IMG/VR virus record: IMGVR_UViG_3300043673_000060
Source: an uncultured virus (IMG/VR IMGVR_UViG_3300043673_000060)
Taxonomy: Duplodnaviria; Heunggongvirae; Uroviricota; Caudoviricetes
Length of the DNA stretch: 59,088 nt
Reading direction: 5' to 3' (one strand)
Shown: positions 1 through 59,088 of the stretch, piece by piece
Position numbering within the stretch: the stretch's first letter is position 1
Layout of the letters: every line of letters begins with the position of its first letter
Notes under the pieces: model-generated
The model's database searches: none
Told to the model about the DNA's origin: nothing
The model's input: the letters and a program-made list of their open reading frames with translations, nothing else
Made by a program: the position numbers and the translations under genes

Positions 1-136
1 CAATCTTGGTCTGGACGCCGATGCATGGCGAGGCGCCCGCGAAGACCGCTCCACCCCGCTCGCCATCTTCGCCGCCTCTTTCCTCGCCAATGTCGAAGGC
101 AGCGGCAACCCGCGCCAGTTCCGCAACGATCCGCGC

Positions 137-1909
137 GTGCCGAAGATCGTCGAGGCCCTCGAAACGCTCGGCGTGGGCGAGATCGGCGAGATCCTGGGCT
201 CGGGAACGTTCGGTACGGCCGCTATCCTCGACGACGACCACGTCGTCAAGATCACCAGCGACCCAAGCGAGGTCCAGGCGGGTCACGTGCTGACGGGCAA
301 GAAGCTGCGCCACGTCGCGCGCGTCGACGGCGCATGGTTCGTCAAGGGCGTTCGCGCCAAGACGCTCATCGGCAAGATTGACGGCAAGGAGATCCGGCGG
401 CGTTACCCCACCGGGATCCTCGTCGTCGAGCGCGTGAACGGCCTGGGCGGCAAGGAAACGGAAGACCTTTCGGACCTCGTGAACGACTTCAAGAAGTCCA
501 ACCGTGTCTACCCGGACCAGCTGGCGAAGCTTTCGCATGCGGACCAGCGCGATCGGCTGCGCAGGGCGTCGCTACGGCTGCAGGACGAACTGGAAGAGAC
601 GTCGGAGCTGCTGCGTACGGAGCGACGAAGCGACGAAGCGGACCTCGCCGATGGCGTTGCTGGCGCGCTGGACGAGCTTCGTGGGCACGGCGTGTACGCG
701 ATCGACGTCCACGGCGGCAACGTCGGCTACGTGGAGAGCGAAGGCGGCAAGCGCACGTACAAGGTCTTCGACATAGGCTCGTCGAGTCCGCCCGCGCGGC
801 CGAAAGCGCAGCCTGTCGACGACGACAGCGCGATGGATCTGGAAGATGCGGGCATACAGCTGGCCTTCTCGGGGATGCTGAGCGAGGCATCGGAGGCGGC
901 GGGATGGATTGGTGGCGGCGCGGACGAGATGGAGGTGGTGGACGCGGGGGCGGAGGAAACGGATGACGAGCAGGGCTGGGCGCTGGTGAACGAGGATGGG
1001 CAGGCGGTCAACGACGAGCGCTTTGCCACGGATTCGGACGCGTACATGAGCGCGCGCGTCACGTATCGCGGCCCGCGCCGCACTGCCGACGGCAGGCCCA
1101 TGCTGATCGGGCGCACGGTGTGGGTGTCTCAGGTCGACGCGGCCGGAGCTGCTGTCTCGTGGCTCGAAAGCGGCGCGCGCGAGGCTCCGACGACCGCGCT
1201 CGGCATCCGCTTCACCCCCATCGAGAGCGGCGCCTTCGGCGGCGAGTTCCTGACTGGCTTCACCGAAGTCCGTCCGCAGCTCATGAAGCACCGCGAGCAG
1301 ACACCGAGCGTCGAGACAATCATTTTGAGCACCGTTTTCGCTGGCCTGACGGTCCACACGCAGATCGCCACGGCCGAGAAGTCGTTCAAGTGTGTCACGA
1401 ACCGCTTGCGCGGCGGGCGCATGCCGACGCTCGCGGACATCGACGACTGCCTGGTGCCGCTTGGGCTCATCAAGAGCCGTCGAGCGATGTACGAGTCGGC
1501 CGGGACATGGGCGCCGCTCGTGCAGGAGGCCATGAAGAGCGGCCTACGGGACCGGGCGTTGCGGCGCCACCTGTACCTGACGACGGAAACGCCGCACGAC
1601 ATCGCGCTGGCGAAGCTCAGCTTCGTGCTGGCGCTGTTGGGCCAGGACGTTTGCTGCCTAGACGCCCGCATCCTCAACCGCATGTACGAGCGCGAGGAGG
1701 CCAACCGGCTCGCGCACGAGTTCGGCAGGCCGCCGAGCGAGCGCATGCTGGCCAGGTACGAGGCGACAGAGGACGCGTTTCTCGATCACAACGCCTTTTT
1801 CAGACCGAGCGATCCGCTTGGGAGGGCGCGGGCGCAGTGGAATTCGTGGGAGGCTGTTGGCGGCAAGCCTGCGAATCACGCCGTGTGGCTCGGGGTCGTG
1901 AGCGGCTGA
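137..1909 (+). CDS. Multidomain protein: N-terminal protein kinase-like domain, acidic linker, C-terminal HhH/DNA-glycosylase-like domain
   Basis: Kinase motifs GSGTFG, VVKIT, DVHGGN and VFDIG are present. The C-terminal AKLSFVLALLGQDVCCLDARIL resembles the HhH-GPD glycosylase core (weaker call). Confidence 0.65.
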   Translation: MPKIVEALETLGVGEIGEILGSGTFGTAAILDDDHVVKITSDPSEVQAGHVLTGKKLRHVARVDGAWFVKGVRAKTLIGKIDGKEIRRRYPTGILVVERVNGLGGKETEDLSDLVNDFKKSNRVYPDQLAKLSHADQRDRLRRASLRLQDELEETSELLRTERRSDEADLADGVAGALDELRGHGVYAIDVHGGNVGYVESEGGKRTYKVFDIGSSSPPARPKAQPVDDDSAMDLEDAGIQLAFSGMLSEASEAAGWIGGGADEMEVVDAGAEETDDEQGWALVNEDGQAVNDERFATDSDAYMSARVTYRGPRRTADGRPMLIGRTVWVSQVDAAGAAVSWLESGAREAPTTALGIRFTPIESGAFGGEFLTGFTEVRPQLMKHREQTPSVETIILSTVFAGLTVHTQIATAEKSFKCVTNRLRGGRMPTLADIDDCLVPLGLIKSRRAMYESAGTWAPLVQEAMKSGLRDRALRRHLYLTTETPHDIALAKLSFVLALLGQDVCCLDARILNRMYEREEANRLAHEFGRPPSERMLARYEATEDAFLDHNAFFRPSDPLGRARAQWNSWEAVGGKPANHAVWLGVVSG

Positions 1910-1937
1910 CGCCACGATCCTCTACCGGCGTCGCCTC

Positions 1938-2193
1938 GTCTCCACCGCTTGCCAGGTGGAGCTTCGTTTCACCCACCCTGCTCGGAATCCGCACGCAGGC
2001 ATGGGCCCGGTCTCCACCGCTTGCCATGTGGAGCTTCGTTTCACCCCAGCAGGACCTCGGGATCGACCACCCGAGTCACCTCGTCTCCACCGCTTGCCAT
2101 GTGGAGCTTCGTTTCACCCTCGTCCTTGCCGACGCCGTTGTACGCGATGATGATCTTGTCTCCACCGCTTGCCATGTGGAGCTTCGTTTCACC
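1938..2193 (-). CRISPR. CRISPR array 1 (no adjacent cas gene): 4 repeats of 36 nt, 3 spacers (36, 37, 39 nt)
   Basis: GTCTCCACCGCTTGCCA[G/T]GTGGAGCTTCGTTTCACC at 1938, 2010, 2083 and 2158; the leader copy lies on the right side. Confidence 0.97.
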
Positions 2194-2389
2194 AGGTCCC
2201 GCAGGACCCCAATCATTACGCGCCATTGCTGGCCATTGCGCGAGCGGTCGCCATTCTCGCCAACTTCTCGTCGCGCATTCGCCTCGCGCGCTCCCACCTG
2301 CTTTCCTTCTTGTCTCCGTTTTCGTTCGCGTTTTCGTCCTCGCGAGCGCCTGCCAGCACTTTCGCATCGCCCGGCCGCTCGCGCCAGCG
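2194..2389 (-). repeat. Copy of the CRISPR leader / 3' end of the cas12m-like gene
   Basis: Near-identical reverse complement of ~20409-20605; 2194-2280 is identical to 59002-59088. Confidence 0.93.
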
Positions 2390-2396
2390 CGTTGCC

Positions 2397-2621
2397 CTAT
2401 TCCTGTTCGCCTTCGCTCGGGTCGGGCGTTTCCGCTTCCTCGATCAGCTCGTCGGTGATGGCGCTCATCTCGCTGGCCAGCGCCGCGATGGCGTCCGCGA
2501 TGACGCCGTGCTCGGAGTCCGCGTCGTTGAGGCCGACGATCTTGACGTCCGCGTCCTCTTCGCCGCGTGCGATGAGCACGACGACGCCGATGAAACCGTC
2601 CGGGACTGTGACCGTTGTCAT
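2397..2621 (-). CDS. Small acidic hypothetical protein
   Basis: 74-aa ORF ending 7 nt before the leader copy. Confidence 0.55.
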   Translation of the reverse strand: MTTVTVPDGFIGVVVLIARGEEDADVKIVGLNDADSEHGVIADAIAALASEMSAITDELIEEAETPDPSEGEQE

Positions 2622-2708
2622 GTGGGACCTCGCTGGGGTGAAGGCCGCAAACTAGACCGACGACGACGGCGTGTCGAGGGCCTGTACGCGCGCAGCAAAC
2701 TTCCTGGG

Positions 2709-3059
2709 TCAAGACTTCGGTCGCGAAGCCGCCACGAGCGCGGCGAGCGCGAGCAAGCCGACGCCTACGAGACCCACAATGAGCGCCTTCGAGCCCGTAC
2801 TGGAGCCCGTACCGGACGTTGCCGGTGCCCGTACGGCGCCCACGTTCGACTGCGTGGCCATCCAGTTCTGGAAGGCGCCGAACGAGTCGATCGTGCGCTC
2901 GGGCGGATTGAATAGCTGGCCCGTCAGGATCGAGAGTCCGTTCTGCGCCGCGAGCGCGGTGCACTGGGCGGCGATGCCGGCCCATACGGCCGGGTCGGCC
3001 TGGGCGACGGACACGATCATGCCGTCGGTGTCCTGGAGGTCGATCTCGATGTTGGCCAT
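2709..3059 (-). CDS. Hypothetical protein with C-terminal transmembrane anchor
   Basis: Hydrophobic ALIVGLVGVGLLALAALVAA followed by a basic tail; TAGAAT -10-like box 8 nt before the ATG. Confidence 0.7.
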   Translation of the reverse strand: MANIEIDLQDTDGMIVSVAQADPAVWAGIAAQCTALAAQNGLSILTGQLFNPPERTIDSFGAFQNWMATQSNVGAVRAPATSGTGSSTGSKALIVGLVGVGLLALAALVAASRPKS

Positions 3060-3074
3060 GGCCTACCATTCTAC

Positions 3075-3102
3075 TTCTTTCGCTCCCAGTCGGGGCTACG
3101 AC
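3075..3102. repeat. 28-bp direct repeat, left flank of the TA cassette
   Basis: TTCTTTCGCTCCCAGTCGGGGCTACGAC, identical at 3911-3938. Confidence 0.9.
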
Positions 3103-3509
3103 TTTTCCCGCTTCGGCAGCGGAAAGAGAGTCTCGACCAGCCAGAGTACGAGACGATCCGTCTGCATTCCGCTCTCGGCCATGGTCTGAAGCTCCACCAT
3201 TGCGTTCCGTGCCTTTTTCGGCGTTGTCCTCAACTGGCTACCGTTGATCGCCAGAAAAGTCATCATCGCGTCGAGCCCGGCGCGCTTGTTGCCGTCCTGG
3301 AAGACGTGTCCCTGGACGATGTAGACGGCGTATGCGGCAGCCAACTCTTCAAGCGAGTTGTAGTACGAGTTCTTGACCGCCTGCACGGCCGCCTCCACGC
3401 CCTCGTAGTTGGCGCCACGGTGGCCACCGCCTTCGTCGCCGCCCCAGCGTTCAAGCAGCTCCTTGTGCATCTGGACTACGCGTTCAGCGGTTAGCCACTT
3501 CCACCTCAT
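3096..3509 (-). CDS. doc: Doc/Fic family toxin
   Basis: HVFQDGNKR Fic/Doc motif; 137 aa; overlaps the antitoxin stop (ATGA). Confidence 0.88.
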   Translation of the reverse strand: MRWKWLTAERVVQMHKELLERWGGDEGGGHRGANYEGVEAAVQAVKNSYYNSLEELAAAYAVYIVQGHVFQDGNKRAGLDAMMTFLAINGSQLRTTPKKARNAMVELQTMAESGMQTDRLVLWLVETLFPLPKREKS

Positions 3510-3760
3510 CGCCCGCGTCCCTTGTCGAACTCAGCGAGGCCGCTGAACGCGGGGCCGTACCGACGCAGCACGGCCGCATGCGCACGCTGGAACTCGGCGT
3601 CGGACGGCGTATCGTCTTCTGGCTCCACGACGAGTTGGCGGCCAACGATGGATAGACGGACTGGTGACCCGCTCGCCACGCCCATCGCCTCTGCGATGTC
3701 GCGAGGAATGATGACGCCGAGACTTCCGCCGACCTTGGTTACCTGTCGATGTATGCTCAT
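3506..3760 (-). CDS. AbrB/MazE-type antitoxin
   Basis: RQVTKVGGSLGVIIPRDIAEAMGV AbrB signature; promoter TTGACC-N17-TACAAT ends 6 nt before the ATG at 3760. Confidence 0.85.
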   Translation of the reverse strand: MSIHRQVTKVGGSLGVIIPRDIAEAMGVASGSPVRLSIVGRQLVVEPEDDTPSDAEFQRAHAAVLRRYGPAFSGLAEFDKGRGR

Positions 3761-3910
3761 CGACGCATTGTATGCACGTACAACTAACGGGTCAAGCGCT
3801 GCCGCTCGGCCTGGGCGAACCACTTGACGGTGCCGTTCTTGGCCAGGCCGACCGCGTGCGGGCACGACGGGTGGCGCATCGACCCGTCCATCACAAGCCT
3901 GCTGATGCGT

Positions 3911-3938
3911 TTCTTTCGCTCCCAGTCGGGGCTACGAC
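3911..3938. repeat. 28-bp direct repeat, right flank of the TA cassette
   Basis: Identical to 3075-3102. Confidence 0.9.
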
Positions 3939-6718
3939 GTCAAGCGCGGCGTGAGCTGCGCGTTGATCTGGTGTGCGCGGGCGGGCGCAACGACAGGCGG
4001 CGCGGTAGCCGTCCGCGTGCCTACCGGTACCGCCGTCGACGTGATCGCCGGCCCAAGGGCGCCAACGCAGATACTAGTGGTCACGCCCGTCACGGACACG
4101 CCGGTGCCGTCAGATTGAGCGATCCACCCACTGTTTGGCACTGGCGTAGCGATCGAGTTGCAAAGAACAGCCAGCTCCATGTCGTTCGGCAAGAAATAAG
4201 CGGCAGACTGTTCGCCTCGCAGCCCACTGCCGTTGCCGCTGTCCCCGTTGTAGCCGCCCTTCGCGAACATACCGTTCGAGACGTTGATCGACTGCCCCGG
4301 CTCAACCTGCTGTACGAGGTCCAACGCGAAACCGTTGGTTATGAAAAGCTGCGACCAGTACGGCGTAACTATCGCGCTCGTTCTACGGAACGTGGACATG
4401 CACTTGAGGGCTTCGTTGACCGACAGGTGCCACCCAGACGCCCCGACAGTCCATCCCATATCTCCGTCGTTGTAGCCGGAAGCGGATAGCCAGCCGGGCG
4501 TGTTCTTGGTGGTCATTCCGGCCAGCGGCACCGTGTTCGACGGTGTCCAATATGCCGACACGTTGTATGCGAGGGCATCGGAGGGGCCGTGCACGGTCGA
4601 GACACTGGACACACCGGACGGAACGAAGACGTAGGCCTTCATACAGTATTCGTAGGCGCTGATGGCCAAGTAGTCCCAGAGCGAGTCCGAGGCTGCGCCG
4701 GATCCGCCGTTCATCGCAGCCACAGCCTGGTCGGTCACGCCGCCCATGACGTTCGAGATGATGAAGCGCATCAGACCAAACGCGGCGTTGCAGTACACGC
4801 GCGGCTGCGGCTGCGATCCGACGCTCTGCGCGACCATAGCTTTCATGTTGCCGATTTCGGCGTCCTGGTTTGGAAACCCAGACGTGTGCGTGAGCAACTG
4901 CGCGAGAGTGATCTTGTCGACGTTCGCGCCCTTCTTCCAGTACCCCGGAAGAAACTGACTCATCGTCGTCGTAAACGGGTTCAGGTTGTACTGCTGACAC
5001 ATCCGCGCCATGCACATGGAGGTCAGCAACTTGCTGCAACTGGCCAGGTTCTGTCGTGTGGACGGCGTCCACGGGATTCCTGGCGACGATCCGGCCGGCG
5101 TTTGCGCCCAACCGTACGTGTCCTGCCAGGTCAGTTGCCCCTCCACGTTGATCTGGACGCTGTAGCCAGCGACCATGAGCCCCGTGCCTCGGAAAACAGA
5201 CCTGAATGTGTTGGCGAAACCGTTGACGTCCAGTACGAGTTGCCTGGTTGGCGCCGACGGCGACGAAGTCGGCGGAGCAGGCGCCGGCATCATGATCGGC
5301 TGCGCGGGGCCACCCGGTCGTACGAGTGTGCTCACGTTCTTCCCGACGACGGTGCGCATGAATGGCGACAGCGCAACCGACGGCAACGAAGACGGCGCCG
5401 CGCCCGCGCCCGTCACCAGCGCCATCGCCGGATCTGCGGAGCCAGCGCCGAAGCACCCGTTGCCGGTCGTGGCGCCGAGGCCGCTCTGTACGGAGCGACG
5501 GTCAAGGAAGCAGCGGCCAACGCCTGCGGGAGCTTGCGCGGGGGCAGGAGCGGCGGGAGTGAGTTGGGCGTTGACTTGGTAGGAGGCGTCGGTGGGAGCG
5601 TCCTGCCAGGCTCGCTCGATGCAGGACTTGTCCATGAGCGAGATGAGCTTGTTCCCGCGCCACGGGATTTCCATGCGCTCCTTGCTCGTGCCCACGACAT
5701 GCACGAGGCGGTAGTCGTCAGGCACGGGCTTCACGTCGAACTCAGCGCCGTCGACGTTGTCGCGCGCGGCGGAGATGACGAGGCCCCAGGATTCGGCGCG
5801 CGTCGTGACGCTCTTGAGTGTGTGCTTTTTCGCGATCTTCGCGACAATCGAGTACGTCACGCCCGGTTCCGCCATGAAGCTCTTGCCCTTCTTGGCGATC
5901 TCGTACATCGCGGGCAGCGCGCCGAGCATGCGGAAGCGGACGAAGTCGCGGAACGCGCATGGGGCACCGGCGAGACCTTGCTGGCCAACGAATTCTTGTG
6001 GCCACACCATAGATGCCGAACCCGCGTGCACAACGTGGAGGCAACCGTCGGCGAAGTCGTCGACCTCAACGACCTCGATGCCGTTCTCCCGCAGCGTACG
6101 CACCCACGGGTAGTCCTCGGTGCCTTCTTCGGGGAAGGGATACTTGGCTTGCAGGTCGGCCCGGTACAGGTAGCTGAAGCCGTAACCATATCGCATCGCC
6201 TCCTCGTACCGAGGATCCTCGCCCGGCTCCACGTCGATCGGCCCTTCAGGTGTCGTGTCACCCATGAGCGCATAGTGCCGCCCGGACATGCTGCGCACGT
6301 CCCACTGCCAGATCGTACCCGCCGCCTCGCCGCCGTCGACGAGCAAGCGGAACACGGCGAGCTTCGCGAGCTGCCCATCACCGAGCTTCGCTCGCATCTG
6401 CGACAAAAAATTCGCCGCATAGTGATCGTCGTCGTCCTGGTGGGCGATCAGCACTGCTCCTGCTTTGCGAGCCAGCTCACAGAGACGGTTTCGGACGGCG
6501 CCGATGCGCGTGACCTCGCGCTTGCCCTGCGCTGGCTCGTGCACGTAGCCGACCCGCGGGTCTTGCAGCTGGGAGAAGAACGGCGATGGCTCGGCGCTCT
6601 CGTCGAGCACGATGAGGATCTTGTCGTCCCAGTCCTGAGCGGCGAACGTGGCGTACAGAGACTCGTGCGTCTCCGGGCGACCCATGGTCGGGACGATGCT
6701 TGCGATGCGCTCGCTCAT
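3932..6718 (-). CDS. Fusion of a GT2-like glycosyltransferase and a serine beta-lactamase-like hydrolase
   Basis: N-terminal SIVPT...ARNRL-like segment and HQDDDDHY (GT-A); C-terminal SCSK (SxxK), LLTHTSG, YCN and KGG motifs. Start taken at MSERIAS. Confidence 0.8.
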   Translation of the reverse strand: MSERIASIVPTMGRPETHESLYATFAAQDWDDKILIVLDESAEPSPFFSQLQDPRVGYVHEPAQGKREVTRIGAVRNRLCELARKAGAVLIAHQDDDDHYAANFLSQMRAKLGDGQLAKLAVFRLLVDGGEAAGTIWQWDVRSMSGRHYALMGDTTPEGPIDVEPGEDPRYEEAMRYGYGFSYLYRADLQAKYPFPEEGTEDYPWVRTLRENGIEVVEVDDFADGCLHVVHAGSASMVWPQEFVGQQGLAGAPCAFRDFVRFRMLGALPAMYEIAKKGKSFMAEPGVTYSIVAKIAKKHTLKSVTTRAESWGLVISAARDNVDGAEFDVKPVPDDYRLVHVVGTSKERMEIPWRGNKLISLMDKSCIERAWQDAPTDASYQVNAQLTPAAPAPAQAPAGVGRCFLDRRSVQSGLGATTGNGCFGAGSADPAMALVTGAGAAPSSLPSVALSPFMRTVVGKNVSTLVRPGGPAQPIMMPAPAPPTSSPSAPTRQLVLDVNGFANTFRSVFRGTGLMVAGYSVQINVEGQLTWQDTYGWAQTPAGSSPGIPWTPSTRQNLASCSKLLTSMCMARMCQQYNLNPFTTTMSQFLPGYWKKGANVDKITLAQLLTHTSGFPNQDAEIGNMKAMVAQSVGSQPQPRVYCNAAFGLMRFIISNVMGGVTDQAVAAMNGGSGAASDSLWDYLAISAYEYCMKAYVFVPSGVSSVSTVHGPSDALAYNVSAYWTPSNTVPLAGMTTKNTPGWLSASGYNDGDMGWTVGASGWHLSVNEALKCMSTFRRTSAIVTPYWSQLFITNGFALDLVQQVEPGQSINVSNGMFAKGGYNGDSGNGSGLRGEQSAAYFLPNDMELAVLCNSIATPVPNSGWIAQSDGTGVSVTGVTTSICVGALGPAITSTAVPVGTRTATAPPVVAPARAHQINAQLTPRLTS

Positions 6719-6915
6719 GCGGTCCACGTGAAATTGTACGACCGGACCATGTACCAATGCGCACGCTGGCCCCACCCGCCGTAGACCATGTCGGCCGGCA
6801 CCAACTCCTCGACGCCAGCCGCGAGCACCTGGCGGCCACGCTCCGTCCTGAGCCACGGAAACAGGGCCAGCAGTAGCGACTGCAGCATCGAGACGAGGAA
6901 ATCGCGGCGGTCCAC
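6715..6915 (-). CDS. Small protein with a twin-arginine-like N-terminus
   Basis: MDRRDFL followed by a hydrophobic stretch; TAGAAT box 7 nt before the GTG. Confidence 0.5.
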   Translation of the reverse strand: MDRRDFLVSMLQSLLLALFPWLRTERGRQVLAAGVEELVPADMVYGGWGQRAHWYMVRSYNFTWTA

Positions 6916-7121
6916 GGGCTCGATTCTAGCCCCCGATGGGCCACGCTTGCAACGTCGTGGGCGTCGGAGTAATCCTAACTAGCTGGCCGTGGGACGCCCC
7001 CAGTGCGACCTAAACGGCCGACCCGGTCCGCGCAGGATACGTAACGCCTGCGCGGAGCCGGCAACTTCGCTGCACACGCCGAGGCATACTCCGCCCGGCA
7101 CGGGAAGGTAGACGCGTGTCG

Positions 7122-7276
7122 ATCTACGGCGACGGCGCAGTGCGCTCCCCACACTTCCTCTCGTCGCCGATGACGCTCATCGAGCTATGGCGCCTGTACC
7201 CAGGCATCATCGGGCCGCACGACATCGCCGCGCTCATGCGAAGCGGTCAACTCGTGTACGACGAGGCGCTCGGCAA
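7122..7276 (+). repeat. 155-bp partial duplicate of ORF 7982-8272 (likely gene remnant)
   Basis: Near-identical to 8036-8190. Confidence 0.85.
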
Positions 7277-7372
7277 TGGGTCGAGGATATGCACGTGTCC
7301 GGCCTCGATAACCTCCCGCTCATCGCGACAGCGCCCGTTGCGGCAGGCGGACGGGCGTCCTAGTTTACGAGC

Positions 7373-7693
7373 ATGCCGAAGCGCGACCATGGCCTCGGAG
7401 CGCTCGCTGCAGCAGCGGTCTCAAGCGGGTCCCCAGACAGAAACGCTGCCTTCATCCAGAGACTGCGTACGCAGCTCGGCGCGCGGGCAATCACGCTCGT
7501 CGGGGCTGAGCTTGGTCGCAACGTCGTTGGCCCCGTCTGGGTGGTCACGATTCAGACCCCGGACGCGCAGATCGTGGTTCTCCACGCCCCGATCGCTGGC
7601 AACTTCGACCCGCTGTCTGCCGGCGTTTGCGACGACGTGACCCAGCGCGTGAGTGAGTATGTGGAGCAGCGCGCGACCGGGTCGACGGTATGA
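7373..7693 (+). CDS. Hypothetical protein
   Basis: 106-aa ORF; TAGTTT box 6 nt before the ATG. Confidence 0.6.
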   Translation: MPKRDHGLGALAAAAVSSGSPDRNAAFIQRLRTQLGARAITLVGAELGRNVVGPVWVVTIQTPDAQIVVLHAPIAGNFDPLSAGVCDDVTQRVSEYVEQRATGSTV

Positions 7694-7981
7694 GCGCGCT
7701 CGTCGACGACAGCATCAAGGCCGCGCTCGGGGAATCGCCAGCTACTCGACACCGGCGGCGGCGCCGGCAAACCCAGGCTTGCAGAATCCGCGCACCGGAT
7801 CGCGCTACTCGTCGACCTGACCCGGCGCGCCCCGCTAAGCTCGTCACCTGAGCCCGTAGCGCTTCCGCGCCCGTTGGCGACGTGGTAGCTAACGTGACAT
7901 GACGGCCTGGACCCGAAAGCTCTGGCGGTTCGCCTGGTCGACGACGGCCGACGGGACGCTGCTGGTTGACGGCGACGGCGA

Positions 7982-8272
7982 GTGGATCCGTCTGTTCGGG
8001 CGCACCTGGTACCTCGCGGAGCAGGCACGTTGAGCATCTACGGCGACGGCGTCACCCGCTCCCCACACTTCCTCTCGTCGCCGATGACGCTCATCGAGCT
8101 ATGGCGCCTGTACCCAGGCATCATCGGGCCGCACGACATCGCCGCGCTCATGCGAAGCGGTCAACTCGTGTACGACGAGGCGCTCGGCAAGTGCGTGGAA
8201 CCGGTGACGAAGGCGTCGGACCTGGTTGCGCCGGTGAAGAAGGTGGCGAAGAAGAGGAGCAAGAAGCGCTAG
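7982..8272 (+). CDS. Hypothetical protein with basic C-terminus
   Basis: 96-aa ORF; its core is duplicated at 7122-7276. Confidence 0.55.
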   Translation: MDPSVRAHLVPRGAGTLSIYGDGVTRSPHFLSSPMTLIELWRLYPGIIGPHDIAALMRSGQLVYDEALGKCVEPVTKASDLVAPVKKVAKKRSKKR

Positions 8273-8470
8273 GGCGCCAGCAGGAGGACGGAAGAGACGG
8301 TCAGGGCATCTTCTTCTTGCCAACGACGTAACCTACCAGGACGCCGACTGCGAGCGCGCCGAGGCCCACCATCACGTTCGTGTCACGTATGTCGCCGGAG
8401 GAGCGTATGGACGTGATGCGATGCCGGCGGGAGGGCGAGCGGTAGTGGCGTTCGTAGCGGCGGGAGGCCA

Positions 8471-8950
8471 TTACGCCCCCTGTTGGGCAACCCTAACGGG
8501 GGGGGGCGCAACCCTAACGGGGGGGGCCGCGAAGGACGGCCCCTGCGGACCGTCGGCGTGAGCGCTCTGCAAGGGTCCGTGCGCGATCGGGGCGCCCGGC
8601 GTGGGAGCGACCGGGGCGGGAGCGACCGGGGCGAGGGGGACCGGGGCGAGGGGGAGAGACTGGTAGTACCCGAGCAGCGTAGTACCGGCCCCGATTCGGA
8701 TCCATCCAGTGAGCGGACCAGCAGTCCCTGCCTGGTACCAGATGTTGTTGGCCCCTCCGAGGCCGGGGACCGGCATCTCCCCCGACCACGTCGTGGCGTT
8801 CACCGCGCTCGGGTTCGGCGTGGCTGCGGCCCAGTAGAGCCCCGGCATAGGCGGGATGTATTGGGCGTAGTTCACGACGGAGTAGGCGCCGACGCCCACC
8901 GTTTCAGCCCGTGCAGCCCGTCGCAGATAGTAGCTTGCGTCGCCGATCAT
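8471..8950 (-). CDS. Pro-rich hypothetical protein
   Basis: APV repeats and a 21-bp tandem repeat near the 3' end. Confidence 0.6.
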   Translation of the reverse strand: MIGDASYYLRRAARAETVGVGAYSVVNYAQYIPPMPGLYWAAATPNPSAVNATTWSGEMPVPGLGGANNIWYQAGTAGPLTGWIRIGAGTTLLGYYQSLPLAPVPLAPVAPAPVAPTPGAPIAHGPLQSAHADGPQGPSFAAPPVRVAPPPVRVAQQGA

Positions 8951-9022
8951 GCCCCATCCTCGCCCGCTAGGGGGGGGCTGTCAACTACGGGCTCGCGGCG
9001 TCCAAGTGGACGACGGGACTGA

Positions 9023-9373
9023 TTACGGTATCCACGCCGCCAGCGCCGTGTGCGCGTGGAACAGTTGCCACGCCACGGTCCCCAGGAAGCCCCCAGCGAA
9101 CGCCCCGCCCGCCAGAGCGGCCAGGGCCCGAGACGGCACCGCAACGGCCTGTACGGCGCGCGCAGTGGCCATGGCGACGCCTGCGGCGGCCAGGCGCAGC
9201 GCGATCGACCGCATCGAGGCCTCGACCTGCTCCGCTCGCACGCGACCGTCTTCCAGACGCCGCACATCGGCCGCCGTCAGTTCGGCGATCACGATGGCGC
9301 GATCCAGCTTGGCTGAAATTGTCTCCAGCGTGGCCACCATGGGTGGCGGGAGCGGCGAATGGGGCGTGGACAC
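9023..9373 (-). CDS. Coiled-coil protein with C-terminal transmembrane segment
   Basis: Helical N-terminus, hydrophobic C-terminus. Confidence 0.55.
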   Translation of the reverse strand: MSTPHSPLPPPMVATLETISAKLDRAIVIAELTAADVRRLEDGRVRAEQVEASMRSIALRLAAAGVAMATARAVQAVAVPSRALAALAGGAFAGGFLGTVAWQLFHAHTALAAWIP

Positions 9374-9379
9374 GGCTGC

Positions 9380-9673
9380 CTACCGACGGGCGGGCGTGAG
9401 CTGGGCGTTGACGCTGGCGCCGCGCACGGGTCGCCCAGGGGCGTTTCCTGCGCCTCGGGGGAGGCCGGCGGTGCCCGGAGGGCTGCTCGACAAGGAACTC
9501 ACCGAAGATGACAAGGAACTCACCGTAGAAGCGCCCACGAGGGCCATGGCGGCGCCGCCAGCGAGGGCTCCCCAGCCGGCCCCGGGACCCTTGTCGATGA
9601 GGTACCCGACGATCGAGCCCACAAGAGCCCCGCCCACACCGCTAGAGACCGCTGCCGTCGTTTTTAGACCCAT
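9380..9673 (-). CDS. Glycine-zipper membrane protein with C-terminal VNAQLTP tag
   Basis: GxxxG helices; promoter TTGCAG-N18-TAGGCT-N6-ATG. Confidence 0.65.
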   Translation of the reverse strand: MGLKTTAAVSSGVGGALVGSIVGYLIDKGPGAGWGALAGGAAMALVGASTVSSLSSSVSSLSSSPPGTAGLPRGAGNAPGRPVRGASVNAQLTPARR

Positions 9674-9729
9674 GGCTGAAGCCTACAACGAGGGCGCGCC
9701 GGGCTGCAACTGCCAGCTGCGTGGCAGGT

Positions 9730-10356
9730 TCACGCCGATGCAGGCGTCAGTTGCGAATTGATCTGCACCTTCGTGCGCGCGCGAGGCAGTCTGAGCCAGA
9801 GATTGATCGCCGTCTTCTTCCCAGCGAGAACCGGGGCCCCACCGTGCAGCGTCCGTGGGTCGTTCTGTCCGTTTGGAAGCTGGTGGCGCCAGAAGACCGC
9901 CGCGCGTGGGATGGGCAGCACGGAGAGGCCGACGTTTGGGAACACGGTGGCGCCGCCCGCCTCGGGCTTGTCGAGGTACACGAGCAGCGTCGCGCCGCGC
10001 TGACCGCCTTCTCGGATCTCGCGGCGACCCTCTTTTGTTGAACCGTCGAACTGGTCCCAGTGAGGCTTGAACTCGGCGCCCACGGCATATTTTACAACCT
10101 GAATCGTCTCGCACGTCTCCAGCCTCGCAAACTCCCTCGCCCGCTGCCGGATCTGCTCCACGTTCGGGTCGAAGCCGAGATGCGCCGACTCGCTCGTGCG
10201 TCGAGCGTCCACGCAGCCGCCCGGCTCGTCGCAGACGACCATGGAGCGCCTCATCAGCTTGTCGCCGGCCGCGATCAGGTACGCCGCCTCCTCTTCGGTC
10301 ACGAAATCGTGGACCAAGAGGATCTGCGGGTCGGCGACGAGGACTTCGAAACGCAT
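9730..10356 (-). CDS. Prolyl 4-hydroxylase-like 2OG-Fe(II) dioxygenase
   Basis: RTS, QVVKY..GAEFKPHWD (HxD), ATLLVYL, GGATVFP and HGGAPV..GKK motifs. Confidence 0.88.
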   Translation of the reverse strand: MRFEVLVADPQILLVHDFVTEEEAAYLIAAGDKLMRRSMVVCDEPGGCVDARRTSESAHLGFDPNVEQIRQRAREFARLETCETIQVVKYAVGAEFKPHWDQFDGSTKEGRREIREGGQRGATLLVYLDKPEAGGATVFPNVGLSVLPIPRAAVFWRHQLPNGQNDPRTLHGGAPVLAGKKTAINLWLRLPRARTKVQINSQLTPASA

Positions 10357-10436
10357 GTGGCGCCTGCCCGGAGCGTACAAGAGGGTCGCCCTGGAGGCCA
10401 GATCCGGCCTCCGCGAGGCGCGCTACGCTGCGATCC

Positions 10437-10649
10437 GTGGCTGGCGTTTACTTGATCGTCTTCGACACATCGTGGCACGCACTCAATTTCGCGCAGAAGG
10501 TCCACGCGAGCGAGCTGCGTGGCGACGTGGCCACGTACAGGGACGGCGAGGCCGTCTACGTCATCGACGGTTCGGAAAACGGGGCCCGCGAACGCATCAT
10601 GGCGCTGTCGAGAACGTCGTCAGCGACGCATGCGAGAGCGATCCGCTAA
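10437..10649 (+). CDS. Small hypothetical protein
   Basis: 70-aa ORF with protein-like composition. Confidence 0.45.
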   Translation: MAGVYLIVFDTSWHALNFAQKVHASELRGDVATYRDGEAVYVIDGSENGARERIMALSRTSSATHARAIR

Positions 10650-10762
10650 TCATCTTTCGGGCGCTTCCCGATGACGTGGACGGGCAGTCCAGCGTGCACT
10701 CGGGGTACGATCTGGCAGTCCCGGTGCGCCCGCCCCGCAGACGTGAGCGTCACCCTGTACTC

Positions 10763-10927
10763 TACGTGCCTGGTCTCCACCGCTTGCCAGGTGGAGCTTC
10801 GTTTCGCAGAAGCAAGTCACGCAGAAACTCCCAATCGGACAGTAGCTTTGGCTGGCCGCTCCGGTACAGCGTGTCGCTGACTTTGCGAATCACGAGGCCA
10901 GAGTCGAGAACGAACGCGTCAGGCATG
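10763..10927 (-). pseudogene. Truncated ORF with a tyrosine/dual-specificity phosphatase-like N-terminus, running into the solitary repeat
   Basis: My translation: MPDAFVLDSGLVIRKVSDTLYRSGQPKLLSDWEFLRDLLL, then repeat-encoded residues and a stop. LYRSGQP is typical of DSP/PTP N-termini. Confidence 0.45.
10773..10808 (-). CRISPR. Solitary CRISPR repeat
   Basis: GTCTCCACCGCTTGCCAGGTGGAGCTTCGTTTC matches 33 contiguous nt of the array-2 repeat; no neighbouring repeat. Confidence 0.9.
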
Positions 10928-11540
10928 GGTCACCTTATGCAGCCTCACCGTCCCGACCACGCCCGGCACCCGGATCTCGATCACGTGCTCGGCGGCGACG
11001 CTCTTCCGGGCCGCCCACGCTGCCCGTTCGGCGCGCCGTGCGAGCTTGCGGATCATCGGCCCGTGGATCGGGCACTCCACGCCCAGGCAGTACGCGCTCC
11101 CGCGGTCGTGCTTCTCAGCGAAGCACAGCGAACAGCACCGCGCGGCGCTGTAGTACTGGCCGGGCCTGACGTCGATGCGGCCGTGCCGGTCGACGGGCAT
11201 GAGCCGCGCCCCGCAGACGCATCGAGGCGGCGCGTGCGTGGACGATTTCTCGTCCTTCGTGGTGTACGCGCGGTCACAATTGGAGCAAACGACCTCGCCG
11301 TTCCAGGCGTTGAGGCCATGTTTCACGCACGCGTAGAGCGGGACGGGCGGGATGGTCATCCGAAGATGGCGGGGATGACCCGCCCCTCGTACGCGTGGCG
11401 CTGCGGCTCGATGCGCGGGATCGGCTTGGCACCGCGCGCGGACCATGTCGCGTACTCGCCGCACGTCCTGCGGTGCGTACGGAGCGTCTTCAGATCACCG
11501 ATCTCGTGTTCGCAGCCCTCGCAGTGCATCGTCGCCACCT

Positions 11541-11969
11541 TCAGTAGTGCAGGTTGCCTTCGTGGCCCTCGTTGCGTGCGCAGCGATGACCTGAGTCAGA
11601 GCCGTCGATGCGCAGTACGACCTGGTTGCAGAGCCCGCGCCCGCTGGTGCCGCGCATGCGCTCCTTGAGCGTCTCCTCGTTGAACCGCTTCTTGCGCTCG
11701 GTGAGGAGCGCGTCCGCGTGCTGTACGGCAAACGCCACGGCGTTCTCGGGCAGCGCCTGACCCTCGGAGAGCCGGATCGCCGAGATGAAGTCGCCCACGT
11801 ACTGATCCCAAGCCTTCGCCTCGTCGCCCAGCAGCTGCGTGCCGCTGAGCATGGGCGCCATCGACTCCATCATGCCGGCCGTCAGGCTCTGCATCATCTC
11901 GTCGGTCTGCTTCTTCATGCGGGCCATCGCATCGGCGATGTGCTTCTCGTGGTCGTCATCTTCGTCCAT
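11541..11969 (-). CDS. Hypothetical protein
   Basis: Protein-like ORF; start at MDEDDD is approximate. Confidence 0.55.
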   Translation of the reverse strand: MDEDDDHEKHIADAMARMKKQTDEMMQSLTAGMMESMAPMLSGTQLLGDEAKAWDQYVGDFISAIRLSEGQALPENAVAFAVQHADALLTERKKRFNEETLKERMRGTSGRGLCNQVVLRIDGSDSGHRCARNEGHEGNLHY

Positions 11970-12669
11970 TATGCCCTCCAGGCTTCGGCGTGGTTTCCAC
12001 GACGACCTCCGGTTCGCTGCGGTCGCCATCTTCCTCGCGCGAGGCCTCGTCGAGGACGGCGCCAGCGCGTTTCAGCGCTTCGCCGATCTCTCGGAACGCC
12101 GATGCGCGCGTTTTCTTCACGCCCTCGGCCACGTGGCGACCCACGAAGGCGCCCAGACCCACGAGGGCCTGCGTGACGGCGGGCGGCAGGTCGATCTTGC
12201 GGGTGGCCATCAGTTCCTTCTGGCCAAGAAGGCCTCGAATGTCGCGCGAGCAGCGTCGAAGAACAATCCGGGCGAGCCTCCGGACATGCGCGACTGGTTG
12301 TTGGCGCCCACGGTCAGCAGCGCATGGTGCCGACAGTAACAACCGACGTCGCTGACGCGGTGCTCGCCCAGCTCCGACTTCGCTTCCTCCACGCGTGCAC
12401 GGACCCCGACCGCAACGATCCCCGGATCCATGTCGATCCGCATCGTCTTGTGCAGTCTATCGCTCAGGATGGACGCGACAACCTCGTCGCAGGCTAGGTC
12501 CCACGCGGCGGCCTCGCTGGCGAGGTCACGCTTGGCGCGAGCCTGCTCGTCGGGCAATCGCGTCTTGCGGCGCGGGGCCTTGCGGCGGGTCTTTTCGGTG
12601 GCGTCCACGGTCACGCAGAACAGGTACTCACGCGCTGCGAGAAGCGCAAGAGTGTCGTGGGAGCCGCCA

Positions 12670-13833
12670 TTACGATAGGAGTTCCTGCAAGCGGATCGTG
12701 GCTTCCTGGATCGTGACGTTCTGGCTGGCACCGCTGGTGATGGCGATGCTCACGGTGTGTGCGCCGGCCGTGAACGTGACGTCCCAGCTGAGCGCGAACG
12801 TCGTCGGTGTGGCGGTCGTCACGCCCGGCGCCGGTGCTGGGGCACCAACGACCGTGCTGCCGTCCAGACGCAGCGTCATGGTGCACGTGTCGATACCTTC
12901 GAAGGCGGAACTGGCGACAGCGTTGGCATCAACGCGCACTTTCAGGCCGGTTCCCTTGCACGTAAACGCGGCGGCGCCGAAGATGGCTGGGTTGGCCGCG
13001 CCCACCGCGCCGGTCGACTGGGCGTGGTTGGACATCACGGCGGCGATCCGGTCGAGTGCGCCGGTGGTAGCCGTACCGCCGACCTGAATAGGCGGTGTGG
13101 CGCCCCACTGGGCCGGCGTGGCGGCGCTGTAGAGCACGCCCGTGGCCTTGTCGATCAGCGTCGCCGGTGCGTTGCCTGGATTCGAACTCGCGTCCACCCA
13201 GAGGACGTTGAAGCCCACACCCAGCGCGTTGGGCTGGATGGACGAGTGGTCGACGGCCTGCACGATGAGCGGCCCTGAAGTGACCGCGTGCGTCCTGTCG
13301 CCGATGGCCGCGTCGTTGCTCAGGAGCATGAGCGTCGGCGATTGGGCGCTAGCTGCGATGAACTCTCCAGCCGCCGTGCATTCGAGAAAGCAATTGTCGC
13401 GCAGGATGATGAGGGAACCCGCTGCCGTCGTGTCGGTGATGACCGCGCTCGTCGCGTTGCAGGTGACGCTCAAGCCGTTGCCGATGATGAGTCCTCCGGG
13501 CGTGGGCGCGATGGTCACGCCTGCGTCGATGATGAGGTTCGTCGTGGCTTCGTTGATCGGGACGAACTCCCAGCCATTGAGGGCGTACGGGCCTCCGGCG
13601 GTCATGTGCGCGGGCGCGACCTGGTCGTTGACCGTGACGCGTGCGCCGCCATGGATCACGGCCATCGCCGCATAGAGCGTTGCCCACGACGTGAAGACGT
13701 TGGGGCCCGGCGTCCCTCCCGGCTGGAGCACTACCGAGTACAGCGTGCCGCCACCGTTGCCCGCTACCAAGCCGAGCATCGCCAGCGTCTCGTCCATCGA
13801 CGAATTGTGCCCCGACCTGTGTCCTCGGCTCAT
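12670..13833 (-). CDS. Putative spike/fibre protein (beta-rich) with shared MSRGHRSGHNSSMDETLA N-terminus
   Basis: G/A/T/V-rich; N-terminus shared with 25947-26708 and 26837-27322. Confidence 0.65.
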   Translation of the reverse strand: MSRGHRSGHNSSMDETLAMLGLVAGNGGGTLYSVVLQPGGTPGPNVFTSWATLYAAMAVIHGGARVTVNDQVAPAHMTAGGPYALNGWEFVPINEATTNLIIDAGVTIAPTPGGLIIGNGLSVTCNATSAVITDTTAAGSLIILRDNCFLECTAAGEFIAASAQSPTLMLLSNDAAIGDRTHAVTSGPLIVQAVDHSSIQPNALGVGFNVLWVDASSNPGNAPATLIDKATGVLYSAATPAQWGATPPIQVGGTATTGALDRIAAVMSNHAQSTGAVGAANPAIFGAAAFTCKGTGLKVRVDANAVASSAFEGIDTCTMTLRLDGSTVVGAPAPAPGVTTATPTTFALSWDVTFTAGAHTVSIAITSGASQNVTIQEATIRLQELLS

Positions 13834-14048
13834 GCGCGGGAGTATAAGCCAGCCAGCTGGCTGCTTCGAGCCTTACTCGCCGCCTGAGTCCACCCATTCC
13901 GCGCACGCGTCGCGGAACCTGTCCAGGGCCAGCGTCCAGGCGTCCTGAATGGCCTTGTCCTCGTGGCGTGTGGAGCCGAGAGCGATGTTGGCCTGCGGGC
14001 GGAGAGCTTCGAGGACGGCGCTGGCGTCGAGGAGGGTCTGGCGGGCGC

Positions 14049-14288
14049 TCATCGGGCGCACGGGACGGCGCAACCGGCCACGGAACCCCCGCCGTTGAGG
14101 CAGTTCATCCACGCCTTGGGCGGGTTGAGCGCGCGCTCGGCGTGCACGGCAGGGACGGCGGTGCTGTCGTTCGCGAGACAGCCCGCCTCGATGAGAGACG
14201 AAGCGATCGTCTGGTCGGTCGGCGACGTGACCGCAGGAGTGGGCTGGCAGCCGGCGATGGCGAGCGCAGCGACAACGAGGGGCCTCAC
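14049..14288 (-). CDS. Small lipoprotein
   Basis: VRPLVVAALAIAGC lipobox-like signal; Cys-rich. Confidence 0.5.
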   Translation of the reverse strand: MRPLVVAALAIAGCQPTPAVTSPTDQTIASSLIEAGCLANDSTAVPAVHAERALNPPKAWMNCLNGGGSVAGCAVPCAR

Positions 14289-15310
14289 GACGCCGGCCAG
14301 TACTTCGCGAGGCTGGCGTTGACGTTCGCGATGGCGTCTGCCTGCGACTGGAGCGGATCGCCGCCCTGGATGCCAGCTGCGGCCCATGCCTGGGCGTTGG
14401 CAAGCGTCGCGGGGCCGGTGGGAACCGGCGTGGGCTGCGGGGCGGGGGCTGGAGGAGCGCCTGGGATCGGCAAACTGCCGCCAAAGTACGCGTTGAACGC
14501 CGTGATCATCGCCGCTGCGTTCAGGCCGCTCGGCGCGTTGCCGCTCTTGGTGTTGATCCAGTCCATCGAAACGCGCGTGGCCATGCCGCCGCCATTGGCG
14601 GGGATGAACCACGCAGCGACCGCATCCCACGTGATGAGCCCCAGCATGCCCCATGTCATCACCAGCAGGCCCCGCGCAGTCGCTGCGACGGCGAGGATCT
14701 TCGTCGGGTTGTAGCCGCAGCTCCCGATGCAATGCCCATTTTGCTGGTCCGCGTCGCCGGCCGCGACGTCCCAGACGAAGCCCGACTGCAGCGATGACAT
14801 GCTGTTGACGATGCTGTCGGGAATGCCGAACCACATCTTGATGTTGCCGAACTCCGCGAGCGCGTAGCGGACCTCGGCGACGTTGGTCGCGTCGACCATC
14901 GCCCAGCCCGCGTCCTTGCTGCCGTCCACGTAGCCGTTGGTCACGCGGTAGTTGAGATCCGCGACGGGGTCGGTACCCTGGTCCGTCGCTGGGTTGTTCG
15001 GGTCGAAGCCAGTGATCGCGCTGTAGTCAGCCAGCGTCTGCTCGTCGGTGTACGCGTAGAGAGCGTTCGCGTTGCCGGTGATCACGCCCAGATAGTGGGC
15101 GTCCTCCGCCTCAACGCAATCCCCGAAATTCGCATTTCCCTCGACGTCCTCGATGACCGAGATCGCTGCGGCCGACCAGTCGACCGTGTCGGGCGTCGCC
15201 GGGATCGCGTCCGCCTTGAGAAACATCTTGAGCTTCGGTGCGTGCAGATGCGCGTACGGAGACGGAAGCTTGCACGCGCCGATGACGCGCCCGTTGACGA
15301 TGCGGTTCAC
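14285..15310 (-). CDS. Papain/C1-like cysteine peptidase
   Basis: VDW, GNANFGDCV (Cys), NGHCIG..GY (His) and MTWG in the order found in papain-like peptidases. Confidence 0.65.
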   Translation of the reverse strand: MNRIVNGRVIGACKLPSPYAHLHAPKLKMFLKADAIPATPDTVDWSAAAISVIEDVEGNANFGDCVEAEDAHYLGVITGNANALYAYTDEQTLADYSAITGFDPNNPATDQGTDPVADLNYRVTNGYVDGSKDAGWAMVDATNVAEVRYALAEFGNIKMWFGIPDSIVNSMSSLQSGFVWDVAAGDADQQNGHCIGSCGYNPTKILAVAATARGLLVMTWGMLGLITWDAVAAWFIPANGGGMATRVSMDWINTKSGNAPSGLNAAAMITAFNAYFGGSLPIPGAPPAPAPQPTPVPTGPATLANAQAWAAAGIQGGDPLQSQADAIANVNASLAKYWPAS

Positions 15311-16083
15311 TTGCCACCCCCCGTCGTCGCCGGGCTCGTCGTCATCGCCCCAGGCCGCTTCACGATGTACGTCTGCGCCATCTGCGCCTGCGCAGGCGGA
15401 AGCTTGCCGCCGTCGAGCAGCAGCTGCAGGGCGTCCTCGACGAGCACGGTGACGTTCGCGCAGATCGCGTCCGTCGTCGCCGACCCGCCGAGCGCCTTGC
15501 ACACGTCGCTGTCGATCTGCGGCAGCCCGTCACCGGCCTGCAAGTCCGTCTCGACCACCTGCACGACGTTCACGAGCACCGGTACGGCCGGCTGGCTACA
15601 CGCGGTCTGCATCACGCCGAGGCCGATGAGCAGGAGAGCCGCCGCCGCAGCTGCCACGACCGGCTTCTTCATCGCCGCCAGCATTTGCCGCTGCGACTCG
15701 TTGAGGTTGGCGTGCACGTGGCGAGCGAGCGCGGGGGCCGCTCCGGCCGTCAGCGCCGCGATCCCGGCCAGAACGCCCTCGTAGATGGCCGTGCCGGTGA
15801 GCGCGACGGGCGTCTGCGAGGTAATGAAGCCCACGAAGCCGCCCAGGAAGGTCGTCAGCATGGTCACATCGGGCAGCCAGGTCTTCGGCGTGATCCAGCG
15901 ACCGAGCAAGGTGCCCGTCTGGATCCAGTTGGTCAGCACGCCGAGCAGCGCGGACAGGCCCATTATGACCCCCGTGGCCTCGCTCACGGGCGCTGGGGCC
16001 GTCCCCTGGGCGAATGCGGCCGTTCCGAAGGCGAAAACGACGAGGAAGACGGCGAAACCGAGGAGCCGGCGTGAGTTCTTCAT
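15307..16083 (-). CDS. Multi-TM membrane protein (holin-like), possibly with a lipoprotein C-terminus
   Basis: Signal-like N-terminus, 3-4 hydrophobic segments, MQTAC lipobox-like motif; adjacent to the peptidase. Confidence 0.55.
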   Translation of the reverse strand: MKNSRRLLGFAVFLVVFAFGTAAFAQGTAPAPVSEATGVIMGLSALLGVLTNWIQTGTLLGRWITPKTWLPDVTMLTTFLGGFVGFITSQTPVALTGTAIYEGVLAGIAALTAGAAPALARHVHANLNESQRQMLAAMKKPVVAAAAAALLLIGLGVMQTACSQPAVPVLVNVVQVVETDLQAGDGLPQIDSDVCKALGGSATTDAICANVTVLVEDALQLLLDGGKLPPAQAQMAQTYIVKRPGAMTTSPATTGGGK

Positions 16084-16506
16084 GCCCGGAGCCTACATCA
16101 GCCAGCCGGCTCGCTCAACTACCCGTGTGGGAGCGCCTCCGGAGGCCTGGTCTCTGCCGCCACATCCTCGTCCGTGACCCCCAGTTCGAAGTCTCTAGCG
16201 CCGAACCAGCTGAACATGCAGGGCCGTTCGTGTCGGTGCACGATCACCGACGACTGTGACGCCGCAATCGCCGCCATGGCCGCAGGCGAGCCCGGGATCG
16301 TGGCCGTGGCCTCGGCAATGAAGGCTTCGCGCTTCTCGGAGCGCGTCATCGGGCGTCCGTTGGGCGGCTTCGCGAGCGGATCCTTGACCAAGGGGACCGC
16401 GAGCGAGTCAACGACCTTGCCGGTGCAGTAACGCTCGGAGCCATCTTTCAGCGTACGGAACGTGTGGCCGCCGCATTTCGGGCAGACGAACATGACGACC
16501 CCCTTC

Positions 16507-16929
16507 CTACGCGCTCGCCCGCCGCTTGCGCGGCTTCTTCCCGCGTGCGGCGGACTGCGGCGAAGGGATGGATGGCTGCGGCGAAGCGGCTGGATCCGAC
16601 GGCGACGCCACTTCCCCATCTTTCGCCTCTCGCACGGCCTTCAGTAGCTCTTCGAGCGACTTGAGCCCGCCCGCCTCCCCGGCCTGCTCGAAGGCGCCGC
16701 GAATGCTGCTCATGAAGCGCTCCGGATCTTCGCCGAACGCCTGGCCGATCAGGGCCCCAAACGACGCTCCGATGCCTGTACCGATGGCCGTACGGACGCG
16801 TTTCGACACGTGGAGCACGCTGTCGCCCACGTCGCGCAGCTCGGTCACCGTGTACGGTTCGGGCGCGCGTCCACGCGCGCGCTTCTTCGTCGCCGTCTTT
16901 CGTTTCGCCGTCTTCGTCTTCGTGGCCAT
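16507..16929 (-). CDS. Hypothetical protein with basic termini
   Basis: MATKTKTAKRK N-terminus; 140 aa. Confidence 0.55.
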   Translation of the reverse strand: MATKTKTAKRKTATKKRARGRAPEPYTVTELRDVGDSVLHVSKRVRTAIGTGIGASFGALIGQAFGEDPERFMSSIRGAFEQAGEAGGLKSLEELLKAVREAKDGEVASPSDPAASPQPSIPSPQSAARGKKPRKRRASA

Positions 16930-17719
16930 GTTGATTTACCCTTCGTTGCGCTTGTTCGGTTCGTCGTAGTTCTTCGTCGCCGGGCAGACCGTGCCGACCG
17001 TGACGCGGAAGCCGCAGCGGCGGCACATGCCGATGAGCGTCCCCTGCAGCAGCCGGGGTCGTCGCAGTGACGCAAGTCGTGCGTCTGCATGCCCGCAGCC
17101 TTCAGATCCATATCGGACGGCATTCAGATCTCGACGCCTAGCTTGCGAAGCTCCGCGATACCAGCGGAAGTTGCGATGGCCGCCTCTGGGACGATGCGAC
17201 TGTACGTGGGCGAAATCGAGACGAGCCCGCGAGCCTCCAGATCGAGAAGGATCCGGTGGAGGTCGGTCCCATAGGCAGCGATTCGTGTCGTCTCGTATTC
17301 GTCTTCGCGCCCGTTCCACGCGCTCGGCGGCGTCGCGCACATGGCGAGCACACGTAGATCGCTCGCGGCCAGCGGCGCGTAGCTCGCTACGGCGCCCAAC
17401 GGGAGAGCTGCGGATGCCACGAGTACTTCCCTGCGTGTCGGCGACATTCTCCCCAGGTACCGCAGCCGCCCACGAAGCGCTAGTGCGTCAACACGAACCT
17501 CTCCACGGCCTCCGCGACCTGGACGTCCGTGAGCCGGCGAAGGTTCACGGCCACCTCGACGGGTTGGTCGGCGCCCACGCTGGCCTGCAGCGCCTCGTAG
17601 AGAAGCTGACCGAGCGTCAGATCTGGTCGCTTGAGCATCGAGCGACAGAGCCGATCGAGAAAAATGGCGACGGCGTGGTCGTTTCGCTGCGTGGAGCCCA
17701 TGCGCAGAGCCTAGCGCAT

Positions 17720-17839
17720 CTACGGCCACGCCACCGTCAGCGCCAGGGCGAGCAGGACGATGCCCGCGCCGATGAGGCCCATGGCGACGCCTGCTAGCGC
17801 CAGCGTCGAACCGTCGCTCTGTCTCCACTGCTTGCCCAT
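17720..17839 (-). CDS. 39-aa single-TM microprotein whose ATG lies inside a degenerate CRISPR repeat
   Basis: My translation: MGKQWRQSDGSTLALAGVAMGLIGAGIVLLALALTVAWP*. Confidence 0.5.
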   Translation of the reverse strand: MGKQWRQSDGSTLALAGVAMGLIGAGIVLLALALTVAWP

Positions 17840-17846
17840 GTGGAGC
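17821..17846 (-). CRISPR. Degenerate solitary CRISPR repeat (hairpin plus 3' end)
   Basis: GTCTCCACTGCTTGCCCATGTGGAGC versus GTCTCCACCGCTTGCC-ATGTGGAGC: 1 mismatch and 1 insertion; the CTCCAC/GTGGAG stem is intact. Confidence 0.75.
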
Positions 17847-17850
17847 CCCG

Positions 17851-18489
17851 CTAGGTAATCGTGTCCACGTCCACGTCATCCGCAATGACCGCCAGGACGA
17901 GTTCCTCGTGCAGCGAGATGTACTTGACCTTGTCGATCGTCACGACGCGCGCGCCGCGGTCCTTGTACAGGACGCGATCCCCGACTTTGGCGTCGGGCAT
18001 AGGCCACCGCGTTCCGTCCGCGCACGGCATGCCTGGACCGACGCGCACGACGCGCCCCGCGTACATGTGACTGTCGTCCTTGGCGGTCTTCGGGATGATG
18101 AGCAGTCCGCTACGTGTACGGCGATCGTCCGGCGCCTTGTCGGGCAGAATCAGGAAGCGGTCGGACAGGATCCGGTCCGGCACGCCGCCCGCGGAGCCCG
18201 CGTCATGCACGCCGATGATGTCCTCGTCGTTGATGACCAGCTGCTCCTCGCCCTCGACGACGATGTCGACGCCGCTCCACGGCCCGAACAGGACGCGCTC
18301 ACCCACCTGCACGTCGACGCTGGAGCGCCCGCCGTGCTTGATCTTGCGCCCGTTGCCCACCGCGCGCACGTCGCCATCGAGGCGCTTTTCCTGGGCGGAG
18401 TCGGGGATGTGCAGCAGGCCGCTGTCTGTCTTGTCCTTGGGCCTGGTTCGCTTGACGACAACTCGGTTGAGGAGGGGGCGCAGGTGCAT
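17851..18489 (-). CDS. groES: Co-chaperonin with two tandem GroES (Cpn10) domains
   Basis: LRPLLNRVVVK..TDSGLLHIPDSAQEK..G.V.AVG.G..V.VGERVLF, followed by a second similar domain. Confidence 0.9.
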   Translation of the reverse strand: MHLRPLLNRVVVKRTRPKDKTDSGLLHIPDSAQEKRLDGDVRAVGNGRKIKHGGRSSVDVQVGERVLFGPWSGVDIVVEGEEQLVINDEDIIGVHDAGSAGGVPDRILSDRFLILPDKAPDDRRTRSGLLIIPKTAKDDSHMYAGRVVRVGPGMPCADGTRWPMPDAKVGDRVLYKDRGARVVTIDKVKYISLHEELVLAVIADDVDVDTIT

Positions 18490-18631
18490 GGCTGCCTACG
18501 GGTAGCGCCATGACGGCGCGAGCGCAAGACCTGTTGTTAGCTTTCATCGTTCCCGTTGTCTCTCGATGCTAAAGTGCCGGTCTCTGCCGACTGTCGCGTC
18601 GAGTGTGCGAACCTGCGGGACTGCGAGGGCG

Positions 18632-18660
18632 TTGACAGGTGCCCATGGTGTCACTAGTTT
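18632..18660 (+). promoter_or_regulatory. Sigma70-type promoter of the cas12m-like gene, with a TGACA-N11-TGTCA inverted repeat
   Basis: TTGACA-N17-TAGTTT, ending 8 nt before the ATG at 18669. Confidence 0.7.
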
Positions 18661-18668
18661 GGCGATCG

Positions 18669-20582
18669 ATGAAACTCGTCTACAAGTTCGCCGCCGCCGC
18701 GCCACACGAAAATTCGGATCTCGTCGCCGCACAAATGCGGCTGGGGCACAAGTACCGCAACACGCTCACGGAGATCGAGCGCGGCAGGCGCGCCGCCGTG
18801 CGCGCCGCCGAGACGGAGATCGGCGACATGTCGGCTGCACGGAAGGCGTTGTCGGCCGCCGTGGCCGAGGTGGATCTGGCCATGGGCGCCATCGCGCGCC
18901 ACCGCGCTCACTCGCGCAAGCGCGACGAGCCGGCCGAGATGAGGCAAGCGTTCAAGACCGCCAAGGCGGCGAAGAAAGCGGCTGCTGACGCCTTCCGGGA
19001 AGTGCGAGACAAGCTACGTCTCGATCCGGGGCTCATCGACGCCAAGGATGCCATCGGCGAGCGCGCCAACGAACTGAGAGCCTCCGCGCGCGGCTACAGC
19101 GGCCTGGGCGAGCATGGCCCCCATTACGGCGCGTGGGGCACGTACTTGCTCGTCGAAAAAGCAGCCGGCGACTCCTTCAAGTCGATCGCGCTGTACGACA
19201 AGCGATCCGAGCCGGCCGATCCGAGCTTCGCGCGGTGGGTGGGCGAGTCGTCTGTCGGCGTTCAGCTGCAGGGCGGCCTCGCTGTCGCCGACGCCGTCAA
19301 CGGTGCCGACACGCAGGTCCGTATCACGCTGCCGGACGCGCGCGCATGGGACCGCCGTGGCCGCACGCACCGCGAATGCGAGCAGTTTGCGCGCCAAGCG
19401 CAGCTGTCCATCCGCATCGGGAGCGATGGACGCAGGCCCGTCTGGGCCAGTTGGCGCGTGGACATGCACCGACCGTTGCCAGACGGGGCCGTCCTCAAGG
19501 AAGTGGCCGTGCATTGCCGTAAGGAGGGGCCGTTTTCCAAGTGGTTCGCGACGTTCACGCTGGACGCGCCCGCAAAGGTGCGCGGCGGCTCGTGCGCAGG
19601 CTCCGGCACTGTCGCCGTGGACGTGGGATGGCGCGTCATGGGCGACGAGCTGCGGGTTGCTGGGTGGCAGGACGCGACCGGCGCCCGCGGGGAACTGCGT
19701 CTGTCCGCGAAAGACCTGGCCCTACTGCGCGCACCTGAAGCGCTGCGCTCGCAGCGCGACCTGCGATTCGACGTGGCTCGCGGGCGAGTCAACGCGTGGT
19801 TGCGAGCCAACAGCACGATTCTGCCCGACTGGCTCCGCCTCGCGTCCGCAAACATACACGCGTGGCGGGCAGAGTCGCGACTCGCGGGCCTGCACGGCCG
19901 GTGGCGCGGCGCCCGATTCGGTGGCGACGTCGAGATATACGACGTGCTCAGCAACTGGGCGTCGCGCGCCAGGCACGACTGGGCTGTCGAGAGTCAGGCG
20001 CGCGGACAGGCGCTGCGGCGTCGCCGCGAAAAGTACCGCGTATGGGCGGCGCAGCTGGCGACCCGGTACGACACGATTGTGATCGAGAAATTCGACAAAC
20101 GTAAGGTGGCCAAGAGGCCCGACACGGACGCGCAGTGCGCGCAGACGGCCGAGCAGATCGCCCGCGACGAGTATGCGCGTGCGCACCGCGTCCTGGCCTC
20201 CACGAGCGAGCTTTGCGGCTGCCTGGTGGATGCCGGGCGCAGTCGACAGAGCGCCGTGCTGGCCATGCCGTGCGCCGACACAACGAGAACATGTCCCACG
20301 TGCGGACTGGTCGAGTCGCGCGACGCGGCGGCGAGCGTGTCGCTCACGTGCGACTGCGGCGCCGCATGGGACCAGGACGTGGACGGGGCGCCGTCCATCC
20401 TGCTTGCACGCTGGCGCGAGCGGCCGGGCGATGCGCAAGTGCTGGCAGGCGCTCGCGAGGACGAAAACGCGAACGAAAACGGAGACAAGAAGGAAAGCAG
20501 GTGGGAGCGCGCGAGTCGAATGCGCGACGAGAAGTTGGCGAGAATGGCGACCGCTCGCGCAATGGCCAGCAATGGCGCGTAA
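18669..20582 (+). CDS. cas12m: Compact type V CRISPR effector, Cas12m (V-M / V-U1)-like, TnpB-derived, 637 aa
   Basis: RuvC-I VAVDVGWR (D318), RuvC-II IVIEKFD (E473), zinc finger CPTC..CDC, RuvC-III WDQD (D570). N-terminal QMRLGHKYRN, VGVQLQ and MHRPLP segments recall Cas12m. A CRISPR array starts 23 nt after the stop. Confidence 0.82.
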   Translation: MKLVYKFAAAAPHENSDLVAAQMRLGHKYRNTLTEIERGRRAAVRAAETEIGDMSAARKALSAAVAEVDLAMGAIARHRAHSRKRDEPAEMRQAFKTAKAAKKAAADAFREVRDKLRLDPGLIDAKDAIGERANELRASARGYSGLGEHGPHYGAWGTYLLVEKAAGDSFKSIALYDKRSEPADPSFARWVGESSVGVQLQGGLAVADAVNGADTQVRITLPDARAWDRRGRTHRECEQFARQAQLSIRIGSDGRRPVWASWRVDMHRPLPDGAVLKEVAVHCRKEGPFSKWFATFTLDAPAKVRGGSCAGSGTVAVDVGWRVMGDELRVAGWQDATGARGELRLSAKDLALLRAPEALRSQRDLRFDVARGRVNAWLRANSTILPDWLRLASANIHAWRAESRLAGLHGRWRGARFGGDVEIYDVLSNWASRARHDWAVESQARGQALRRRREKYRVWAAQLATRYDTIVIEKFDKRKVAKRPDTDAQCAQTAEQIARDEYARAHRVLASTSELCGCLVDAGRSRQSAVLAMPCADTTRTCPTCGLVESRDAAASVSLTCDCGAAWDQDVDGAPSILLARWRERPGDAQVLAGAREDENANENGDKKESRWERASRMRDEKLARMATARAMASNGA

Positions 20583-20605
20583 TGATTAGTGTCCTACGGG
20601 GACCT
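20409..20605 (+). promoter_or_regulatory. Probable CRISPR leader overlapping the effector 3' end
   Basis: CGCGAGCG (20415-22) and CGCTCGCG (20450-57) form an inverted pair, with a direct CGCTCGCG copy at 20552-59. The same segment precedes the other two arrays. Confidence 0.7.
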
Positions 20606-21201
20606 GGTGAAACGAAGCTCCACCTGGCAAGCGGTGGAGACCTCTCCCACTCGCCCTCTGCGCGCACCCCTGCGACGGGTGAAACGAAGCTCCACCTGGC
20701 AAGCGGTGGAGACGTACGGCAAGGCGCCGCGTCCTCGGCGGGCGACGGCTCGGTGAAACGAAGCTCCACCTGGCAAGCGGTGGAGACAAAGTGCCCGTGT
20801 GGTGTTACGACAACCTGGTCGCGGGTGAAACGAAGCTCCACCTGGCAAGCGGTGGAGACATGGCGTCGATGACCGCCGCTTCGGGGTCGGGAAAGGGTGA
20901 AACGAAGCTCCACCTGGCAAGCGGTGGAGACAAGATCGGCCGGACCAACGACCCGTGGCGACGGGCGGGGGCCTAGGTGAAACGAAGCTCCACCTGGCAA
21001 GCGGTGGAGACGGAGCCGCCGCCTCGAAGTGGATCGGCTCAGTCATGGGTGAAACGAAGCTCCACCCGGCAAGCGGTGGAGACCGTGACGAACGAGCGCG
21101 CCCGTGCCCGGTGCGGCGCCGGTGAAACGAAGCTCCACCTGGCAAGCGGTGGAGACGAGGCGACGGGTGAAACGAAGCTCCACCTGGCAAGCGGTGGAGA
21201 C
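20606..21201 (+). CRISPR. CRISPR array 2 (effector-adjacent): 9 repeats, 8 spacers (36, 38, 36, 36, 44, 36, 37, 9 nt)
   Basis: GGTGAAACGAAGCTCCACCTGGCAAGCGGTGGAGAC at 20606, 20678, 20752, 20824, 20896, 20976, 21048 (one variant base), 21121 and 21166; stem CTCCACC/GGTGGAG. Confidence 0.98.
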
Positions 21202-21286
21202 CGAAAAGCCCCCGAGAACGGAGCGGCGCCCCGCCACTTGACGAATGACCCAAACGTCACCATACTGATTGGTGAGGATGCCACCC

Positions 21287-21766
21287 ATGAAGCTCTGTCT
21301 TCTCTCCGTTTTTCTCCTGGTCGGTTGCGGTGGCGCCCCGTTCTCGGAGGGCCTTGTCGACCCCGTCGAGGCCTCGGCCGAGGCCGGCGACGAGGTTGGC
21401 GACCCGCAACCGGACGCGGGACGGGACAGCGCCCCGGAAGCCGGGGGAGGGGATTCTGCGAGCTGGGTGGCAGAAGCGGGGGAGGCGGGGTACGAGGGCG
21501 GGACCGTGGACAGTGGGGTCGACACGGGGGCGGTGGAGGCGGGGGTGGTATGTCCGGGGTATTTGCCGTGCAACGTGAATCGGAACTGGCCGGGCGCATT
21601 TTGCCTCGTTCGCACGGGCGGCGGCGACGACGACTTCACGGCGCCTGCCGCGTGCAACAGCTGCGGCACGTACACGTGCGCCTGCATCCTCGCGAACTCA
21701 ACATTCGCAGTCGGGTGCGCCTGTTCGCTTAGTAGCGACGGTGCCGCTATGGTCGTCTGCCCGTAA
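21287..21766 (+). CDS. Cys-rich lipoprotein
   Basis: MKLCLLSVFLLVGC lipobox, acidic linker, Cys-rich C-terminus; promoter TTGACG-N17-CATACT upstream. Confidence 0.75.
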   Translation: MKLCLLSVFLLVGCGGAPFSEGLVDPVEASAEAGDEVGDPQPDAGRDSAPEAGGGDSASWVAEAGEAGYEGGTVDSGVDTGAVEAGVVCPGYLPCNVNRNWPGAFCLVRTGGGDDDFTAPAACNSCGTYTCACILANSTFAVGCACSLSSDGAAMVVCP

Positions 21767-21861
21767 TCGTCGCGCTTCCGTTCGCCGTCCGCCCGCGCTA
21801 GGTGGAACGTTATGGGTGAGAAGACCGGGATCGCATGCGTGGTTCCCGCACTGGAGATCGG

Positions 21862-23910
21862 ATGAGCCAGTTCATCGACGGCCCGATGGGCCGTTTCGAG
21901 ATTCCGGACGCCCCCGAAGCCACGCGGCGCTGCTGCGAGGCGATTGCGCGCGAGGTCTGGGGCGGCGAGTACGCGCACGCCTCTCTACCTCACGCCCAAA
22001 TCGGTCGCGTGCTCGACATCGGGGCCGGCTGGGGCGCGTTCACTGTGTGGGCGCAGCGTGAATGGCCCGAGGCCGTCATCGAGTGCTACGAGCCGCATGC
22101 CGGGGCGTGCGCGTACCTGCGACGCAACGCCCCGAACGCCGTCGTGCACGAGACGGCCGTCACCGTTCAGCCCACGGCGACGCTTTCGGTGGGCGCCCAC
22201 GACACTCTCGACAACTGGGGAGCCCGTACCATCCAAGGTGTAGCGGGCGGCGAAGCCGTCGCCGTGTTGCATCCGCGCGATCTGCCGCCGTGCGACATCC
22301 TGAAATGCGACGCCGAGGGCGTGGAGCCCGAGGTGCTCGAAAGCTACCCGCACCTGGCCGGCGTGAAGGCCATCCTGTACGAGTTTCACAACGCCGTGCA
22401 CCGCGCGGGCCTTGCCGAGTTTTGCAGGCTTGCGGGGTTCCGGTGCCTGCGGGAGGTGCAGGTTGGCGCGCACAGCGCACTCCTCGTGTGGGGCCCCAGC
22501 CTCTGGGTCCGCGGCGTCGCGCGGCCGTCGATCCCGAAGACCATTCACCAGGTCTGGATTGGGCCGAAGCCTCCGCCCACGGCAATGATGGACACGTGGA
22601 AACGGATGCATCCCGACTGGCAGTACAAGCTCTGGACAGATGCGCGCGGCTGGATGAACCAGGACAAGATCGATTCCATGCCGGAACTCAACGGCAAAGC
22701 AGATCTGATACGCTACGAGATACTCGCGCGCTACGGAGGCGTGGCCCTGGATGCCGACAGCATCTGCGTGCGAAAGCTCGACGACGAACTGCTGGAACAC
22801 GAAGCGTTCGCGTGCTTCGAGAACGAGATCGCCCGTCCGGGACTCATCGCCTGCGGCGCGATGGGCGGAATTCCGGGCGCGCGCGTCTGGCGGGCCTGCG
22901 TGGAGGCAGGCAAGACCGCCGACACGACGCAGCCTGCGTGGCGTGGCGTCGGACCAGGCCTGCTCACGCGTGTGGCCGCCGCGATGGGGCCTGACGACCT
23001 CCACGTATTTCCAGCCCGGATGTTCATCCCGAAGCACTTCACGGGCATCGACGCGCCAGGCGAAGCGCCGATCTACGCCACGCAGCACTGGGGAAGCACC
23101 GTCGGTTACGACAAGCTGGTCGCTGCGCCGACGGACGGGCCCCTGGTGAGCATCGTCATCCCCTGTTACGGGCAGTCGCGCTGGCTTGGCGACGCGATCC
23201 GTAGCGCGAAGGCTCAGACCTACAAGAACACCGAGATCATCGTGGTCGCCGGCGACGACGAGTCAGCTGCCGTGGCGGAGCGGCACAAGGTCAAGGTCGT
23301 GCGCGACGGTGGCAATGGCCTCGCAAACGCCCGTAACGTGGGGATCGGCTACGCCGCTGGCGCATTCATCCTGCCGCTCGACGCCGACGACATGCTCGCG
23401 CCCAATTTTCTCGCCAAGACGGTGCCACTTGCCAACGACACCACCATCGTGGGCACGTTCATGCAGGAATTTGGCGAGCGACACCGCGCCATCGGTCTTC
23501 CGCGCTACGATCGGGCCCGTCTTCTCGACGAAAACCCGACGTTCGTGTGTTCCTTGTTCAGTAAGAAACTCTGGCAGGATGTCGGCGGCTACAATGTGGC
23601 GCCGTTCGGGTACGAAGACTGGTCTTTCTGGGTGTCCTGCTGCGAGCGCGGAGCCACGATCGTGCACGTCGAGGAACCGCTTTTTCGGTACCGTACGCAC
23701 GGCGGCCAAGACTCACTGTTCTGCCTGAAGCACGACGCCGTGCTGCGGGCCATGATTCGCCTGCTGCACCCCGATCTCGCCGGCGACAGCGCCCAGGGCG
23801 ACCTCGCCGTCGTACGCGCGATGCCCGAGGAGGTGCTAGCTCGCATGAAGCGCCGTCAGACCTGGTTTCCAGACAACGAAGCGTTACGTACGTGGCTGCA
23901 GCAAGGGTAA
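21862..23910 (+). CDS. FkbM-type methyltransferase + DXD (GT32-like) glycosyltransferase + GT2 fusion
   Basis: VLDIGAGWG and LKCDAEGVE; IPKTIHQVW..ADLIRYEILARYGGVALDAD; VSIVIPCY..GLANARN..PLDADD..EDW. Confidence 0.88.
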   Translation: MSQFIDGPMGRFEIPDAPEATRRCCEAIAREVWGGEYAHASLPHAQIGRVLDIGAGWGAFTVWAQREWPEAVIECYEPHAGACAYLRRNAPNAVVHETAVTVQPTATLSVGAHDTLDNWGARTIQGVAGGEAVAVLHPRDLPPCDILKCDAEGVEPEVLESYPHLAGVKAILYEFHNAVHRAGLAEFCRLAGFRCLREVQVGAHSALLVWGPSLWVRGVARPSIPKTIHQVWIGPKPPPTAMMDTWKRMHPDWQYKLWTDARGWMNQDKIDSMPELNGKADLIRYEILARYGGVALDADSICVRKLDDELLEHEAFACFENEIARPGLIACGAMGGIPGARVWRACVEAGKTADTTQPAWRGVGPGLLTRVAAAMGPDDLHVFPARMFIPKHFTGIDAPGEAPIYATQHWGSTVGYDKLVAAPTDGPLVSIVIPCYGQSRWLGDAIRSAKAQTYKNTEIIVVAGDDESAAVAERHKVKVVRDGGNGLANARNVGIGYAAGAFILPLDADDMLAPNFLAKTVPLANDTTIVGTFMQEFGERHRAIGLPRYDRARLLDENPTFVCSLFSKKLWQDVGGYNVAPFGYEDWSFWVSCCERGATIVHVEEPLFRYRTHGGQDSLFCLKHDAVLRAMIRLLHPDLAGDSAQGDLAVVRAMPEEVLARMKRRQTWFPDNEALRTWLQQG

Positions 23911-23917
23911 AACACAC

Positions 23918-24478
23918 ATGGGCATCGGCGAATTGCGTGGCTGGACCGACTTCCACGACATCTACAACGAGACCGCAGTGGCTGCGCGCGACGACTCGGT
24001 CCTGGTCGAGGTCGGGGTCGCCTTCGGATCGAGCATCGCGTACCTGGCACGCAGGCTCATCGACCTCAAGAAGCGCAGCGAACTGTATGCGGTCGACTCA
24101 TGGCCCATGGATCACACGACGTGGACCACGGATCCGTCGCTCGCGCTGCCCAAGGGAGCCTTCTACACGTTCTGCGCCGGCATGGTGCAGGCGGCTCCCG
24201 AGGAGCTAGAGCGGATCAACGTGATCCGGGCGCCTAGCGTCGCTGCAGCGGCGCTCATCGCGCGGCTCGGAGGCGCCGATTTCGTCTTCATCGACGCCGC
24301 GCACGACTACGACAACGTTAGAGCGGACATCGCGGCGTGGCTGCCGGTCATGCGCGCGGGCGGCGTGATCGCTGGACACGACTGCAACGCCGATCATCCT
24401 GGCGTCGTGCAGGCCGTACGCGAGCGGTTCGGGGACAGTTACCTCGTGCGCGGCAACAGCTGGTGGAAACAGCTCTAA
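23918..24478 (+). CDS. Class I SAM methyltransferase (Methyltransf_24-like)
   Basis: VEVGVAFGSS, FVFIDAAHDY and GGVIAGHD motifs. Confidence 0.85.
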   Translation: MGIGELRGWTDFHDIYNETAVAARDDSVLVEVGVAFGSSIAYLARRLIDLKKRSELYAVDSWPMDHTTWTTDPSLALPKGAFYTFCAGMVQAAPEELERINVIRAPSVAAAALIARLGGADFVFIDAAHDYDNVRADIAAWLPVMRAGGVIAGHDCNADHPGVVQAVRERFGDSYLVRGNSWWKQL

Positions 24479-24493
24479 ACGAGGGAACGATCC

Positions 24494-25966
24494 ATGACCG
24501 ATCCGGGCGAGATCTATACGGCCGCGTTCTACGCGGAGCATGCCGCTGGGCGAGACGAGTACAGGCGCGTCGCCGACGCGCTTCACGAGCTGTTCGGCGA
24601 CCTACACACCGTCGTCGACGTCGGCTGTGGGCCCGGCTTCGCCTTGCATCGACTGCAGGAGCTTGGCCATGATGTCCGTGGCATCGAGGGTTCGTTCCAC
24701 GCGCTCGATGTTTCGCCCATCAGCGACCAGATCAGCATCGCGGACATTACGACGCTGGAGGCCGAGACCTTCGAGAAAGCGGCGCTGGTCATGTGCACGG
24801 AGGTTGCCGAGCACCTGGACGCCGCTTACGCCGACAAACTGGTCGCTACACTCGCCGCGCTGGCTGAGACGGCCATCTACTTCACCGCGGCGCCGCCTGG
24901 CCAGGGCGGCCTCGATCACATCAACGAGCAGCCGCAGGAGTATTGGATCGAGAAATTCGACAAGGCCGGCTGGGTCCTGGATGCAGAACGGTCTGCTCAG
25001 CTGCGTGCGCGGCTCTTCGAGGTCATACAGACCCAAGTCTGGTATCCACTCAACTCGATGGTGTTCGTGCGGCGCGGCTGCACGCTCGCGGCCACGCCCA
25101 CAGTCGCGGCCACGGCCCCGGCGGACATCGCGGTAGCCATGGCTGTGCCGCTCTGCGGCTGGGATCCGGCCCGCATTGCATCGCGCGAGCGCCTCAAGAA
25201 GCAGCTCGGTCCTCCACCCGCGTGGGTCACGCCGAAGCTCATCGTCAGCGACCAGTGGGTCCACGTGTCCAGATGGTTTCGATCCGCCATCGACTGGGGC
25301 CTGGATCAGTCCGCGTCGCACTTCCTGCTCATGCAGGACGACGCGCGCGTGCCACCGGGCTTCTGGGAACACCTGCATGGCGTGATCGCGGCAAAACCGA
25401 ATCACGTCATCTCCCTGTACACGATCCATGTGGGCGCCAAGTCGATGGGTAACGCCGGCCTCAAATGGATCGCAACGATGGATCTCGTACCCGGCGTGGC
25501 GTGGCTGATGCCGATGGCCGTCTTGCGACAGATGCGACGCTGGGAAGAGACTGCGTTGCGGCCCGGCTACGAATTGCGGATGCCCGAGGACAGCCGCGTA
25601 GGCATGTTCTGCGCGGTGCACGCGCTGCCCATCCTGCAGCCCATACCGTCACTCGTCGAACACGGCGCTCCGGACGACAACCTGCCCAGCAACTACGGCA
25701 GCGACAAGCTCAACAGCCGTCGAGCGAGCCTCACGTGGAAGCAGGCGCCCATCCCCGCGCACTGGAACGGCCCCGCCATCTGGTGCGGACGTGGCTTCGC
25801 GGAGACGCCCGGATACGTCGCCCGCAACGTGCGCGAGTGGGACAACGATCTGATGACCCAAATTGAAAACGGGAGCCACCCTGCGCTCAGGGGGGCTCCC
25901 GCTCAAGGGATCGTCCCGTTCGTGGAGCCGGTGGAGCCGTCAGCGGCTACCAGTTCTGGATCGTGA
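24494..25966 (+). CDS. SAM methyltransferase fused to a GT-A-like domain
   Basis: VVDVGCGPG, CTEVAEHL and GQGGLDHINEQ; C-terminal LLMQDDA and SLVEH. Confidence 0.75.
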   Translation: MTDPGEIYTAAFYAEHAAGRDEYRRVADALHELFGDLHTVVDVGCGPGFALHRLQELGHDVRGIEGSFHALDVSPISDQISIADITTLEAETFEKAALVMCTEVAEHLDAAYADKLVATLAALAETAIYFTAAPPGQGGLDHINEQPQEYWIEKFDKAGWVLDAERSAQLRARLFEVIQTQVWYPLNSMVFVRRGCTLAATPTVAATAPADIAVAMAVPLCGWDPARIASRERLKKQLGPPPAWVTPKLIVSDQWVHVSRWFRSAIDWGLDQSASHFLLMQDDARVPPGFWEHLHGVIAAKPNHVISLYTIHVGAKSMGNAGLKWIATMDLVPGVAWLMPMAVLRQMRRWEETALRPGYELRMPEDSRVGMFCAVHALPILQPIPSLVEHGAPDDNLPSNYGSDKLNSRRASLTWKQAPIPAHWNGPAIWCGRGFAETPGYVARNVREWDNDLMTQIENGSHPALRGAPAQGIVPFVEPVEPSAATSSGS

Positions 25967-26708
25967 CGTTACCGATCGACGCGTCGGTCGCCGCGACGAC
26001 GCCGAGGGAGCCGACGCCGACCACGTAGACCTGTACGGACCCCAGGTAGCCGGCACTGACCGCCGAGGACTCGTACATCACTGTCGATGTTGCGAGGATC
26101 CACGACGAGCGCGTGAAGAAGACGTTGTAGGGGTTGCTGACGGTGGCGTTGCGGATCGGCACGTTGCTGATCAGCTTGGACCCAGCCACGAGCGTGATCT
26201 GCTGCGTCACGCGCCCGGGGTAGAACATCGGATCGGCCGACCCGACGACGGAGTACTTCGCCGCGAAAGACTTCCACTCCGTCCCAGGCCAGAACGTACC
26301 TTCCGGCCCGATCTGCACCACGCTCGCGAGCGGCGGGCTGACCTCGCCCCCGCCACCGATGACGGCGCCGTTCAGCCACCAGGTGGGTCGAAGGAGAATG
26401 AACGACGAGACGACAGTACCGGTGCCCTGGACTATCCACGGCCCCGCGTCGACCGCATTGACGTTCGGGAGCCCCTCGGGAATGAAGAGGTTGTCGCCGG
26501 TCACTAGCGGCACGCCGTCCTGCGCAGCGAGGGCGCCGACGGCCGTGCCGGTCAGCGTGCCGGTTCCGGTTCCGGTGTACGCCCCGATGTTCGTGGCGAC
26601 GGCGCGCGCACGAAACGCGCCCGTCTTGAAGTAACTCGCCTCCAACGCCAGCATCGCCAGCGTCTCGTCCATCGACGAATTGTGTCCAGACCTGTGTCCT
26701 CGGCTCAT
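25947..26708 (-). CDS. Putative spike/fibre protein with the shared N-terminal peptide
   Basis: MSRGHRSGHNSSMDETLAML N-terminus; DGVPLVTGD motif resembles phage structural proteins. Confidence 0.65.
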   Translation of the reverse strand: MSRGHRSGHNSSMDETLAMLALEASYFKTGAFRARAVATNIGAYTGTGTGTLTGTAVGALAAQDGVPLVTGDNLFIPEGLPNVNAVDAGPWIVQGTGTVVSSFILLRPTWWLNGAVIGGGGEVSPPLASVVQIGPEGTFWPGTEWKSFAAKYSVVGSADPMFYPGRVTQQITLVAGSKLISNVPIRNATVSNPYNVFFTRSSWILATSTVMYESSAVSAGYLGSVQVYVVGVGSLGVVAATDASIGNVTIQNW

Positions 26709-26836
26709 GATGTACCTGTCTCTCTTGGTGGGGATGGCGCGGAGGGCTTCCCCGCATGGGGAGCATCGCGCACGCTACACGACCTCGGTTGAGGCTTTAC
26801 AGTATGCTGGCTGGCAGATTCGGTCAATCACGCATC

Positions 26837-27322
26837 TTATGGGATGACGGCGTAGAACGTCCGTATGGTGACGGAACCGTTGGTGAGGCCGGCGAACGTG
26901 GTCCCCCCGGTCAGGTTCACCTCGACCAGCGGATGGTTGCCTCCCTGCGTCACATAGGCGTTGGGCGTGCCCAGGTCCTGCGCGAACAGGGCGCCCGGTG
27001 CCGCCAAGTCGTTCCCAGACGTAGGGACAACCAATCTCGCTCCGACGCCGTCCATGGCCACGTACGCCCACGCGTGCGTCAGTCCCGCACCAGTGAACGT
27101 GTTATTCAGCAGCATCTCCATCGCCATCACGCGAGCATTCGCCGGTAGCGCTGCGCCCGTGAACTCGGCGTTGGTCACGGCGCCCGCTGCTTGCAGCGCC
27201 GCAAGGTTGAACGTATCGACCTGGTAGGTGACTCCGCCGCTCCTGATGGCGCGCGACGCCGCAATCGCTGCCAACGTCTCGTCCATCGACGAATTGTGTC
27301 CAGACCTGTGTCCTCGGCTCAC
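26837..27322 (-). CDS. Putative virion protein with the shared N-terminal peptide
   Basis: GTG start, VSRGHRSGHNSSMDETLA; beta-rich. Confidence 0.6.
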   Translation of the reverse strand: MSRGHRSGHNSSMDETLAAIAASRAIRSGGVTYQVDTFNLAALQAAGAVTNAEFTGAALPANARVMAMEMLLNNTFTGAGLTHAWAYVAMDGVGARLVVPTSGNDLAAPGALFAQDLGTPNAYVTQGGNHPLVEVNLTGGTTFAGLTNGSVTIRTFYAVIP

Positions 27323-28998
27323 GATGTCGCCATCCTCGTTCGTGCCGAGTGCGCCGTACGCCCAGACGGCACCCGCGTCTTGGCTTGCGAGGCGCGCTTC
27401 GTCCCGCCACCCTTGCCGCTGTAGCGCCTGTACGCCATGTACGCGACGGCCATGGCGCCGATCGCAGCTGCGCCGACGATGATCTCCGTCGCGTAGCTCG
27501 TGGGAGCCGTGGCAGGCGCTGGGGCCGGCGTGATGGGCGCTGGCGGCGTGACGTTTCCGCCGCCACCCCCGCCGCCACCCGGGGGAGGCGCTGGCGGAGC
27601 CGGCGCGGCTGGCTGGTTGGCCGGCAGGGCGCTGTCCTTGATGAAGTCCGCGTATGCGTTGCCGGCGGCGGTGCGGGCGTCCAGGAACGCACCGGCGTTG
27701 GGCGTTCGGTCGCCGTTCTTGCAATCGCTCACGATCTTCGTGACGACGCCGTCCTGGGTGCCGACGTCGGACGCCGACGGGGCACTCGTGAGGGACTGCT
27801 CGGCCACGACCGCGGTGTCGGCGGCATTCTGGCACTGCAAAATCGCGTCGGTGAAGTCGTTGAGGAACGACGTATGCGCCGCGGACATCGCGTCGGCGGC
27901 GTTCAGGTAGCCCTTGATCGTGGCCGCCGAGGCAGCGATCTGCGCTGGGGTAGCTCCCATGCCGGCATGCGCCCCCACACCCATCTGCGCGGGCATGAAG
28001 TTGCGTCCGCACGAGCTAGTGCTGGTGCAGTGCTGGCCGCGGTTGTCGCAATGGAAGGTGATGACGCACTGCGGATGCAGTGGGTCGGGTACCGACGTGT
28101 CTCCGCCCAGGCCCGCCACAACATGGGGCCGTCCGCAGCCCGTGCACGGCGAGCCGTTGAGCTGCGCGGCCTTCGCTGCGCATGCCGCGCAACCGGCGTA
28201 CATGTTGTCGGTCTCTGTCTGGGGACCCGACACGGCCTGTCCGCCGCCGCAGCTGCCGCCGCTGGCCGCGCACGACCCGCAGCACGCGCCGACGCCATGC
28301 GCGTGACCCGTTCCCGTACCCGCGGACGGCCCGGGACCGATCCCGTCGAGCTGGCCGTCGACGACGGAGATGTTCTGCCCCGTGTGCGTGTCGATGACCG
28401 TCGCAAACGTCGTCCTGATGCACTCACCCGAGAACGGGTCCCACGAGAAACCCTCGGGACAACTGCTCGCGCTACCCGTGCCGCCCACGCCCGACGGCAC
28501 ATCGTACCGGTAGGTCTGCACCTGCCCAGGCGAGCCCGGCGGCGGCCGGAACATGCCGTACCACGTGCCCTCGACGCACACCTGCTGCCATGCGGATCCC
28601 GCGGGGAACGTTCCGCCGGGGGCGATCTCGGGCTGGCCCGGTAGAAGCTGCAGGATGCCCACGGGGAGGTTCGGGGCGGGCAGCCAGCGTCCGCCCACGG
28701 GCGAGAGCGTACCGAGCGCGCCTGCGCCGTCTAGGGCGCCCGCAGCGCCAATCTCGTCGACTCCTCGGGGGCCGAGCGTCGTCGTGTGGGGCGGACGGCC
28801 TACGCCGTCGCGCACCATGTCGAGCAGGTCCCCGACGCCCTTCGCCGTCCCCGCGGAGAGCACGGTCGGGTGCACAGACATCGAATCAATGGACCCGAGG
28901 CCGGTTTCGCTGCCGCGCTGCGTATTTTCCGCTGCGCGTCGAGCTGCGCGACGCTCGTACATGCGCGCCGCGTCGTAGTCGTATCCGTGACCGCTCAT
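27319..28998 (-). CDS. Gly/Cys-rich protein with C-terminal TM anchor (putative virion membrane protein)
   Basis: Multiple G[VL]G motifs, Cys clusters, TM segment IIVGAAAIGAMAVAYMAY, basic tail. Confidence 0.65.
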   Translation of the reverse strand: MSGHGYDYDAARMYERRAARRAAENTQRGSETGLGSIDSMSVHPTVLSAGTAKGVGDLLDMVRDGVGRPPHTTTLGPRGVDEIGAAGALDGAGALGTLSPVGGRWLPAPNLPVGILQLLPGQPEIAPGGTFPAGSAWQQVCVEGTWYGMFRPPPGSPGQVQTYRYDVPSGVGGTGSASSCPEGFSWDPFSGECIRTTFATVIDTHTGQNISVVDGQLDGIGPGPSAGTGTGHAHGVGACCGSCAASGGSCGGGQAVSGPQTETDNMYAGCAACAAKAAQLNGSPCTGCGRPHVVAGLGGDTSVPDPLHPQCVITFHCDNRGQHCTSTSSCGRNFMPAQMGVGAHAGMGATPAQIAASAATIKGYLNAADAMSAAHTSFLNDFTDAILQCQNAADTAVVAEQSLTSAPSASDVGTQDGVVTKIVSDCKNGDRTPNAGAFLDARTAAGNAYADFIKDSALPANQPAAPAPPAPPPGGGGGGGGNVTPPAPITPAPAPATAPTSYATEIIVGAAAIGAMAVAYMAYRRYSGKGGGTKRASQAKTRVPSGRTAHSARTRMATS

Positions 28999-29414
28999 CG
29001 CGAGCCCCCTCCCTTGCTGGCGCCCTTCGCAAGCCATCCGACAACCCCGCCGACGAGCGCCGAGACGCCGGCCACGCCGACCGCAGCCGGACCGCTCACC
29101 CAGACTTTGCTGCCTGGCGGCGGCGACGGCTGCATCTGCAGCGAGCGAAGGTCTGCGCCGAGCGCGCCCATGGCGTTGAGGGCGGCGGAGTACTGGCCCG
29201 CCGTGGGGTTTCCGCCCGCCGACACGACCGCGAAGTACGCGTTGACGATGGCCAGCTGCGCCACGGCGTCGCTCACCGGGTCGAGTGTGGGACCGACGCC
29301 TTCCAGGCCTGCACCGAAGCCTGCCGGGCCCGTGGCGACGTCGTAGACGGCCCTGGCCGTGTGCTCCGTGCGCGGCGGAATGCGCGGAAAGAGAAGCTTG
29401 CCCAGATCGGCCAT
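28995..29414 (-). CDS. Membrane-anchored hypothetical protein
   Basis: C-terminal hydrophobic helix; translationally coupled to the next gene. Confidence 0.6.
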   Translation of the reverse strand: MADLGKLLFPRIPPRTEHTARAVYDVATGPAGFGAGLEGVGPTLDPVSDAVAQLAIVNAYFAVVSAGGNPTAGQYSAALNAMGALGADLRSLQMQPSPPPGSKVWVSGPAAVGVAGVSALVGGVVGWLAKGASKGGGSR

Positions 29415-29417
29415 GGC

Positions 29418-30260
29418 CTACGCCTCCTCAACGATGAGCGAGCCGCCGACGCGCCAGTAGATCGCGTTGGCGAAGTTGGTCAGGAAGGCCTCTTCGGTGG
29501 AGATCCCACCCGGAGCGAACGACGGAATGGCGAGCACGTTGCGCGTGGACGGGTTGGTCTGCCGCACGCTCGCGAAAAACGCGACGGTGGCGGGCCCCTC
29601 CACGGGGATGTCGAGCGCATCCCACGCGCGAGAGTCTCGCCACGGGATGCGCAGGTCGTAGAACGTGCCCTGCGCGGCGTTGATCGCCGATCCGTACGGC
29701 TTGCCGTTGTTCGGAGGGACGTACGAGGCGATGTTCGTGTAGATGTTGCCCGGCGCGACGCCCGATCCGGGGCCGTACAAGAGCGCGGGCGAGTCGGCCC
29801 AGTATCGCTTGTAGCTCACGACGTCACGCGCGACGTCCGTGTACGGCGCCGTCACGCCCCTGGGCACGTCCGACGCGTTCGGGTTGCCCATCACGTGCAG
29901 GTGCCAGCTGACGTTGCCGTCGTTGAAACGCCAGAACGGGTCTACGACCTCTTGCTCGATGACGTAGATGGGGTTCGGATTGGGCCCCTCTCGCGGTGTC
30001 TGCTGCGTGGCCCCAATCGTGAGCAGTTGACGGTAGCCGCGGATGCGCACGCACGCGCCTTCGCCGACCGTGAAGCTCGCGAGGTTGAAGAGGTAGCGCA
30101 ACTGCGCGCCGCCGCCGAGGATGGTTGGCGTCGGGAGCGTCGGGATGCGCAGGCCGACGGAGTTGGATCCGCCGAACGGATCGCCGCCGACCAGCGACAG
30201 GTATTCGTCAAACCCGCTGCTGGCGATCTCGAATCGGCGCTTGCGCTCCAGGGTGCTCAT
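29418..30260 (-). CDS. Putative structural protein (beta-rich)
   Basis: 280 aa; in the operon with the candidate capsid gene. Confidence 0.55.
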   Translation of the reverse strand: MSTLERKRRFEIASSGFDEYLSLVGGDPFGGSNSVGLRIPTLPTPTILGGGAQLRYLFNLASFTVGEGACVRIRGYRQLLTIGATQQTPREGPNPNPIYVIEQEVVDPFWRFNDGNVSWHLHVMGNPNASDVPRGVTAPYTDVARDVVSYKRYWADSPALLYGPGSGVAPGNIYTNIASYVPPNNGKPYGSAINAAQGTFYDLRIPWRDSRAWDALDIPVEGPATVAFFASVRQTNPSTRNVLAIPSFAPGGISTEEAFLTNFANAIYWRVGGSLIVEEA

Positions 30261-30287
30261 GTGGCGGCGACGCTTTGCGCCGATCCG

Positions 30288-31043
30288 TCAGCGGCAGCAC
30301 CGGGCCGCGTACGCATCGGAGATGTTGAAGCCCAGCTCGCGCAGCCGCACGAAGGCTTCGCGGTTGGTCATCTGCACCAGCTCGTCCCACACGGGAACGA
30401 GAGCGCGGAAGGTCACGACGACCTCCATCGGAGCATAGGGCAGCGTCACCTTCGCGTTGAAGCTCATCTTGAGCTGCTGCTGGTAGGTCAGAATCCAGCC
30501 AGCGCCCGGCTTGCTCGACCCGTTGAACGCGTCGCATAGGTTCACCAGGGGCATGAACTTCGCTGTAACGCCGTACCGGGGCGCACCCGTGACGTCGAGC
30601 GTGGCTTCGATGCTCGACTGGAAGTTGTAGTACCAGTCGCTTTGGACCTGGAAAACGTTCTGGTTGGCCGTCGTCGACTGGTTGGAGATTCGAAAGAGCA
30701 TCGTCTCGATCAGCGTGTCCTGCGTGATCTTCACGTCGCTGCCGACCTCGGGGATGTTCGAGGTGGCCGTGTCCGGGAAGGTCGCGCGCACGTTGATCAT
30801 GTACGGAGCGAGCGGCAGACCCATGGCCTTGGCCAGAGCCAAACGAGGGCTACCGTTGGCGAGCATCGTGTAGACGCTCGCCGACAGCGCGCCCATGTCG
30901 CCGTCGCCGCACCCGAGGCCGGGCAGGCCCGCGAGCGAGCCCAGGCCGGCGGCGCTCTGCTTCTCTGCAGAGCGACCGTCGACAACCCTGTCGAGCAGCT
31001 CGTGGAACTGCTCGTTGGACAGGTTGATGCTGGGCTCGGTCAT
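30288..31043 (-). CDS. Putative structural (minor capsid-like) protein
   Basis: 251 aa, beta-strand-rich, N-terminal GLG motifs. Confidence 0.55.
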   Translation of the reverse strand: MTEPSINLSNEQFHELLDRVVDGRSAEKQSAAGLGSLAGLPGLGCGDGDMGALSASVYTMLANGSPRLALAKAMGLPLAPYMINVRATFPDTATSNIPEVGSDVKITQDTLIETMLFRISNQSTTANQNVFQVQSDWYYNFQSSIEATLDVTGAPRYGVTAKFMPLVNLCDAFNGSSKPGAGWILTYQQQLKMSFNAKVTLPYAPMEVVVTFRALVPVWDELVQMTNREAFVRLRELGFNISDAYAARCCR

Positions 31044-31141
31044 CGGTGATCTCGCGCGCTGGTGAGGTTCTTCATGTGGCCCGAACGGAGTGCGAGCGCG
31101 CTCAGACAGCTTTTCGCTGCCCGCCGCGCGCCCGCCGCCGA

Positions 31142-32560
31142 CTACGGGCCCTGCTGAGCGACGCGCACGCCGCAGTCTTCCATGATGTAGGCGCGCAGGT
31201 CGGGGTTCGCGGCGAGGACGGTGTACCAGTCCTCGGTGACCTCGAAGCCCTTGACGCCGAGCGTCGTCTTGAACGTGCCGCTCTTGAAGACGGCGCGCCC
31301 CGTGGGCAGCTGCTGCGCGACCAGGCCGGAGCCGTCGAGCTGCAGCTCGGCCGCGACGGGCAGAACGCCGGTGCCGTCGAGCGATCCGCCGAAAATCGAC
31401 TGCGAGTCGGCCACGGCCTGCGGGAAGACGCTGTTGCCGAACGTGTTGCCGTACTGGCTGAGGGCCAGGTACGCCTGCATCGTGGCGATCTGGTTGGGGT
31501 CGTTCTCATGCATCTTCAAGCCGATGGGCACGCCCGCCTTGATCAGGTAGGGGATGCCGAGCTTGCGGAACTCGCTGTTGCCCTTGAGCAGCGAGTGGAA
31601 GTCGATGCCGCCGTAGGTGGCGCCGACCACGGTGTCGTCGTTGCTCGGGCGGAAGACGCCGATGGCCTTGTTGGTCGTGAGGGCCGACGCGTTCTGCGCC
31701 GATCCGATGCGGATGCGGTTGGTCTTCAGGAACTGGAACGGCGACCCCTGCTGGTTGTAGTGGTAGTTCGAGCGCGCGACGGCGTTGATGATGTCGACTT
31801 CGCTCGACGAGCCGGTGCCCTTCTGCGCGTTGTCGGGCATGTACGCCGAGTAGCGCAGGACCTCGTCCATGATGTTGGTGTGCTGGCCGATCTGCCAGCG
31901 CAGGTTGTAGCCGCGCACCATGTGCCAGGCCGCGTAGTTGCTCCACCAGCCGTTTTCGAGAACGGCCGGCAGGTACGCCGAGGCGCCGGTCGCGATGCCC
32001 GCCGCGCCACCGAGGGCGCCGTTGAGGAGATCGAGCTGCGTGTAGACGTCCGGCGAGATGGGCACGACGGTCGTCGTGCCGGGCGGGGGCTCCCACGCGT
32101 TGCCGAAGGCCGTCCAGCACATCGGCTCCGTCTCGACGTGCATGAAGATCGCGCAGGCGATCATGTACGTGTTCAGCTCGCCCAGCTGCGCCATGGTCGA
32201 CTCGACGTAGTCGACGCCCTGCGCGTCCTTGCCCACGTTGAACGGGTCGAATTCCGGCCCGAAGATCTTGTTGACGGCCTGATCGCCCAGCGGGCCGTCC
32301 CAGCCGAGGCGGACCGACTCGACGGTCTGCATGTTGAAGATCGGGCAGTTGACCGAATCCTTGACCCAGTCGGCCCACGCACCCACGCCGGCCTTGCCAA
32401 GACCCTCGAAGTCGGCGCCGGCAGCGCGGATCTTGTGCAGGTCCGGCGCCATGCCGAAGCCGATCGCGTCGTTGCGGTTGCGGATTTCGTCCGGCTTGAT
32501 GTGGCGGAACTTGGTCTTCGCGGTGGCCTGACGGGGCTGGATCTTGGAAAGGTTGCTCAT
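31142..32560 (-). CDS. Candidate major capsid protein (fold unassigned)
   Basis: 472 aa; strongly C/G-ending codons suggest high expression; central in the structural operon. The CDS is secure; the function is inferred. Confidence 0.5.
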   Translation of the reverse strand: MSNLSKIQPRQATAKTKFRHIKPDEIRNRNDAIGFGMAPDLHKIRAAGADFEGLGKAGVGAWADWVKDSVNCPIFNMQTVESVRLGWDGPLGDQAVNKIFGPEFDPFNVGKDAQGVDYVESTMAQLGELNTYMIACAIFMHVETEPMCWTAFGNAWEPPPGTTTVVPISPDVYTQLDLLNGALGGAAGIATGASAYLPAVLENGWWSNYAAWHMVRGYNLRWQIGQHTNIMDEVLRYSAYMPDNAQKGTGSSSEVDIINAVARSNYHYNQQGSPFQFLKTNRIRIGSAQNASALTTNKAIGVFRPSNDDTVVGATYGGIDFHSLLKGNSEFRKLGIPYLIKAGVPIGLKMHENDPNQIATMQAYLALSQYGNTFGNSVFPQAVADSQSIFGGSLDGTGVLPVAAELQLDGSGLVAQQLPTGRAVFKSGTFKTTLGVKGFEVTEDWYTVLAANPDLRAYIMEDCGVRVAQQGP

Positions 32561-32730
32561 GGGATTTTCTCTCGTGTCAAAAGCTCACGCGGCCCCCAAG
32601 GGCGCCCGCACGAGCGGTTGGCCGTTCGAAAAAACCCGATCTGCCTTACGTAAGAAACCTGGAAACTCGAACGTTGCGCTGGCAACGTTGGGGGCCCTTG
32701 CGGACCCCCGCGTATCGACTCGACGTGGAC

Positions 32731-34290
32731 TCAGTCCTGCTGGGTATCCTCGGCGCAGCCCCAGGCGCGCGGCACGCTGGCGAACCGCCGACGGGGGAGA
32801 CCGGCAAACGTGCCAGGAGCTGGCTGTCCGCCGCCACGGCTGAAGACCTGGCTGGCGTGAGGGATGCTGATCGGGGCGCCGGTGACCGTACGTCCGGGCG
32901 GAACCGGGGACGGGAGCGGAACCGGGTAGGCCTGGTTCGGCAGCGGTGGCGCCGTGAACGCCGGTGGCGGCAGCGCGGGCGGGGGCGGGGGCGGGATCGG
33001 GATCGGGATCGGAGCCGGGGGCTGCGGCTGGACGATGGGAGCCGGCGGAGTGGGCGACGTCGAAGACGACGTCGCAGGTGCGCCGGTCTGCGGTAGGGCC
33101 GTGGAGCCAGAGCTGCCCCTGAAGCGGCAGCATGCGCCGACGCCCGTGGTGCAGTTCACGCAGCCGCACCCGGCCGCGCCGAGACCACTGCGGTCCTGCG
33201 AGACGTCGATGCCGGAGTACGGCAGGGACGGGTATTTCGAGACGTCGCCACCCGCGTACTCGGTCCTCTTCATCATCGAGCGCAGCTCGGCGTCGTACAG
33301 ACGCTGAGCGTAGCTCGTGTTGCGGAACAGGTAGGCGAACAGCTCGGTGGCAGCCTTGCCCAGGATTCGCACACCGGCACCGAAGCCGAAGAACTGCAGC
33401 GAACTGCGGCCGACGGGCGACTCGATGAAGGCGGCGATGCCAAACGGGATGCCGGCGATGCCGATGCCGGCTGCCCAGCGCTTCCAGTCCATCGGCGCGA
33501 GCACCGCGGTGCCGTTGTACAGGCCCATGTAGTCGCCCGTGGCGGGCGGCATGTCCACGTACGCCCCGGCCGTGCCGGTCAGCGCGTGCGTGGCCAGGAC
33601 GCGATCGAGCGCGTCGGCAGCGACGAACCCGAGCATGCCCGTGAAGGCCCCGACGCCCAGCTCGGCCGGCGTCAGCGGATTCTCCATCGCGTAGCCACGG
33701 CCGCTGCGACGTGTGATGCTGCGGCCACGGCCGCTGCGACGAGCGCCCGAACGACGCGAGGAGCCGCTCTTGCGGCTCTTGCGGCTCTTGCGACGCTTGC
33801 GGGGCGTCTCGGCGCTCATGTGGCGGCGAACGCGGACGCGCTTGCTGCCGCGCTTGGCGTAGTGGCCGCGCACGGAGTGCTTGCGCGAGGACCGGCTGCT
33901 GCGACGCTTGCGCGGAGCCTCGCTGGCGCCCGCACGGCGACGGCGGCGCGCGGCGACGGCGCTCTTCTTCATCGAGAGCTTGCGGCGACCGCCCGAGCGG
34001 CGCTTGCGCGGAGTCTCAGCGGCCTCGCTGGCACGACGAGCCCGGCGCTTCGGCTTCTCGTCGCTCATGTGGGACTTGACCCGGTAGCCGCGCACCCGGT
34101 GAGACTTCACCGTGTGCGACTTGACCTTGTGGCGCCGACGGGCCTTGCGCGGGGCGGCCGACTTGCGGCTGGCGCGACGCGCGGCCTTGCGGACCGTCTT
34201 GGTCTTCCTGCTGCCGCCCTTCGCCTTGCGGGCGCGAGCACTGGCACGCGTTGCTTTTCGCTGGGCTTTCTTTTGCGCCTTCGTGGGCAT
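32731..34290 (-). CDS. Highly basic (K/R/S-rich, histone-H1/protamine-like) protein with membrane segments and a Pro-rich tail; putative genome-condensing core protein
   Basis: About 200 N-terminal residues dominated by R/K/S, then hydrophobic helices and poly-Pro; AAGGA RBS before the ATG at 34290. Confidence 0.7.
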   Translation of the reverse strand: MPTKAQKKAQRKATRASARARKAKGGSRKTKTVRKAARRASRKSAAPRKARRRHKVKSHTVKSHRVRGYRVKSHMSDEKPKRRARRASEAAETPRKRRSGGRRKLSMKKSAVAARRRRRAGASEAPRKRRSSRSSRKHSVRGHYAKRGSKRVRVRRHMSAETPRKRRKSRKSRKSGSSRRSGARRSGRGRSITRRSGRGYAMENPLTPAELGVGAFTGMLGFVAADALDRVLATHALTGTAGAYVDMPPATGDYMGLYNGTAVLAPMDWKRWAAGIGIAGIPFGIAAFIESPVGRSSLQFFGFGAGVRILGKAATELFAYLFRNTSYAQRLYDAELRSMMKRTEYAGGDVSKYPSLPYSGIDVSQDRSGLGAAGCGCVNCTTGVGACCRFRGSSGSTALPQTGAPATSSSTSPTPPAPIVQPQPPAPIPIPIPPPPPPALPPPAFTAPPLPNQAYPVPLPSPVPPGRTVTGAPISIPHASQVFSRGGGQPAPGTFAGLPRRRFASVPRAWGCAEDTQQD

Positions 34291-34315
34291 CTTCTGGTCC
34301 TTCTTGCGTCGAGAT

Positions 34316-34343
34316 GTCTCCCCCGCTTGCCTGGTGGAGCTTC
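34316..34343 (-). CRISPR. Degenerate solitary CRISPR repeat in the 5' UTR of the basic-protein/capsid operon
   Basis: GTCTCCCCCGCTTGCCTGGTGGAGCTTC matches the repeat at 26/28 nt and ends 25 nt before the ATG at 34290. Confidence 0.8.
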
Positions 34344-34925
34344 CGCCGTGGGACCCTGTTCGTATCCGTGACCGCCGCGCTTGACGGTGATTCTCACCTC
34401 GTCCGGGCCGAGCCGTCAAGCCTTTCGAGCGTTTTTTTTGCGAGGCAGCTCGCAGACCGCGCTTTCGTGCACGGTGCAGAACGGGCGTGGCGGCGTGCTC
34501 GGGCGCGTTTTCGCGGTTCCGGGCCAAAATATCGGTGTAGCTGACTCCCACGGAGCGGATTGTCGCGCAGGGAGCTGTCTCGCACAAGCGGATCCTCATC
34601 GCGCTCACGCAGTGCGCGGGCCACGGGCCACCTTAGACGGCGCGAAGTGCGCGCTCGAATCGCGCCATCAGGAGCACGACCGAGCCGCGCATCGTGCCGT
34701 CCCCATCATCGACGACCATCAGTTCGCGCCCGACGGCACTCAGTAGGCGCGCGGCGTTGAAGGTGTGGACGACGCAGGCCGTATTCTCCAGGCCCATCCG
34801 GGTCAGGCGTCGATTCGCCCACGCTACCGCGTCCAGCATCTCGTTCGTTGCGAGTTGGCTATCCATAATCTGACGACGCGCGAGAGCGCCAGCTCTGACA
34901 GCGGCACCAACGAAAGCGCCACGGC

Positions 34926-35411
34926 CTACGGCCAGACCAAACCCCTATCGTCGATCATCGCCTTCGAGCACGGCTGCAGGTCGAGCCTGTACGTGCGGTT
35001 GCGGCGATACAAAAACGCCTCCCCTTTGCCCTTGAACAGGAAGACGATGCGGTACAAACCGTGCGGCTTGTTGATGTCGTGGTGGTACCCGCCCGGAGCT
35101 TTTGTGCCGACGCGGAAATACAGCACCCGCTTGACGTCCCCCACGAACTTCCAGTCACCGATCGCCTTGGGCGGCAGCGAAATCATGCTCACGGACGCGT
35201 CGTAATCACGACCGAAATAGTTACGCGGTGCACCACTGAACTGTTCGTCCGTCGCGGGCTTCGTGCCGCGCCTGTACGACATCACAAGCAGGCTGCACGC
35301 AGGCCACGATTTCCCGTCCGGATCGTGCATCATGCCCGCGCGGCGCGGCGCGGCGATCTTTCGCCCATCGACGAGGTCGAAGGCGACATCCTCGGCCTTG
35401 TCGATCAGCAT
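34926..35411 (-). CDS. Hypothetical protein
   Basis: 161-aa protein-like ORF. Confidence 0.6.
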   Translation of the reverse strand: MLIDKAEDVAFDLVDGRKIAAPRRAGMMHDPDGKSWPACSLLVMSYRRGTKPATDEQFSGAPRNYFGRDYDASVSMISLPPKAIGDWKFVGDVKRVLYFRVGTKAPGGYHHDINKPHGLYRIVFLFKGKGEAFLYRRNRTYRLDLQPCSKAMIDDRGLVWP

Positions 35412-35420
35412 CGGTGGCCC

Positions 35421-36029
35421 CTACGTCCTCCGCGTCACGGCCCGCGACGTCCCGTCCACCCTGCGCGTAGGCGCCTGCGACCGCTGCCGCGAAGGCGACA
35501 GCGGACGTGCGGTCAATACGCGGCGAGTGGGCACCCGCGACTCCCGCGGAAACGGACGCGGTGGCCCACTTCCGCCGCCGCTTCGTGCGTGCAGACCGAA
35601 GACGATCCCGCCGACGACGGCGAGGCCGCCGAGGGCGAGCCAGATGGGCAGGTTGCTGGGCGTCGGCGGACTGGCCGCTCGGGTGCCGGCGTCCATGGCG
35701 CCGATGTACAGCTGCTGGATCTTGCCCGCGAGCAGCTGCGCGTTGAGCGCGTTGGCCTGGGTCGCATTCGTGGATGGGATCTGCGCGAGCTGCGCGTTGA
35801 GTTGCCACGCCTGCTGCGTGAATTTCTGCGTGGCCTGCGGGTAGCCAGCGGCATCGATCTCGGGACCGATGATCGTGGCGCCCATCTGGCCCGCCTGCTG
35901 GTACGCCGTCGTTGCAGCCGAGTAATTTCCAGCGGTCCACGCCGTGTCGCCGGCCACGATCTGCGCGCCGACGCTGCTGGACAGGTCGTAACGAGCCTGC
36001 GTGTACGGATCGATTGCCTGCTGCGTCAT
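35421..36029 (-). CDS. Helical protein with C-terminal TM anchor
   Basis: Start at MTQQAIDP; TM segment IWLALGGLAVVGGIVFGL. Confidence 0.6.
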   Translation of the reverse strand: MTQQAIDPYTQARYDLSSSVGAQIVAGDTAWTAGNYSAATTAYQQAGQMGATIIGPEIDAAGYPQATQKFTQQAWQLNAQLAQIPSTNATQANALNAQLLAGKIQQLYIGAMDAGTRAASPPTPSNLPIWLALGGLAVVGGIVFGLHARSGGGSGPPRPFPRESRVPTRRVLTARPLSPSRQRSQAPTRRVDGTSRAVTRRT

Positions 36030-37429
36030 CACGCCACCTTCGCGACCGCGGAGCCAACCTGTACGACCTTGTACGTGACGTACGCAGCCGTGACAATGAC
36101 CACGACGCCGCCCACGACCGTCGCAGCGGACTTGACGTTGTCGGCCCACGACGCGGGACCACCTGGACCTCCAGGCGGCGCAGACGGATTGAACGCGGGC
36201 TCCGGCTGGATGTTGTTGCAGGTCTTGGCGAGCGTCTGCTGCCACGTCTGCAGCTGCGCTTCCCACGACATCATCGTGTCGCCGGTGTCCGCGTCGACGA
36301 CGATAGCGTTGCTCGCCATCCACGGCGTCCACACGTTGACGATCGGCGTCTTGCACCACACAGTCAGCGCCGCGAGAAACGTTGCCCACTGCGACTTGAC
36401 CGTCGGATCGAGCGTTGTGCACGTCTGCACGGCGATGTCTGTCTGCTGCGCGCTCTCCAGCGTACGCGCTTGCTCTGCTTCGACGTCGCCGGCCGTGATG
36501 ATGCCCCAGTGCGAAGGCGTCGCGGGTACGACGATGGGCGCTGGGATGGGCGTGGCGGGCGCCGCGGAGACGCCGACAGACCGCTGCGCACACGGAGCCG
36601 CCATCGGCGTGAGCTGATCGTTGATCTGCCTGCGCGCGGGCGCCTGACGAGCCGCTGCGCGGACGATGGCGGCGGCGGGAGGCAAGGCGCCGAAGGTCAC
36701 CAGCTCGGCGTTGCCCGCTCCGACTTTGATCGCGCAGTCCTCGTCCATCGGATCGTAGAACTCTTGCTTGTTTGCGGGGACGCTTTTGCCTACGGGCATC
36801 GACGCGTGGCTTGGATCGGCGAGCAGTTTGCCGCCGTTCTCGTCCTCGACGGCGATCAGGACGTGCTCTTGTGTGCCGGAGCCCCACGATTGCTTGACGA
36901 TCCACACGCGGAAGCCGACGCACATCAGGAGCGCGCCCAGCAACGTCGAAAGACCGTCGCAATCTTCTTTGCGAATACACAGGTTCGGGCGCAGACAGAG
37001 TTGCCCAGCGGGACTCGTGATCACTTCAGCGCCGAGCGCATCCGGCGCGTACATCACGACCACGCGGACGTTGTCGAGGAACGCCTGCGCGACGTTGCGC
37101 GCGGTCCACTGCGATCGATTTCGTCCGTCGATGCCCGCTGCACGCAGCACATCGGCCGCGTAACCAGACACGGCCGCGTCGAGACGAGCCTCGCGCATCA
37201 GGCGCGCCATCTCCGTCAGCGAACGCTTCACGCCAGGGGCGCCGCCAGGGTACTCCTCGTGCTTGTACGCGACTCCAGCAGCGGCCACGCGTGACGCACC
37301 CCAGTTGTCGCCGGAGGCGTCGCCGAGCCCCACGCGCGGGCGCGCCGTCAACCCACGGCGACGCATATAGTAGCTGGCGACGGCGTTGCTCACGCGCTCC
37401 ACGTTACCCCAGCCCACGGCCGGCGTCAC
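36029..37429 (-). CDS. Transglutaminase-like protein with C-terminal TM anchor
   Basis: EDCDG (Cys), EHVL (His) and ADPS (Asp) in transglutaminase-like triad order. Confidence 0.7.
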   Translation of the reverse strand: MTPAVGWGNVERVSNAVASYYMRRRGLTARPRVGLGDASGDNWGASRVAAAGVAYKHEEYPGGAPGVKRSLTEMARLMREARLDAAVSGYAADVLRAAGIDGRNRSQWTARNVAQAFLDNVRVVVMYAPDALGAEVITSPAGQLCLRPNLCIRKEDCDGLSTLLGALLMCVGFRVWIVKQSWGSGTQEHVLIAVEDENGGKLLADPSHASMPVGKSVPANKQEFYDPMDEDCAIKVGAGNAELVTFGALPPAAAIVRAAARQAPARRQINDQLTPMAAPCAQRSVGVSAAPATPIPAPIVVPATPSHWGIITAGDVEAEQARTLESAQQTDIAVQTCTTLDPTVKSQWATFLAALTVWCKTPIVNVWTPWMASNAIVVDADTGDTMMSWEAQLQTWQQTLAKTCNNIQPEPAFNPSAPPGGPGGPASWADNVKSAATVVGGVVVIVTAAYVTYKVVQVGSAVAKVA

Positions 37430-37698
37430 CCGTCAAGCCCCGCGCCGCATCCTCTGCCCCATCGCCCGCTGCGCGCTCGCCAGCGCCGCCGCGCTCCGCA
37501 CGTCCGCGTCCTTCGCGCTCCCGACGAGCTTCGGGCCACCGTCGAACCGCGGAAGCGACGCCCGCATGGCCTCCGGATCGACTTCCCAGCCCGCGAACCG
37601 CAGGAAATTGAGCGGGAACGCCAGAAAACCGACCTTGCCGTCGTCCGTCTGCGTAGGCGTGACGAGCGCGTTCTGGCCGGAGTGCCACGACCAGAGGT

Positions 37699-38295
37699 TC
37701 ACGACGGGTTCCCGCCGGTCGCCCACACGAGCATGCCGGACGGCGTCGGCGAGATCGTCCACGGCAACTGCTGGGTCGTCTGGGCCTGCACCTTGGTCAA
37801 TTGCTTGCCGTACACCAGTACGTAGCGCCACAGGCTCGTCGACGTGCTCGGCCAGCCCAAGGGCGCTGCGCCCTTGTCGAACTGCTGCAACACCGTGACG
37901 CCAAGCGGAGCGATCTTGTTGAGGTACAGCGCGTAGCTCGCGAGCGTCTCGCTGGGCTGCGGCGGCACCTGGACCAGGTACACCTCGCCGGGTAGCAGCG
38001 TAGGCGGCGACGACGGAAGGAGCTTGTACGGGCCGACGGTCTGCAGCGTGGTGGACAGAGGCGGAGGCGGAGGCGGAGGCGACTCTTTCGACACGCACGC
38101 CGTGCCATTCCACACCTGTCCGACGGGGCACCCGCCAGCCGGCGGCTGCGGCCCCGTGCCCTTCACGGGCAGATTCGGCGTTGGCGCGGGTGTCGATGAC
38201 CCGCTTCCCTTGATCGCCAGCGTCACGCCGACAGCCGCGAGCGCCACGGCTGCGCTTCCGCCGATCCAGAGCGCGCGTTCGGTGGTCTTCTTCAT
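37699..38295 (-). CDS. N-terminally anchored Pro-rich membrane protein
   Basis: Basic N-terminus, TM helix, Pro-rich linker. Confidence 0.65.
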   Translation of the reverse strand: MKKTTERALWIGGSAAVALAAVGVTLAIKGSGSSTPAPTPNLPVKGTGPQPPAGGCPVGQVWNGTACVSKESPPPPPPPLSTTLQTVGPYKLLPSSPPTLLPGEVYLVQVPPQPSETLASYALYLNKIAPLGVTVLQQFDKGAAPLGWPSTSTSLWRYVLVYGKQLTKVQAQTTQQLPWTISPTPSGMLVWATGGNPS

Positions 38296-38309
38296 CTGAT
38301 CTCCAGCGC

Positions 38310-38340
38310 GGAAACCCCGCCGTTCACGGCGGGGAGGTAG
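38310..38340 (+). mobile_element. IS200/IS605-type terminal hairpin remnant (or a rho-independent-like hairpin)
   Basis: GGAAACCCCGCCGTTCACGGCGGGGAGG, a perfect CCCCGCCG/CGGCGGGG stem resembling IS605-family end motifs. Confidence 0.45.
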
Positions 38341-38367
38341 GCGGCCCCGCGAAACAGGACGGTGGCA

Positions 38368-38922
38368 TTACGGGGTCACGAAGTTGACGACGAGGGTCGA
38401 GGTTTGCTGCGCTCCGGTCGAATCGTACCAGGTGAACGTCAGCGTCGTTGTTCCGAGCGAGCCAGCCGGCGCCATTGATATGCCCGACGCTCCAGCTTGG
38501 GTCGAATAGCTCGGGATAACAGCGGTGTTCGAGCTGGCTACATTCACGATGACAGGGGCGAGCGTTCCGATACCTGCCGGCGGCTGCATCGAGAGTCCGC
38601 CCAGCGGATACATGCTCGCGGTGTGCAGTGTGACGCTGCCCATGTTGCCGACGGCGAGCGTCCCGCTAGGCGCATCCGACGATCCGGTCAACGCTGGAGC
38701 GGTGAGCGCCGGCTGTACTAGGTTCGATGGCGGCCCGGACGGCCCGGACGGCGTCTGCGATGGCGGCCCGGACGGCGTACCGGACGCGCCCTTCTTGTCG
38801 CCGAGGTAGATGGCGGCGCCCACGGCGGCTGCAGCTGCGGCGGTCGCAGCGACGATCCAGCCGACGCGACGCGTGGCGGGATGCTTGGCGACGCGCCGAG
38901 TGGTGGTTGCGAGAGATGCCAT
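38368..38922 (-). CDS. N-terminally anchored membrane protein (N-terminus paralogous with 38983-39546)
   Basis: First 44 aa identical to 38983-39546. Confidence 0.7.
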   Translation of the reverse strand: MASLATTTRRVAKHPATRRVGWIVAATAAAAAAVGAAIYLGDKKGASGTPSGPPSQTPSGPSGPPSNLVQPALTAPALTGSSDAPSGTLAVGNMGSVTLHTASMYPLGGLSMQPPAGIGTLAPVIVNVASSNTAVIPSYSTQAGASGISMAPAGSLGTTTLTFTWYDSTGAQQTSTLVVNFVTP

Positions 38923-38982
38923 GACTTCAGACTCCCATCAGCGATCCAGAGCGCGCGTTCGGTAGTTCTTCTTTCATCGACG

Positions 38983-39546
38983 TCAGGCCTTCGGCGTCGC
39001 GGCAGGCGCCCACCCTGTCAGCACCCACACCATCGGCGGCGTGGCCGACGGCGACGTCCCAAGCGCCCCGAGTACGAGACTGAACGCCGCGTTGGCGACG
39101 CCCGAGGCACGGTACGCGCTCGCACCGAACGGATCCGCCGGCCAGAACGACGGCGCCACGGTTCCCGTCTGGTACGCCTGCGCGCCCGTGACGGTTCCGG
39201 CGTTGGCTGCGGCGTTGAGGCCGTTGACGATCGACGTCACGTTCGGGTCGCTCATGCTGTCGGCGAAGAGGAAGCTCGCGCCAGCGGGGATGTTCGCCAT
39301 GTACGTGCCGGGAAGCTGCGGATTCGCGACGGGCGTCACCTGCGTCCAGAGCGGGATGCTGCCGGCGGGCGTACCGGGAGGCGCAGCGGGCACTGCAGGC
39401 GTACCGGACGCGCTCTTCTTGTCGCCGAGGTAGATGGCGGCGCCCACGGCGGCTGCAGCTGCGGCGGTCGCAGCGACGATCCAGCCGACGCGACGCGTGG
39501 CGGGATGCTTGGCGACGCGCCGAGTGGTGGTTGCGAGAGATGCCAT
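38983..39546 (-). CDS. N-terminally anchored membrane protein
   Basis: MASLATTTRRVAK N-terminus and TM segment. Confidence 0.7.
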   Translation of the reverse strand: MASLATTTRRVAKHPATRRVGWIVAATAAAAAAVGAAIYLGDKKSASGTPAVPAAPPGTPAGSIPLWTQVTPVANPQLPGTYMANIPAGASFLFADSMSDPNVTSIVNGLNAAANAGTVTGAQAYQTGTVAPSFWPADPFGASAYRASGVANAAFSLVLGALGTSPSATPPMVWVLTGWAPAATPKA

Positions 39547-39550
39547 GACT

Positions 39551-40102
39551 TCAGACTCCCATCAGCGATCGGTAGGTCAAGAGATCGAGTGTGCCAGGTC
39601 CAGGGACCTGCAGGTTCTTGCTCTCCTGGTAGCACGTGACCGCGATCGGCAGGCCGCTGCCGAGGGTGTTCGTCAGGCTCGCGGGGCTTGTGATGCCAGC
39701 GTTCTGGATGTCGGTCATCCCGTTCGGGAAGACGTTGGGGCAGCTTCCGTATCCTTGGACCACGTACGCGTAGAGCGCGTTCTGTACGGCAGCCTGCTGT
39801 GCTGCCGAGAGCGAGTTGAACACGTCGCCCGTGGTCGGAAGCTGCGCGGGGGACGGCCCCGGCGGCGTGACGCCCGGGGGCGGAGTTACTCCAGGAGTCG
39901 GCGCAGGCAGCGCAGGCGACGCGCTGGCCTTCTTCTCGGTCAGGTAGATGCCCGTACCGACGGCGGCGACACCCGCGAGCGCGAGAGCGCCCAGCCAGAT
40001 GGCGGTGGAGCCTGCGGGGCGTCCCGAGGAGCCACGCGCCCCACGCGGGCCACGTGCGGAGGTGGGTCGACGAGAGGATTTCTTGCTGCGGCGGCTTGCC
40101 AT
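39551..40102 (-). CDS. N-terminally anchored protein, possible peptidoglycan-binding-like C-terminus
   Basis: Basic N-terminus plus TM; C-terminal YQ...L...G.LD..T pattern; promoter TTGCAG-N18-TAGGCT. Confidence 0.6.
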   Translation of the reverse strand: MASRRSKKSSRRPTSARGPRGARGSSGRPAGSTAIWLGALALAGVAAVGTGIYLTEKKASASPALPAPTPGVTPPPGVTPPGPSPAQLPTTGDVFNSLSAAQQAAVQNALYAYVVQGYGSCPNVFPNGMTDIQNAGITSPASLTNTLGSGLPIAVTCYQESKNLQVPGPGTLDLLTYRSLMGV

Positions 40103-40171
40103 GGTTAGCAGCCTACATCTGAAGCGTTGCCGACTGCAAGCCAGCTGGCAGATCTACGATGCGTTCGGTAC

Positions 40172-40810
40172 CTAGCTCCCCGACGCAGGGTCGCTGATCA
40201 CGGTGGTGTTGGTGCCGGCCGGAACGGTCGCTGCACCCGAGATGTCGGTGCTGCCGGTGTAGCCGGCGCCCCACCACGTGGTCGAGTCGGGCGCGGTAAC
40301 GCCGTTCCAACCAGGCGGGTTGGCGAACGTGTACGCCGCGTTCCAGTTGCTGGACATCGGCACCGGCGGCGAGACGCTTGCCAGAGCGTTCTTCACGGCG
40401 GCGTACGTCTTTTGTCCGGGCCAACCATCAGCCGTGAGCCCCGCTGCTGACTGCAGGGACTTGTAGTACGGGACGTTCGCTGCGGTGTACCCGGCAGCAT
40501 CCTGAGCCTTGTTCGCGTTGACTGCGGCAGCCTGCAGGGCGGTGTACGTCGTCGTCGGCCCCGCGGGTCCCGCCGGAGTCGTCGGCCCCGCGGGTCCCGC
40601 CGGAGTCGTCGGCCCCGCGGGTCCCGCCGGAATGGCCGGCGTCGCGTTCGCGCTCTTGTTCTTGAGTAGAAGCACCGCTGCGATCACGCCTGCGGCGACG
40701 ACTCCGGTGCCCGCGATCCATGCAGCGCGGTGACCATGTCGCGCGGGTAGATGCACGATGCGCCCCGTGGTACGTGCGCCGCTCGAACGACCGCTGCGTC
40801 GTGTTGCCAT
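40172..40810 (-). CDS. N-terminally anchored protein with a peptidoglycan-binding (PG_binding_1-like) motif
   Basis: LQSAAGLTADGWPGQKT motif; 3 x 27-bp tandem repeat at 40551-40631 encoding PAGPAGPTT. Confidence 0.65.
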   Translation of the reverse strand: MATRRSGRSSGARTTGRIVHLPARHGHRAAWIAGTGVVAAGVIAAVLLLKNKSANATPAIPAGPAGPTTPAGPAGPTTPAGPAGPTTTYTALQAAAVNANKAQDAAGYTAANVPYYKSLQSAAGLTADGWPGQKTYAAVKNALASVSPPVPMSSNWNAAYTFANPPGWNGVTAPDSTTWWGAGYTGSTDISGAATVPAGTNTTVISDPASGS

Positions 40811-40861
40811 GGCCGGAGAATACGCCTGAGACGGTCGCGTGTGCAAGCTAGCTGGCAGATC

Positions 40862-41077
40862 TTACCTGCGTGGAGCCGGGTCGAGCTGCGAATTCACCTG
40901 GCGCGCTACGGACCGCGGGAATGCGCCCAGCGAGCCGTTGATCGGTGCGTTCGCGACGCCATTCGCCGCGTTCGCGACGACCGCAACCATGACGATCCCG
41001 GTGACGATCGAGAGGCCGACGATTCCGCCTACGACGTACATCGCCGTGCGGGCAGTGTGGTGCGCGTCGGGGCTCAT
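40862..41077 (-). CDS. Small membrane protein with C-terminal QVNSQLDP tag
   Basis: TM helix; TAATCT box 7 nt before the ATG. Confidence 0.55.
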   Translation of the reverse strand: MSPDAHHTARTAMYVVGGIVGLSIVTGIVMVAVVANAANGVANAPINGSLGAFPRSVARQVNSQLDPAPRR

Positions 41078-41123
41078 GGGGGAAAGATTACGCCCGAGTT
41101 GGGCGGCCGTGCAAGCTGACTGT

Positions 41124-41363
41124 TCAGCGCGGTCTCTTGCCAGCGATCTTGTCCCACGCACGGTCCAAAACTTTGGACATCGTCCAGCCTGTCACCGCGC
41201 TTGCGATCATGGTCGCTACGAGCGAGGTGCCGGCCACGGCGGCGGCGCCGACGGCTACTTTCGTTCCCGTGGACGCCCCTACGCTCGTCGGGGGCGCACT
41301 CGCGCGGGTGCCGATGCGCACCGGGATCCGCACGGGGGATAGTTGCGCGTTCAGTTGCGCCAT
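41124..41363 (-). CDS. Small membrane protein with N-terminal QLNAQLSP tag
   Basis: 79 aa with a hydrophobic helix. Confidence 0.6.
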   Translation of the reverse strand: MAQLNAQLSPVRIPVRIGTRASAPPTSVGASTGTKVAVGAAAVAGTSLVATMIASAVTGWTMSKVLDRAWDKIAGKRPR

Positions 41364-41909
41364 TCAGCGCCTCTTGCGCCCGTACTTCCAGTACGCCGCG
41401 CCGCCGATGGCGACCACGGCGGCCCCTCCAGCCACGTAGTACGCGGTCTTCGACGAAGACTGCTTGGCTGCGTTCGCGGCGTCCAGCGTGGCCTTCGCTT
41501 GCGCAGCCTGCGCAGGAGTCAGGTTAGGCTCGGTCCACCTGATCGGCGCCGGAGTCGGCGTCTTCGGGTTGGTCTTCGGCGGTGGTGCCACTGGCGCCAC
41601 GATGTTGAGCGTCGCGGTCGTTTGGACCATGCCGCCCTGCCACGTGAACGTGATCGACCCCGGGTTGCCGTCGAGAATGAACTGGCACGGGTCGGGGCAG
41701 CTGAACGGAACGACGGACTTCACGCCCGCCGTGTACGACACCGCGACCGGGTATCCGAACGACTGGACGGTCACCGACACGAGCGTATCAGCCGATGCGG
41801 TCACCGTCGCCGTCCCGCCGGCCGCGAGCGACATGACGGCGGCTGCGCCTAGGCCATGCGTACCCGGCGCGCGCTGCGGAATGAGCTGCGAGTTGATCTG
41901 CCCGGTCAT
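41364..41909 (-). CDS. Beta-rich protein with C-terminal TM anchor
   Basis: Start MTGQINSQLIP; tail YYVAGGAAVVAIGGAAYWKYGRKRR. Confidence 0.7.
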   Translation of the reverse strand: MTGQINSQLIPQRAPGTHGLGAAAVMSLAAGGTATVTASADTLVSVTVQSFGYPVAVSYTAGVKSVVPFSCPDPCQFILDGNPGSITFTWQGGMVQTTATLNIVAPVAPPPKTNPKTPTPAPIRWTEPNLTPAQAAQAKATLDAANAAKQSSSKTAYYVAGGAAVVAIGGAAYWKYGRKRR

Positions 41910-42784
41910 CGCCGACCTTTCTTCCTTCCCCACGCCCACCATGCCGCGCCGCCCGCGAGGACAACCGCAGCGCCGCCCGCGACGTAGTATGGCGTCTTGC
42001 TGCTCGTCGTTGTCGCCATCGCTGCGCATGCGCCGGCTGGCGACGGGCCCTGGTCCGTGAACGACACGGTCACGGGCACGGGGGCGCCGCCCGAACCAGA
42101 AACGCTGAACGAGCCGCCCGCCGCGATGTTTTTCGTCGCGCCGCAGTAGTCGAAGTCCACCTGCAATGTGCTCGCGTCCACGTAGTTGACGTTGGCCACC
42201 TGGAACTGGCCCGTGCCGAGGTCGAGAAGCGAGCCGGATCCGTTGAGGTTGGCCTGAATCGTCGGCAGCGTCAGCGGCGCGGTGGGCGAGCCGTAGATCG
42301 CGGGCAGCGGGGCGCCGCTCGCGACGATGGTGACGCGCGTCCGGTGGCCAGAGACGAGCGGGTACATCGAAGCGCCGGTGGTGCCGCCGCTGATGGGGAT
42401 CTGGTGCAGCACTGGTGCTGGCGTCGCGCCGGGCGTCGCCGCTGGCGGTCCGTACCAGACGACGTGAGCGGGGGGCGGAGCCGTCGCCGACGCGCTGAGA
42501 ACTTTGTACGTGTAGGTCGCGCTCCCGAACGGAAGCGGCTCCACGTACGAGAACTGACCAGGAAACAGCTGGTACGGCGTCGTCCCGGTGTACTTGCCAG
42601 TGAAGTTGACGCCGAATCCGCTGGCATTGAGATCCGCCGGGATCGCCAGCGACGGATTGCCGCCCTGCGAGACGTCGAGCGTCATCTGGAATGAGTCGCC
42701 CGGCTGCAACGTAACGAATGACGCGCCGACGCCGACGCGCAGTCCTCGCGGCATCAGCTGGTTGTTGATCTGGGCGGCGACCAT
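41906..42784 (-). CDS. Beta-rich protein with C-terminal TM anchor
   Basis: Start MVAAQINNQLMP; tail YYVAGGAAVVLAGGAAWWAWGRKK. Confidence 0.7.
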   Translation of the reverse strand: MVAAQINNQLMPRGLRVGVGASFVTLQPGDSFQMTLDVSQGGNPSLAIPADLNASGFGVNFTGKYTGTTPYQLFPGQFSYVEPLPFGSATYTYKVLSASATAPPPAHVVWYGPPAATPGATPAPVLHQIPISGGTTGASMYPLVSGHRTRVTIVASGAPLPAIYGSPTAPLTLPTIQANLNGSGSLLDLGTGQFQVANVNYVDASTLQVDFDYCGATKNIAAGGSFSVSGSGGAPVPVTVSFTDQGPSPAGACAAMATTTSSKTPYYVAGGAAVVLAGGAAWWAWGRKKGRR

Positions 42785-44319
42785 CACTTCTTCCTTCCGA
42801 GCAGCTTGGGCATGTGGTGTGGCATGTGAATCTTGCCTCCGGTCTTGCCCCACGCCGTCTTGAGCACAGCCTTCGTCGTCGTTTTCTTGTGGCGAGCGTA
42901 CAGGAATGCGCTGAGCAGACCAACGCCGACGACTCCAGCGGCCCCCAGCGCGACGGTCGAGGCGGTGGAGGAGGACGAGGCGGGGGCGGATTTGCTACCG
43001 ATGCCGCCAGTCAGCGCGGCGTTGGCTCCCCAGCCTGACCACGTTGCCTCCGTTCCATCGACGCGCGTCTTGCTCGGCCCCGCGTTGAGCACGATGTTGC
43101 CGTTGACCAGTACGCCACCGGCCATGTCTCCACCGGACTGTCCGAGCAAGATCGCTGCGTACGGCGTCAGCGACTGATGCAGCAGCGACCAAAGCTGAGG
43201 CGACGGGCACGGCGCGACAGCGCCGAGCGGCGCATCTTGCGATGGCTTGATCGTGACCGTCTGCGAGCTGCCGTGCGCGTTGTTCCATAGGACGAGCGTT
43301 TGCTGCAGCACCGCGACGTCGGGACGTTGCGGCAGGCCGTTGAGACCCCACTCGCGATTGGCCTTCCACGCTGCGAAAAACGCTTGCTGGAACTTCGCGA
43401 GCGCGGCAGCTGGAGACCCGTCCTGCGGCACCGCCTTCGCGATGGCGGCCTCGCACTCCAGATGGTGGTAGACGCTGTTGCCGTTTTCGTAGCAGAGCTG
43501 ATCGATCGGCCTTTTGCCGCTGTCCTGCGGCATCGTGAGGCACGCGTACCACTCGTCGGACACGTTCTGCTGACCGGCGGCCCACCACCACGTCTTCGTG
43601 TCGCCGCCCAGATCGAGCTGGCCGTTCCGGTTGTAGCTCACGAACCAGCCAGCATCGCTGCTGTTGCTGGGGTCAGGGAAACGTCGCCACAGCGCATTGC
43701 TGGGCCCCGTCGGCACCGGCTTGCCCCAGCTCCACGCGTAATTGACCAGGATCGTTGGCGCCCCGCCGCTGCCGTAGTACGGGCAGTTGCCGACGCTGCC
43801 CTCCGGCGTCGGCTGCGAACCGAACATGTTCGAGATCAGACCCTCGACGAGGGCGGCGCCGATCACGATCGCGGCGCCCACGCCGAGCGAAACGGCGCCA
43901 GCGGCAGCAGCAGCGGGTACAACGGAGGTGACGAGCCCGATGACTGCGTTCATGGCCTGCGGAACGGAACCGCTGGACACCGCCGACACGAGCCCCTCCA
44001 CCGTGTTCACGGCGCCAGCGATCGTGTTGCCCACCATCGTGAAGGAAGCGGCGGCGGCGCCGGGGTCCGGGTTCTCGCCGATGATACTGTTCTGCGCGAT
44101 CTGCGTGTACGTCGATACGAACTTGCTAGCGGCGGCGTCGATCTGTGGCTGCGCCCAGCCCTCATTCTGCATCGTCGTCCACACGCCCTGCCATGAAGAC
44201 GGGTCGGTGTTGAGCGCGCTCTGCACGAGCGGCGTGATCGCGGGGGCGCCAAGGCCCGCGCGCCTCGCGCTCGTCGGGGCGAGCTGGTCGTTGATCTGCA
44301 CCTGTGCGAGCCGGCTCAC
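42784..44319 (-). CDS. Large membrane-associated virion-like protein
   Basis: QINDQLAP tag, internal hydrophobic region, C-terminal TM. Confidence 0.7.
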   Translation of the reverse strand: MSRLAQVQINDQLAPTSARRAGLGAPAITPLVQSALNTDPSSWQGVWTTMQNEGWAQPQIDAAASKFVSTYTQIAQNSIIGENPDPGAAAASFTMVGNTIAGAVNTVEGLVSAVSSGSVPQAMNAVIGLVTSVVPAAAAAGAVSLGVGAAIVIGAALVEGLISNMFGSQPTPEGSVGNCPYYGSGGAPTILVNYAWSWGKPVPTGPSNALWRRFPDPSNSSDAGWFVSYNRNGQLDLGGDTKTWWWAAGQQNVSDEWYACLTMPQDSGKRPIDQLCYENGNSVYHHLECEAAIAKAVPQDGSPAAALAKFQQAFFAAWKANREWGLNGLPQRPDVAVLQQTLVLWNNAHGSSQTVTIKPSQDAPLGAVAPCPSPQLWSLLHQSLTPYAAILLGQSGGDMAGGVLVNGNIVLNAGPSKTRVDGTEATWSGWGANAALTGGIGSKSAPASSSSTASTVALGAAGVVGVGLLSAFLYARHKKTTTKAVLKTAWGKTGGKIHMPHHMPKLLGRKK

Positions 44320-44339
44320 ACTGGCAGCCTACCTCAAGC

Positions 44340-46319
44340 TCAGACGGCGGGGAAGGAGCCAGATCCGTGGCCGCTCGGGCTCGCATTCGCCTGCTGGGCG
44401 CCTGCGGGGATGTCCTCGACGACTTGTGCGGGCGTGCCGGCGACGCCGGCCGACAGCTGCGCAGAGCCTGCGGAGCCGGCCGATGCCGTCGCTGCCTTCT
44501 TGGCGAGCGAGCCGATCGCTTCGAACGCGACGCCGACGAGTTTTGCACCCTCTTCGAGCAGGCCGGGGTTGGAGAACACGGCTCCTTCCCAGTCGATCTT
44601 GCCTGTTTCGCGGTTTGGGGTGAACCGCGCCTGGTGGCCGAAAAGTGTGGTGTTCGGTACGTCGATGACATCGTACGGAAGCTGCGGTCCCGCGTCCACC
44701 GGCGGAGTCGGCTCGGGCTCCGGATCCTGGCTGTCCATACCCAGACCCGTCTGCGCGCCGTTCAGAGCCCCGTGCATCTCTTTGACGACGCGCTTCATGA
44801 CGGTCGTCTGCATGTCGGCGACCATGTTGCGCATCTGCAGTTCGACGGCCGACAGCGAATCGCGCGGCGCTCCGACGCCCACCGGCTGCACGGGCGCCGC
44901 CACCGGCGCAACGGGCTGCGGAGCCGGCGCTGGCGCCGCAACTCCGACCGGCATGCACCACTTTCGCTGCGACTCGACCCAAATCTCCCCGTTCGGACCC
45001 AGCGGGGCGGGGGGCGGAGGGATCGGCGCCTGCGCGTGTACGGGCGCGATGGTCTGCGGAGGCGGCGCGCCGAAGCCCGGGGCGTGACCGCCGCCTCGCT
45101 GCTGCCTGTACATGGCGTTCAGCTCGGCGCGCACGTCTTCCAGCTCCTCACGAAGCTCGTCGGCTTCGCTCACGGACGCTCGACGCGGCCATCCGCCATG
45201 CTGCGGGGCCTGCGGGGCGGCCCCGAAGCCCTGCGGAGCCTGCGTGGACGGCGGCGGGGGCGGCGCGGGCGGCTGCCGACGCTCCCCCCGCATGAACTCC
45301 ATCATTTCGCGCACGGCGCCGGACAGCCCCGCGACTTCGGTACGCAGGTGACTGACCTCCGGATCGTGCGAGGGCTGCGACGGCTGCTGCGGGTACGGGG
45401 GCTGCTGGTAGGGCGGCTGCTGCGACACGGGGGCGGCTCCGTAGCCGACGTGCGGCTGCTGGGGTGGCTGGGGTGCGGGCTGAACGTACGGAGACTGCTG
45501 GGGCGCGTACTGCGGCTGCTGCGGGGCGTGGCCATAGCCGGTGGGGGGCTGGCCACCCTGCGCGGACATGCGAGCGCCCTTCATGGCGACGATCTCGCCA
45601 GTGCTGGCGAACGAAAGCGTGAGCCCGCGACCGTAGAAGGTGCCCTGGCGAAAGTTGATGCCGACGTCGTACGTGCACGGGGCGTCCGTCACGGACATGT
45701 GCACGCGCTCGGCGCGCATACGCAGCGCGTCGCCTGGCGAAACGTCGCCGCCGCCAAGCACTTCGTTGCCGGCCATGGTGTCGATGACGTTACGAGCGCC
45801 GGCCACGCTGCGGGCGATGACGATCTTGACGTCGAACGGGGACTTGCCGAGCTTCGCCAGCGAGCGCGGGTGCTCTCCGCCATTCATTTCGTCCCAAACG
45901 AGATCTGCGTAGCTGCTGCACCACGGCGTATCCTTCGCGTCCATCGGCTTCTTCTCCGCTTCCGCTGTCGATCCGTTGCTTGCGGTGCTCCCGTTGCTCG
46001 TTGCCGCTGCGTTTCCCATTCCCACACGCTCTTTCTTGGTGCTGCTGCCGTTGACTTTCGCGGCCGGCGGGGGCGGCGCCACGGGAGGCGGAGGCGGCGC
46101 AGCGACCGTCTCGGGCCCCTCGTCGAGTGGATCGTCGTCGACGACAGCGTGCTCCGCGGACGGCGGAGGCGTCGCAGGCGGCGCCGACGCCGACGCCGCG
46201 ACGATTCGTCGAGCGCGAGCGCCCGGCACGACACGCACGAGGCGCTGCCCACCTACGCCCTCGACCGTGTCCTCGGCCCCGGTCTCGTCGTCGTCGTCGT
46301 CGTCGTCGAAGGATCCCAC
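44340..46319 (-). CDS. Pro/Gln-rich low-complexity protein
   Basis: Acidic N-terminus, PQQP repeats and coiled segments. Confidence 0.65.
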   Translation of the reverse strand: MGSFDDDDDDDETGAEDTVEGVGGQRLVRVVPGARARRIVAASASAPPATPPPSAEHAVVDDDPLDEGPETVAAPPPPPVAPPPPAAKVNGSSTKKERVGMGNAAATSNGSTASNGSTAEAEKKPMDAKDTPWCSSYADLVWDEMNGGEHPRSLAKLGKSPFDVKIVIARSVAGARNVIDTMAGNEVLGGGDVSPGDALRMRAERVHMSVTDAPCTYDVGINFRQGTFYGRGLTLSFASTGEIVAMKGARMSAQGGQPPTGYGHAPQQPQYAPQQSPYVQPAPQPPQQPHVGYGAAPVSQQPPYQQPPYPQQPSQPSHDPEVSHLRTEVAGLSGAVREMMEFMRGERRQPPAPPPPPSTQAPQGFGAAPQAPQHGGWPRRASVSEADELREELEDVRAELNAMYRQQRGGGHAPGFGAPPPQTIAPVHAQAPIPPPPAPLGPNGEIWVESQRKWCMPVGVAAPAPAPQPVAPVAAPVQPVGVGAPRDSLSAVELQMRNMVADMQTTVMKRVVKEMHGALNGAQTGLGMDSQDPEPEPTPPVDAGPQLPYDVIDVPNTTLFGHQARFTPNRETGKIDWEGAVFSNPGLLEEGAKLVGVAFEAIGSLAKKAATASAGSAGSAQLSAGVAGTPAQVVEDIPAGAQQANASPSGHGSGSFPAV

Positions 46320-46332
46320 GTGCGTCCTTTCC

Positions 46333-47526
46333 TTAGCTGAGCGCGGGCGCGGCGGGGACGACCTGGCACAGCGTCGCCTGCTGGATCGCCTCGTACAGAG
46401 GGAAGTTGAAGAACGGTCCCGCCTGGCCACCGCCGGTGGGGAATAGCGACTCGAAGTACGGTGTAAGCACGACGGTGGGCGCCGTGGACAGACCGCGACC
46501 CGTATCGTCCACGACGATCTTGTCGATGCCCATGCGCGCCGTCGTGGCAGCGCCGGATCCGGCCGCAGACGAGTCGTAGATGACCATGCTCGGTGGCTGC
46601 ACGTAGCCGCTCCCGGGCGTCAGAATCGTAACGCCGGTCACCGAACCGCCACCGTTGAGCGTCAGCGTCCCCGTGGCCGGTGTGCCGGCACCCATGTTGG
46701 CGACGATCGCCGCCAACTTCTTCTGCACGCTCGCGGGCGGCACGACAGGGGTTGGATCGACGATGGCGATCGACGGCGGCTGCAGGTAGTTTGCGCCCGG
46801 ATCGGTAAGCAGAACACCGAGGATCTGACCGTTCGGGCCGAAGCTCGTGATGACGGCCTGCGCCTGGTGGCCGCCAGGGCCCACTTCGCCCTCGAAGATG
46901 AGGTAGCTGCTGGAACTGTAGCCGCTGCCGGGCTTTGACAGCGACAGCGAGTTGACCGCGAACGGGGGACCGTTGGGCGCCGGGTACGCGTCGCGCACCC
47001 TCGTCGCCGCGGAGCGCGACTCCTGCGGCTGCAGGCGGAGCGCGGGCGGCAGTCCGCCGATGAACGTGACGGTCGTCGTGGGCGCATTGTACGCAGTCCC
47101 GGCGAACTGTACCGCCGCCGCCTGCACGTTCATGTGCGCGCGCGCCGACGGGTATCGGTGACCAGTCCCGTCGGCGTAGTCGAGGTTTGCGTGGGCGGGG
47201 CCGCCACCGGTGAAGCTCACGATGGGAGGAAGAATGTAGTCTTCGCCAGGCGTGTTGACCGTAACCGACGCGAGCCTGGCGTTGTTCGCCATGACTGCCG
47301 CTACCGTGGCAGCCACGCTCGGACCGAAGCCAAGCTCGACGCTGCGTGTGGTCGTGGCGATCATTGTGTCACTGACCACGCGCAGGCCCATGGCGATGAG
47401 CGTGGCCGCCGGAAGCGGTACGCCAGGACCGCCGAGCGTGGCCGGGGCAGCCATGGCGGCGCCGATCGAGGCTGCGGAGGGGCCCGTGTTCACCACGGAA
47501 TAGTTGCACGTCACGAAACTAGCCAT
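46333..47526 (-). CDS. Putative virion structural protein with repeated 'V....PGSGY..PP.I' beta modules
   Basis: Four copies of the G.GY-type module found in phage structural proteins. Confidence 0.65.
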   Translation of the reverse strand: MASFVTCNYSVVNTGPSAASIGAAMAAPATLGGPGVPLPAATLIAMGLRVVSDTMIATTTRSVELGFGPSVAATVAAVMANNARLASVTVNTPGEDYILPPIVSFTGGGPAHANLDYADGTGHRYPSARAHMNVQAAAVQFAGTAYNAPTTTVTFIGGLPPALRLQPQESRSAATRVRDAYPAPNGPPFAVNSLSLSKPGSGYSSSSYLIFEGEVGPGGHQAQAVITSFGPNGQILGVLLTDPGANYLQPPSIAIVDPTPVVPPASVQKKLAAIVANMGAGTPATGTLTLNGGGSVTGVTILTPGSGYVQPPSMVIYDSSAAGSGAATTARMGIDKIVVDDTGRGLSTAPTVVLTPYFESLFPTGGGQAGPFFNFPLYEAIQQATLCQVVPAAPALS

Positions 47527-47544
47527 GGGCCAGAGCCTACCAGC

Positions 47545-48366
47545 TCACACTTGCGCCGTCGCGGGCTCGTTGGCGGGAGCGGGAGCGGTCTTGGGCTCGG
47601 CGGCGGCTGCATGGACAGCGGCGACGGGCGTGGGAGCGCTGTCGGGGGCGTCTTCCTGCTCTTCCCCCTCTTCTTCGGGGTCTGGGTCGGGGAGTCCGAC
47701 CTTGAAATGCAGTTCCTCGGTGAGGTCCGCGACCAGGTCGGCCGTCCGGTACAACTCGGGGAGCGTCTTGAGGTACGCGATCGTCTGCTCACGCTCGCCG
47801 TCCGCCCCTGCCTGCTCCGGGTCGTCGTCGTTGTCGACGGCCTCCAGCTCGTTGCAGATGGCGTCGACAAAGTTCTCGGCCCAGTACACGTCCGCCGTGT
47901 ACGTCGGCAGTGGACATGACTTACTGATCGTGTAGCGCATGCACGCCTCGGTCGCCGTGACTGGCACCTTCACGATCGCGCTGTCCTCCTTCTTCGTCGT
48001 CTCCATGACCGCCGTGACTGGCACGGCGTACACGCGGACCTCGTCGGCGTCCGCGAAGATGTCGGCCACGACGTAAGCGGGGTTCATTGGCCACGGCCGT
48101 CCGCGCGCGACGATGACGGGCGTAAGATCCTCCATCATCGCCTTCAGCTCCGCAGATCTCTGGGCGTCCGTGATCGTCTTCCACTCCGGCGAGGACGACC
48201 GGATCGTCAGCTTCGTGGATACGTCCATGGACGTGTAGCGGGCCACCCAGACAAAGTTCTGCGTGCGGCGCACATCGCTCACGTCCACGTTAGCCTGGTC
48301 CTCGATGGCCTCCCGGATCTGGGCCAATGTCATGCTCGCGCGCTCGATCTTCTGCTCGTCCGCCAT
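47545..48366 (-). CDS. Acidic hypothetical protein
   Basis: 273 aa; GGAGG RBS. Confidence 0.65.
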   Translation of the reverse strand: MADEQKIERASMTLAQIREAIEDQANVDVSDVRRTQNFVWVARYTSMDVSTKLTIRSSSPEWKTITDAQRSAELKAMMEDLTPVIVARGRPWPMNPAYVVADIFADADEVRVYAVPVTAVMETTKKEDSAIVKVPVTATEACMRYTISKSCPLPTYTADVYWAENFVDAICNELEAVDNDDDPEQAGADGEREQTIAYLKTLPELYRTADLVADLTEELHFKVGLPDPDPEEEGEEQEDAPDSAPTPVAAVHAAAAEPKTAPAPANEPATAQV

Positions 48367-48477
48367 CGAAGCCTCCTGTTTTCCGCCGCTACGCTGGAAG
48401 CATAACTACGACCAGGCTGGTTGAAGCGCAAGGGGCTCGTTGAGAGGCCGATTTCTTGCTAGAATTCCAGGCGGAAC

Positions 48478-48783
48478 ATGAACTGGAACTGGGAAAGCTC
48501 GCCGCAATATTTGGCCCAGGTGGGCCACACCCTCGGCGGCGCCCTCGTCGTCTTCGTGGCTGGCGTCTTCTGGGGCGAGCACGGTGCGCTCTTGGCGCTC
48601 GGCATCGGCCTCGCGGTCGCAGCCATCAAGGAATTTCTGCTCGACGTCGCGTCGCCGCCGTACGGCGAGGGGGACTCCTGGTCCGACTCGCTGATGGACT
48701 TCGCCTTCTATGTCATCGGCGGCTGCGCCGGCTTCGGATTGTTCGTGCTCGCCATGTACGAACACGCGCTGACGACGGCCTAA
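48478..48783 (+). CDS. Small multi-TM membrane protein
   Basis: Three hydrophobic helices with H..G..KE..D..D pattern. Confidence 0.6.
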   Translation: MNWNWESSPQYLAQVGHTLGGALVVFVAGVFWGEHGALLALGIGLAVAAIKEFLLDVASPPYGEGDSWSDSLMDFAFYVIGGCAGFGLFVLAMYEHALTTA

Positions 48784-49061
48784 ACCTTCGCCAACAGCAC
48801 CACTACCAGCGCCATAACGACCACGGTCACGACCGCGAGCGCGAACAGAAACCGCCGCACGCGCCGGTCAGCCGCCTTTACGATGTCCGGCTTCGTCGGC
48901 TGCTCGGCCGCCCAGATCGCGTCGACACGACGTGCCGGAATCTTTACCGTCGCGCGCGATTCTTCGCGTATGTAGAGCTTCGCCACGCTTTCGGCGACGG
49001 TGCCGGCGCCACCGCAGAGATGGCACCCACCTTTACACGATGGGCAGGTGACGCGCGGCAT
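48780..49061 (-). CDS. DnaJ-type zinc-finger membrane protein
   Basis: CPSCKG..CHLCGGAG plus C-terminal TM. Confidence 0.6.
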   Translation of the reverse strand: MPRVTCPSCKGGCHLCGGAGTVAESVAKLYIREESRATVKIPARRVDAIWAAEQPTKPDIVKAADRRVRRFLFALAVVTVVVMALVVVLLAKV

Positions 49062-49094
49062 GCGGGAAGTCTAGCGCGTACCGGTCGTCAGGGC

Positions 49095-49162
49095 TGACCG
49101 TTCGCCCTTCTTGGGGAAGTTGAGCGCGGCAAACTCACCGAAGTGCTCGCGGGCGGCGGCGC
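49095..49162 (-). pseudogene. Remnant of an AP2 DNA-binding domain (HNH-AP2 endonuclease C-terminus)
   Basis: Translates as AAAREHFGEFAALNFP; no intact ORF upstream. Confidence 0.55.
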
Positions 49163-49221
49163 ATCCTACGCACTGGATCGCTCGTACAATCAAGCGCCAG
49201 AGTCCGCGTTATGCACGTCGC

Positions 49222-51483
49222 TCAGTTTCGGCGCCTTTTTGCCGCTGTCGATCTTTCGTTGCCCAGAATCGAGTACCAACTGTCTGTGGTAAGTACGACG
49301 TGGTCGATCAGTGTGCACTCACCCTCGAACGGCTTGAGAGCCTCCTGAATGTCCTTCGTGAGTTGCCTGTCCGCGGCGCTGGGCTTGCTCGAATTGTTCG
49401 ACGGGTGTGCGTGAGCGATCACGGCACCTTCGCACCCGGTCAGCAAGATGGGCCGCATCACGTCCTGGATGCCCACGCTCACCTTGGAGCGCTGCCCTCG
49501 GGCGACCTCGAATACGCCACGCAGGTGGCCATGCAGGTCCAAGCAGACGACGACGAATACCTCCTGGTCGTTTTTCCCAAGCTCACCGGCAAGCAGGTCG
49601 AACACCTGCTGCGGCGTCTCGATGGGACCAATAGCTTTCGCCTTCTCCATGCGCTTCTCGTAATCCGCGGTGTCGCGTTCGACGCGCAGCCATGGCACGC
49701 ACGTGCCGTCGCTGCAGGGTGCCTTGTCAACCTTCTGCTCTATGGTCACCGTTTCGCCAGTCGGATGCCTTTCGCACGCCTCGTGCGCCGCGCACGGAGC
49801 GCATTCCTCTGCTGCTGGCGGCTCCGCGCTGGCCGCCGTCTTCGCCCCCTGGTCGACGAGAATCTTCCTCGCATCCGGCCCCAACCGGCTCACCGTCTTC
49901 TTGTCGCCCGAGACGTGCCACTTGCCACGCCGGTGGTACAGCTCGCGCTTCTCGTAGCCTTTTTTCCCCACGGGACGACGCTTGTAGATGTCGTACTTCG
50001 ATCCGCGCTCCGCGATGTACCGGAAGCCCTCGGTGTATGCGTGCTGTTCGGCCGCGTTGACGGTCTTGAAATCCTCCTCCGCCGTCACCACCGTCGCCGT
50101 CTCGCTCTTGGTCACAGTCTCCGTTGTGCTCACGGCCGCAGCGACGACCACGGGGTCTTCATGCAGGACGGGGACGCGTTCGGAGGCGCTCGAATCTCGA
50201 TGACCATCTCCCCCCGGAGATTCCGCCGCCCTCTGCCCCTCCCGCGGCTGGTGCCTTCTAGCCGCGCCCATCGCCGCGCCCATGTTGCCGTGCACGCCTA
50301 GGTCTTCCTCGTGGCCGTCGTGCACGTAGTACGCATGGACGTTGTCGTCGCCCTCGGGCACGAGCTTGTACTCGGCATTGCCGAAGGTCTTGGCGTGCCA
50401 CGCGCCGTCGCGCTGCTTCCAGTTGAGCGCGCCGGAGGGACCGCCGTCTTCGCGGGCGGCGGGAGGGGCGGAGCGGGGCCACGGGGCGCGCTCTGGCTCC
50501 TTCTTCGACGACTCGGCCGCTTCCGACGCCTTCGGCCGCGACTCGCGCGACTCGTTGACGCCCTTCCGTTCGAGCGGCTCGCCGTGGACCTTGCCGTCCT
50601 GCACGTACAGGTCGAACGTCCCGTACTTCTCCGCCGCCTCGGTCAGGCGGTCGCCAACAGCGCCGAGACCGCGATCCCAGAAGCCCGCGCCGTGCTCGTT
50701 GCGCGTGAGCCAGAAGTCGAACCCGGCGCTGTGCGCGTTGTAGTGGCGGCCATCCACGAACACGTCGGCGTTGTACGCCTTGTCCAGGTCCTTCTCGTTG
50801 TCGCGCTGGAACTTCGCGCAATCGCGGCGCATCTGCTCCAGCGTGTCGTCGGCGATATGGTCGACGCCGTACTTGTCGTCGAGCGGATCGCCACCGTTGT
50901 CGCGACTGTTGTCCGTCGATGACCAGAGCGAAGCTACCGCGTAGCCGGACGTGAAGCTGTCGAGGCCTCTACGCTTGTAGTCCTCGCGCGACATCCGCCG
51001 TGGCTTCCGGCGTGAGAGCCTGCGCTCGCCGCGCTCTGCGGCCCCGCCGTCCGGCCAGATGCGTTCGCCGGTGGCGTTGATGAACGTGTCGGCGCTGTAC
51101 GTGGCTGTGTACGGCCCCTGACCTGCCTCCCGCACGTCTCTGCCAGCCCGCTCGCTGTTGCCGGCCCCGCGCTGGATCATCAGCTCGCTGTACTCCCGGT
51201 GCGCCATGCGCTGCGCCAGGGCTTCGCGGGTGGCGGGGGAGAAATGGGCGCCCGGGAACTCGCGGGAGTAGTCCTTCGCGGCGCGATCGATCCAGTACAA
51301 CCAGAGCTTGGGCGCCTTCGCCGGATCGTACGTGCCCTTGTCCAGCCTGCGCTCGATGTTCTGCAGGATCGCCTGCTTCTGCGGGTACAACTCGGCGGTG
51401 TTGTTCGCAAAAAGGTCGAGTTCTTCGAGTTCGACTTCGTTGACGGGCTCGCGGTGCCTGGTCTCTTCGGCCATGTACGACAT
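49222..51483 (-). CDS. Polyvalent multidomain protein with C-terminal RadC-like JAB domain
   Basis: QEVFVVVCLD and HAHPS....PSAADRQLT..LIDHVV match RadC/JAB; several unassigned N-terminal domains. Confidence 0.8.
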   Translation of the reverse strand: MSYMAEETRHREPVNEVELEELDLFANNTAELYPQKQAILQNIERRLDKGTYDPAKAPKLWLYWIDRAAKDYSREFPGAHFSPATREALAQRMAHREYSELMIQRGAGNSERAGRDVREAGQGPYTATYSADTFINATGERIWPDGGAAERGERRLSRRKPRRMSREDYKRRGLDSFTSGYAVASLWSSTDNSRDNGGDPLDDKYGVDHIADDTLEQMRRDCAKFQRDNEKDLDKAYNADVFVDGRHYNAHSAGFDFWLTRNEHGAGFWDRGLGAVGDRLTEAAEKYGTFDLYVQDGKVHGEPLERKGVNESRESRPKASEAAESSKKEPERAPWPRSAPPAAREDGGPSGALNWKQRDGAWHAKTFGNAEYKLVPEGDDNVHAYYVHDGHEEDLGVHGNMGAAMGAARRHQPREGQRAAESPGGDGHRDSSASERVPVLHEDPVVVAAAVSTTETVTKSETATVVTAEEDFKTVNAAEQHAYTEGFRYIAERGSKYDIYKRRPVGKKGYEKRELYHRRGKWHVSGDKKTVSRLGPDARKILVDQGAKTAASAEPPAAEECAPCAAHEACERHPTGETVTIEQKVDKAPCSDGTCVPWLRVERDTADYEKRMEKAKAIGPIETPQQVFDLLAGELGKNDQEVFVVVCLDLHGHLRGVFEVARGQRSKVSVGIQDVMRPILLTGCEGAVIAHAHPSNNSSKPSAADRQLTKDIQEALKPFEGECTLIDHVVLTTDSWYSILGNERSTAAKRRRN

Positions 51484-51561
51484 GGCGGCAGTCTACCGCA
51501 GGTTTGGCCGGCCGTCTTTCCTCGTCTACAGCGCCCAGTGCAAGCTTGTCGTCGAGGTCCA

Positions 51562-52053
51562 TCAGTACGGTTCCAGCCACGCCGAGCAATCGGGGCAGAG
51601 TTTTGTCTCGCGCGGGTGATCGGGCGCATCCGGCCCCATCGGCCAGCCGACCTTGCACCGGCCGTCGCACGCCACGCAGATGTGCGACGTGTCGCCGCAC
51701 TTTTTGCACATGTCCCGCGCGATGCAGTGCGGGAGCGAATCGCCGATGTCCTTCAGCATGCCGCGCACCGTCACGAGCGTTTCCGCGTCGTCCGGATCGA
51801 CGGAGTCGCGTTTCGCCTCGAACAACGCCCACGCGAGCGAACGAATAATGGCCTCGACGTGCCGCTTGTCGCGCGGCATCGCAAAGCGGTACGTGCCGCC
51901 GACCGTGATCGTGCAGCCGTCGCCGCCCCAGCCGACGCCGACGCGGCGCAGATTTGGAAGCTCCGCGTCTTCAACGTCTCTGGCTGCTCGTTTTGCGTCG
52001 TCGCCGAGCTTGTGCAACTGCGCGACGAGGTTGCGGCGGTCTCCGTGTCTCAT
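51562..52053 (-). CDS. Hypothetical protein with Cys-rich C-terminus
   Basis: Several CxxC motifs. Confidence 0.55.
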   Translation of the reverse strand: MRHGDRRNLVAQLHKLGDDAKRAARDVEDAELPNLRRVGVGWGGDGCTITVGGTYRFAMPRDKRHVEAIIRSLAWALFEAKRDSVDPDDAETLVTVRGMLKDIGDSLPHCIARDMCKKCGDTSHICVACDGRCKVGWPMGPDAPDHPRETKLCPDCSAWLEPY

Positions 52054-52471
52054 CGTTACTTCTCCTTGCCATCGCGATTGAACGCGCGTCCTCTACCTCT
52101 CGCTCGACAGCATCACTGGCTTGCCCACCTCGGCCGCGAGCCACGTGACGCCGCTGACGACGGCATCGCGTACGCGGCCGTTGCGCTCGACCTTGAGCAC
52201 CAGCTGGTGGTCGCCGCGGTCGGGGCGGTCGATCTTTTCGAGGACGATCCAGGATTCCAAGTCAATCCTCCATGTTCGGAGACTTTGACGCGCTACTTCG
52301 CCTTCGGTTTGCTGATCGCCCCGAGCGTGACGCCCTTGGCGGCCACCATGGTCTTCACCATGGGCATCGAGAGCAGCAATTGCAGCTCGGCCGCTTTCTT
52401 GGACGCCTCGGCCTCCGTAGCCGCTTGGATCGTGCCGGTGATCGTAATCTCGTACGTGGCCATGATGTCTC

Positions 52472-52852
52472 CTACTTGATGACCGTGAACTCGATGTCGT
52501 CCTCGCCGGGCCCGCTCGCGCCGCTGTAGTTGATGACGATCTCTTCGCCTTCCGAAATAGGCCGCACCGCGTAGAACCGGATCGTCTGCGAGCGTCTGCG
52601 CGTCGTCCATGACGCGTTCGGCGTGTACGAATGGTTGTACAGCGAGCCGGCTCCCAGAGCGATGGCGCACTTGCCGTAGAACTCGTACGCCCACTCCTGG
52701 TACGGATAGTCCTCGCGGCTCGCCCACGGTCGGTTGCCGACGAGCAGCACGTGGCAGATTTCGATCGTCTCGCCACGATCGAAGTCGCGACGTGCGTAGA
52801 CCGCGCGGCCCTTGCGGTTGCGACGGACGGCGATCTGGTCGACGGCGCTCAC
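52472..52852 (-). CDS. SET-domain lysine methyltransferase
   Basis: KGRAVYARRD..GE, SLYNHSYTPN and GEEIVINY motifs. Confidence 0.88.
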   Translation of the reverse strand: MSAVDQIAVRRNRKGRAVYARRDFDRGETIEICHVLLVGNRPWASREDYPYQEWAYEFYGKCAIALGAGSLYNHSYTPNASWTTRRRSQTIRFYAVRPISEGEEIVINYSGASGPGEDDIEFTVIK

Positions 52853-53292
52853 CGCTGCACCATGTCCACGATGGCCTTGTACGCGTCCTCGTGGTCGCCG
52901 TACACCGCCGTCGTCAGCGACGTGAAGATCGTGCGGTCGACGTTGTCGCCGGACACGATCGTGTGCGGCTTGCCGCTCTGGCCGTCGGTGGCTTGGTTGC
53001 GCGTCATGCCCCAGGTGATCGCGGCGCCGAGTTCGACCCAGGCGCCGATGGTGGACCCGGACGGCAGCAAGAGCCAGAAGATGTCGGCATCGCGGACGCC
53101 TTCGAGGTCCACGAGCGCATATTCCAGGCGCTGGGCCGGGGTGAGGCCGACGTTGGCCAGACCGCCGCTCGCCTCGATGTCGGCGACCCAGTCGTGCGTA
53201 ATCTCCGCGCCCGCCTTGCGCAGCCGCTCGATGTACTTGGCCACCTCGGCGCGCTCGGCGCTGGCGCCCGCGACGTAGACTCGGGGCGTCAT
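52849..53292 (-). CDS. Nucleoside 2-deoxyribosyltransferase-like protein
   Basis: VYVAG..D..GV..AD..S.GAWVELGAA pattern. Confidence 0.7.
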   Translation of the reverse strand: MTPRVYVAGASAERAEVAKYIERLRKAGAEITHDWVADIEASGGLANVGLTPAQRLEYALVDLEGVRDADIFWLLLPSGSTIGAWVELGAAITWGMTRNQATDGQSGKPHTIVSGDNVDRTIFTSLTTAVYGDHEDAYKAIVDMVQR

Positions 53293-53359
53293 CGCCTCCC
53301 CTCGTCCGTGACAGACTCTTCGGGCGTCAGCTCGGAGTCCGGGTACATCGGGATCTCGC

Positions 53360-53794
53360 TCACGGCGTCAGCCTTCGCACCATCGTCGTCGCGTGCTTCA
53401 CGTTCTTGCGCTTGCTACGTGGAATGTACTTACCACGCGTGAACCGACGGCGCGCGTTTGCTACCTTTCGCGACACGCTCGGCGACAAGGAGTAGTCGCC
53501 CGGTGCCATGATGCCGCTGCGGTCGAACGACACAATCTCCTTCTGGAGCGCGCCAGTCAGTGCGTACCGTACGAGCCTACCGTCGTACTGGAGCCACGCG
53601 GTCGTCTTGAAAAAGTATGCTGCCTTCACGCCCGGGTCGATGCGACGGCAGGCCAACGCGAACGCGCAGCACTGCGGATCCTTCACGATGCCGCGCGCCG
53701 TGTCCTTTTTTGTCACGGTAATGTCCAGCGGCTTGCGTGCGCTCACGCGGCGCAAGCCCAGTTCGTTCGCCATCTTGTCCAGGTAAGTCGTCAT
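53360..53794 (-). CDS. Hypothetical protein
   Basis: 144-aa basic ORF coupled to neighbouring genes. Confidence 0.6.
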   Translation of the reverse strand: MTTYLDKMANELGLRRVSARKPLDITVTKKDTARGIVKDPQCCAFALACRRIDPGVKAAYFFKTTAWLQYDGRLVRYALTGALQKEIVSFDRSGIMAPGDYSLSPSVSRKVANARRRFTRGKYIPRSKRKNVKHATTMVRRLTP

Positions 53795-54436
53795 GTCGGC
53801 CTTCGTTTGTTTGCGCCAAGTGAATCGACCGCGGGCGCTCCCGCCGGCTCCTCCTTGTCGAATTCGCCGCGACGAAGCCGGACGCGCGACAGCAGACGCG
53901 ACTCCTCGAAGTGTCCCCCGGTGCGCAGTTTACTGCGCCACACACGCACCGGCGCATGATGCCGCGTCACCTGGTGCGTCACCACGAACTGCATCGTGGG
54001 CGCCACGTAGCCCAGGCGCTTCGCCGTCACGAACGCCGCGCCGAGCGCACGTCCGTTGGGCGGACGCGAAAGCCCGCTCGACCAGAGATCGTCGGAGATC
54101 AGGAACGAATGCGTCGCAGCGAGCGCCTTGATGGCCGCGAGCGCCTCGCCCTGCCACGCGGCGCCGGAGCCAACCTCGGCGTTGGCGACGCCTCGGTCTC
54201 GTCCGATCTCGCTGGCGACAGGATCGATGGTGCGTGCCTGCGTGTTGTCGATGTCGGTCATGCTCTCCTCGCCCTCCAGTACCTGCTCGCATCGTCCAGT
54301 TTGACCTGGACGATCTTGTCGTCGACCTTGAGCTGCAGGTGCGGCACCGGGTCGACGGTGGCGCCCACGATGATGCCGGACGTGCCGACGGGCACGGTTT
54401 CGTTGCGGTAGACGCAGTCGAGGATGACGTTCTTGC

Positions 54437-55087
54437 TCATCGTTGCACGCCAATCACGCGTCCGATGGGCGAAAACATGATCTCGAAGCGCTCCTGGTAC
54501 TCCTGCGGGCCCAGAAGCACAATGCAGCTCGCGTGCGGCGGCGCAGTGCCGACCTTGCCACCAGGCTTCACGTACGACACGCGCTTCGATGGGAAGCAGA
54601 TCGGGAAGTCCAGCGGGATCGGAAGACCCACAGGCGTGTCGTTTTGCGTGGTCTGCAGCAGTTCCACGCTGAAGCACACGAAGATGGCCGCCTCGACGCG
54701 CTGCAGGGTGTACTCCCGCGCAGCCTTGAACCACCACTTCTTCTGGCTCGACTCGATGCCCTCGTGCGTGTGCGGTACGGCGAGGCCGCACCCGCCCGTT
54801 TCGCGGCACTTGATCTTCACGGGGCGCTGCTGGTCGTCCGACAAGCCTCCGGGCGGGTTGAGCAGCACTCTGCCCCACCACGGACGCACGAAGCCGTCTT
54901 CCTCGGCCGTGAAGATCCTCGACGCGCGGATCCACGCGTTCGCCTCGACGCACGATGCGGGGTCGAGATCGATAGATCCGCCGAGCGTCGCGCGCGCTGC
55001 GTCGACGAGCCACGCTGGCGTGAAGTGCTCCGCGCTCTCCGACGAGTGGCGCGCCGCCGTGACGAGTTTGTCGAGGGCGTCGTTCAC
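54437..55087 (-). CDS. Phage-type DNA N6-adenine methyltransferase-like protein
   Basis: EHFTP..IDLDPASC..DG...W.GRVLLNPP motifs (NPPG variant). Confidence 0.7.
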   Translation of the reverse strand: MNDALDKLVTAARHSSESAEHFTPAWLVDAARATLGGSIDLDPASCVEANAWIRASRIFTAEEDGFVRPWWGRVLLNPPGGLSDDQQRPVKIKCRETGGCGLAVPHTHEGIESSQKKWWFKAAREYTLQRVEAAIFVCFSVELLQTTQNDTPVGLPIPLDFPICFPSKRVSYVKPGGKVGTAPPHASCIVLLGPQEYQERFEIMFSPIGRVIGVQR

Positions 55088-55382
55088 GGCGAGCCCACCA
55101 GCTTGGCCACCAAGAAATCGAGCATGGCGCCGTACTTCTTGTGCTCGCGATCGAGGCAGCAGTTGAGGCTCTCGTTGTGCGAGGCGCAATCGCTCTCGTG
55201 AGACGGGCCAAGCAGCGCCCACGCCTCGTCGACCTTGCGCTGGTCGCGGGGCTTGGCGTTGCATGCTTCACTGAACGCCACGTTGGCAGCCTCGCCACGC
55301 GAGACCCATTCGCGCATGGCGGCGTCCAGGGCGGCGCGTACGGCGTCGGCGTCGCGCGGCGCGCTCACGGGGTTGACGTCGA

Positions 55383-56249
55383 TCACAGTGCCTCCTCCGG
55401 CTCTTCCTTCGCTCCCATTGCCCAACGCAGCGCGGCCACGGCGACCTTCGCGCTCGCCTTCGCGAGGCATTCCAGTTCGCCAATCTTCTCCTCGATGACC
55501 TTCGCGCTGCGTCGCGCCGGCTTGTCGCCAAGGATCTCGCGCGCCTTGGCGGCGTTCGAGCGACGCTTCTTGCCTTCCGCCTTCGGCGCCTCCACGGCCA
55601 GTTGGTCGACGAGCCTCTTCTGCTCGCTGGGCTCCATGCCCTTCATCTTGTAGCCGTCGCTGGCGGGCAGCTCGCCGCTGTCGATCTTGCGCTGGATGTC
55701 CCTGGGCAGATCGAGCAGCGACGTCGTGTTCTTCACCGTCGCCGCGCCCACGCCGAACATCTTCCCCACGTGCGCCTCGTCGCGGCCGAGGTCGAGCATG
55801 CGCTGCATCTTGCGCGCGCGATTCATGGGCGAATCGGCCGCGCGCTGCTCGTTTTCCGACGTCAGGATGTCGAACAGCTCGGCCGCTTCCCCGCGCTTGA
55901 CCGTCGCCGGAATCCACCGCGGCTCGGCGCCCTTCGCCCGCAAGCGCCTGTTGGCCTCGCGGTTGTTGATGATGCGCCTGCGGCCGGCGACGCACTCGAT
56001 GTCGCCCGTTTCCGGGTTGCGGCGCACCGTGATCGGCGTGTGCACACCGATGGCCATGATGTTGAGGACCATGGACTCCACGGGCTTCTCGAACACGCGC
56101 TCGTCGAACAGCGCGGAGCCGCGGTCCTCGACCAGTACGATCTTGTCCGGGTCGAGCAGGAAGCTGTCCTTCTTGCCCTCGTGCTGGCCCCCGAGCGCAT
56201 CCTTGACGCGCTTGCCGCTCGCGGCCTTCTTTTTCGTCGCTGCGCTCAC
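55383..56249 (-). CDS. ParB/Srx-like protein
   Basis: GVHTPITVR..VAGRRR..ENEQR plus an HTH-like region. Confidence 0.75.
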   Translation of the reverse strand: MSAATKKKAASGKRVKDALGGQHEGKKDSFLLDPDKIVLVEDRGSALFDERVFEKPVESMVLNIMAIGVHTPITVRRNPETGDIECVAGRRRIINNREANRRLRAKGAEPRWIPATVKRGEAAELFDILTSENEQRAADSPMNRARKMQRMLDLGRDEAHVGKMFGVGAATVKNTTSLLDLPRDIQRKIDSGELPASDGYKMKGMEPSEQKRLVDQLAVEAPKAEGKKRRSNAAKAREILGDKPARRSAKVIEEKIGELECLAKASAKVAVAALRWAMGAKEEPEEAL

Positions 56250-56765
56250 ACCCGTCCGCCCTTCAGGTTCCGCTCGTCCTCGCGCTTGTGGCGTACCTGC
56301 GCGCACCAGCCCGCGATCCGGTTCTTCGGCACATCGAAGTGTGCCGCGACATCGTCGAGCGACATGCCGAGTTCGTAACGCATGCGAAATGCCTCCTCCA
56401 TGTGCGGCGACGCGACGCCGATCCCTTTCGGGGCCGACGTACGGCGATAATCGCTCGCCGTTTTCGTCGTCTCCGTGGTCGGCGCACAGGTCTCCTTGGG
56501 CCTGTACGGCTCGTGACCGTCCGCGTGGCGCACCAGACGGGCCCCACGAGAGCCCTTTGCGAGCGCAGCCACGGTGAACGAGGCGTTTCGGCCGCTCACG
56601 AGCACGCCGTACGCGCGAAGCTCACCGTTTTCGTCGCGTTCGACGCGCTGCACGGTGAACTCGACGCGGATTCTGTTGATGTTGAGCACCGACCACTGCT
56701 GGTCGACGGACACGCTTTGCACGATCCCACCTCCGAACGCTGCGCTGACAGCGGTTTCCGTAGCC

Positions 56766-58199
56766 CTACTTCGCGTCGACGACCCTCTTCACCTGGCTGA
56801 GCGCAACCGGCCCGTCGATCTTGTCGACGTCGACCACGGCGATCTCACCGTGCATGCGCGCCGGGCCCTTCGTGAAGGTTTCGACGGGCCCGCCAGCGGT
56901 CTGCACGACGACGGGGAAGCCCGCCATGCTCGGCCACTTAGAGCACAGCTCGGCCTGCTCCTGCAGACGCACGGCGCGCTCGTGGTCGGGAATGACCGGC
57001 GTGGTCGACGACGGGACGACGGGCGTCTCGCCAGGCTTGAGGCCGCCGATGGGGCCCGTTGGGACGGTGGCGCCAGGCATTTCCATCTGCACTGGCGTAC
57101 CCGGCTTGACGCCGGTCGGCCGCGCGGTCGCAACGGGCTCGTTTTGCGAGCTGGCTGGCTGATTGGCCGGATGGGTGGGCGTGCCCGCGTCCGCTGGGGA
57201 CGCGGAGCTTGCGTTGGCACCGCGTGCGCGGGTGGCAAGGCGCTGTCCGCGGGTCTTGGGAGCGTCGGCGGAGGCGTCGGACTGCGCCTGGGTGGCGACC
57301 GGCTCGGCGCTCTCGCCATTTTTCGCCGCCATGATCTCGGCCCAGGACTGCTCGCCCTCACGGATGGCCGCGTACAGGCCGCGCAGATCCGTGAGCTGCG
57401 CCGGTGAGCACTGGGCGAGATCGTGCCCCAGGTACGCCTTCAGGTCGCTCGGCATCACGCTCATCGCGGCGAATCCATCGGCGAGAGCTTTGCGCGCTGC
57501 GTCCGGATCCTGCGCGTCTTGCCGCTTGACGGTGTCGATGATCTTCTGCTCGCACTCTTCGATCGTGTCCGCGCTGAGCAAGCGCAGGCCTTCGGTGCGA
57601 AGGGTCTTCGACACGAGGGCGTTTTCCTTCTGTAGTAGTTCGTCGTCCGTAGCTTCGACCAGGTACACCATGTCGCCGTAGCTGTTGGTGCGCGCACGCA
57701 GCGCCAGCTGCCCCTGCCCGAGCTTCTTGCGCTCCACAGTCTTGCCGATGACGACGTCCTTGCCGAACGCTGCGTTCGTTTCGAGGTCGATCACGGTGAT
57801 GGCCACGATCCGTTTCTCGGCATCGTCGTACACGGCCCTCGTCGAGACCATGATGTTTCCCATGTGCCGGATGGCGGCTTCGGCGAAACGTACGGACAGA
57901 CCCTCGATGCGACCGATCGTGCCGGTGATGCGTCCCGGCTTGTTGCCGCGCTGCACGCTGAAGAACGCGCGCGACGCGAACGACGTGCGCGAGCACTCCT
58001 TGAGCAGCCGGATACGGACGTTGTCGTCGTCGCGCGGATGCTGCATGGCCATGATGAAGCGCGCCTGCACCTCTGCCTGCGCGCGCGCCGCCTCCGCCGA
58101 GGTCGATGTCTCGTGCCGCTTCTCCAGCGAGGCATCGCCGAAGCCCTGCCGCGCGATGCTCGTACCGTTGCCGTTCGTCGTCGTCATATCCTGCGACAT
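56766..58199 (-). CDS. Putative single-strand annealing/recombination protein (SSAP-like)
   Basis: AEVQARFIMA..PRD..EGLSVRFAE..MGN..DLETN pattern seen in phage early recombination regions; low-complexity C-terminus. Confidence 0.55.
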   Translation of the reverse strand: MSQDMTTTNGNGTSIARQGFGDASLEKRHETSTSAEAARAQAEVQARFIMAMQHPRDDDNVRIRLLKECSRTSFASRAFFSVQRGNKPGRITGTIGRIEGLSVRFAEAAIRHMGNIMVSTRAVYDDAEKRIVAITVIDLETNAAFGKDVVIGKTVERKKLGQGQLALRARTNSYGDMVYLVEATDDELLQKENALVSKTLRTEGLRLLSADTIEECEQKIIDTVKRQDAQDPDAARKALADGFAAMSVMPSDLKAYLGHDLAQCSPAQLTDLRGLYAAIREGEQSWAEIMAAKNGESAEPVATQAQSDASADAPKTRGQRLATRARGANASSASPADAGTPTHPANQPASSQNEPVATARPTGVKPGTPVQMEMPGATVPTGPIGGLKPGETPVVPSSTTPVIPDHERAVRLQEQAELCSKWPSMAGFPVVVQTAGGPVETFTKGPARMHGEIAVVDVDKIDGPVALSQVKRVVDAK

Positions 58200-58261
58200 G
58201 CGTCACCCCTTCACCATCGTTGTGCTGAGACACAAGCTCGCGCTTGCAGGCTCAGAGCCGG

Positions 58262-58297
58262 GTCTCCACCGCTTGCCATGTGGAGCTTCGTTTCGCC
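58262..58297 (-). CRISPR. Solitary repeat with its own promoter, in the 5' leader of the SSAP-like operon
   Basis: 35/36 match to the repeat; 100 nt from array 3; 62 nt upstream of the ATG at 58199. Confidence 0.9.
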
Positions 58298-58299
58298 CC

Positions 58300-58328
58300 A
58301 AACTAACAACCAGTCGCGCGCCCGTCAA
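58300..58328 (-). promoter_or_regulatory. Sigma70-type promoter firing into the solitary repeat
   Basis: Minus strand TTGACG-N17-TAGTTT, ending 2 nt before the repeat; same -10 as the cas promoter. Confidence 0.7.
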
Positions 58329-58397
58329 GCGCTCAGTTCGCGCCCGCCGCCATCGTCCGTGCGGGCCGCGGATGGCATGCGGGGTCGCGCATGCATC

Positions 58398-59001
58398 GTC
58401 TCCACCGCTTGCCATGTGGAGCTTTCGTTTCACCTTGTCGACGCAGCGCCACGCGCAGGTCTCCACCGCTTGCCATGTGGAGCTTCGTTTCACCAAGCGG
58501 TGGAGACAAGCAGACGGCGCTCCTCCTGGTTGTCTCCACCGCTTGCCATGTGGAGCTTCGTTTCACCGCGCGCGCGTTGGGACGCCCACCGCGCACCTCC
58601 ACGTCTCCACCGCTTGCCATGTGGAGCTTCGTTTCACCCTGCCAGCGCAGATCGCTCGTGGTCTTGTGATCGGGTCTCCACCGCTTGCCATGTGGAGCTT
58701 CGTTTCACCCTACACGACCACCTCGTGACGGCAACGCGCCCGCGCGTCGTCTCCACCGCTTGCCATGTGGAGCTTCGTTTCACCATGCCGCGCCGAGCGG
58801 GTTCGCAGCCTTCCTGAAGTGTCTCCACCGCTTGCCATGTGGAGCTTCGTTTCACCGCCAGACCGACGAGGACGAGCGGGCATCGCGAGTGAGTCTCCAC
58901 CGCTTGCCATGTGGAGCTTCGTTTCACCGGGTCTCCATCGCCGACGCGCAAGAGGCGCAGCCCGGGTCTCCACCGCTTGCCATGTGGAGCTTCGTTTCAC
59001 C
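58398..59001 (-). CRISPR. CRISPR array 3: 9 repeats, 8 spacers (24-39 nt)
   Basis: Repeats at 58398 (37-nt variant), 58459, 58532, 58603, 58674, 58749, 58821, 58893 and 58966. Confidence 0.98.
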
Positions 59002-59088
59002 AGGTCCCGCAGGACCCCAATCATTACGCGCCATTGCTGGCCATTGCGCGAGCGGTCGCCATTCTCGCCAACTTCTCGTCGCGCATTC
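59002..59088 (-). repeat. Leader / effector 3'-end copy, cut by the window edge
   Basis: Identical to 2194-2280. Confidence 0.9.

What the first reader, a model, noticed from the sequence alone, without database searches (positions are those of the whole stretch)
18669..21201. Virus-borne Cas12m-like effector serving a distributed network of three arrays and four solitary repeats
Seen: one 637-aa TnpB-derived RuvC protein and three arrays with the same 36-nt repeat spread over 57 kb, with no shared full-length spacer. Four isolated repeat copies also occur, and there is no cas1/cas2/cas4 in the window. Known: characterised Cas12m proteins process their own pre-crRNA and bind DNA to block transcription rather than cut it. 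Inference: the element runs a minimal multi-locus CRISPR system that borrows host adaptation machinery, targets competing elements through the arrays, and may regulate its own genes through the solitary repeats.
Basis: partly seen in the sequence, partly recalled or inferred. Interest (0 to 1): 0.92.

Follow-up and report, generated by a model that had tools for sequence, protein, structure and literature searches.

The report
Soil virus carrying Cas12m CRISPR system
An uncultivated soil virus carries one small Cas12m-type CRISPR protein and three separate spacer arrays, two of which arose by copying the tail end of the gene together with the start of the array; it is a new example of a known kind of system.

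Summary
The gene and the arrays are real. ORF 18669-20582 (+, 637 aa) is a Cas12m (type V-M, formerly V-U1) effector by profile, by sequence match to solved Cas12m structures and by predicted fold. Its RuvC residues are of the D-E-D class.

A 36-nt repeat occurs 24 times:
- array 2 (20606-21201), 23 nt after the stop codon;
- array 1 (1938-2193);
- array 3 (58262-59001);
- one true orphan (10773-10808).

The "four solitary repeats" are not confirmed. Two of them are decayed tail members of array 3.

The extra arrays therefore arose by duplication of a gene-end/leader/repeat module. They then gained their own spacers, flanked by a new repeat variant.

No cas1, cas2 or cas4 lies in the window. 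No protospacer was found anywhere I searched. Nothing supports self-regulation by the orphan repeat.

The backbone is viral: six genes are collinear with 8 of 8 IMG/VR loci, three from terminal-repeat-bounded genomes rated complete.

Virus- and plasmid-borne V-M systems are already in print, and another complete virus (G402) also has three dispersed arrays plus an orphan. Verdict: new member of a known kind, moderate interest.

The parts
18669..20582 (+). cas12m (type V-M effector), 637 aa; an alternative GTG start at 18639 gives 647 aa
   Evidence: PADLOC Cas12u1 E 3e-75 over profile positions 4-532 of 533. PDB sequence hits: 23vw_A 1.8e-50, 8hhl_A 3e-20, 8pm4_A 6.9e-15. AF2 model pLDDT 89.8. 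Foldseek 8hhl_A TM 0.74/0.79 and 8pm4_A 0.73/0.76. D318, E473 and D570 plus CxxC...CxC are conserved in 41 sequences.
20409..20605 (+). Proposed leader of array 2: the last 174 nt of cas12m, including the stop codon, plus a 23-nt linker. This is the segment present in three copies.
   Evidence: Alignment with the flanks of arrays 1 and 3. Summed depth about 51 at the homologous place 2363, against about 16-17 in unique sequence.
20606..21201 (+). Array 2: 9 repeats and 7 regular spacers (36-44 nt). The last two repeats are only 9 nt apart.
   Evidence: A repeat hairpin at the 3' end of the repeat on this strand, -12.6 kcal/mol.
2194..2389 (-). Copy of the cas12m 3' end plus linker (untranslated gene fragment = leader of array 1). 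It starts 7 nt after the stop codon of the upstream gene 2397-2621 (-).
   Evidence: tblastn residues 591-647, 96% identity, E 7e-27. 2 substitutions in 174 nt; 3 substitutions and 1 indel in the 23-nt linker. The junction is spanned by a 151-nt record of run X3 from another study.
1938..2193 (-). Array 1: 4 repeats, 3 spacers (36-39 nt). The three leader-side repeats carry a C>A variant in the stem; the oldest repeat carries the array-2 form.
10773..10808 (-). [quoted passage not shown] It lies 110 nt after the stop of gene 10919-11464 (-) and about 390 nt before gene 9730-10380 (-).
   Evidence: No recognisable leader upstream: local alignment not above shuffles, 103 of 2000 reach it.
58459..59001 (-). 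Array 3, regular part: 8 repeats, 7 spacers (35-39 nt), all with the C>A variant.
58262..58434 (-). Decayed tail of array 3: a repeat with a 1-nt insertion (58398-58434), a 100-nt gap, and a repeat with 1 mismatch (58262-58297). It lies 62 nt before the start codon of gene 56766-58199 (-).
59002..59088 (-). Leader of array 3: 100% identical to the array-1 leader over all 87 nt; runs off the window end.
   Evidence: (family D6: 2158-2280 = 58966-59088, 100%).

Best explanation
This is a type V-M CRISPR-Cas12m system carried as an accessory module by an uncultivated soil virus.

A single cas12m gene is followed after 23 nt by its array, as in most of its relatives. The array's leader therefore overlaps the 3' end of the gene.

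A module of about 200 nt (the last 174 nt of cas12m, the linker and a repeat) was copied to two other places in the genome. Each copy then grew into an array of its own by ordinary leader-end spacer insertion. The Cas1-Cas2 that did this is encoded either outside the window or by the host.

By homology, Cas12m processes the transcripts of all three arrays. It uses crRNAs with a 5' repeat handle to bind PAM-flanked DNA of competing elements or the host, and silences that DNA rather than cutting it.

The scattered single repeats are by-products of repeat recombination and array decay. The orphan at 10773 has no recognisable leader and never grew.

Shown here: family membership, array anatomy, the duplication, viral backbone and single-copy effector. 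Inferred: leader function of the gene end, adaptation in trans, DNA binding without cleavage, and the targets.
For: Family:
- PADLOC Cas12u1 E 3e-75 over the full profile.
- Sequence matches to four solved Cas12m entries.
- Predicted fold TM 0.74/0.79 to Cas12m2 and 0.73/0.76 to GoCas12m; Cas12f and TnpB reach at most 0.39/0.58.
- 33% identity to the characterised MsCas12m plasmid gene.

Array next to the gene is a family trait:
- An array was detected in 25 of 43 viral loci.
- 44 of 61 loci with at least 300 nt of room have an array within 600 nt, with a median offset of 24 nt from the stop codon.
- The MsCas12m and Virus Rctr197k arrays lie on the gene's strand, and their repeats end in the same GAGAC stem-loop.

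Duplication:
-.
- The shared tail signature of arrays 1 and 2 (repeat plus the same 9 nt) shows common descent at both ends.

Growth after duplication:
- 17 regular spacers of 35-44 nt, none shared.
- All newer repeats of arrays 1 and 3 carry the C>A variant, while array 1's oldest repeat keeps the ancestral form.

One effector, real loci:
- Even depth of about 17x in run X1, about 51 at the triplicated segment and 16.6 inside cas12m.
- A record of another study spans the 2389/2390 junction.

Virus:
- Six window genes (29418-37429) are collinear in 8 of 8 IMG/VR loci, and GroES is found in 7 of 8.
- 5 of those records are 92-100% complete by CheckV, 3 with direct terminal repeats.

Binding without cutting in D-E-D, H-D-D and N-D-D Cas12m: PMC11013384 (passages read).
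Against: - No protospacer was found, so neither target nor PAM is known.
- No sigma-70-like promoter was found in the duplicated segment or beside the orphan. Transcription of arrays 1 and 3 may depend on read-through from upstream minus-strand genes.
- No RNA data.
- 62 kb of the contig is unseen, so cas1/cas2/cas4, a host-like array or further arrays may lie there. An X1 contig that joins a second copy of 8911-8997 to a repeat hints at one more copy outside the window.
- The protein keeps an intact D-E-D triad. Omura et al. (PMC10442227, passages read) leave open that such clades cut DNA.
- No terminase, portal or recognised capsid family lies in the window.
- In 76 relatives examined within 10 kb, none shows a distant copy of its gene end, so the duplication mechanism is not general.
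Confidence: 0.6

Rival explanations
1. Only array 2 works. Arrays 1 and 3 and the orphan are dead debris of segmental duplication and repeat recombination: they are not transcribed into useful guides and no longer acquire spacers.
For: The gene fragments beside arrays 1 and 3 are untranslated remnants. Array tails are irregular, with a 9-nt, a 24-nt and a 100-nt 'spacer' and a repeat with an insertion. No promoter-like site was found next to them.
Against: The repeats of arrays 1 and 3 are intact (0 mismatches in 11 of 12 regular copies) and the spacers are of regular length. Every spacer is unique and is flanked by a repeat variant absent from array 2, which needs insertions after the duplication. 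The leader copies differ from the gene by only 2 of 174 nt.
Confidence: 0.15
2. The three arrays are an assembly artefact. On this reading they are strain variants of one locus, or a wrong join at the repeat of at least 123 nt shared by the array flanks, placed at different sites by the metagenome assembler.
For: 2158-2280 and 58966-59088 are identical, long enough to confuse a short-read assembler. The best DNA holder, X1, may be the source sample, so it is not independent.
Against: Depth in X1 is even at about 16-17 across 1801-20476. It triples at the shared segment (51 at 2363) and does not rise inside cas12m (16.6 at 20078). Each array has its own unique tail flank. The junction of the gene fragment with the unique upstream gene is spanned by a 151-nt record (2297-2447, 1 other letter) of run X3 from a different study. 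A swap of flanks between arrays 1 and 3 would still leave three leader-array junctions.
Confidence: 0.07
3. The carrier is a plasmid or a phage-plasmid rather than a lytic or temperate virus, and the system serves inter-plasmid competition as in described V-M loci.
For: V-M is reported as strongly enriched on plasmids (PMC11656645, passages read). 14 plasmid records encode relatives. The window has a ParB-like gene and no recognised terminase, portal or capsid family.
Against: A six-gene collinear block is shared with 8 of 8 IMG/VR loci. Three of the five records checked have direct terminal repeats and 100% CheckV completeness. There are PHROG matches to phage families and no relaxase, Rep or transfer genes among the 64 ORFs. 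The conserved 472-aa protein models as a beta-sandwich whose best matches, though weak, are virus capsid jelly rolls (PRD1 P3, Z 4.8).
Confidence: 0.12
4. The effector is an active nuclease. With its intact D-E-D RuvC triad it cuts target DNA like most Cas12 enzymes, so the virus destroys competitors rather than silencing them.
For: D318, E473 and D570 are conserved across 41 relatives. Omura et al. suggest that D-E-D clades might hydrolyse DNA (PMC10442227). The MV-1 preprint makes the same suggestion for its phage Cas12m (10.64898/2026.09.14.751636, passages read).
Against: All four D-E-D Cas12m proteins tested by Bigelyte et al., including MsCas12m (33% identical to this one), bound but did not cut dsDNA (PMC11013384). 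Restoring D-E-D in Cas12m2 did not restore cleavage (PMC10442227). The model has the long helical REC insertion typical of the binders.
Confidence: 0.2
5. The orphan repeat at 10773-10808 has been taken over for another job. It may make a regulatory guide or a Cas12m-dependent cut in the minus-strand transcript between genes 10919-11464 and 9730-10380. Read on the plus strand, it may act as a terminator hairpin between convergent genes.
For: Its stem-loop is intact (-12.6 kcal/mol, as in array 2). It lies within a co-oriented gene string. On the opposite strand every repeat scores as terminator-like, and array 1 begins 29 nt after the stop of the convergent gene ending at 1909. Standalone repeats with regulatory roles are known in other types (PMC10120712, passages read).
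Against: The 36 nt after it have no match in the window with 9 or fewer mismatches in 30 nt beyond chance level. No promoter-like site was found. The T tract is weak. No relative carries the same region, so conservation cannot be tested.
Confidence: 0.12

Closest known systems
Characterised type V-M Cas12m systems: MmCas12m2 (PDB 8hhl/8hio), GoCas12m (8pm4) and MsCas12m on Allomeiothermus silvanus plasmid pMESIL02
   Same: Same fold and domain order (TM 0.73-0.79). About 600 aa. A zinc-ribbon TNB domain. A 36-38-nt repeat with a 3' stem-loop ending in GAGAC. The array lies directly downstream on the gene's strand. No adaptation genes at the locus. D-E-D triad as in MsCas12m.
   Different: Only 20-33% identical. 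Carried by a virus rather than a plasmid or chromosome. Three dispersed arrays, two of them led by a copied gene end. No activity of this protein has been tested.
MvCas12m of myxophage MV-1 (bioRxiv 10.64898/2026.09.14.751636; passages read)
   Same: A phage-borne V-M locus with a compact D-E-D Cas12m next to an array of eight spacers, no cas1/cas2/cas4, and no protospacer found.
   Different: That protein has 610 aa and one array is described. The preprint's claim to be the first phage Cas12m is weakened by GenBank Virus Rctr197k, which has a 32%-identical homologue beside an annotated CRISPR, and by 43 IMG/VR contigs.
IMG/VR virus record G402 (locus L022; 80,138 bp, direct terminal repeats, 100% complete)
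   Same: A Cas12m homologue with one adjacent array, two further arrays 12 kb and 17 kb away, and a single orphan repeat, all with the same repeat. This is the same dispersed layout.
   Different: 31% identical effector and an unrelated backbone. All its arrays are on one strand. No copy of the gene end was seen beside the one distant array that lies in the fetched locus.
Phage-encoded miniature type V effectors CasPhi (Cas12j) and Cas-lambda
   Same: Small RuvC effectors of large phages, with no adaptation genes, self-processed crRNA and a repeat ending in a stem-loop.
   Different: Not the same family: sequence E 0.5 to Cas-phi3, fold TM 0.30-0.34. Those enzymes cut DNA.
Standalone repeat units and mini-arrays (regulatory crRNA-like elements; RNA anti-CRISPRs of phages)
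   Same: A repeat copy outside any array on a mobile element.
   Different: The orphan equals the element's own repeat, not a known host repeat. No partial complementarity to a promoter in the window was found.

Membership tests
Cas12m / CRISPR-Cas subtype V-M (formerly V-U1) | Sequence membership: full-length match to the family profile and to characterised members | tested here: met
   PADLOC Cas12u1 E 3e-75, profile positions 4-532 of 533. phmmer against PDB: 23vw_A 1.8e-50, 8hhl_A/8hio_A 3e-20, 8pm4_A 6.9e-15, 23vu_A 8e-7. Pfam alone gives only a sub-threshold TNB hit (22 bits against a cutoff of 26.3).
Cas12m / CRISPR-Cas subtype V-M (formerly V-U1) | Fold: bilobed, with WED, a long helical REC insertion, a split RuvC and a zinc-ribbon TNB; closer to Cas12m than to Cas12f or TnpB | tested here: met
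   AF2 model pLDDT 89.8, pTM 0.81. Foldseek ranks 1-4 are all Cas12m entries (TM 0.61-0.74 by query). The next hits are Cas12f/TnpB at TM 0.21-0.39 by query.
Cas12m / CRISPR-Cas subtype V-M (formerly V-U1) | CRISPR array beside the gene, about 36-nt repeat with a 3' stem-loop, no tracrRNA | tested here: met
   The array starts 23 nt after the stop codon. Hairpin -12.6 kcal/mol. Same layout in MsCas12m and Rctr197k and in 44 of 61 relatives. No anti-repeat outside the arrays at up to 7 errors.
Cas12m / CRISPR-Cas subtype V-M (formerly V-U1) | RuvC triad of one of the family's classes (D-E-D, H-D-D, N-D-D and others) | tested here: met
   D318, E473 and D570 (637-aa numbering) in an alignment of 41 sequences. 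They align with D/E/D of 23vw_A and with H/D/D of 8hhl_A.
Cas12m / CRISPR-Cas subtype V-M (formerly V-U1) | No adaptation module at the locus | tested here: met
   0 of 64 ORFs of the 59-kb window match Cas1, Cas2 or Cas4. The other 62 kb of the contig could not be read.
Cas12m / CRISPR-Cas subtype V-M (formerly V-U1) | PAM-dependent dsDNA binding without cleavage; transcription block; self-processing of pre-crRNA | not testable with these tools
   Known for members from PMC11013384 and PMC10442227. No assay or RNA data exist for this protein.
IS200/IS605 TnpB (transposon-associated) | About 400 aa, omega-RNA and IS ends, no CRISPR array | tested here: not met
   637 aa with a REC insertion. 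Array adjacent here and in 44 of 61 relatives. TnpB structures align at TM 0.30-0.36 by query. The only PHROG hit, 'transposase', covers just residues 460-596 at E 7e-6.
Cas12j (CasPhi) / Cas-lambda phage effectors | Sequence or fold membership | tested here: not met
   7odf_A E 0.5. Foldseek TM 0.30-0.34 by query.
Virus (Caudoviricetes-like or other) as carrier | Backbone genes shared with genomes that have viral termini and completeness | tested here: met
   Six genes collinear in 8 of 8 IMG/VR loci. 5 records checked: 92-100% complete, 3 with direct terminal repeats.
Virus (Caudoviricetes-like or other) as carrier | Recognisable hallmark genes (terminase, portal, major capsid protein) | tested here: inconclusive
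   None found by Pfam or PHROGs in the window. The conserved 472-aa protein gives only weak jelly-roll capsid matches (best Z 4.8). Half of the contig is unseen.
Regulatory crRNA-like element / mini-array | Spacer-like sequence partly complementary to a promoter or gene of the same element | tested here: not met
   No hit beyond chance for the 36 nt after the orphan or after the tail repeats, at 9 or fewer mismatches in 30 nt, within the window. The rest of the contig and the host were not searched.

The most novel reading that the evidence does not exclude
In V-M systems the functional leader (promoter plus integration signal) lies inside the last ~170 nt of cas12m. This gene-end/linker/repeat unit of about 200 nt would be a portable 'array seed' that a virus can scatter through its genome. 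Seeds that keep the leader recruit a host Cas1-Cas2 in trans and grow into independent arrays. Seeds without it stay as orphans that Cas12m may still bind or cut within viral transcripts. A virus would thus run a multi-locus, non-cutting CRISPR silencer with no adaptation genes of its own.
Probability: 0.15. Interest if true: 0.7.

Novelty: new member of a known kind. Interest (0 to 1): 0.42.

Why it matters
Cas12m is the compact, naturally non-cutting CRISPR effector now used for base and epigenome editing. Its natural biology has been described mainly on plasmids.

This locus, together with 43 IMG/VR contigs and a GenBank virus deposited in 2016, shows that a large and little-studied branch of the family lives on viruses.

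The copied gene end beside two of the arrays marks out, by a natural experiment, the roughly 200 nt that apparently suffice for an array to persist and grow. This makes the leader and the trans-adaptation question directly testable.

It does not change the known mechanism.

Tried and rejected
Searches for the repeat and for targets:
- Exact scans for the repeat in IMG/VR and in JGI metagenome contigs found nothing, so the rest of the 121-kb contig could not be fetched.
- No whole genome is held for the window. The record of L045 is not held.
- Spacer targets, all negative or at chance level:
  - the window itself;
  - 113 fetched loci, best hits exact 14-15-mers;
  - GenBank phages: none for array 3, and one 39-nt 85% hit at E 0.05 for array 2;
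  - plasmids: one 50-nt 82% hit at E 0.06 for array 3, none for array 2;
  - 401 genomes of the phylum of G001: 1 and 3 weak hits that have 7-12 mismatches over the full spacer and no common flank. One of them lies in ordinary coding sequence.
- Array 1 was not sent to the phage or plasmid collections.
- No host array with this repeat in those 401 genomes: 1 marginal 24-nt hit.

Leader, promoters and RNA:
- Leader-like sequence upstream of the orphan is not above chance: 103 of 2000 shuffles and 287 of 2864 genomic controls reach the score.
- The sigma-70 scan found one site, after array 2 at 21238-21266, and none in the leaders.
- Rfam: no family. tRNA: none.
- No RNA holder is listed among the public runs.

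Carrier and conserved proteins:
- The conserved 472-aa protein has no phage tblastn hit, no usable Atlas hit and no Foldseek hit at E 0.001 or better in PDB or BFVD.
- PHROGs on a related viral locus named only tail-fibre-like proteins.

Relatives:
- Copies of the gene end in relatives: 9 of 76 loci gave extra hits. Eight were to CRISPR repeats that the query overlapped. The ninth, L028, is a 49-nt local echo about 100 nt downstream.
The question was then put by reference to five whole viral records only.

Not available or not done:
- No phylogeny against TnpB or Cas12m clades was built, because no outgroup sequences were held.


Full report
**Observation**

The window (59,088 bp, 66.8% G+C) holds an ORF at 18639/18669-20582 on the + strand. 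The ATG at 18669 gives the 637-aa protein that the protein collection also holds, on a contig of 121,088 bp. The window is therefore about half of its record.

A 36-nt repeat matches 23 times with at most 3 mismatches, against 0.00 expected. One more copy with a 1-nt insertion turns up at up to 7 errors, and nothing else. The copies are distributed as follows:
- array 1 (1938-2193): 4 repeats;
- one isolated copy (10773-10808);
- array 2 (20606-21201): 9 repeats;
- array 3: 8 regular repeats at 58459-59001, plus two irregular tail copies at 58398 and 58262.

The 17 regular spacers are 35-44 nt long, average 70% G+C, and are all different.

**What the protein is**

Pfam sees only a sub-threshold TNB domain. 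Three other lines of evidence place it in Cas12m:
- The PADLOC Cas12u1 profile (V-U1, the old name of V-M) matches end to end at E 3e-75.
- Sequence search of the PDB finds four Cas12m entries: 1.8e-50, 3e-20, 6.9e-15 and 8e-7. Nothing else is significant, and Cas-phi3 is at E 0.5.
- An AlphaFold2 model from 41 relatives (pLDDT 89.8) superposes on Cas12m2 and GoCas12m at TM 0.73-0.79. Cas12f, TnpB, Fanzor, CasPhi and Cas-lambda stay at 0.2-0.4 by query.

The RuvC residues D318, E473 and D570 and the four zinc-ribbon cysteines are conserved in the 41-sequence alignment. The protein belongs to the D-E-D class of the family.

From passages of Bigelyte et al. (PMC11013384): D-E-D, H-D-D and N-D-D Cas12m proteins all bound PAM-flanked dsDNA without cutting, processed their own pre-crRNA, and protected E. 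coli from plasmids and phages. From passages of Omura et al. (PMC10442227): whether D-E-D clades cut is left open.

**Orientation and family layout**

Read on the + strand, the array-2 repeat ends in a 7-bp stem-loop followed by two bases. This is the usual place of the type V handle.

The experimentally studied MsCas12m locus and GenBank Virus Rctr197k have their arrays on the gene's strand, and their repeats end in the same GAGAC stem.

Among relatives:
- An array was detected in 25 of 43 IMG/VR loci.
- Of 76 loci with a complete gene end, 61 have at least 300 nt of sequence downstream. 44 of those 61 have an array within 600 nt, at a median of 24 nt from the stop codon.

The array therefore has essentially no intergenic leader. 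Its leader must overlap the gene's 3' end, or the array is read through from cas12m.

**The new point: how the extra arrays arose**

In crRNA sense, arrays 1 and 3 lie on the - strand. Directly upstream of array 1 is a copy of the last 57 codons of cas12m, its stop codon and the 23-nt linker (2194-2389). It shows 96% amino-acid identity and 2 substitutions in 174 nt, plus 3 substitutions and an indel in the linker. The copy begins 7 nt after the stop codon of an unrelated upstream gene and has no start codon of its own at its beginning.

The flank of array 3 is 100% identical to that of array 1 for the 87 nt that remain before the window ends.

Arrays 1 and 2 also share their tail: the oldest repeat of array 1 has the array-2 stem form and is followed by the same 9 nt that separate the last two repeats of array 2.

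All other repeats of arrays 1 and 3 carry a C>A change at the top of the stem. This weakens the hairpin from -12.6 to -9.6 kcal/mol.

The simplest history has four steps:
1. A unit of gene end, linker and repeat was duplicated.
2. The leader-side repeat of the copy mutated.
3. The copy was duplicated again.
4. Each array then took up its own spacers at the leader end, each insertion copying the mutated repeat.

This implies spacer acquisition after the duplications. It also implies that about 197 nt upstream of the first repeat is enough for it.

**Is it an assembly artefact?**

A public soil run (X1, possibly the source sample) covers 1801-20476 evenly at about 16-17x. At place 2363, inside the copied gene end, the summed contig depth is 51. 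Inside cas12m (place 20078) it is 16.6. The gene end is thus present three times and the gene body once, which also supports 'one effector, three arrays'.

Logan contigs break exactly at the borders of the triplicated segment (records ending at 20428 and starting at 2360) and inside the orphan repeat.

A 151-nt record of a freshwater run from another study (X3) spans 2297-2447 with one changed letter. This is the junction between the gene fragment and the unique upstream gene.

One X1 contig joins a second copy of 8911-8997 (not present elsewhere in the window) to a repeat. This hints at a further repeat copy in the unseen part of the genome.

**The carrier**

Pfam and PHROGs name few genes:
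- a double GroES (17851-18489);
- glycosyl- and methyltransferases (21835-25966);
- RadC, SET, ParB and Fic domains;
- a beta-lactamase-fold protein.

There is no terminase, portal, capsid, relaxase or Rep.

Six consecutive genes (29418-37429) are nevertheless found, in the same order, in 8 of 8 IMG/VR loci fetched with the most conserved of them, and GroES in 7 of 8. Five of those records were checked: 92-100% complete by CheckV, three with direct terminal repeats, 69-79 kb, and none with a Cas12m relative.

The backbone is therefore viral, and the CRISPR module is an accessory of this particular, larger genome.

The conserved 472-aa protein models well (pLDDT 81). It finds only weak jelly-roll matches, the best being PRD1 P3 at Z 4.8, rmsd 7.4 over 165 residues. 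That is not enough to call it a capsid protein.

**Targets, adaptation, orphan**

No spacer matches the window, 113 related loci, GenBank phages, plasmids or 401 genomes of the phylum of a MAG that shares four genes with the window. Array 1 was not sent to the two public collections.

No array with this repeat was found in those genomes.

No Cas1, Cas2 or Cas4 is among the 64 ORFs. Adaptation in trans is a fair inference, but the donor (host, or the unseen 62 kb) is unknown.

The orphan lies 110 nt after a minus-strand gene and about 390 nt before a 2OG-Fe(II) oxygenase gene. Three checks give it no support as a functional guide:
- It has no leader-like sequence above chance.
- It has no promoter-like site.
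- The sequence after it matches nothing in the window.

I read it as a seed that lacks a leader. A role in transcript processing or termination is possible but unsupported.

**What is known already**

From passages of Koonin and Makarova (PMC11656645): V-M is strongly enriched on plasmids and is encoded by some prophages.

From passages of a September 2026 preprint (10.64898/2026.09.14.751636): a myxophage Cas12m of 610 aa with eight spacers, no adaptation genes and no targets, called the first in a phage.

My searches add the following:
- Virus Rctr197k (GenBank, 197 kb) has a 32%-identical homologue labelled 'similar to transposase' beside an annotated CRISPR. The two papers that mention this virus (search listing only) are about other subjects.
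- 43 IMG/VR contigs encode relatives.
- Dispersed arrays recur. One of five viral records searched whole (G402, complete, terminal repeats) has three arrays 12-17 kb apart plus an orphan. The other four have one locus each.
- A copied gene end beside a distant array was not seen in 76 relatives within 10 kb.

I found no paper describing gene-end copies as array leaders. This rests on the Cas12m search (88 papers, 30 listed) and one search on V-M, phage and mini-arrays. Supplements were not read.

**Verdict**

This is a genuine, well-supported virus-borne type V-M system with a neat record of how its extra arrays were born. It is a new member of a known kind. Interest is moderate.

Noticed in passing
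window 29418-37429 (-), especially 31142-32560: A block of six genes with no Pfam or PHROG family is collinear in 8 of 8 IMG/VR loci from 37-79 kb contigs; three of the five records checked have direct terminal repeats. Its most conserved member (472 aa, third-codon G+C 0.95) models as a beta-sandwich. Its best matches, though weak, are PRD1-type and other jelly-roll capsid proteins (Z 4.8 and below). It is possibly the unrecognised capsid module of an undescribed virus lineage.
   Followed up: partly
window 13780-13833, 26655-26708, 27269-27322 (-): Three genes begin with the same 18 residues, from an 85-nt DNA repeat family (D5), and then diverge completely. This could be a shared targeting or leader peptide, or a recombination hot spot.
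   Followed up: partly
window 58495-58531 (spacer 7 of array 3) and 58435-58458: One 37-nt spacer ends with 13 nt that are the reverse complement of the repeat's own 3' end, and the next spacer is only 24 nt. It looks like a piece of an oppositely oriented array taken up as a spacer, or a local inversion.
   Followed up: no
window 8911-8997 and an unseen place: In run X1 this segment has double depth (34 against 17). A contig carrying a C>T at 8941 runs from it straight into a CRISPR repeat. The window holds no second copy, so another repeat or array probably lies in the unseen part of the genome.
   Followed up: partly
G402 (record of L022): 41847-42178, 53805-54759, 60429-60458, 71803-72721: A complete 80-kb IMG/VR virus with a Cas12m relative has three dispersed arrays and one orphan repeat, all on one strand.
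   Followed up: partly
L114 (KX853510.1, Virus Rctr197k) 3944-5812 and 5846-7360: A GenBank virus genome carries a Cas12m homologue (32% identity, 93% coverage) annotated 'similar to transposase', directly followed by an annotated CRISPR of about 21 repeats.
   Followed up: partly
window 17851-18489 (-): A 212-aa protein with two Cpn10 (GroES) stretches, transcribed divergently from cas12m. GroES-like genes occur in 7 of 8 related viral loci.
   Followed up: no
all repeat copies, strand opposite to the crRNA: Read on the other strand, every repeat scores as an intrinsic-terminator-like hairpin with a T-rich tail. Array 1 starts 29 nt after the stop codon of the convergent gene ending at 1909.
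   Followed up: no
window 9730-10380 (-): A 2OG-Fe(II) oxygenase matching a PADLOC model labelled Cas-associated (E 4.7e-16) lies about 390 nt downstream of the orphan repeat. This is probably just the generic domain.
   Followed up: no
window 3096-3509 (-), 3932-6856 (-), 52472-52852 (-), 49222-51483 (-): Accessory genes unusual for a virus: a Fic/DOC domain, a 974-aa protein with a beta-lactamase-fold domain, a SET-domain methyltransferase and a 753-aa RadC-domain protein.
   Followed up: no
window 38765-38946 / 39389-39570; 7122-7276 / 8036-8190; 40551-40646: Two pairs of 155-182-nt direct repeats at 97% identity, and a 27-nt tandem repeat. Not examined.
   Followed up: no
runs X2 and X3 on window 1801-21800: Two freshwater metagenome runs from other studies hold scattered 151-nt records at 97-100% identity to the window, at low depth. 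A near-identical virus therefore occurs outside the soil sample.
   Followed up: no

Follow-up and report, generated by a model that had tools for sequence, protein, structure and literature searches.

A type V-M effector gene and three CRISPR arrays

The window, by which we mean the whole 59,088-nucleotide stretch of viral DNA that was analysed (IMG/VR record IMGVR_UViG_3300043673_000060, an uncultured member of the Caudoviricetes), carries one cas12m gene and three CRISPR arrays. A leader module precedes each array, and the module of array 2 overlaps the 3' end of the effector gene. The features, with the evidence for the genes and leaders in brackets, are as follows.

1938..2193 (-): CRISPR array 1, with 4 repeats; the three nearest the leader are CACATGG and the distal one CACCTGG
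2194..2389 (-): orphan leader copy, ahead of array 1 (blastn, alignment, bridging contig)
18669..20582 (+): cas12m, type V-M effector (phmmer against PDB chains, Pfam, homologue search)
20409..20605 (+): leader module, the last 57 cas12m codons plus the 23-nt gap (copy boundary, I-G leader HMM, synonymous-codon identity)
20415..20457 (+): block I, with motif A CGCGAGCG and motif B CGCTCGCG 35 nt apart
20550..20605 (+): block II, with motif C ACCGCTCGCG at 20550-59 (CTCG core at -52), AA at -35/-34, stop codons and a GTCC/GGAC palindrome
20606..21201 (+): CRISPR array 2, with 9 repeats of 36 nt, CACCTGG variant
21157..21165 (+): 9-nt 'spacer' GAGGCGACG in array 2, equal to the first 9 nt past the last repeat of array 1 (1929-1937, -)
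58398..59001 (-): CRISPR array 3, with 9 repeats, CACATGG variant, the last one degenerate
59002..59088 (-): third leader copy, the visible 87 nt ahead of array 3, cut by the window end (blastn, three-fold depth)

The cas12m product has the homology expected of a type V-M effector: phmmer searches against PDB chains match it to Cas12m (23vw_A, 1.8e-50) and Cas12m2 (8hhl_A, 2.9e-20). It also gives a weak match to the Pfam family Cas12f1-like_TNB, and 261 homologues were found. The reading frame is open from a GTG at 18639, and the database protein P0002 (637 amino acids) begins at the ATG at 18669. The stop codon, TAA at 20580-82, is a mutated form of the last Glu codon; the TGA used by relatives comes next, at 20583-85, and the first repeat of array 2 at 20606 leaves a gap of 23 nt after the TAA. 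Characterised Cas12m members are described as binding DNA without cleaving it (PMC11013384, PMC10442227).

Array 2 has the form of a type V-M array, with 36-nt repeats that carry a 3' stem and lie directly downstream of cas12m in the same orientation. The V-M repeat stem comprises 6 bp and shows compensatory changes across 41 loci (RNAalifold). All 23 repeat copies in the window were found, against 0 expected by chance. Megablast of positions 18000-23000 against phage and plasmid collections gave zero matches, as did a search of viral contigs for the exact repeat pattern.

No Cas1, Cas2 or Cas4 is present among the 44 window ORFs (Pfam), and tblastn with type I-G Cas4/1 and Cas2 found none in the window or in 116 Cas12m loci. 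Cas1 is likewise absent from all 37 Cas12m viral records, 19 of which are at least 90% complete. Any Cas1 was detected in one of four Cas12m-bearing metagenome-assembled genomes (MAGs), which are incomplete; G005, a likewise incomplete MAG with a Cas12m locus, had no match to the Cas4/1 query. The Cas1 locus of MAG G007 has no array nearby.

The leader module is present in three copies

An earlier note on this DNA, made from the sequence alone, claimed that the last ~57 effector codons and the 23-nt gap are copied in front of array 1 and, as far as visible, array 3. Both blastn and alignment confirm this copying: 20409-20605 (+) matches 2389-2194 (-) with 96.95% identity over 197 nt, and 59088-59002 (-) with 95.45% identity over the 88 nt visible before the window end. 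The orphan copies before arrays 1 and 3 do not differ from each other anywhere in the visible 87 nt. Each module abuts the first repeat of its array on the transcribed strand (20605/20606, +; 2194/2193, -; 59002/59001, -), and the orphan copy at 2389 begins 7 nt past the TAG of an unrelated 84-amino-acid ORF (2397-2651, -).

Public assemblies agree with this arrangement. Contigs from a soil run break at 2360 and 20428, which are the module edges, and contig depth at 2363 is 51 compared with ~17 in the flanks, a ratio that fits three module copies. A 151-nt contig from a separate study spans the orphan junction at 2297-2447. The single contig break at 20428 also hints that the third copy, whose 5' edge lies beyond the window, may extend ~10 nt further upstream.

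The module is a bipartite leader under dual constraint

The inverted pair named in the earlier note is present, as CGCGAGCG at 20415-22 and CGCTCGCG at 20450-57, and the further direct copy nearer the repeat is CGCTCGCG at 20552-59. Together these elements give a complete bipartite leader in which motif A (CGAG) starts at 20417, motif B (CTCG) at 20452 and motif C (CTCG) at 20554, with spacings of 35 nt from A to B, 102 nt from B to C and 52 nt from C to the first repeat. The AA of block II lies at 20571-72, and the small GTCC/GGAC palindrome sits just ahead of the first repeat. The CTCG core of motif C is found at -53 to -50 in 41 of 43 Cas12m loci, in coding and non-coding stretches alike.

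A check of synonymous sites, which had been proposed with the first description, singles out the same stretch. Synonymous-codon identity across the last 57 cas12m codons is 0.663 (expected 0.436), compared with 0.492 (expected 0.437) for the rest of the gene, and among 675 codon windows this one comes out on top. Excess synonymous conservation sets in at the 5' module edge. Block I codons are invariant in eight relatives, with Ala always encoded by the rare GCT. The tail had also been described as low-complexity, which is incorrect, as its protein sequence is conserved in 20 homologues down to 43% identity. Moreover, conserved Arg residues of the mid-tail are encoded now by AGR and now by CGN codons, which indicates that selection acts on the tail protein too. 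These comparisons show the same DNA to be under dual constraint, as Cas12m C-terminal tail and as leader.

Two other explanations of the motif were set aside. The pattern ACCGCTCGCR occurs four times in the window (the three leaders plus one further site) against 1.55 expected, and three complete phage genomes hold 2-10 scattered loose-pattern matches each, a count for which no chance expectation was computed; a general phage signal was rejected on this basis. A degenerate 'repeat 0', or pairing between leader and repeat, was considered by eye and dropped, given that the motif is constant whereas the repeats vary in sequence.

The module shares homology and geometry with type I-G leaders

Type I-G systems were formerly named I-U. 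A covariance model of the V-M leader plus repeat, used to find arrays in genomes of the order to which G005 belongs, led to arrays that directly follow Cas4/Cas1-fusion and Cas2 genes, at loci that also carry Cas3 and Cas_GSU0053 (Pfam, tblastn). The I-G leaders found there have CTCG at -52/-51, GCAAG 15-19 nt later and block I ~100 nt upstream. Among 30 loci with Cas4/1 homologues, every one of the 13 fusion-type arrays has the CTCG core between -54 and -49, as do 9 of the 12 split-type ones; beside Cas1 genes of other, more distant families, none of 13 has it there. Of 22 I-G-family leaders, 20 place motif B 85-115 nt ahead of C and motif A a further 28-42 nt ahead of B; the remaining two have their blocks at slightly other distances.

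The window leader follows this plan, in which a ACCGCTCGCAA-like motif C has its CTCG core at 51-52 nt from the first repeat and is followed by AA/GCAAG at a distance of 15-19 nt, and in which block I pairs CGAG with a CTCG at ~35 nt, ~100 nt ahead of motif C. In the window the core is at -52, and the two block distances are 35 and 102 nt. In Myxococcota I-G loci (L178/G105, L179/G045, L172 and L176) the likeness covers leader length (~195-210 nt), the ~35-nt separation of inverted motifs A and B, the ~100 nt from B to C, the position of CTCG and the distance to GCAAG. Their arrays also have 36-nt repeats and a period of 71-76 nt, as in the window.

A profile HMM built from the 22 I-G leaders alone, with repeats left out, was searched with nhmmer against 2.04 Mb at E<=0.01. 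All 30 matches fall at V-M leaders. The match in the window extends over 20410-20601 (model positions 8-201) and is modest (E 4.7e-4, 20 bits), and the two window orphan copies are absent from the matches at this threshold in the 2.04 Mb. Unlike I-G leaders, which adjoin cas4/cas1 and cas2, the window leader has no cas1, cas2 or cas4 nearby, lies inside effector coding sequence and occurs three times in one phage. The repeat families differ as well, the window repeats having a Cas12-type 3' stem that ends in GAC. The comparison with type I leaders suggested in the earlier note thus yields a common motif order and spacing and a match to an I-G-only profile, which shows that the window module and I-G leaders have homology and geometry in common.

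Transcription or RNA signals as an alternative role

The conserved blocks could instead serve transcription or RNA in a manner common to I-G and V-M arrays, for example as a promoter, or in antitermination, processing or Cas12m loading of pre-crRNA. Untranslated arrays need protection from termination, which counts for such a role. Each orphan module, moreover, directly follows the stop codon of a co-oriented gene, an arrangement that suits read-through transcripts. The inverted A/B pair also shows a compensating change in locus L060 (GCGAAC with GTTCGC) and a G-T wobble in L058.

A boxA element, the NusB/NusE site, occurs in some CRISPR leaders, where one is placed at -58, and motif C resembles it as a short linear motif ~50-60 nt before the first repeat that shares GCUC with the quoted BoxA sequences (PMC7862264). 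Past GCUC, motif C reads GCAAA by eye and has no U-run, in contrast to the quoted BoxA sequences. A boxA identity, considered for the GCUC and the position, was rejected on this remaining sequence. Furthermore, the spacing of the motif to the leader-repeat junction is fixed to +/-1 nt, in the window as across 24-100% protein identity, a precision that neither a promoter nor boxA needs.

Other results also argue against a signal in RNA. The pairing probability of motif C is 0.70, compared with 0.72 for shuffled flanks (n=41, p=0.93), and RNAalifold recovers from 41 leaders only the stem of the repeat; an RNA hairpin through motif C was rejected accordingly. Searches of Rfam with the leader gave chance-level matches only. 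No sigma-70-like site lies inside the module, the sole one in 20200-21400 being at 21238-21266, past the array, and the motif is not spread through phage genomes. In the published descriptions consulted, the Cas12m constructs carried an engineered minimal CRISPR region that comprised two repeats with a single spacer. We therefore consider it unlikely that a transcription or RNA role accounts for the conserved blocks.

Leader-array cassettes in other phage lineages

Orphan arrays with copied leaders occur in two further lineages. G028 has three arrays (13, 9 and 8 repeats), two of which are orphans, and one orphan array, with 18 repeats, occurs in G024. In both, the copied leaders begin a few nucleotides before motif A and ~195 nt before the repeat, which is the same homologous point as in the window. 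G028 retains blocks I and II around a middle that cannot be aligned, and whose length nevertheless differs by just 1 nt; block I of its orphan A, read by eye, is one base off the cas12m-adjacent copy. Those arrays of G024 that have a leader are long and uniform; its leaderless arrays are small and degenerate. Multiplication of leader-array cassettes is thus seen in three phage lineages. A search of 116 related loci, with flanks of up to 10 kb, found no further orphan tail copy, and three complete phage genomes have one array each and no orphan copy, so that leader export is occasional. Secondary arrays in related loci were evaluated as independent orphans and rejected, as they are continuations of the same array.

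The orphan copies might alternatively be passive leftovers of cas12m-array loci that were duplicated and then lost their genes by deletion, leaving a tail copy with no function. The window copies are 97% identical and, being so young, show no sign of selection by themselves. Most relatives examined have a single array, and the third window copy may reach further into cas12m, both of which would suit such leftovers. Nevertheless, the deletion edge falls within a few nucleotides of motif A in five orphan copies from three independent lineages, at a point where the I-G leader after cas2 also has its 5' limit and where synonymous constraint sets in. The G028 orphans are old, judging from their unalignable middle and a differing repeat 5' end, yet they have kept both blocks at nearly constant length, and the repeats of the orphan arrays, 4 to 18 in number, enclose spacers of their own. 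The earlier note had allowed that the copy ahead of array 1 could be a mere remnant lacking motif conservation, whereas the motifs are conserved across the whole family. We regard passive descent as very improbable.

The same note had raised an omegaRNA-like guide scaffold overlapping the ORF 3' end, either as a relic or still in use, and this finds hardly any credence: Cas12m is described as close to TnpB, and in 27 of 41 loci no more than 41 nt separate the stop codon from the first repeat, so that the ORF covers motif C in a TnpB-like layout, but the stretch is homologous to I-G array leaders, which follow cas2 and have no TnpB, and Cas12m-bound RNA in published work is crRNA from the array. 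The resemblance to a TnpB omegaRNA, likewise a guide-RNA locus that starts inside a nuclease ORF, ends there, since the leader has no conserved RNA fold upstream of the guide and the DNA in the overlap has its homology with a leader of the Cas1 type.

Spacer turnover occurs at the leader end

The three window arrays carry different spacers. Arrays 1 and 2 have the leader and a trailer 9-mer in common and no inner spacer in common; GAGGCGACG is, by this comparison, the trailer end shared by the two arrays. The three leader-proximal repeats of array 1 are of the derived variant (CACATGG). Among relatives, turnover at the leader end is seen between L061 and L070, and between L068 and both L066 and L067, and V-M arrays accordingly turn over at this end. 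This turnover, the repeat-variant gradient in array 1 and the differing spacers of the three arrays are indirect evidence for polarised integration by Cas4/1-Cas2. Searches for spacer targets gave no significant match within the window or the related loci.

A proposed mechanism for spacer acquisition

The I-G geometry, the profile match, the onset of synonymous constraint and the copy boundary shared with two other lineages support the first of the two readings offered in the earlier note, that the module is a host-compatible leader. We hypothesize that it is a dual-coding leader through which each array takes up spacers via host type I-G Cas4/1-Cas2 in trans, and we give this reading a probability of roughly 70%. 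The leader, of the I-G family, comprises block I (inverted A and B), a ~100-nt spacer and block II (motif C at -52) followed by the first repeat, ~195 nt in all. In this Cas12m clade the effector ORF crosses the leader and ends ~20 nt before the first repeat, and because the ORF runs through the leader, the same DNA is read twice, as Cas12m C-terminal tail and as leader.

In a phage without cas1 and cas2, the leader would most likely recruit host I-G Cas4/Cas1-Cas2 plus some leader-folding host factor, and the recruited integrase would add new spacers where the leader meets the first repeat. As the leader is self-contained, it could be copied together with its array, as one cassette, to sites behind unrelated genes, and the three arrays could each gather their own spacers for the single Cas12m. 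Read-through from the upstream gene would transcribe the orphan arrays. Action of the host I-G integrase on V-M arrays is inferred; V-M repeats resemble I-G repeats in their 36-nt length only, so that cross-use by the integrase is putative.

Comparison with other systems

Plasmid type IV-A3 systems are reported to acquire spacers in trans via the host type I-E adaptation module (Benz et al., 10.1101/2023.06.23.546257). As described there, these resemble the present case as mobile-element systems that lack adaptation genes, silence rather than cut, and rely on a resident type I integrase. By comparison with that account, the partner of the window arrays would be I-G rather than I-E, compatibility would reside in the leader alone and not in the repeat, and trans acquisition is here a deduction; the window leader also overlaps an ORF and has been exported to extra arrays.

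Among type V-M loci, those of Mm, Go and Ms Cas12m (PMC11013384, PMC10442227) and of myxophage MV-1 (10.64898/2026.09.14.751636) share with the window a compact Cas12m, an array directly downstream, the lack of adaptation genes and a mobile-element carrier. In the portions of these three accounts available to us there is no description of a leader, and our wider literature search found no description of a V-M leader. The MV-1 preprint judged host-mediated acquisition unlikely from a comparison of repeats with the I-E system of the host (10.64898/2026.09.14.751636). Unlike that repeat comparison, the window leader points to I-G.

Implications for type V-M systems

As the source of spacers for V-M systems, which lack adaptation genes, the window and its relatives point to I-G Cas4/1-Cas2 as the candidate partner. 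The element proposed for this purpose is defined, as a ~195-nt leader with three motifs at fixed spacing, and a whole CRISPR leader overprinted by effector coding sequence is a rare arrangement. If confirmed, the host-compatible leader would make it possible to load the arrays of compact Cas12m systems in vivo. A link between Cas12m elements and I-G hosts is a further prediction.

A broader and tentative reading, towards which we lean less than against it, is that the V-M family as a whole rests on a borrowed I-G leader. The Cas12m tail would then be translated leader, and the ~195-nt leader plus array a portable acquisition cassette that phages multiply behind unrelated genes. If this were true, phages and plasmids with Cas12m would need hosts with I-G Cas4/1-Cas2 to renew their spacers, the spread of Cas12m elements would be tied to I-G hosts, and V-M arrays could be loaded by an I-G integrase in the laboratory.

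The 3' end of cas12m is copied ahead of two orphan arrays

The open reading frame (ORF) at 18669(18639)–20582 was identified as Cas12m, the type V-M effector, by phmmer searches against PDB chains (Cas12m, 1.8e-50; Cas12m2, 2.9e-20). The window has a G+C content of 66.8% over 59,088 nt and forms part of a 121-kb contig. Pfam matches were obtained for 12 of 44 scanned ORFs, including Cpn10, RadC, ParB, Fic and several phage-family hits, and the source looks like a large phage judging by this gene content. Immediately before the start of cas12m, the 214-aa ORF at 17851–18495 (-) carries two Cpn10 (GroES) stretches, which is unusual in a phage. The window contains the following arrays and lone repeats.

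CRISPR arrays and lone repeats in the window
20606–21201, +, array 2: nine repeats, beginning 23 nt after the cas12m stop codon
1938–2193, -, array 1: same 36-nt repeat as array 2
58398–59001, -, array 3: same 36-nt repeat as array 2
10773–10808, -, single repeat: complete with 2 changes, intergenic
34316–34343, -, partial lone repeat: 28 nt, intergenic
58262–58297, -, single repeat

An earlier note had claimed that the last ~57 codons of cas12m plus the 23-nt gap are copied before array 1 and, over the part visible, before array 3. This is confirmed by the 96.95% identity over 197 nt between the module at 20409–20605 and 2389–2194 (-), and by the 87–88 nt visible ahead of array 3, which also match the module (87 visible nt are identical to the array-1 copy). 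The ORF upstream of 2389 is an unrelated one of 84 aa, whose TAG stop lies 7 nt from the module copy. Public contigs of a soil run end at the module edges, depth at the module is three-fold, and an orphan junction is spanned by a contig from a second study; an assembly artefact is therefore ruled out.

Arrays 1 and 2 have the leader and a trailer 9-mer in common and share no inner spacers, and the three leader-nearest repeats of array 1 are of a derived variant. In array 3, the last 13–16 nt of spacer 7 (58495–58531, -) are the reverse complement of the repeat 3' end, which suggests that this spacer was taken from an array or arose by local rearrangement. No leader motif was found upstream of the lone repeats at 10773–10808 (-) and 34316–34343 (-). 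The single repeat at 58262–58297 (-) is preceded by a promoter-like TTGACG-N17-TAGTTT ending 2 nt short of it, and is followed by ~14 nt and then a GC-rich hairpin; this segment (58226–58345, -) may encode a crRNA-like RNA with its own transcription. No other part of the window matches its 'guide' over 12 nt or more.

A leader motif at fixed distance from V-M arrays

Loci of Cas12m relatives were fetched from viral (47) and metagenome (69) sources, and 42 of these plus the window formed the motif set (n=43). Excluded were near-identical contigs (L004, L025, L029, L032, L037, L045, L066, L067 and L070), loci whose array start could not be set (L014, L033, L040 and L046) and loci with no detected array. 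A CTCG core (consensus rACCGCTCGCAAA) is located at -53 to -50 from the first repeat in 41 of 43 loci, and at -52 or -51 in 39; the chance of any CTCG within such a 20-nt window is ~0.12. This position is the same in coding and non-coding stretches: the ORF extends over the motif in 27 of 41 tabulated loci (stop-to-repeat gap of 41 nt or less), and the stretch is non-coding in, for example, L008, L012, L023, L028, L031, L041, L043 and L077. The motif was not found spread through the genomes, and no Rfam family matched it. It is a linear motif and does not form a hairpin.

Dual constraint on the cas12m tail

The tail encoded by the module had been described as low-complexity, a view contradicted by its protein conservation across 20 homologues with identities down to 43%. 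At identical residues among eight close relatives, synonymous-codon identity is 0.663 (0.436 expected) for the last 57 codons and 0.492 (0.437 expected) for the remainder of cas12m, and the last 57-codon window ranks highest of 675 sliding windows. The rise occurs at codons 585–593, an interval that contains the copy boundary (codon 591). Invariant codons include GCT-CGC twice, with a rare Ala codon, and at other conserved Arg positions codons of both the AGR and the CGN family are used. These patterns indicate that nucleotide and protein constraint both act on the tail, bearing out the proposal of dual-coding DNA.

The cas12m stop (TAA, within 20580–20585) stands where all close relatives have a final GAA (Glu), and the TGA stop of the relatives sits immediately after it. 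The TAA is present in all three module copies.

The leader is related to those of type I-G systems

A covariance model of the V-M leader and first repeat was run on 151 genomes from the order of a Cas12m-bearing MAG, and the matches were to arrays that are not V-M. These directly follow genes for a Cas4/Cas1 fusion and for Cas2; Cas3 and Cas_GSU0053 are found in the same loci (Pfam, tblastn), and we take this gene set to be type I-G. The I-G leaders are non-coding, starting in the L175/L178 locus ~12 nt past the cas2 stop, and are ordered as block I (CGAG, ~35 nt, CTCG), ~100 nt, the CTCG core, 51–52 nt and the repeat. The window has I-G spacings, with 35 between motifs A and B of block I, 102 from B to the core (motif C) and 52 from C to the repeat.

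Among 30 loci recovered with a Cas4/1 protein query from 401 genomes of the phylum, the core lies at -54 to -49 in 13/13 fusion-type and 9/12 split-type arrays; of the three misses, one is no CRISPR array at all and the other two show variants of the core. Arrays of other repeat families, located next to more distant Cas1 genes, lack it (0/13). When 22 I-G-family leaders, with repeats excluded, were used to build a profile HMM, it gave 30 matches across 2.04 Mb of sequence from Cas12m loci and phage genomes, and every one of these falls at a V-M leader; the window is matched at 20410–20601 (E 4.7e-4). V-M spacers are 35–39 nt, as in I-G arrays, and the repeats of the two types differ. For Cas12m2, a guide of 20 nt has been published.

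I-C-like leaders carry GGTTCGCG at the position of the core. In five loci next to more distant Cas1 genes (L211, L216, L217, L218 and L222), where the repeats are I-C-like and end in GGATTGAAAC, the sequence ~52–56 nt ahead of the first repeat is GGTTCGCG or ATTCGCG; I-G and V-M leaders have CCGCTCGC there. A related upstream leader motif may be common to Cas4-containing adaptation modules. An I-G-type leader motif also precedes an array of a further repeat family in a bacterial genome (L168/L180, G119:C574); a phage-integrase gene lies nearby, and no cas genes were found among 12 ORFs scanned in a 12-kb stretch.

Leader-array cassettes recur in other phages

When the covariance model was searched over 33 viral records, more than one full-length match was found in each of two Cas12m records, G028 and G024. 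Of the three arrays in G028 (13, 9 and 8 repeats), two lie far from cas12m. G024 has a 14-repeat leader-bearing array beside a cas12m, an 18-repeat orphan array and many small, degenerate, leaderless repeat clusters. This 153-kb phage carries one cas12m at ~8.8–10.5 kb (the gene behind L024) and a second cas12m 3' end, recognised by a WDQD motif and the C-terminal region, directly ahead of the array at 59234; besides its two long leader-bearing arrays, the degenerate repeat clusters, small or of a single repeat, number nine or more.

In both records, orphan and gene-adjacent leaders become homologous a few nt upstream of motif A, at ~195 nt from the repeat, which is where the copy starts in the window too. 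The G028 orphans are old by sequence divergence: their middle is unalignable and their length is off by one base, and block II (motif C up to the first repeat) is kept. Block I differs from the gene-adjacent copy by one base in orphan A and a few more in orphan B, in an alignment judged by eye.

That the shared blocks serve a transcription or RNA role is conceivable, if improbable. Passive remnants are a very unlikely account of the orphan copies, given the same copy edge in three lineages and the blocks conserved in old orphans. The omegaRNA-like scaffold relic suggested by the earlier note is scarcely credible, as it lacks structural support and is contradicted by homology to cas2-adjacent leaders.

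Proposed spacer uptake and spread of the cassette

That same homology supports the other suggestion made there, a host-compatible leader, with spacer integration itself inferred. The leader end of V-M arrays shows turnover: the leader and only a distal spacer are common to L061 and L070, and L068 has one additional leader-proximal spacer. Cas1 was detected in 0/37 Cas12m viral records, and in 0/19 of those at least 90% complete. In searches of the literature on Cas12m leaders, pre-crRNA, spacer acquisition and type I-G, we found no description of this V-M leader; no leader is discussed in the accessible portions of two Cas12m papers (PMC11013384, PMC10442227), and a preprint from 2026 on the Cas12m of a myxophage (bioRxiv 10.64898/2026.09.14.751636) judges host-mediated acquisition unlikely from repeat comparison with type I-E.

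We propose that a host I-G Cas4/1–Cas2 integrase, acting in trans, reads the leader and adds to each array. In the clade of the window, translation of cas12m now extends through the leader. Because the leader-array cassette would be self-sufficient, copies of it could be placed downstream of other genes and would be transcribed there by read-through.

Follow-up and report, generated by a model that had tools for sequence, protein, structure and literature searches.

The stretch of DNA analysed here, hereafter the window, comprises 59,088 nt and carries on its minus strand a long open reading frame for a basic protein, which is made up, in order, of a conserved N-terminal peptide, a basic linker, a basic region, a hydrophobic region and a Pro-rich tail (Table 1). 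Within the linker lies a degenerate, solitary copy of a CRISPR repeat, designated ψ1, and elsewhere in the window there are a gene for a Cas12m effector, CRISPR arrays and further lone copies of the repeat. Downstream of the basic-protein gene is that of a conserved 472-aa protein, presumed structural, whose model (pLDDT 79.6) gave no Foldseek match at E ≤ 0.001; in VIA-align its best score was a weak Z of 4.8 (PRD1 P3, rmsd 8.4), on a par with unrelated beta-sandwiches. The label 'core/capsid operon' of the sequence-only reading is a tentative one. Closer relatives of the 472-aa protein are encoded on contigs of 98-142 kb.

Table 1. Coordinates of the features discussed, numbered from the first letter of the window.
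Feature	Position	Strand	Remarks
CRISPR array 1, 4 repeats	1938..2193	-	preceded at 2194-2389 by the copied final ~197 nt of cas12m
Intact solitary repeat, 34/36	10773..10808	-	between two minus-strand genes
ψ2, second degenerate copy	17821..17846	-	23.9 bits, E 5e-5 (covariance model)
cas12m, type V-M effector	18639..20582	+	637 aa in database form
CRISPR array 2, 9 repeats	20606..21201	+	starts 24 nt past the cas12m stop
Conserved 472-aa beta-sandwich protein, presumed structural	31142..32560	-	105 homologues
Long ORF of the basic protein	32731..34551	-	606 aa from GTG 34551
Internal ATG, conserved	34288..34290	-	start used in the sequence-only reading
ψ1-to-ATG stretch, 25 nt	34291..34315	-	would be guide positions 1-25
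ψ1, degenerate solitary repeat copy	34316..34343	-	repeat positions -28 to -1
Inverted repeat GCTTGACGG / CCGTCAAGC	34379..34421		arms 34379-34387 and 34413-34421
Promoter-like site TTGACG-18-GAGAAT	34390..34419	-	TTGACG 34419-34414, GAGAAT 34395-34390
Intact solitary repeat	58262..58297	-	62 nt ahead of ATG 58199 of a 477-aa gene (phrog_3657)
CRISPR array 3, 9 repeats	58398..59001	-	preceded at 59002-59088 by a cas12m 3'-end copy, cut by the window end

The effector that adjoins array 2 on the same strand is, by sequence similarity and by this arrangement, assigned to Cas12m (type V-M): phmmer matches its product to chain 23vw_A (E 1.8e-50) and to Cas12m2 8hhl (E 3e-20), and PADLOC assigns it to Cas12u1 (E 3e-75), which gives an identity to the Cas protein that a sequence-only reading of this DNA had invoked. 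Members of the Cas12m family are described as binding a 36-nt repeat-derived scaffold and processing their own pre-crRNA, and those characterised bind DNA without cutting it and silence by binding (PMC10442227, PMC11013384); by analogy, the window's Cas12m would likewise bind DNA and process its own crRNA. The system resembles those of MmCas12m, GoCas12m and Cas12m2, as they are presented in PMC11013384 and PMC10442227, in the size of the effector (~600-650 aa), in a 36-nt repeat ending in GAC, in the guide-adjacent helix and in the array placed right after the gene. The closest Cas12m proteins share 62-67% identity with its effector. What sets it apart from the characterised systems is its residence on a phage-like contig of 121 kb, where the arrays number three, their leaders are duplicated and lone repeats are dispersed. 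The number of arrays and the use of duplicated cas12m 3' ends as their leaders are signs of repeat shuffling, as are a 'spacer' of 9 nt and another spacer that ends in an antisense repeat fragment. In the window and in 34 fetched loci, of which 33 come from relatives of the 472-aa protein and one is the virus Rctr197k, no spacer had a convincing target. The spacer at 20642-20677 has an 18-nt match with 1 mismatch to one of the loci (L002).

ψ1 is a copy of the window's own type V-M repeat, with an identity far beyond chance. At up to 3 mismatches the 28-nt repeat core occurs 25 times in the window, ψ1 being one of these copies, and not once in 100 shuffles, while a covariance model trained on 7 intact repeats, with ψ1 left out, scores it at 34 bits (E 7e-8; 62-66 bits for the 24 intact copies). 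The earlier observation of a repeat copy ahead of ATG 34290 is thus confirmed, together with its details: the claimed match of 26/28 is right for the array-2 variant, from which ψ1 differs at 2 of 28 positions, and becomes 25/28 for the variant of arrays 1 and 3 (3 differences), the 3' GGAGAC is present, and exactly 25 nt separate the end of ψ1 from the ATG. What ψ1 keeps is repeat positions -28 to -1. The 5' 8 nt of the repeat (positions -36 to -29) are replaced by unrelated sequence in which 8/8 positions differ, and the contrast with 2 differences in the remaining 28 indicates a recombination junction, not even decay. ψ1 thereby falls short of the full 36-nt repeat of a functional Cas12m scaffold. 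It lies in sense orientation at a distance of 13.7 kb from cas12m, and no second repeat copy was found within 13 kb of it, so that the repeat-spacer-repeat periodicity of an array member is missing.

The two substitutions relative to the array-2 variant are T-17A in the loop and T-7G in the stem, the latter giving an A.G mismatch or, in an alternative register, a bulged A. As the mark of a functional Cas12m scaffold we took an unbroken helix of at least 5 pairs, formed by positions -8 to -3 with -24 to -19 and adjoining the 3' AC. The helix of ψ1 has 5/6 pairs and is interrupted at the fifth, internal, pair; amongst 22 functional phage Cas12m repeats all 6 pairs are formed in 20 and only the innermost is lost in 2, and an internal mismatch is found in none. 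A six-pair helix with one bulged A and five Gs on its 3' side can still be drawn for ψ1. The predicted energy of its hairpin is -8.1 kcal/mol (z +0.37 against shuffles), compared with -12.6 and -9.6 for intact repeats, and the 113-nt leader (34271-34383, minus strand) is not more structured than shuffles (z +0.31). The suggestion that the retained part is that of a mature crRNA handle agrees with the Cas12m2 structure, where the 5' end of the scaffold (-36 to -30) is reported as disordered and cleavage is placed 'upstream of the scaffold' (PMC10442227, PMC11013384), so that ψ1 matches the ordered part, but the change in the stem breaks an internal pair.

Upstream of ψ1, a promoter scan of positions 33800-35000 found TTGACG-18-GAGAAT as the sole site, with 0.0 expected, which bears out the promoter-like box noted previously. 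The box also proved to be an arm of an inverted repeat, as had been proposed; its 9-nt arms are 100% complementary and 25 nt apart, the -35 box lying in one of them, the predicted transcription start in the other. In 10 of 17 genomes the box is overlapped by a perfect inverted repeat of at least 6 bp, against a chance of ~0.04-0.11 per genome. TTGAC[GA] itself is present in 17/18 genomes as the Leu-Thr codons TTG-AC[GA], TTG being a rare Leu codon in the neighbouring genes (23/536). On the other side of ψ1, in the stretch before the ATG, lies the Shine-Dalgarno-like GAAGGA (34298-34303, minus strand); the relatives have GGA, GAGG or AGGA motifs 7-13 nt upstream of their ATG, and Met followed by A/P/T-K is found at the internal start in 18/18 genomes. 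Taken together, the conserved box, Shine-Dalgarno motif and ATG lend support to a genuine internal transcript and start codon, with ψ1 in the putative leader. If Cas12m were loaded on ψ1, GAAGGA would fall at guide positions 13-18 and the ATG at 26-28, and the geometry envisaged in the sequence-only reading, in which the ribosome-binding site is covered as a 'spacer', is accordingly sound.

The same stretch is also coding. Frame 0 is free of stops over it in 18/18 genomes and the upstream start is conserved; the other two frames contain 0-6 stops each, with at least 1 in 33 of the 36 frame-genome cases. The label of 5' UTR given to this region can consequently hold only for the internal transcript. 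In the long frame the ψ1 stretch codes for GGSSTRQAGET, and the intact repeat would read SSTWQAVET where ψ1 reads SSTRQAGET; both changes, W to R and V to G, suit a basic, disordered linker.

The second degenerate copy, ψ2, and an intact lone repeat with a promoter-like site of its own before another gene are new in this analysis. ψ2 has an intact helix (6/6 pairs), begins 3 nt past the stop of a GroES-like gene and contains in its loop the ATG of a 39-aa hydrophobic ORF (17720-17839), ~800 bp from cas12m. This ORF had no PADLOC hit, and in 5 distant relatives no equivalent of it could be recognised downstream of the GroES-like genes. At the intact repeat at 58262, a promoter-like TTGACG-17-TAGTTT (58325-58298), read by eye and below the scan threshold, ends at the 5' edge of the repeat. 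All six sites that bear repeats run in the same direction as the genes around them. No trans target was found for the guide of ψ1, of ψ2 or of any lone repeat, no Rfam family was reached at gathering score and there was no tRNA.

ψ1 is lineage-specific. No copy with up to 6/28 mismatches is present in the 34 fetched loci, which include the closest relative (83% identity in the 472-aa protein), and cas12m was found neither in the 33 relatives' loci nor in 5 whole IMG/VR relatives. When the repeat was aligned locally to the leaders of 17 relatives, 16 scored at chance (p 0.11-1.0), the sole exception being an L010 11-mer that lies upstream of the box. A likeness of the L004 and L005 leaders to the repeat, seen by eye, was rejected as being at chance (p 0.3-0.5). 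Against the ψ2 trailer, the same two leaders show a marginal similarity (p 0.012-0.03, uncorrected, for two loci that are not independent). In Rctr197k, 18/18 repeat matches are inside its own array. Of the 19 other phage cas12m loci surveyed, just 2 have lone copies within 10 kb, in each case at the edge of an array. An exact search for the repeat pattern returned nothing from 185,579 species genomes or from a viral contig collection; scans of viral contigs with cas12m or the 472-aa protein gave no loci, and tblastn of the latter against phage records no match.

We favour the reading, held with about even confidence, that ψ1 is an orphan, decayed relic of the phage-like element's own Cas12m repeat. 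Its placement would most likely be due to the ectopic recombination or gene conversion that scattered the arrays, array leaders and lone repeats, and the copy would have come to lie where the basic-protein gene evolves fastest, in the linker between the N-terminal peptide and the internal start, which would at the same time be the leader of the transcript from the conserved internal promoter. ψ1 is sense-oriented, in an open frame, lineage-specific and broken in its helix, and we infer that it now evolves as linker and leader and not as a Cas12m handle, with little or no CRISPR-related function. The weak hairpin, the coding frame in 18/18 genomes, the 5' junction, the signs of shuffling and the lack of a guide target in the window all point in this direction, along with the lineage specificity and the broken internal pair. 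Against a relic stand the retention of just the part ordered in the Cas12m2 scaffold, with an exact 3' end, the sense-oriented position between a conserved promoter box and a Shine-Dalgarno motif, the bulged-A six-pair helix that may form, and the occurrence of two other lone copies, ψ2 and that at 58262, just ahead of start codons. The survey of lone copies and self-targets covers 59 kb of the 121-kb contig.

A tentative alternative, to which we give clearly less credence, is that ψ1 is a working site in cis, at which Cas12m would grip the hairpin of the internally initiated transcript, with possible cleavage upstream of the hairpin. The next ~20 nt, Shine-Dalgarno included, would be held like a guide, and the Cas12m level would set how far translation of the short (519-aa) form is reduced or the mRNA stabilised, with ψ2 and the 58262 repeat belonging to the same regulon. 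The guide positions occupied by the Shine-Dalgarno motif and the ATG are compatible with such a site, the effector belongs to a family that binds and processes repeat RNA, and the six-out-of-six co-orientation, the perfect helix of ψ2 with a start codon in its loop and the promoter-like site at the 5' edge of the 58262 repeat, with a gene 62 nt on, all favour it. So too does the precedent of engineered Cas-binding hairpins in 5' UTRs, which are reported to repress translation or destabilise mRNA (CARTRIDGE, PMC10115826; the Cas12a direct repeat in mRNA, PMC9943656; Csy4, PMC4604432; Cas6f MORTISE, PMC13478208). These share with the proposal the layout of a Cas-binding hairpin ahead of a start codon, though they are synthetic and ψ1 is a natural sequence; a limited literature search found no natural Cas-responsive 5' UTR switch, and cases may be in print. 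Several results tell against a cis site: the internal mismatch seen in 0/22 functional repeats, a hairpin stability at chance level, the want of a copy in the relatives' loci fetched (in which cas12m was not found), the coding role of the stretch and the presence of lone copies in only 2/19 other phage cas12m loci, at array edges. Closeness to start codons, moreover, is to be expected of anything that survives in short intergenic regions.

It is improbable that ψ1 gives rise to a crRNA-like RNA acting in trans, either by guiding Cas12m to a partial, PAM-flanked target, as CreR and crlRNA do, or as a guide-less decoy that titrates a Cas12m in the manner of Racrs or standalone repeats (SRUs). 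Such roles have been reported for lone or degenerate repeats (PMC10120712, PMC10651486, 10.1101/2023.03.10.532045), and self-targets would not be lethal under a Cas12m that silences by binding without cutting. The first 16 guide nt, however, have at up to 3 mismatches a single hit in the window, the locus itself (null 0.25), BLAST of the 40-nt 'spacer' gives just a 15-nt match in L002, and in place of a T- or C-rich PAM the locus is flanked by GAC; within the window ψ1 has no partly complementary, PAM-flanked target of the CreR/crlRNA kind. The distance of 13.7 kb from cas12m also weighs against a role in trans, and since the repeat was not found in the 185,579 species genomes there is no known host system for ψ1 to mimic. 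Resemblance by chance, or through the coding constraints shared by basic linkers, in which strings of the GGCAAGCG type (Gly-Lys-Arg codons) recur, as in the L010 11-mer, has a negligible probability and is refuted by the shuffles (0/100 at up to 3 mismatches) and the covariance model (E 7e-8); the leaders of the relatives, too, are unlike the repeat.

Comparison with known systems places ψ1 close to the standalone repeats of Shmakov et al. 2023 (PMC10120712), which are likewise lone, near-identical or degenerate repeats in virus-like genomes, with no second repeat beside them, and for which both relic and regulatory readings have been put forward. ψ1 differs from these in belonging to a phage-carried type V-M system, 13.7 kb from the effector gene, and in lying in the ORF and leader of a structural-type gene; the terms UTR and translation have 0 occurrences in PMC10120712. 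Degenerate repeats with a non-immune 'guide' are also a feature of the CreR/crlRNA mini-CRISPRs, described as repressing cas or toxin promoters (10.1101/2023.03.10.532045, 10.1101/2024.10.29.618823). By these accounts they act in trans on DNA through a partial, PAM-adjacent promoter match, whereas the proposal for ψ1 is one of action in cis on RNA; the window yielded no such match. Racrs, as presented in PMC10651486, are solitary repeat units in viral genomes that mimic a CRISPR repeat, but they mimic host repeats and disable host Cas, while ψ1 is a copy of a repeat that belongs to the phage itself, and no host genome carrying that repeat was found.

An extension of the cis reading, unlikely in our estimation, is that Cas12m is also an RNA-binding regulator of the phage's own messages, the repeat hairpins in leaders (ψ1, 58262 and ψ2) forming a natural cis regulon and the 39-aa peptide being conceivably a toxin made only when Cas12m is missing or inhibited. 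Such a ψ2 switch would serve, like CreTA, as an addiction or anti-anti-CRISPR safeguard, yet one that acts in cis on RNA and is guide-less.

The layout of the basic-protein gene family, with its conserved upstream start, its in-frame Leu-Thr promoter box and its conserved internal Shine-Dalgarno motif and ATG, is unusual and would be missed by annotation pipelines. If ψ1 is a relic, it provides a clear record of CRISPR repeats spreading and decaying in the genome of a Cas12m-owning phage and shows that a protein-coding linker can take up such a repeat. Should ψ1, or the better-preserved ψ2 or 58262 repeat, be bound by Cas12m, it would represent a natural counterpart of the engineered 5' UTR switches, and Cas12m would gain a role in the control of translation.

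The window, of about 67% GC, represents 59 kb of its own 121-kb contig and holds 24 intact copies of a 36-nt CRISPR repeat, together with a 647-aa ORF that is, by its sequence, a Cas12m. The ORF matches the structure 23vw_A, 'CRISPR-associated DNA-binding protein Cas12m', with E 1.8e-50 and Cas12m2 with E 3e-20 (both phmmer), PADLOC assigns it to Cas12u1 (E 3e-75), and its stop lies 24 nt from the start of array 2. Cas12m effectors are described as binding DNA with a flanking PAM without cleaving it, as silencing transcription and as processing pre-crRNA within the repeat themselves (PMC11013384; PMC10442227). We orient the repeat with its hairpin at the 3' end, adjoining the guide, because the Cas12m2 scaffold is described in this way (PMC10442227) and because the repeat cores end in GAC on the cas12m strand in all 19 of the other phage cas12m arrays examined. 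Relatives of the protein, at 24-39% identity, occur in 47 IMG/VR loci (L060-L106), whose viral contigs range from about 5 to 245 kb, most reaching at least 40 kb; an array directly follows the gene in most of these loci, and in a few (L095/L096, L102, L105) further arrays lie several kb away. The first 18 nt of one array-2 spacer (20642-20677) match positions 2233-2250 of the closest relative, L002, except at one base (E 0.035; the database was small), a hint that the arrays may target related phages.

Repeat-bearing and associated features of the window
Feature	Coordinates	Strand	Description
Array 1	1938-2193	minus	4 repeats
Array 2	20606-21201	plus	9 repeats
Array 3	58398-59001	minus	9 repeats
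Lone intact repeat	10773-10808	minus	
Lone intact repeat	58262-58297	minus	
cas12m	18639-20582		647-aa ORF; phmmer and PADLOC
ψ1	34316-34343	minus	degenerate copy of repeat positions -28 to -1
ψ2	17821-17846	minus	degenerate copy
472-aa protein	31142-32560		conserved
Tandem repeat	40551-40631		perfect 27-nt unit, 3.0 copies, 100% identity

Two degenerate solitary copies of the repeat, ψ1 and ψ2, accompany the intact ones. Counting from -1 at the 3' end, next to the guide, ψ1 agrees with the array-2 variant at 26/28 positions and with the one shared by arrays 1 and 3 at 25/28; nothing comparable is found in any shuffle of the window, and a covariance model built from the intact repeats scores it at 34 bits (E 7e-8). 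The 8 nt on its 5' side are unrelated to the repeat, and its end lies 25 nt from the ATG at 34290. The sequence-only reading had described just such a copy ahead of the ATG of a basic protein, downstream of a TTGACG promoter-like box lying in an inverted repeat. Its observation is confirmed and its anatomy is largely right: the promoter-like site reads TTGACG-18-GAGAAT and the inverted repeat is 9 bp long.

With the conserved 472-aa protein of the downstream gene as the entry point, we gathered 33 loci of relatives; 17 of these contain the basic-protein gene. In all 18 genomes (the 17 relatives and the window) the frame of the internal ATG is open upstream, with no stops, as against 0-6 stops in each of the other two frames, where 33 of the 36 combinations of frame and genome contain one or more. 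The open frame runs up to a conserved start that is followed by a conserved 25-aa peptide, M..DYLxxLxxNRxxxPEHAA..PVL, within which the window and the relative L005 differ mostly at third codon positions (by eye). The open frame, start and peptide therefore indicate a long form of the protein in which ψ1 is translated; in the window it comprises 606 aa from the GTG at 34551, and ψ1 is read as GGSSTRQAGET. Of the 18 genomes, 17 carry a TTGAC[GA] box, always as the Leu-Thr codons TTG-AC[GA]; in neighbouring genes TTG is rare, at 23 of the 536 codons for Leu, as is ACA, at 5 of the 536 for Thr. The box, the Shine-Dalgarno motifs of the GGA/GAGG type 7-13 nt ahead of the internal ATG, and the internal Met, kept in 18/18 genomes, suggest that a transcript and a translation start inside the gene are genuine. 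Perfect inverted repeats of at least 6 bp overlap the box in 10/17 genomes, where about 1-2 are expected, which hints at an operator. From these sequence comparisons we conclude that translation of the gene probably starts at two in-frame sites and that a promoter lies within it, ψ1 serving as leader in one transcript and as coding sequence in the other. Its earlier placement in a 5' UTR thus holds for the predicted internal transcript, with its box, Shine-Dalgarno motif and ATG, and fails for the long form. The 472-aa protein itself has no Pfam or PHROG match; it is modelled (pLDDT 79.6) as a beta-sandwich, and its best fold matches, which are weak, include the jelly-roll capsid proteins PRD1 P3, HCIV-1 and FLiP, and other genes of the window match tailed-phage tail and baseplate families.

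The most likely reading of ψ1, to which we give about an even chance, is that of an orphan repeat relic absorbed into the linker and leader of this gene. CRISPR parts are evidently shuffled in this genome. The last ~197 nt of cas12m (20409-20605) are copied ahead of array 1 (2194-2389), and a copy ahead of array 3 (59002-59088) amounts to 87 nt before the window end cuts it; because these copies precede arrays, the cas12m 3' end probably acts as leader of the arrays, and the contig may carry a second cas12m immediately past the window end. Signs of recombination among arrays are seen in two array-2 repeats only 9 nt apart (21157-21165), the same letters beginning the array-1 trailer (1929-1937), and in an array-3 spacer (58495-58531) that ends in a 13-16-nt antisense repeat fragment. 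The 5' junction of ψ1 is sharp, 8/8 of the 5' nucleotides differing against 2 of the next 28, and would suit a copy that reached a change-tolerant linker through gene conversion or ectopic recombination. In the long frame each substitution changes the amino acid (W to R and V to G); the changes would suit a basic, disordered linker and do not preserve RNA pairing.

The main rival, physically plausible and in our view possible but the less probable, is that ψ1 is a cis-acting Cas12m switch, as was proposed when effector loading was suggested to couple expression of the downstream gene to the Cas protein. Its orientation and spacing agree with that model, and the part of the scaffold described as ordered in the Cas12m2 structure is the part that ψ1 retains (PMC10442227). 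The substitution T-7G, however, turns the fifth pair of the guide-adjacent helix into an A.G mismatch. Among 22 functional repeats (the two window variants, that of Rctr197k, another Cas12m-bearing virus, and those of 19 IMG/VR phage loci) all six pairs form in 20 and the innermost alone is lost in 2; an internal mismatch occurs in none, though the helix sequences vary widely. A six-pair helix with one bulged A is still predicted for ψ1, but its hairpin, at -8.1 kcal/mol, is no better than shuffles (z +0.37), the intact repeats being predicted at -12.6 and -9.6 kcal/mol. The functional inference is weakened because the helix is broken. Nor is ψ1 shared by any relative examined: a search of 34 loci that allowed up to 6 mismatches gave no copy, the relatives' leaders align to the repeat at chance, and in L002, which keeps the upstream peptide and box, the leader is shorter and unrelated. 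Because cas12m was not found in the relatives' DNA examined, and complete relatives are of 73-78 kb against at least 121 kb for the present contig, this lineage seems to carry cas12m and its arrays as accessory cargo.

The existence of ψ2 and of the intact lone repeat at 58262 also favours a switch, as does the orientation that all six repeat-bearing sites share with their neighbouring genes; against this, lone copies lie within 10 kb in just 2/19 other phage cas12m loci, both at array edges, and survivors in short intergenic regions tend to sit near start codons anyway. For such a switch, ψ2 and the repeat at 58262 are stronger candidates than ψ1. ψ2, located with the covariance model (23.9 bits, E 5e-5; next-best match E 0.08), has a perfect 6-bp helix and lies about 800 bp from cas12m, starting 3 nt past the stop of a GroES-like gene divergent from it. 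Its loop contains the ATG of a 39-aa ORF (17720-17839, minus strand) with one hydrophobic helix and 35/39 codons ending in G or C, which could encode a toxin or small membrane peptide, with its start site inside a Cas12m-type hairpin. Between array 3 and the repeat at 58262 lies a 100-nt gap containing a promoter-like TTGACG-17-TAGTTT that stops at the repeat's 5' edge (by eye; below the scan threshold). The ATG (58199) of the phrog_3657 gene, which encodes 477 aa, follows 62 nt after the repeat, and the sequence between them could form a hairpin of its own; from promoter-like site to ATG the whole stretch covers 58199-58325 (minus strand). The leaders of L004 (6663-6681) and L005 (6117-6135) share 8 and 6 nt, AGAGCGAC and TCGACG, with the trailer after ψ2 (17804-17824; p about 0.01-0.03, uncorrected), and TCGACGC is also found after ψ1; the sharing may go back to an older repeat-plus-trailer unit or be due to chance.

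Trans-acting roles appear unlikely: a CreR/crlRNA (a degenerate mini-CRISPR regulator) would need a partial target with a flanking PAM, of which the window contains none for the ψ1 or ψ2 guides, and a decoy like the solitary-repeat RNA anti-CRISPR Racr would need a host whose own CRISPR system shares the repeat, which matched none of 185,579 species genomes searched.

The layout of the basic-protein family (34288-34551, and the same region in L002-L026) is unusual in its combination of an upstream start, an in-frame box and an internal start, and this arrangement implies that the gene would yield two protein forms, with an internal promoter that is regulated.

Follow-up and report, generated by a model that had tools for sequence, protein, structure and literature searches.

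A solitary Cas12m repeat at the start of a phage operon, a candidate Cas12m-binding mRNA leader

The cas12m gene, its arrays and a repeat outside them

The window (the whole stretch of 59,088 nucleotides analysed, from the uncultured Caudoviricetes record IMGVR_UViG_3300043673_000060) encodes on its plus strand a type V-M effector, Cas12m, of 637 amino acids (18669..20582) that matches the PDB entries 23vw (Cas12m, E 1.8e-50) and 8hhl (Cas12m2, E 3e-20). Cas12m is a natural "dead" Cas12 that binds DNA and blocks transcription without cleavage. Array 2 (20606..21201, plus strand, nine repeats) is found directly after cas12m, the 3' end of which doubles as array leader. Array 1 (1938..2193, minus strand) has four repeats, and upstream of it about 190 nt of the same cas12m 3' end are duplicated as its leader, and array 3 (58398..59001, minus strand) has nine repeats, the last of them with a 1-nt insertion. 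The arrays are eroded and rearranged, with spacers of 9, 24 and 44 nt, one spacer containing an inverted repeat fragment and duplicated leaders. No adaptation genes were seen in the window. This trait, the array directly after the gene, the effector family and the 36-nt repeat with a 3'-proximal stem ending in ..GAC are all shared with the type V-M systems described previously (PMC11013384, PMC10442227). The Cas12m proteins characterized so far use a single crRNA of 50-60 nt, processed within the repeat, and their binding to DNA is not followed by cleavage (PMC11013384).

Array 3 is transcribed toward a solitary Cas12m repeat, GGCGAAACGAAGCTCCACATGGCAAGCGGTGGAGAC, located at 58262..58297 on the minus strand. 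It is identical to the 36-nt consensus at 35 of 36 positions (nhmmer E 7.4e-13), the sole change being T to C at repeat position -34. When the window was scanned with the consensus allowing up to three mismatches, 23 matches were found versus 0 in 100 shuffles. A preliminary description of this DNA had reported a promoter-like TTGACG-N17-TAGTTT pointing into a single 35/36 repeat, followed by 62 nt and a start codon, and this arrangement could be confirmed on the minus strand. The order is the -35 hexamer TTGACG (58328-58323), a 17-nt spacer, the -10 hexamer TAGTTT (58305-58300), GG, the repeat (58297-58262), 62 nt (58261-58200) and ATG. Thus, the -10 hexamer ends 2 nt before the repeat. The nearest array repeat, the one with the insertion (58398-58434), is about 99-100 nt away. 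The spacers of the arrays measure 9-44 nt, mostly 35-39, so that the gap of 99 nt is not a spacer distance. A profile search found no repeat remnant in this gap, and the last repeat of array 3 scores worse (E 4.3e-12) than the solitary one.

In the minimum-energy fold of the solitary unit the scaffold helix is formed by positions -24..-19 with -8..-3 (CUCCAC/GUGGAG), and 2 nt separate it from the guide, a layout comparable to that of the Cas12m2 scaffold, which also has a 3'-proximal helix and 2 nt before the guide (PMC10442227). Judging from its sequence, the phage has here, outside its arrays, an intact copy of its own type V-M (Cas12m) CRISPR repeat. Known RNA families provided no other assignment, with 0 matches in Rfam and 0 genes in the tRNA scan. 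The repeat pattern had 0 matches in IMG/VR and one in the JGI metagenome contigs, a chance match inside a coding repeat, and a single-protein search of IMG/VR for close relatives of this phage found none. The closest protein relatives are 58-70% identical. Contigs from one DNA run break at the repeats; the unique flank up to 58288 is present on a 17.7-kb contig, and 58300-58600 is without cover.

Promoter, leader and downstream gene

The motif TTGACR-N17-TAGTTT is found exactly twice in the window, at the solitary repeat and, as TTGACA-N17-TAGTTT, directly before the cas12m start codon (18632..18660, plus strand), versus 0 in 100 shuffles, which agrees with the promoter proposed in the preliminary description. 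TAGTTTGG is likewise present only at these two promoters (18655-18662 at cas12m), two matches with 0.27 expected. A looser promoter pattern gave eight matches versus 2.5 +/- 1.6 in 200 shuffles, and seven of the eight were intergenic in our own ORF map. The promoter at the solitary repeat agrees with the E. coli consensus at 8 of 12 positions only, and a generic promoter scanner found no promoter-like sites in 56500-59088, so that this one was not flagged. Altogether we consider it a predicted, credible promoter. We also considered that its region might be a duplicate of the cas12m promoter region, but rejected it, given that nothing can be aligned between both regions beyond the hexamers and the GG after them. 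The similarity is therefore one of promoter class and does not come from a duplication.

The cas12m ATG (18669) is located 9 nt past the -10 element, what implies a leaderless or nearly leaderless cas12m mRNA. From the same geometry and the identical -10 element we infer that transcription of the operon would start at 58293-58291 (repeat positions -32 to -30), so that the first 4-6 nt of the repeat would not be transcribed. This promoter-repeat geometry favors the earlier proposal of an operon transcript with a crRNA handle at its start, and the operon mRNA probably begins with a complete crRNA scaffold. The 20 nt right after the handle (58242..58261, minus strand), CCGGCTCTGAGCCTGCAAGC, would be at the same time a pseudo-guide and the start of the 5' UTR. 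Minimum-energy folds contain a leader hairpin, CTGAG..CAAGC-GCGA-GCTTG..CTCAG with a GNRA-type loop (58225..58255, minus strand), and the handle hairpin is also present in the minimum-energy fold of the leader. Folding of the whole leader is no better than that of shuffled sequence (z 0.27). A putative Shine-Dalgarno-like AAGGGG (58206..58211, minus strand) is found 49-55 nt past the handle, and there is no terminator-like site between the solitary repeat and the ATG.

The first gene of the operon (56766..58199, minus strand; ATG at 58199-58197, 62 nt past the repeat) codes for a protein of 477 amino acids belonging to phrog_3657, of unknown function. It had been called "SSAP-like" and the operon a recombination operon. 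Of this assignment the weak leads to Rad52/RecT folds persist, while neither a Pfam family nor a PDB match by profile was found for the protein. No match reached E 0.001 with Foldseek, RAD52 and the Sak annealing protein being at E 0.26-0.38. In a wide structure search the best Z was 6.5, to unrelated folds, with 5.0 for RAD52 and 5.1 for the Red-beta C-terminal domain, and an Atlas search gave 0.77 for a Rad52-family cluster and 0.76 for a RecT cluster. The protein is possibly related to Rad52/RecT-type annealing proteins, and we take these fold matches as leads only. Among 59 viral loci encoding relatives of this protein there was no Cas12m and no repeat, indicating that the handle is a lineage-specific addition, although this fits a recent scar too.

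Off-array handles in this genome and in other Cas12m phages

Three more off-array copies are found in the genome, all on the minus strand and 1-38 kb from any array. The first one (10773..10808, nhmmer E 1.1e-12), which closes a cluster of minus-strand genes, differs from the array-2 variant by two changes, at -36 and -34. At 34316..34343 (E 1.1e-5) only the scaffold part is present, with three changes in -28..-1 and an A.G mismatch in the stem that has no compensatory change. TTGACG-N18-GAGAAT is found upstream of this copy, and the 25 nt that follow it, with AAGGA among them, lead to the start codon (ATG at 34290) of a gene for a Lys/Arg-rich protein. The last one (17821..17846, E 1e-4), with an intact stem and a 1-nt loop insertion, starts 4 nt past the stop codon of a GroES-like gene, and there are 38 nt between its end and an ATG of a small hydrophobic ORF. 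In the two full-length off-array copies, 3 of 14 positions in -36..-30 are changed versus 0 of 58 in -29..-1 (Fisher p 0.006), and both partial copies retain the scaffold part only. All four are in gene sense, which is little informative since most genes are on the same strand. As far as sequence alone can tell, the solitary repeat belongs to a family of off-array handles in this phage's mRNAs. That it might be only a decayed terminal repeat of array 3, an alternative already raised in the preliminary description, was rejected given the 99-nt gap, its better preservation compared with the last array repeat and the existence of these distant copies.

Off-array handles are also present in other Cas12m phages, in two of them (G001 and G008) ahead of cas12m. 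In G001, a complete genome of 109.7 kb, TATAAT is followed after 4 nt by a degenerate repeat, a 27-nt spacer and another repeat, which is 86 nt ahead of the cas12m GTG, and further handles are located 26 and 29 nt ahead of start codons. In G008 the handle is about 12 nt (including GGAGG) ahead of the cas12m ATG, and in G009 a handle is followed by GGAGGATGATCC and GTG. Off-array copies were absent from 5 of the 11 Cas12m phage records (G002, G004, G005, G010 and W01) at nhmmer E 0.01 or better or, for W01, with the repeat pattern. Several copies (10773 in our phage; 28506, 38331 and 41269 in G001) are at operon ends or inside small ORFs, so that a leader function cannot apply to them.

Possible roles of the solitary repeat

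Among the closest published arrangements is that of the Racrs (Camara-Wilpert et al. 2023, PMC10651486), in which a single phage repeat is also found directly past a predicted promoter. Solitary repeat units and crRNA-like regulators had been described to us as known mainly for class 1 systems, a view that is outdated since both V-A Racrs, with proven examples, and V-A crRNA-like regulators have been published (PMC10651486, 10.1101/2023.03.03.530964, 10.1101/2024.10.29.618823). However, Racrs are small non-coding RNAs that mimic host repeats and have no link to cas genes. The solitary unit instead has the repeat of the phage's own Cas12m arrays, and an operon mRNA that codes for protein would begin with it. 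The types with Racrs in the available text of that paper do not include V-M. The crlRNA, CreR and CreA RNAs (10.1101/2023.03.03.530964; 10.1101/2023.03.10.532045) and the viral Cracr RNAs (10.1101/2024.10.29.618823) are likewise off-array repeat-like sequences that make of a Cas effector a transcription regulator. Furthermore, crRNA-like elements are found upstream of cas12a in many V-A loci, as the units of G001 and G008 are upstream of cas12m. The target of these RNAs is only partly matched and PAM-flanked, in most cases a cas or toxin promoter, and none was found in the window; unlike them, the solitary unit would regulate an unrelated phage operon, with the handle within its mRNA.

The repeat could be instead a stand-alone single guide driven by its promoter, the repeat and the next 17-20 nt acting as a crRNA with which Cas12m would silence matching DNA in trans, in the host, in a rival element or in the unseen 62 kb of the 121-kb contig, the read-through into the operon being incidental or economical. 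The handle of Cas12m requires the upstream repeat only (PMC11013384), the predicted start is at a mature-like 5' end, the folding energies of the pseudo-guide are within the range of the array spacers, and the operon-end copies (10773, and 28506 in G001) suit guide units better than leaders. Against this, the match to the 20 nt after the repeat that the preliminary description had called for was not found in the window, in IMG/VR or in the phage and plasmid collections. In the window the pseudo-guide had seven non-self matches at 14/18 or better versus 8.2 expected, and blastn-short of array spacers and pseudo-guides remained at chance level. Exact 20-mers of two guides, that of the solitary unit included, had no match in IMG/VR, and blastn of 58199-59001 gave no match in the phage collection and four in the plasmid collection, the best with E 0.06. 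A seed scan near promoters retrieved one match, at 58247 on the plus strand after TTG, which is the guide's own near-palindrome and has mismatches at guide positions 2 and 8. In G001, none of the eight off-array guides had an internal match above 15/18. We consider a single guide unlikely. A neutral remnant of array 3 or of a collapsed array, placed by chance beside the operon promoter, seems to us still less probable. The 100 nt that separate it from array 3 on the same strand, the eroded and rearranged arrays, the downstream gene's relatives lacking any repeat and the 5 of 11 phage records devoid of off-array copies would all fit such a remnant. Yet the solitary copy is nearly perfect while the last repeat of the array has an insertion, the gap holds no repeat remnant in the profile search, the changes avoid the scaffold (p 0.006) and the -10 element is exactly 2 nt upstream, to be compared with the TATAAT 4 nt before the repeat in G001.

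Two other roles appear quite improbable to us. One is a processing or insulator site at which Cas12m would cut the read-through from array 3. Such a cut would define the 5' end of the operon mRNA and also provide a 3' end for the last array unit. The operon is on the same strand as array 3 with no T-tract terminator between them, Cas12m processes within repeats (PMC11013384), and off-array copies are also found between genes (17821, and 83327 in G001). But the operon has its own promoter at the repeat, what makes processing unnecessary for transcripts from that promoter, and the hairpin GCATGCG..CGCATGC that follows the last repeat of array 3 may stop the read-through. The other is a Racr-type RNA decoy, an abundant handle RNA that would soak up the Cas12m of rival phages or the phage's own and damp silencing. 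It has a precedent in the type V-A Racrs that act against Cas12a (PMC10651486), but published units of this kind are "not associated with cas genes" (PMC10651486), and here the matching cas12m and three arrays are in the same element. In addition, no terminator is available to yield a small RNA, and the handle with any following sequence would be a loaded complex and not an inactive one.

The explanation that we prefer, giving it somewhat less than an even chance, is that the solitary repeat is a Cas12m-binding mRNA leader acting in cis. The operon promoter, of the same rare class as that of cas12m, would be fused to the handle. A start inside the repeat would drop only a part that is disordered in the solved Cas12m2 crRNA, in which scaffold positions -29..-1 are ordered and -36..-30 are not (PMC10442227). 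The 5' end of the operon mRNA would then be a complete Cas12m scaffold with its own 5' UTR in the place of the spacer. Cas12m, made simultaneously from the sister promoter, could bind this 5' handle in cis and make the fate of the operon mRNA depend on how much Cas12m there is, be it through translation, refolding of the leader or protection of the 5' end, and the binding might also take up part of the Cas12m pool. The copy at 34316, likewise past a TTGACG promoter and 25 nt before a start codon, speaks in favor of such a leader. Since the effector is a Cas12m, whose relatives are non-cleaving, a regulatory role is also more natural.

A bolder proposal, which we put forward only tentatively and regard as rather doubtful, is that phage Cas12m doubles as an RNA-binding regulator through handles in mRNA leaders, sometimes those of cas12m itself, setting stability or translation. 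The MS2 coat protein and T4 RegA are phage RNA-binding proteins that repress translation at an operator hairpin, and Csy4/Cas6 sites have been engineered in 5' UTRs. All these operators have in common a protein-specific hairpin in or just before the translation start, and the best fit to them are the handles at 34316 and in G008 and G009, for which direct occlusion would be plausible. It does not obviously apply to the solitary unit, which differs from the MS2 coat and RegA operators in that its ribosome site is about 50 nt off. We know of nothing that shows an action of Cas12m on RNA beyond crRNA binding and processing. If this proposal were true, every transcript of the operon would be born with a handle, the promoter being fused to it, and a CRISPR effector would act on RNA by binding operators in a programmable manner, in place of a role in immunity or DNA silencing. 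Handles written into phage leaders would make CRISPR parts a gene-control circuit inside one virus, not only weapons between elements. Such a compact natural coupling of mRNA and Cas protein, with no processing step, would be of interest for building Cas12m circuits.

The available text of the type V-M Cas12m papers (PMC11013384, PMC10442227, 10.64898/2026.09.14.751636) describes no off-array repeats. The last of them calls its case the first phage Cas12m, and 29 IMG/VR loci as well as the GenBank phage KX853510 also encode one.

The CRISPR arrays and their effector

The window (59,088 bp, 67% G+C) belongs to a 121-kb metagenome contig and contains three CRISPR arrays, array 1 at 1938-2193 (minus strand), array 2 at 20606-21201 (plus) and array 3 at 58398-59001 (minus), all with one 36-nt repeat. 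Its transcribed sense, GGTGAAACGAAGCTCCAC[A/C]TGGCAAGCGGTGGAGAC, was assigned from the leader side, where arrays 1 and 2 have in common a conserved flank of about 190 nt, of which at least 87 nt recur at array 3. At array 2 this flank coincides with the 3' end of a gene (18669-20582) whose product we identify by sequence as Cas12m: phmmer comparison with PDB sequences gave 23vw, "CRISPR-associated DNA-binding protein Cas12m" (E 1.8e-50), and Cas12m2 (8hhl, E 3e-20). In an alignment of 19 relatives E473 and D568/D570 were invariant and D318 nearly so, and by our reading these would be the D-E-D positions of RuvC. Cas12m proteins are described in PMC11013384 as using a single crRNA of 50-60 nt, its precursor being cut within the repeat, and as binding PAM-flanked DNA without cleaving it. 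For Cas12m2, PMC10442227 reports a scaffold that is ordered from -29 to -1 and disordered from -36 to -30 (counting from -36 at the 5' end of the repeat to -1 before the guide), with an optimal duplex of 17 bp.

The leader of array 1 (2195-2385) is a copy of about 190 nt of the cas12m 3' end. Over 123 nt, the end of the window (58966-59088) is 100% identical to 2158-2280, which comprises the first repeat and leader, so that arrays 1 and 3 are alike at the leader end; duplication therefore took in the array modules along with a piece of a gene. Irregular spacers of 9 nt (21157-21165), 24 nt (58435-58458) and 44 nt (20932-20975) were found, and the shortest (GAGGCGACG) equals the first 9 nt of the array 1 trailer, directly after its last repeat. 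The final 13 nt of the array 3 spacer at 58495-58531 read as the repeat 3' end in reverse complement; this spacer may have been acquired at an array junction in a related element, or it may be an inversion scar. Array 2 is directly followed by TTGACG-N17-CATACT (within 21238-21290), upstream of an ORF whose start, MKLCLLSVFLLVGCGG, resembles a lipoprotein signal.

A solitary repeat downstream of a predicted promoter

The preliminary description had placed a promoter-driven single repeat before an SSAP-like gene, and every element it named there was confirmed in the sequence. On the minus strand, a predicted -35 element TTGACG (58328-58323), a 17-nt spacer, a predicted -10 element TAGTTT (58305-58300) and GG precede a repeat copy at 58297-58262 that matches at 35/36 positions (the sole change is T to C at -34), followed by 62 nt and the ATG at 58199 of a 477-aa gene (56766-58199). 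A generic scanner did not flag this promoter, since only 8/12 bases match the E. coli consensus. The genome itself offers stronger evidence. The pattern TTGACR-N17-TAGTTT occurs twice in the window and in none of 100 shuffles, and TAGTTTGG is present in the window at these same two promoter sites only. The twin promoter (18632-18660) is upstream of cas12m, whose mRNA is probably leaderless because the ATG (18669) is 9 nt past the -10 element. Both regions can be aligned at the hexamers and not beyond, indicating a common promoter class rather than a duplication. A looser pattern gave 8 matches (2.5 +/- 1.6 in shuffles), 7 of them intergenic on the ORF map, one only if the gene at 32731 is taken to begin at 34290, a change backed by GC3 (0.68 upstream, 0.86 downstream). 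By analogy with the cas12m geometry, transcription would start at 58293-58291, repeat position -32 to -30, placing the predicted 5' end of the primary transcript about where the mature Cas12m crRNA scaffold begins. The promoter placement thus makes the handle, the scaffold part of the crRNA, the predicted 5' end of the operon mRNA, and no terminator-like site was seen between the solitary repeat and the ORF. The pseudo-guide, the 20 nt directly 3' of the repeat (58242-58261, minus strand), is a near-palindrome whose opposite strand (58247-58266, plus) gives a 12/15 match after TTG, mismatched at guide positions 2 and 8; such a self-match is probably meaningless.

The SSAP-like nature of the 477-aa product stays a weak lead, and the "recombination operon" is not borne out by the genes that follow, which code for a small HTH-like protein, a ParB-like protein (55383-56306) and a DNA methyltransferase. 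The parB gene together with one for a Doc-like toxin (3096-3509) hints at a plasmid-like prophage lifestyle. Other products include a SET-domain protein (52472-52852), a two-domain GroES-like protein (17851-18489) and a large RadC-domain fusion protein (49222-51483). Two direct repeat pairs, both 97% identical, are found at 38765-38946/39389-39570 (182 nt) and 7122-7276/8036-8190 (155 nt), and a 27-nt tandem repeat at 40551-40646.

Off-array repeats in the window and in other Cas12m phages

Searching the window with a profile of the array repeats revealed three more off-array copies, each on the minus strand. The copy at 10773-10808 (E 1.1e-12) is at the end of a gene cluster. The one at 34316-34343 (E 1.1e-5) is downstream of TTGACG-N18-GAGAAT and separated by 25 nt, including AAGGA, from an ATG at 34290; the gene that begins there (32731-34290, minus strand) encodes a protein rich in Lys/Arg, very much so at the N-terminus (MPTKAQKKAQRKATRASARARKAKGG...), with no family match. 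The copy at 17821-17846 (E 1e-4) starts 4 nt past the stop codon of the GroES-like gene, and 38 nt separate its end from an ATG that opens a small hydrophobic ORF. The two copies of full length are changed at 3/14 positions in -36 to -30 against 0/58 in -29 to -1 (Fisher p 0.006), and the two partial copies retain just about -28 or -25 to -1. Judged from these sequences, the part that survives is the one that Cas12m would hold. An A.G stem mismatch without compensation in the 34316 copy counts against a strict structural constraint.

A Cas12m gene followed by an array was found in 29 IMG/VR loci and in the GenBank phage KX853510, where Cas12m was deposited as "similar to transposase", plus two further loci from genomes. 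A 2026 preprint (10.64898/2026.09.14.751636) terms its own myxophage case the first phage-encoded Cas12m; contrary to this, KX853510 and the 29 IMG/VR loci also carry, by sequence, Cas12m adjoining arrays. The closest relatives have proteins 58-70% identical and are on contigs of up to 150 kb. In the 10 kb to each side of cas12m, isolated repeat copies occur in 3 of the 21 loci with a usable array, some of which are near-duplicates of one another. Ten records and the window were surveyed at full length (nhmmer E 0.01 or better). Besides the four copies of the window, this gave seven in G001, a complete 109.7-kb phage genome with terminal repeats (an eighth, at 58834, reached E 0.0039 when the whole 36-nt profile was used), one each in G007, G008 and G009, one between two arrays in G003, and none in G002, G004, G005, G010 and W01, where 18/18 pattern matches were inside the array. 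Upstream of the G001 cas12m, 4 nt separate TATAAT from a degenerate repeat; past a 27-nt spacer comes another repeat, and 86 nt further on the GTG. This arrangement joins a promoter to a repeat, as at the solitary repeat of the window. Two other G001 copies end 26 and 29 nt ahead of start codons. The copy at 83292-83327, 26 nt before an ATG, directly follows a sequence resembling a tRNA 3' end (GGTTCGATTCCCAC). The G008 copy is about 12 nt (CGGAGGTGTGAT) upstream of the ATG of a putative cas12m N-terminus, recognized by eye against the relatives' consensus, and the G009 copy is followed by GGAGGATGATCC and GTG. Other copies in Cas12m phages are within small ORFs or at ends of operons.

Possible roles of the solitary repeat

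The intact handle, the credible promoter, the absence of a terminator-like site, the sister promoter on cas12m and a handle family dispersed in the window and in some relatives lead us to propose tentatively, at slightly below an even chance, a binding of Cas12m to the handle in cis, which would tie the operon mRNA to the Cas12m level. For handles ending 12-29 nt before a start codon the simplest mechanism would be occlusion of the ribosome site; at the solitary repeat, 5'-end protection or leader refolding would be more likely, since the Shine-Dalgarno is 49-55 nt away. In the minimum-energy fold of the leader, ACCC at the handle/guide junction pairs with GGGU of the ribosome site, to which we give little weight because the helix has 4 bp and the fold is no better than shuffled (z 0.27). 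Binding of the Cas12m complex to its own DNA here is unlikely, given that the repeat end GAC fills the PAM position, as beside all array spacers.

Descent from a decayed end of array 3 is argued against by the 99 nt between the solitary repeat and the last array repeat, where the profile finds no repeat remnant and which compare with array spacers of 9-44 nt, and by the insertion in that last repeat, the solitary copy being better kept. A neutral scar, though decidedly improbable, would fit the clearly rearranged arrays (the 123-nt identity, the 9-nt spacer and the 13-nt antisense piece), and among 59 viral loci with relatives of the downstream gene (<=56% identity) none has a Cas12m gene or the repeat. 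A lone guide acting in trans on a target that we do not see is unlikely; the unit is like the crRNA-like regulators described in 10.1101/2023.03.03.530964, 10.1101/2023.03.10.532045 and 10.1101/2024.10.29.618823, but unlike them lacks a detectable target, and none of the 8 off-array guides of G001 has an internal target above 15/18. We regard a processing site for array read-through as very unlikely, and hold a decoy to be just as improbable. The parts covered of the literature on phage Cas12m, solitary repeats and crRNA-like RNAs gave no description of off-array Cas12m repeats in mRNA leaders. The viral solitary repeat units, as PMC10651486 presents them, have no link to cas genes, whereas the solitary repeat found here is linked to them.
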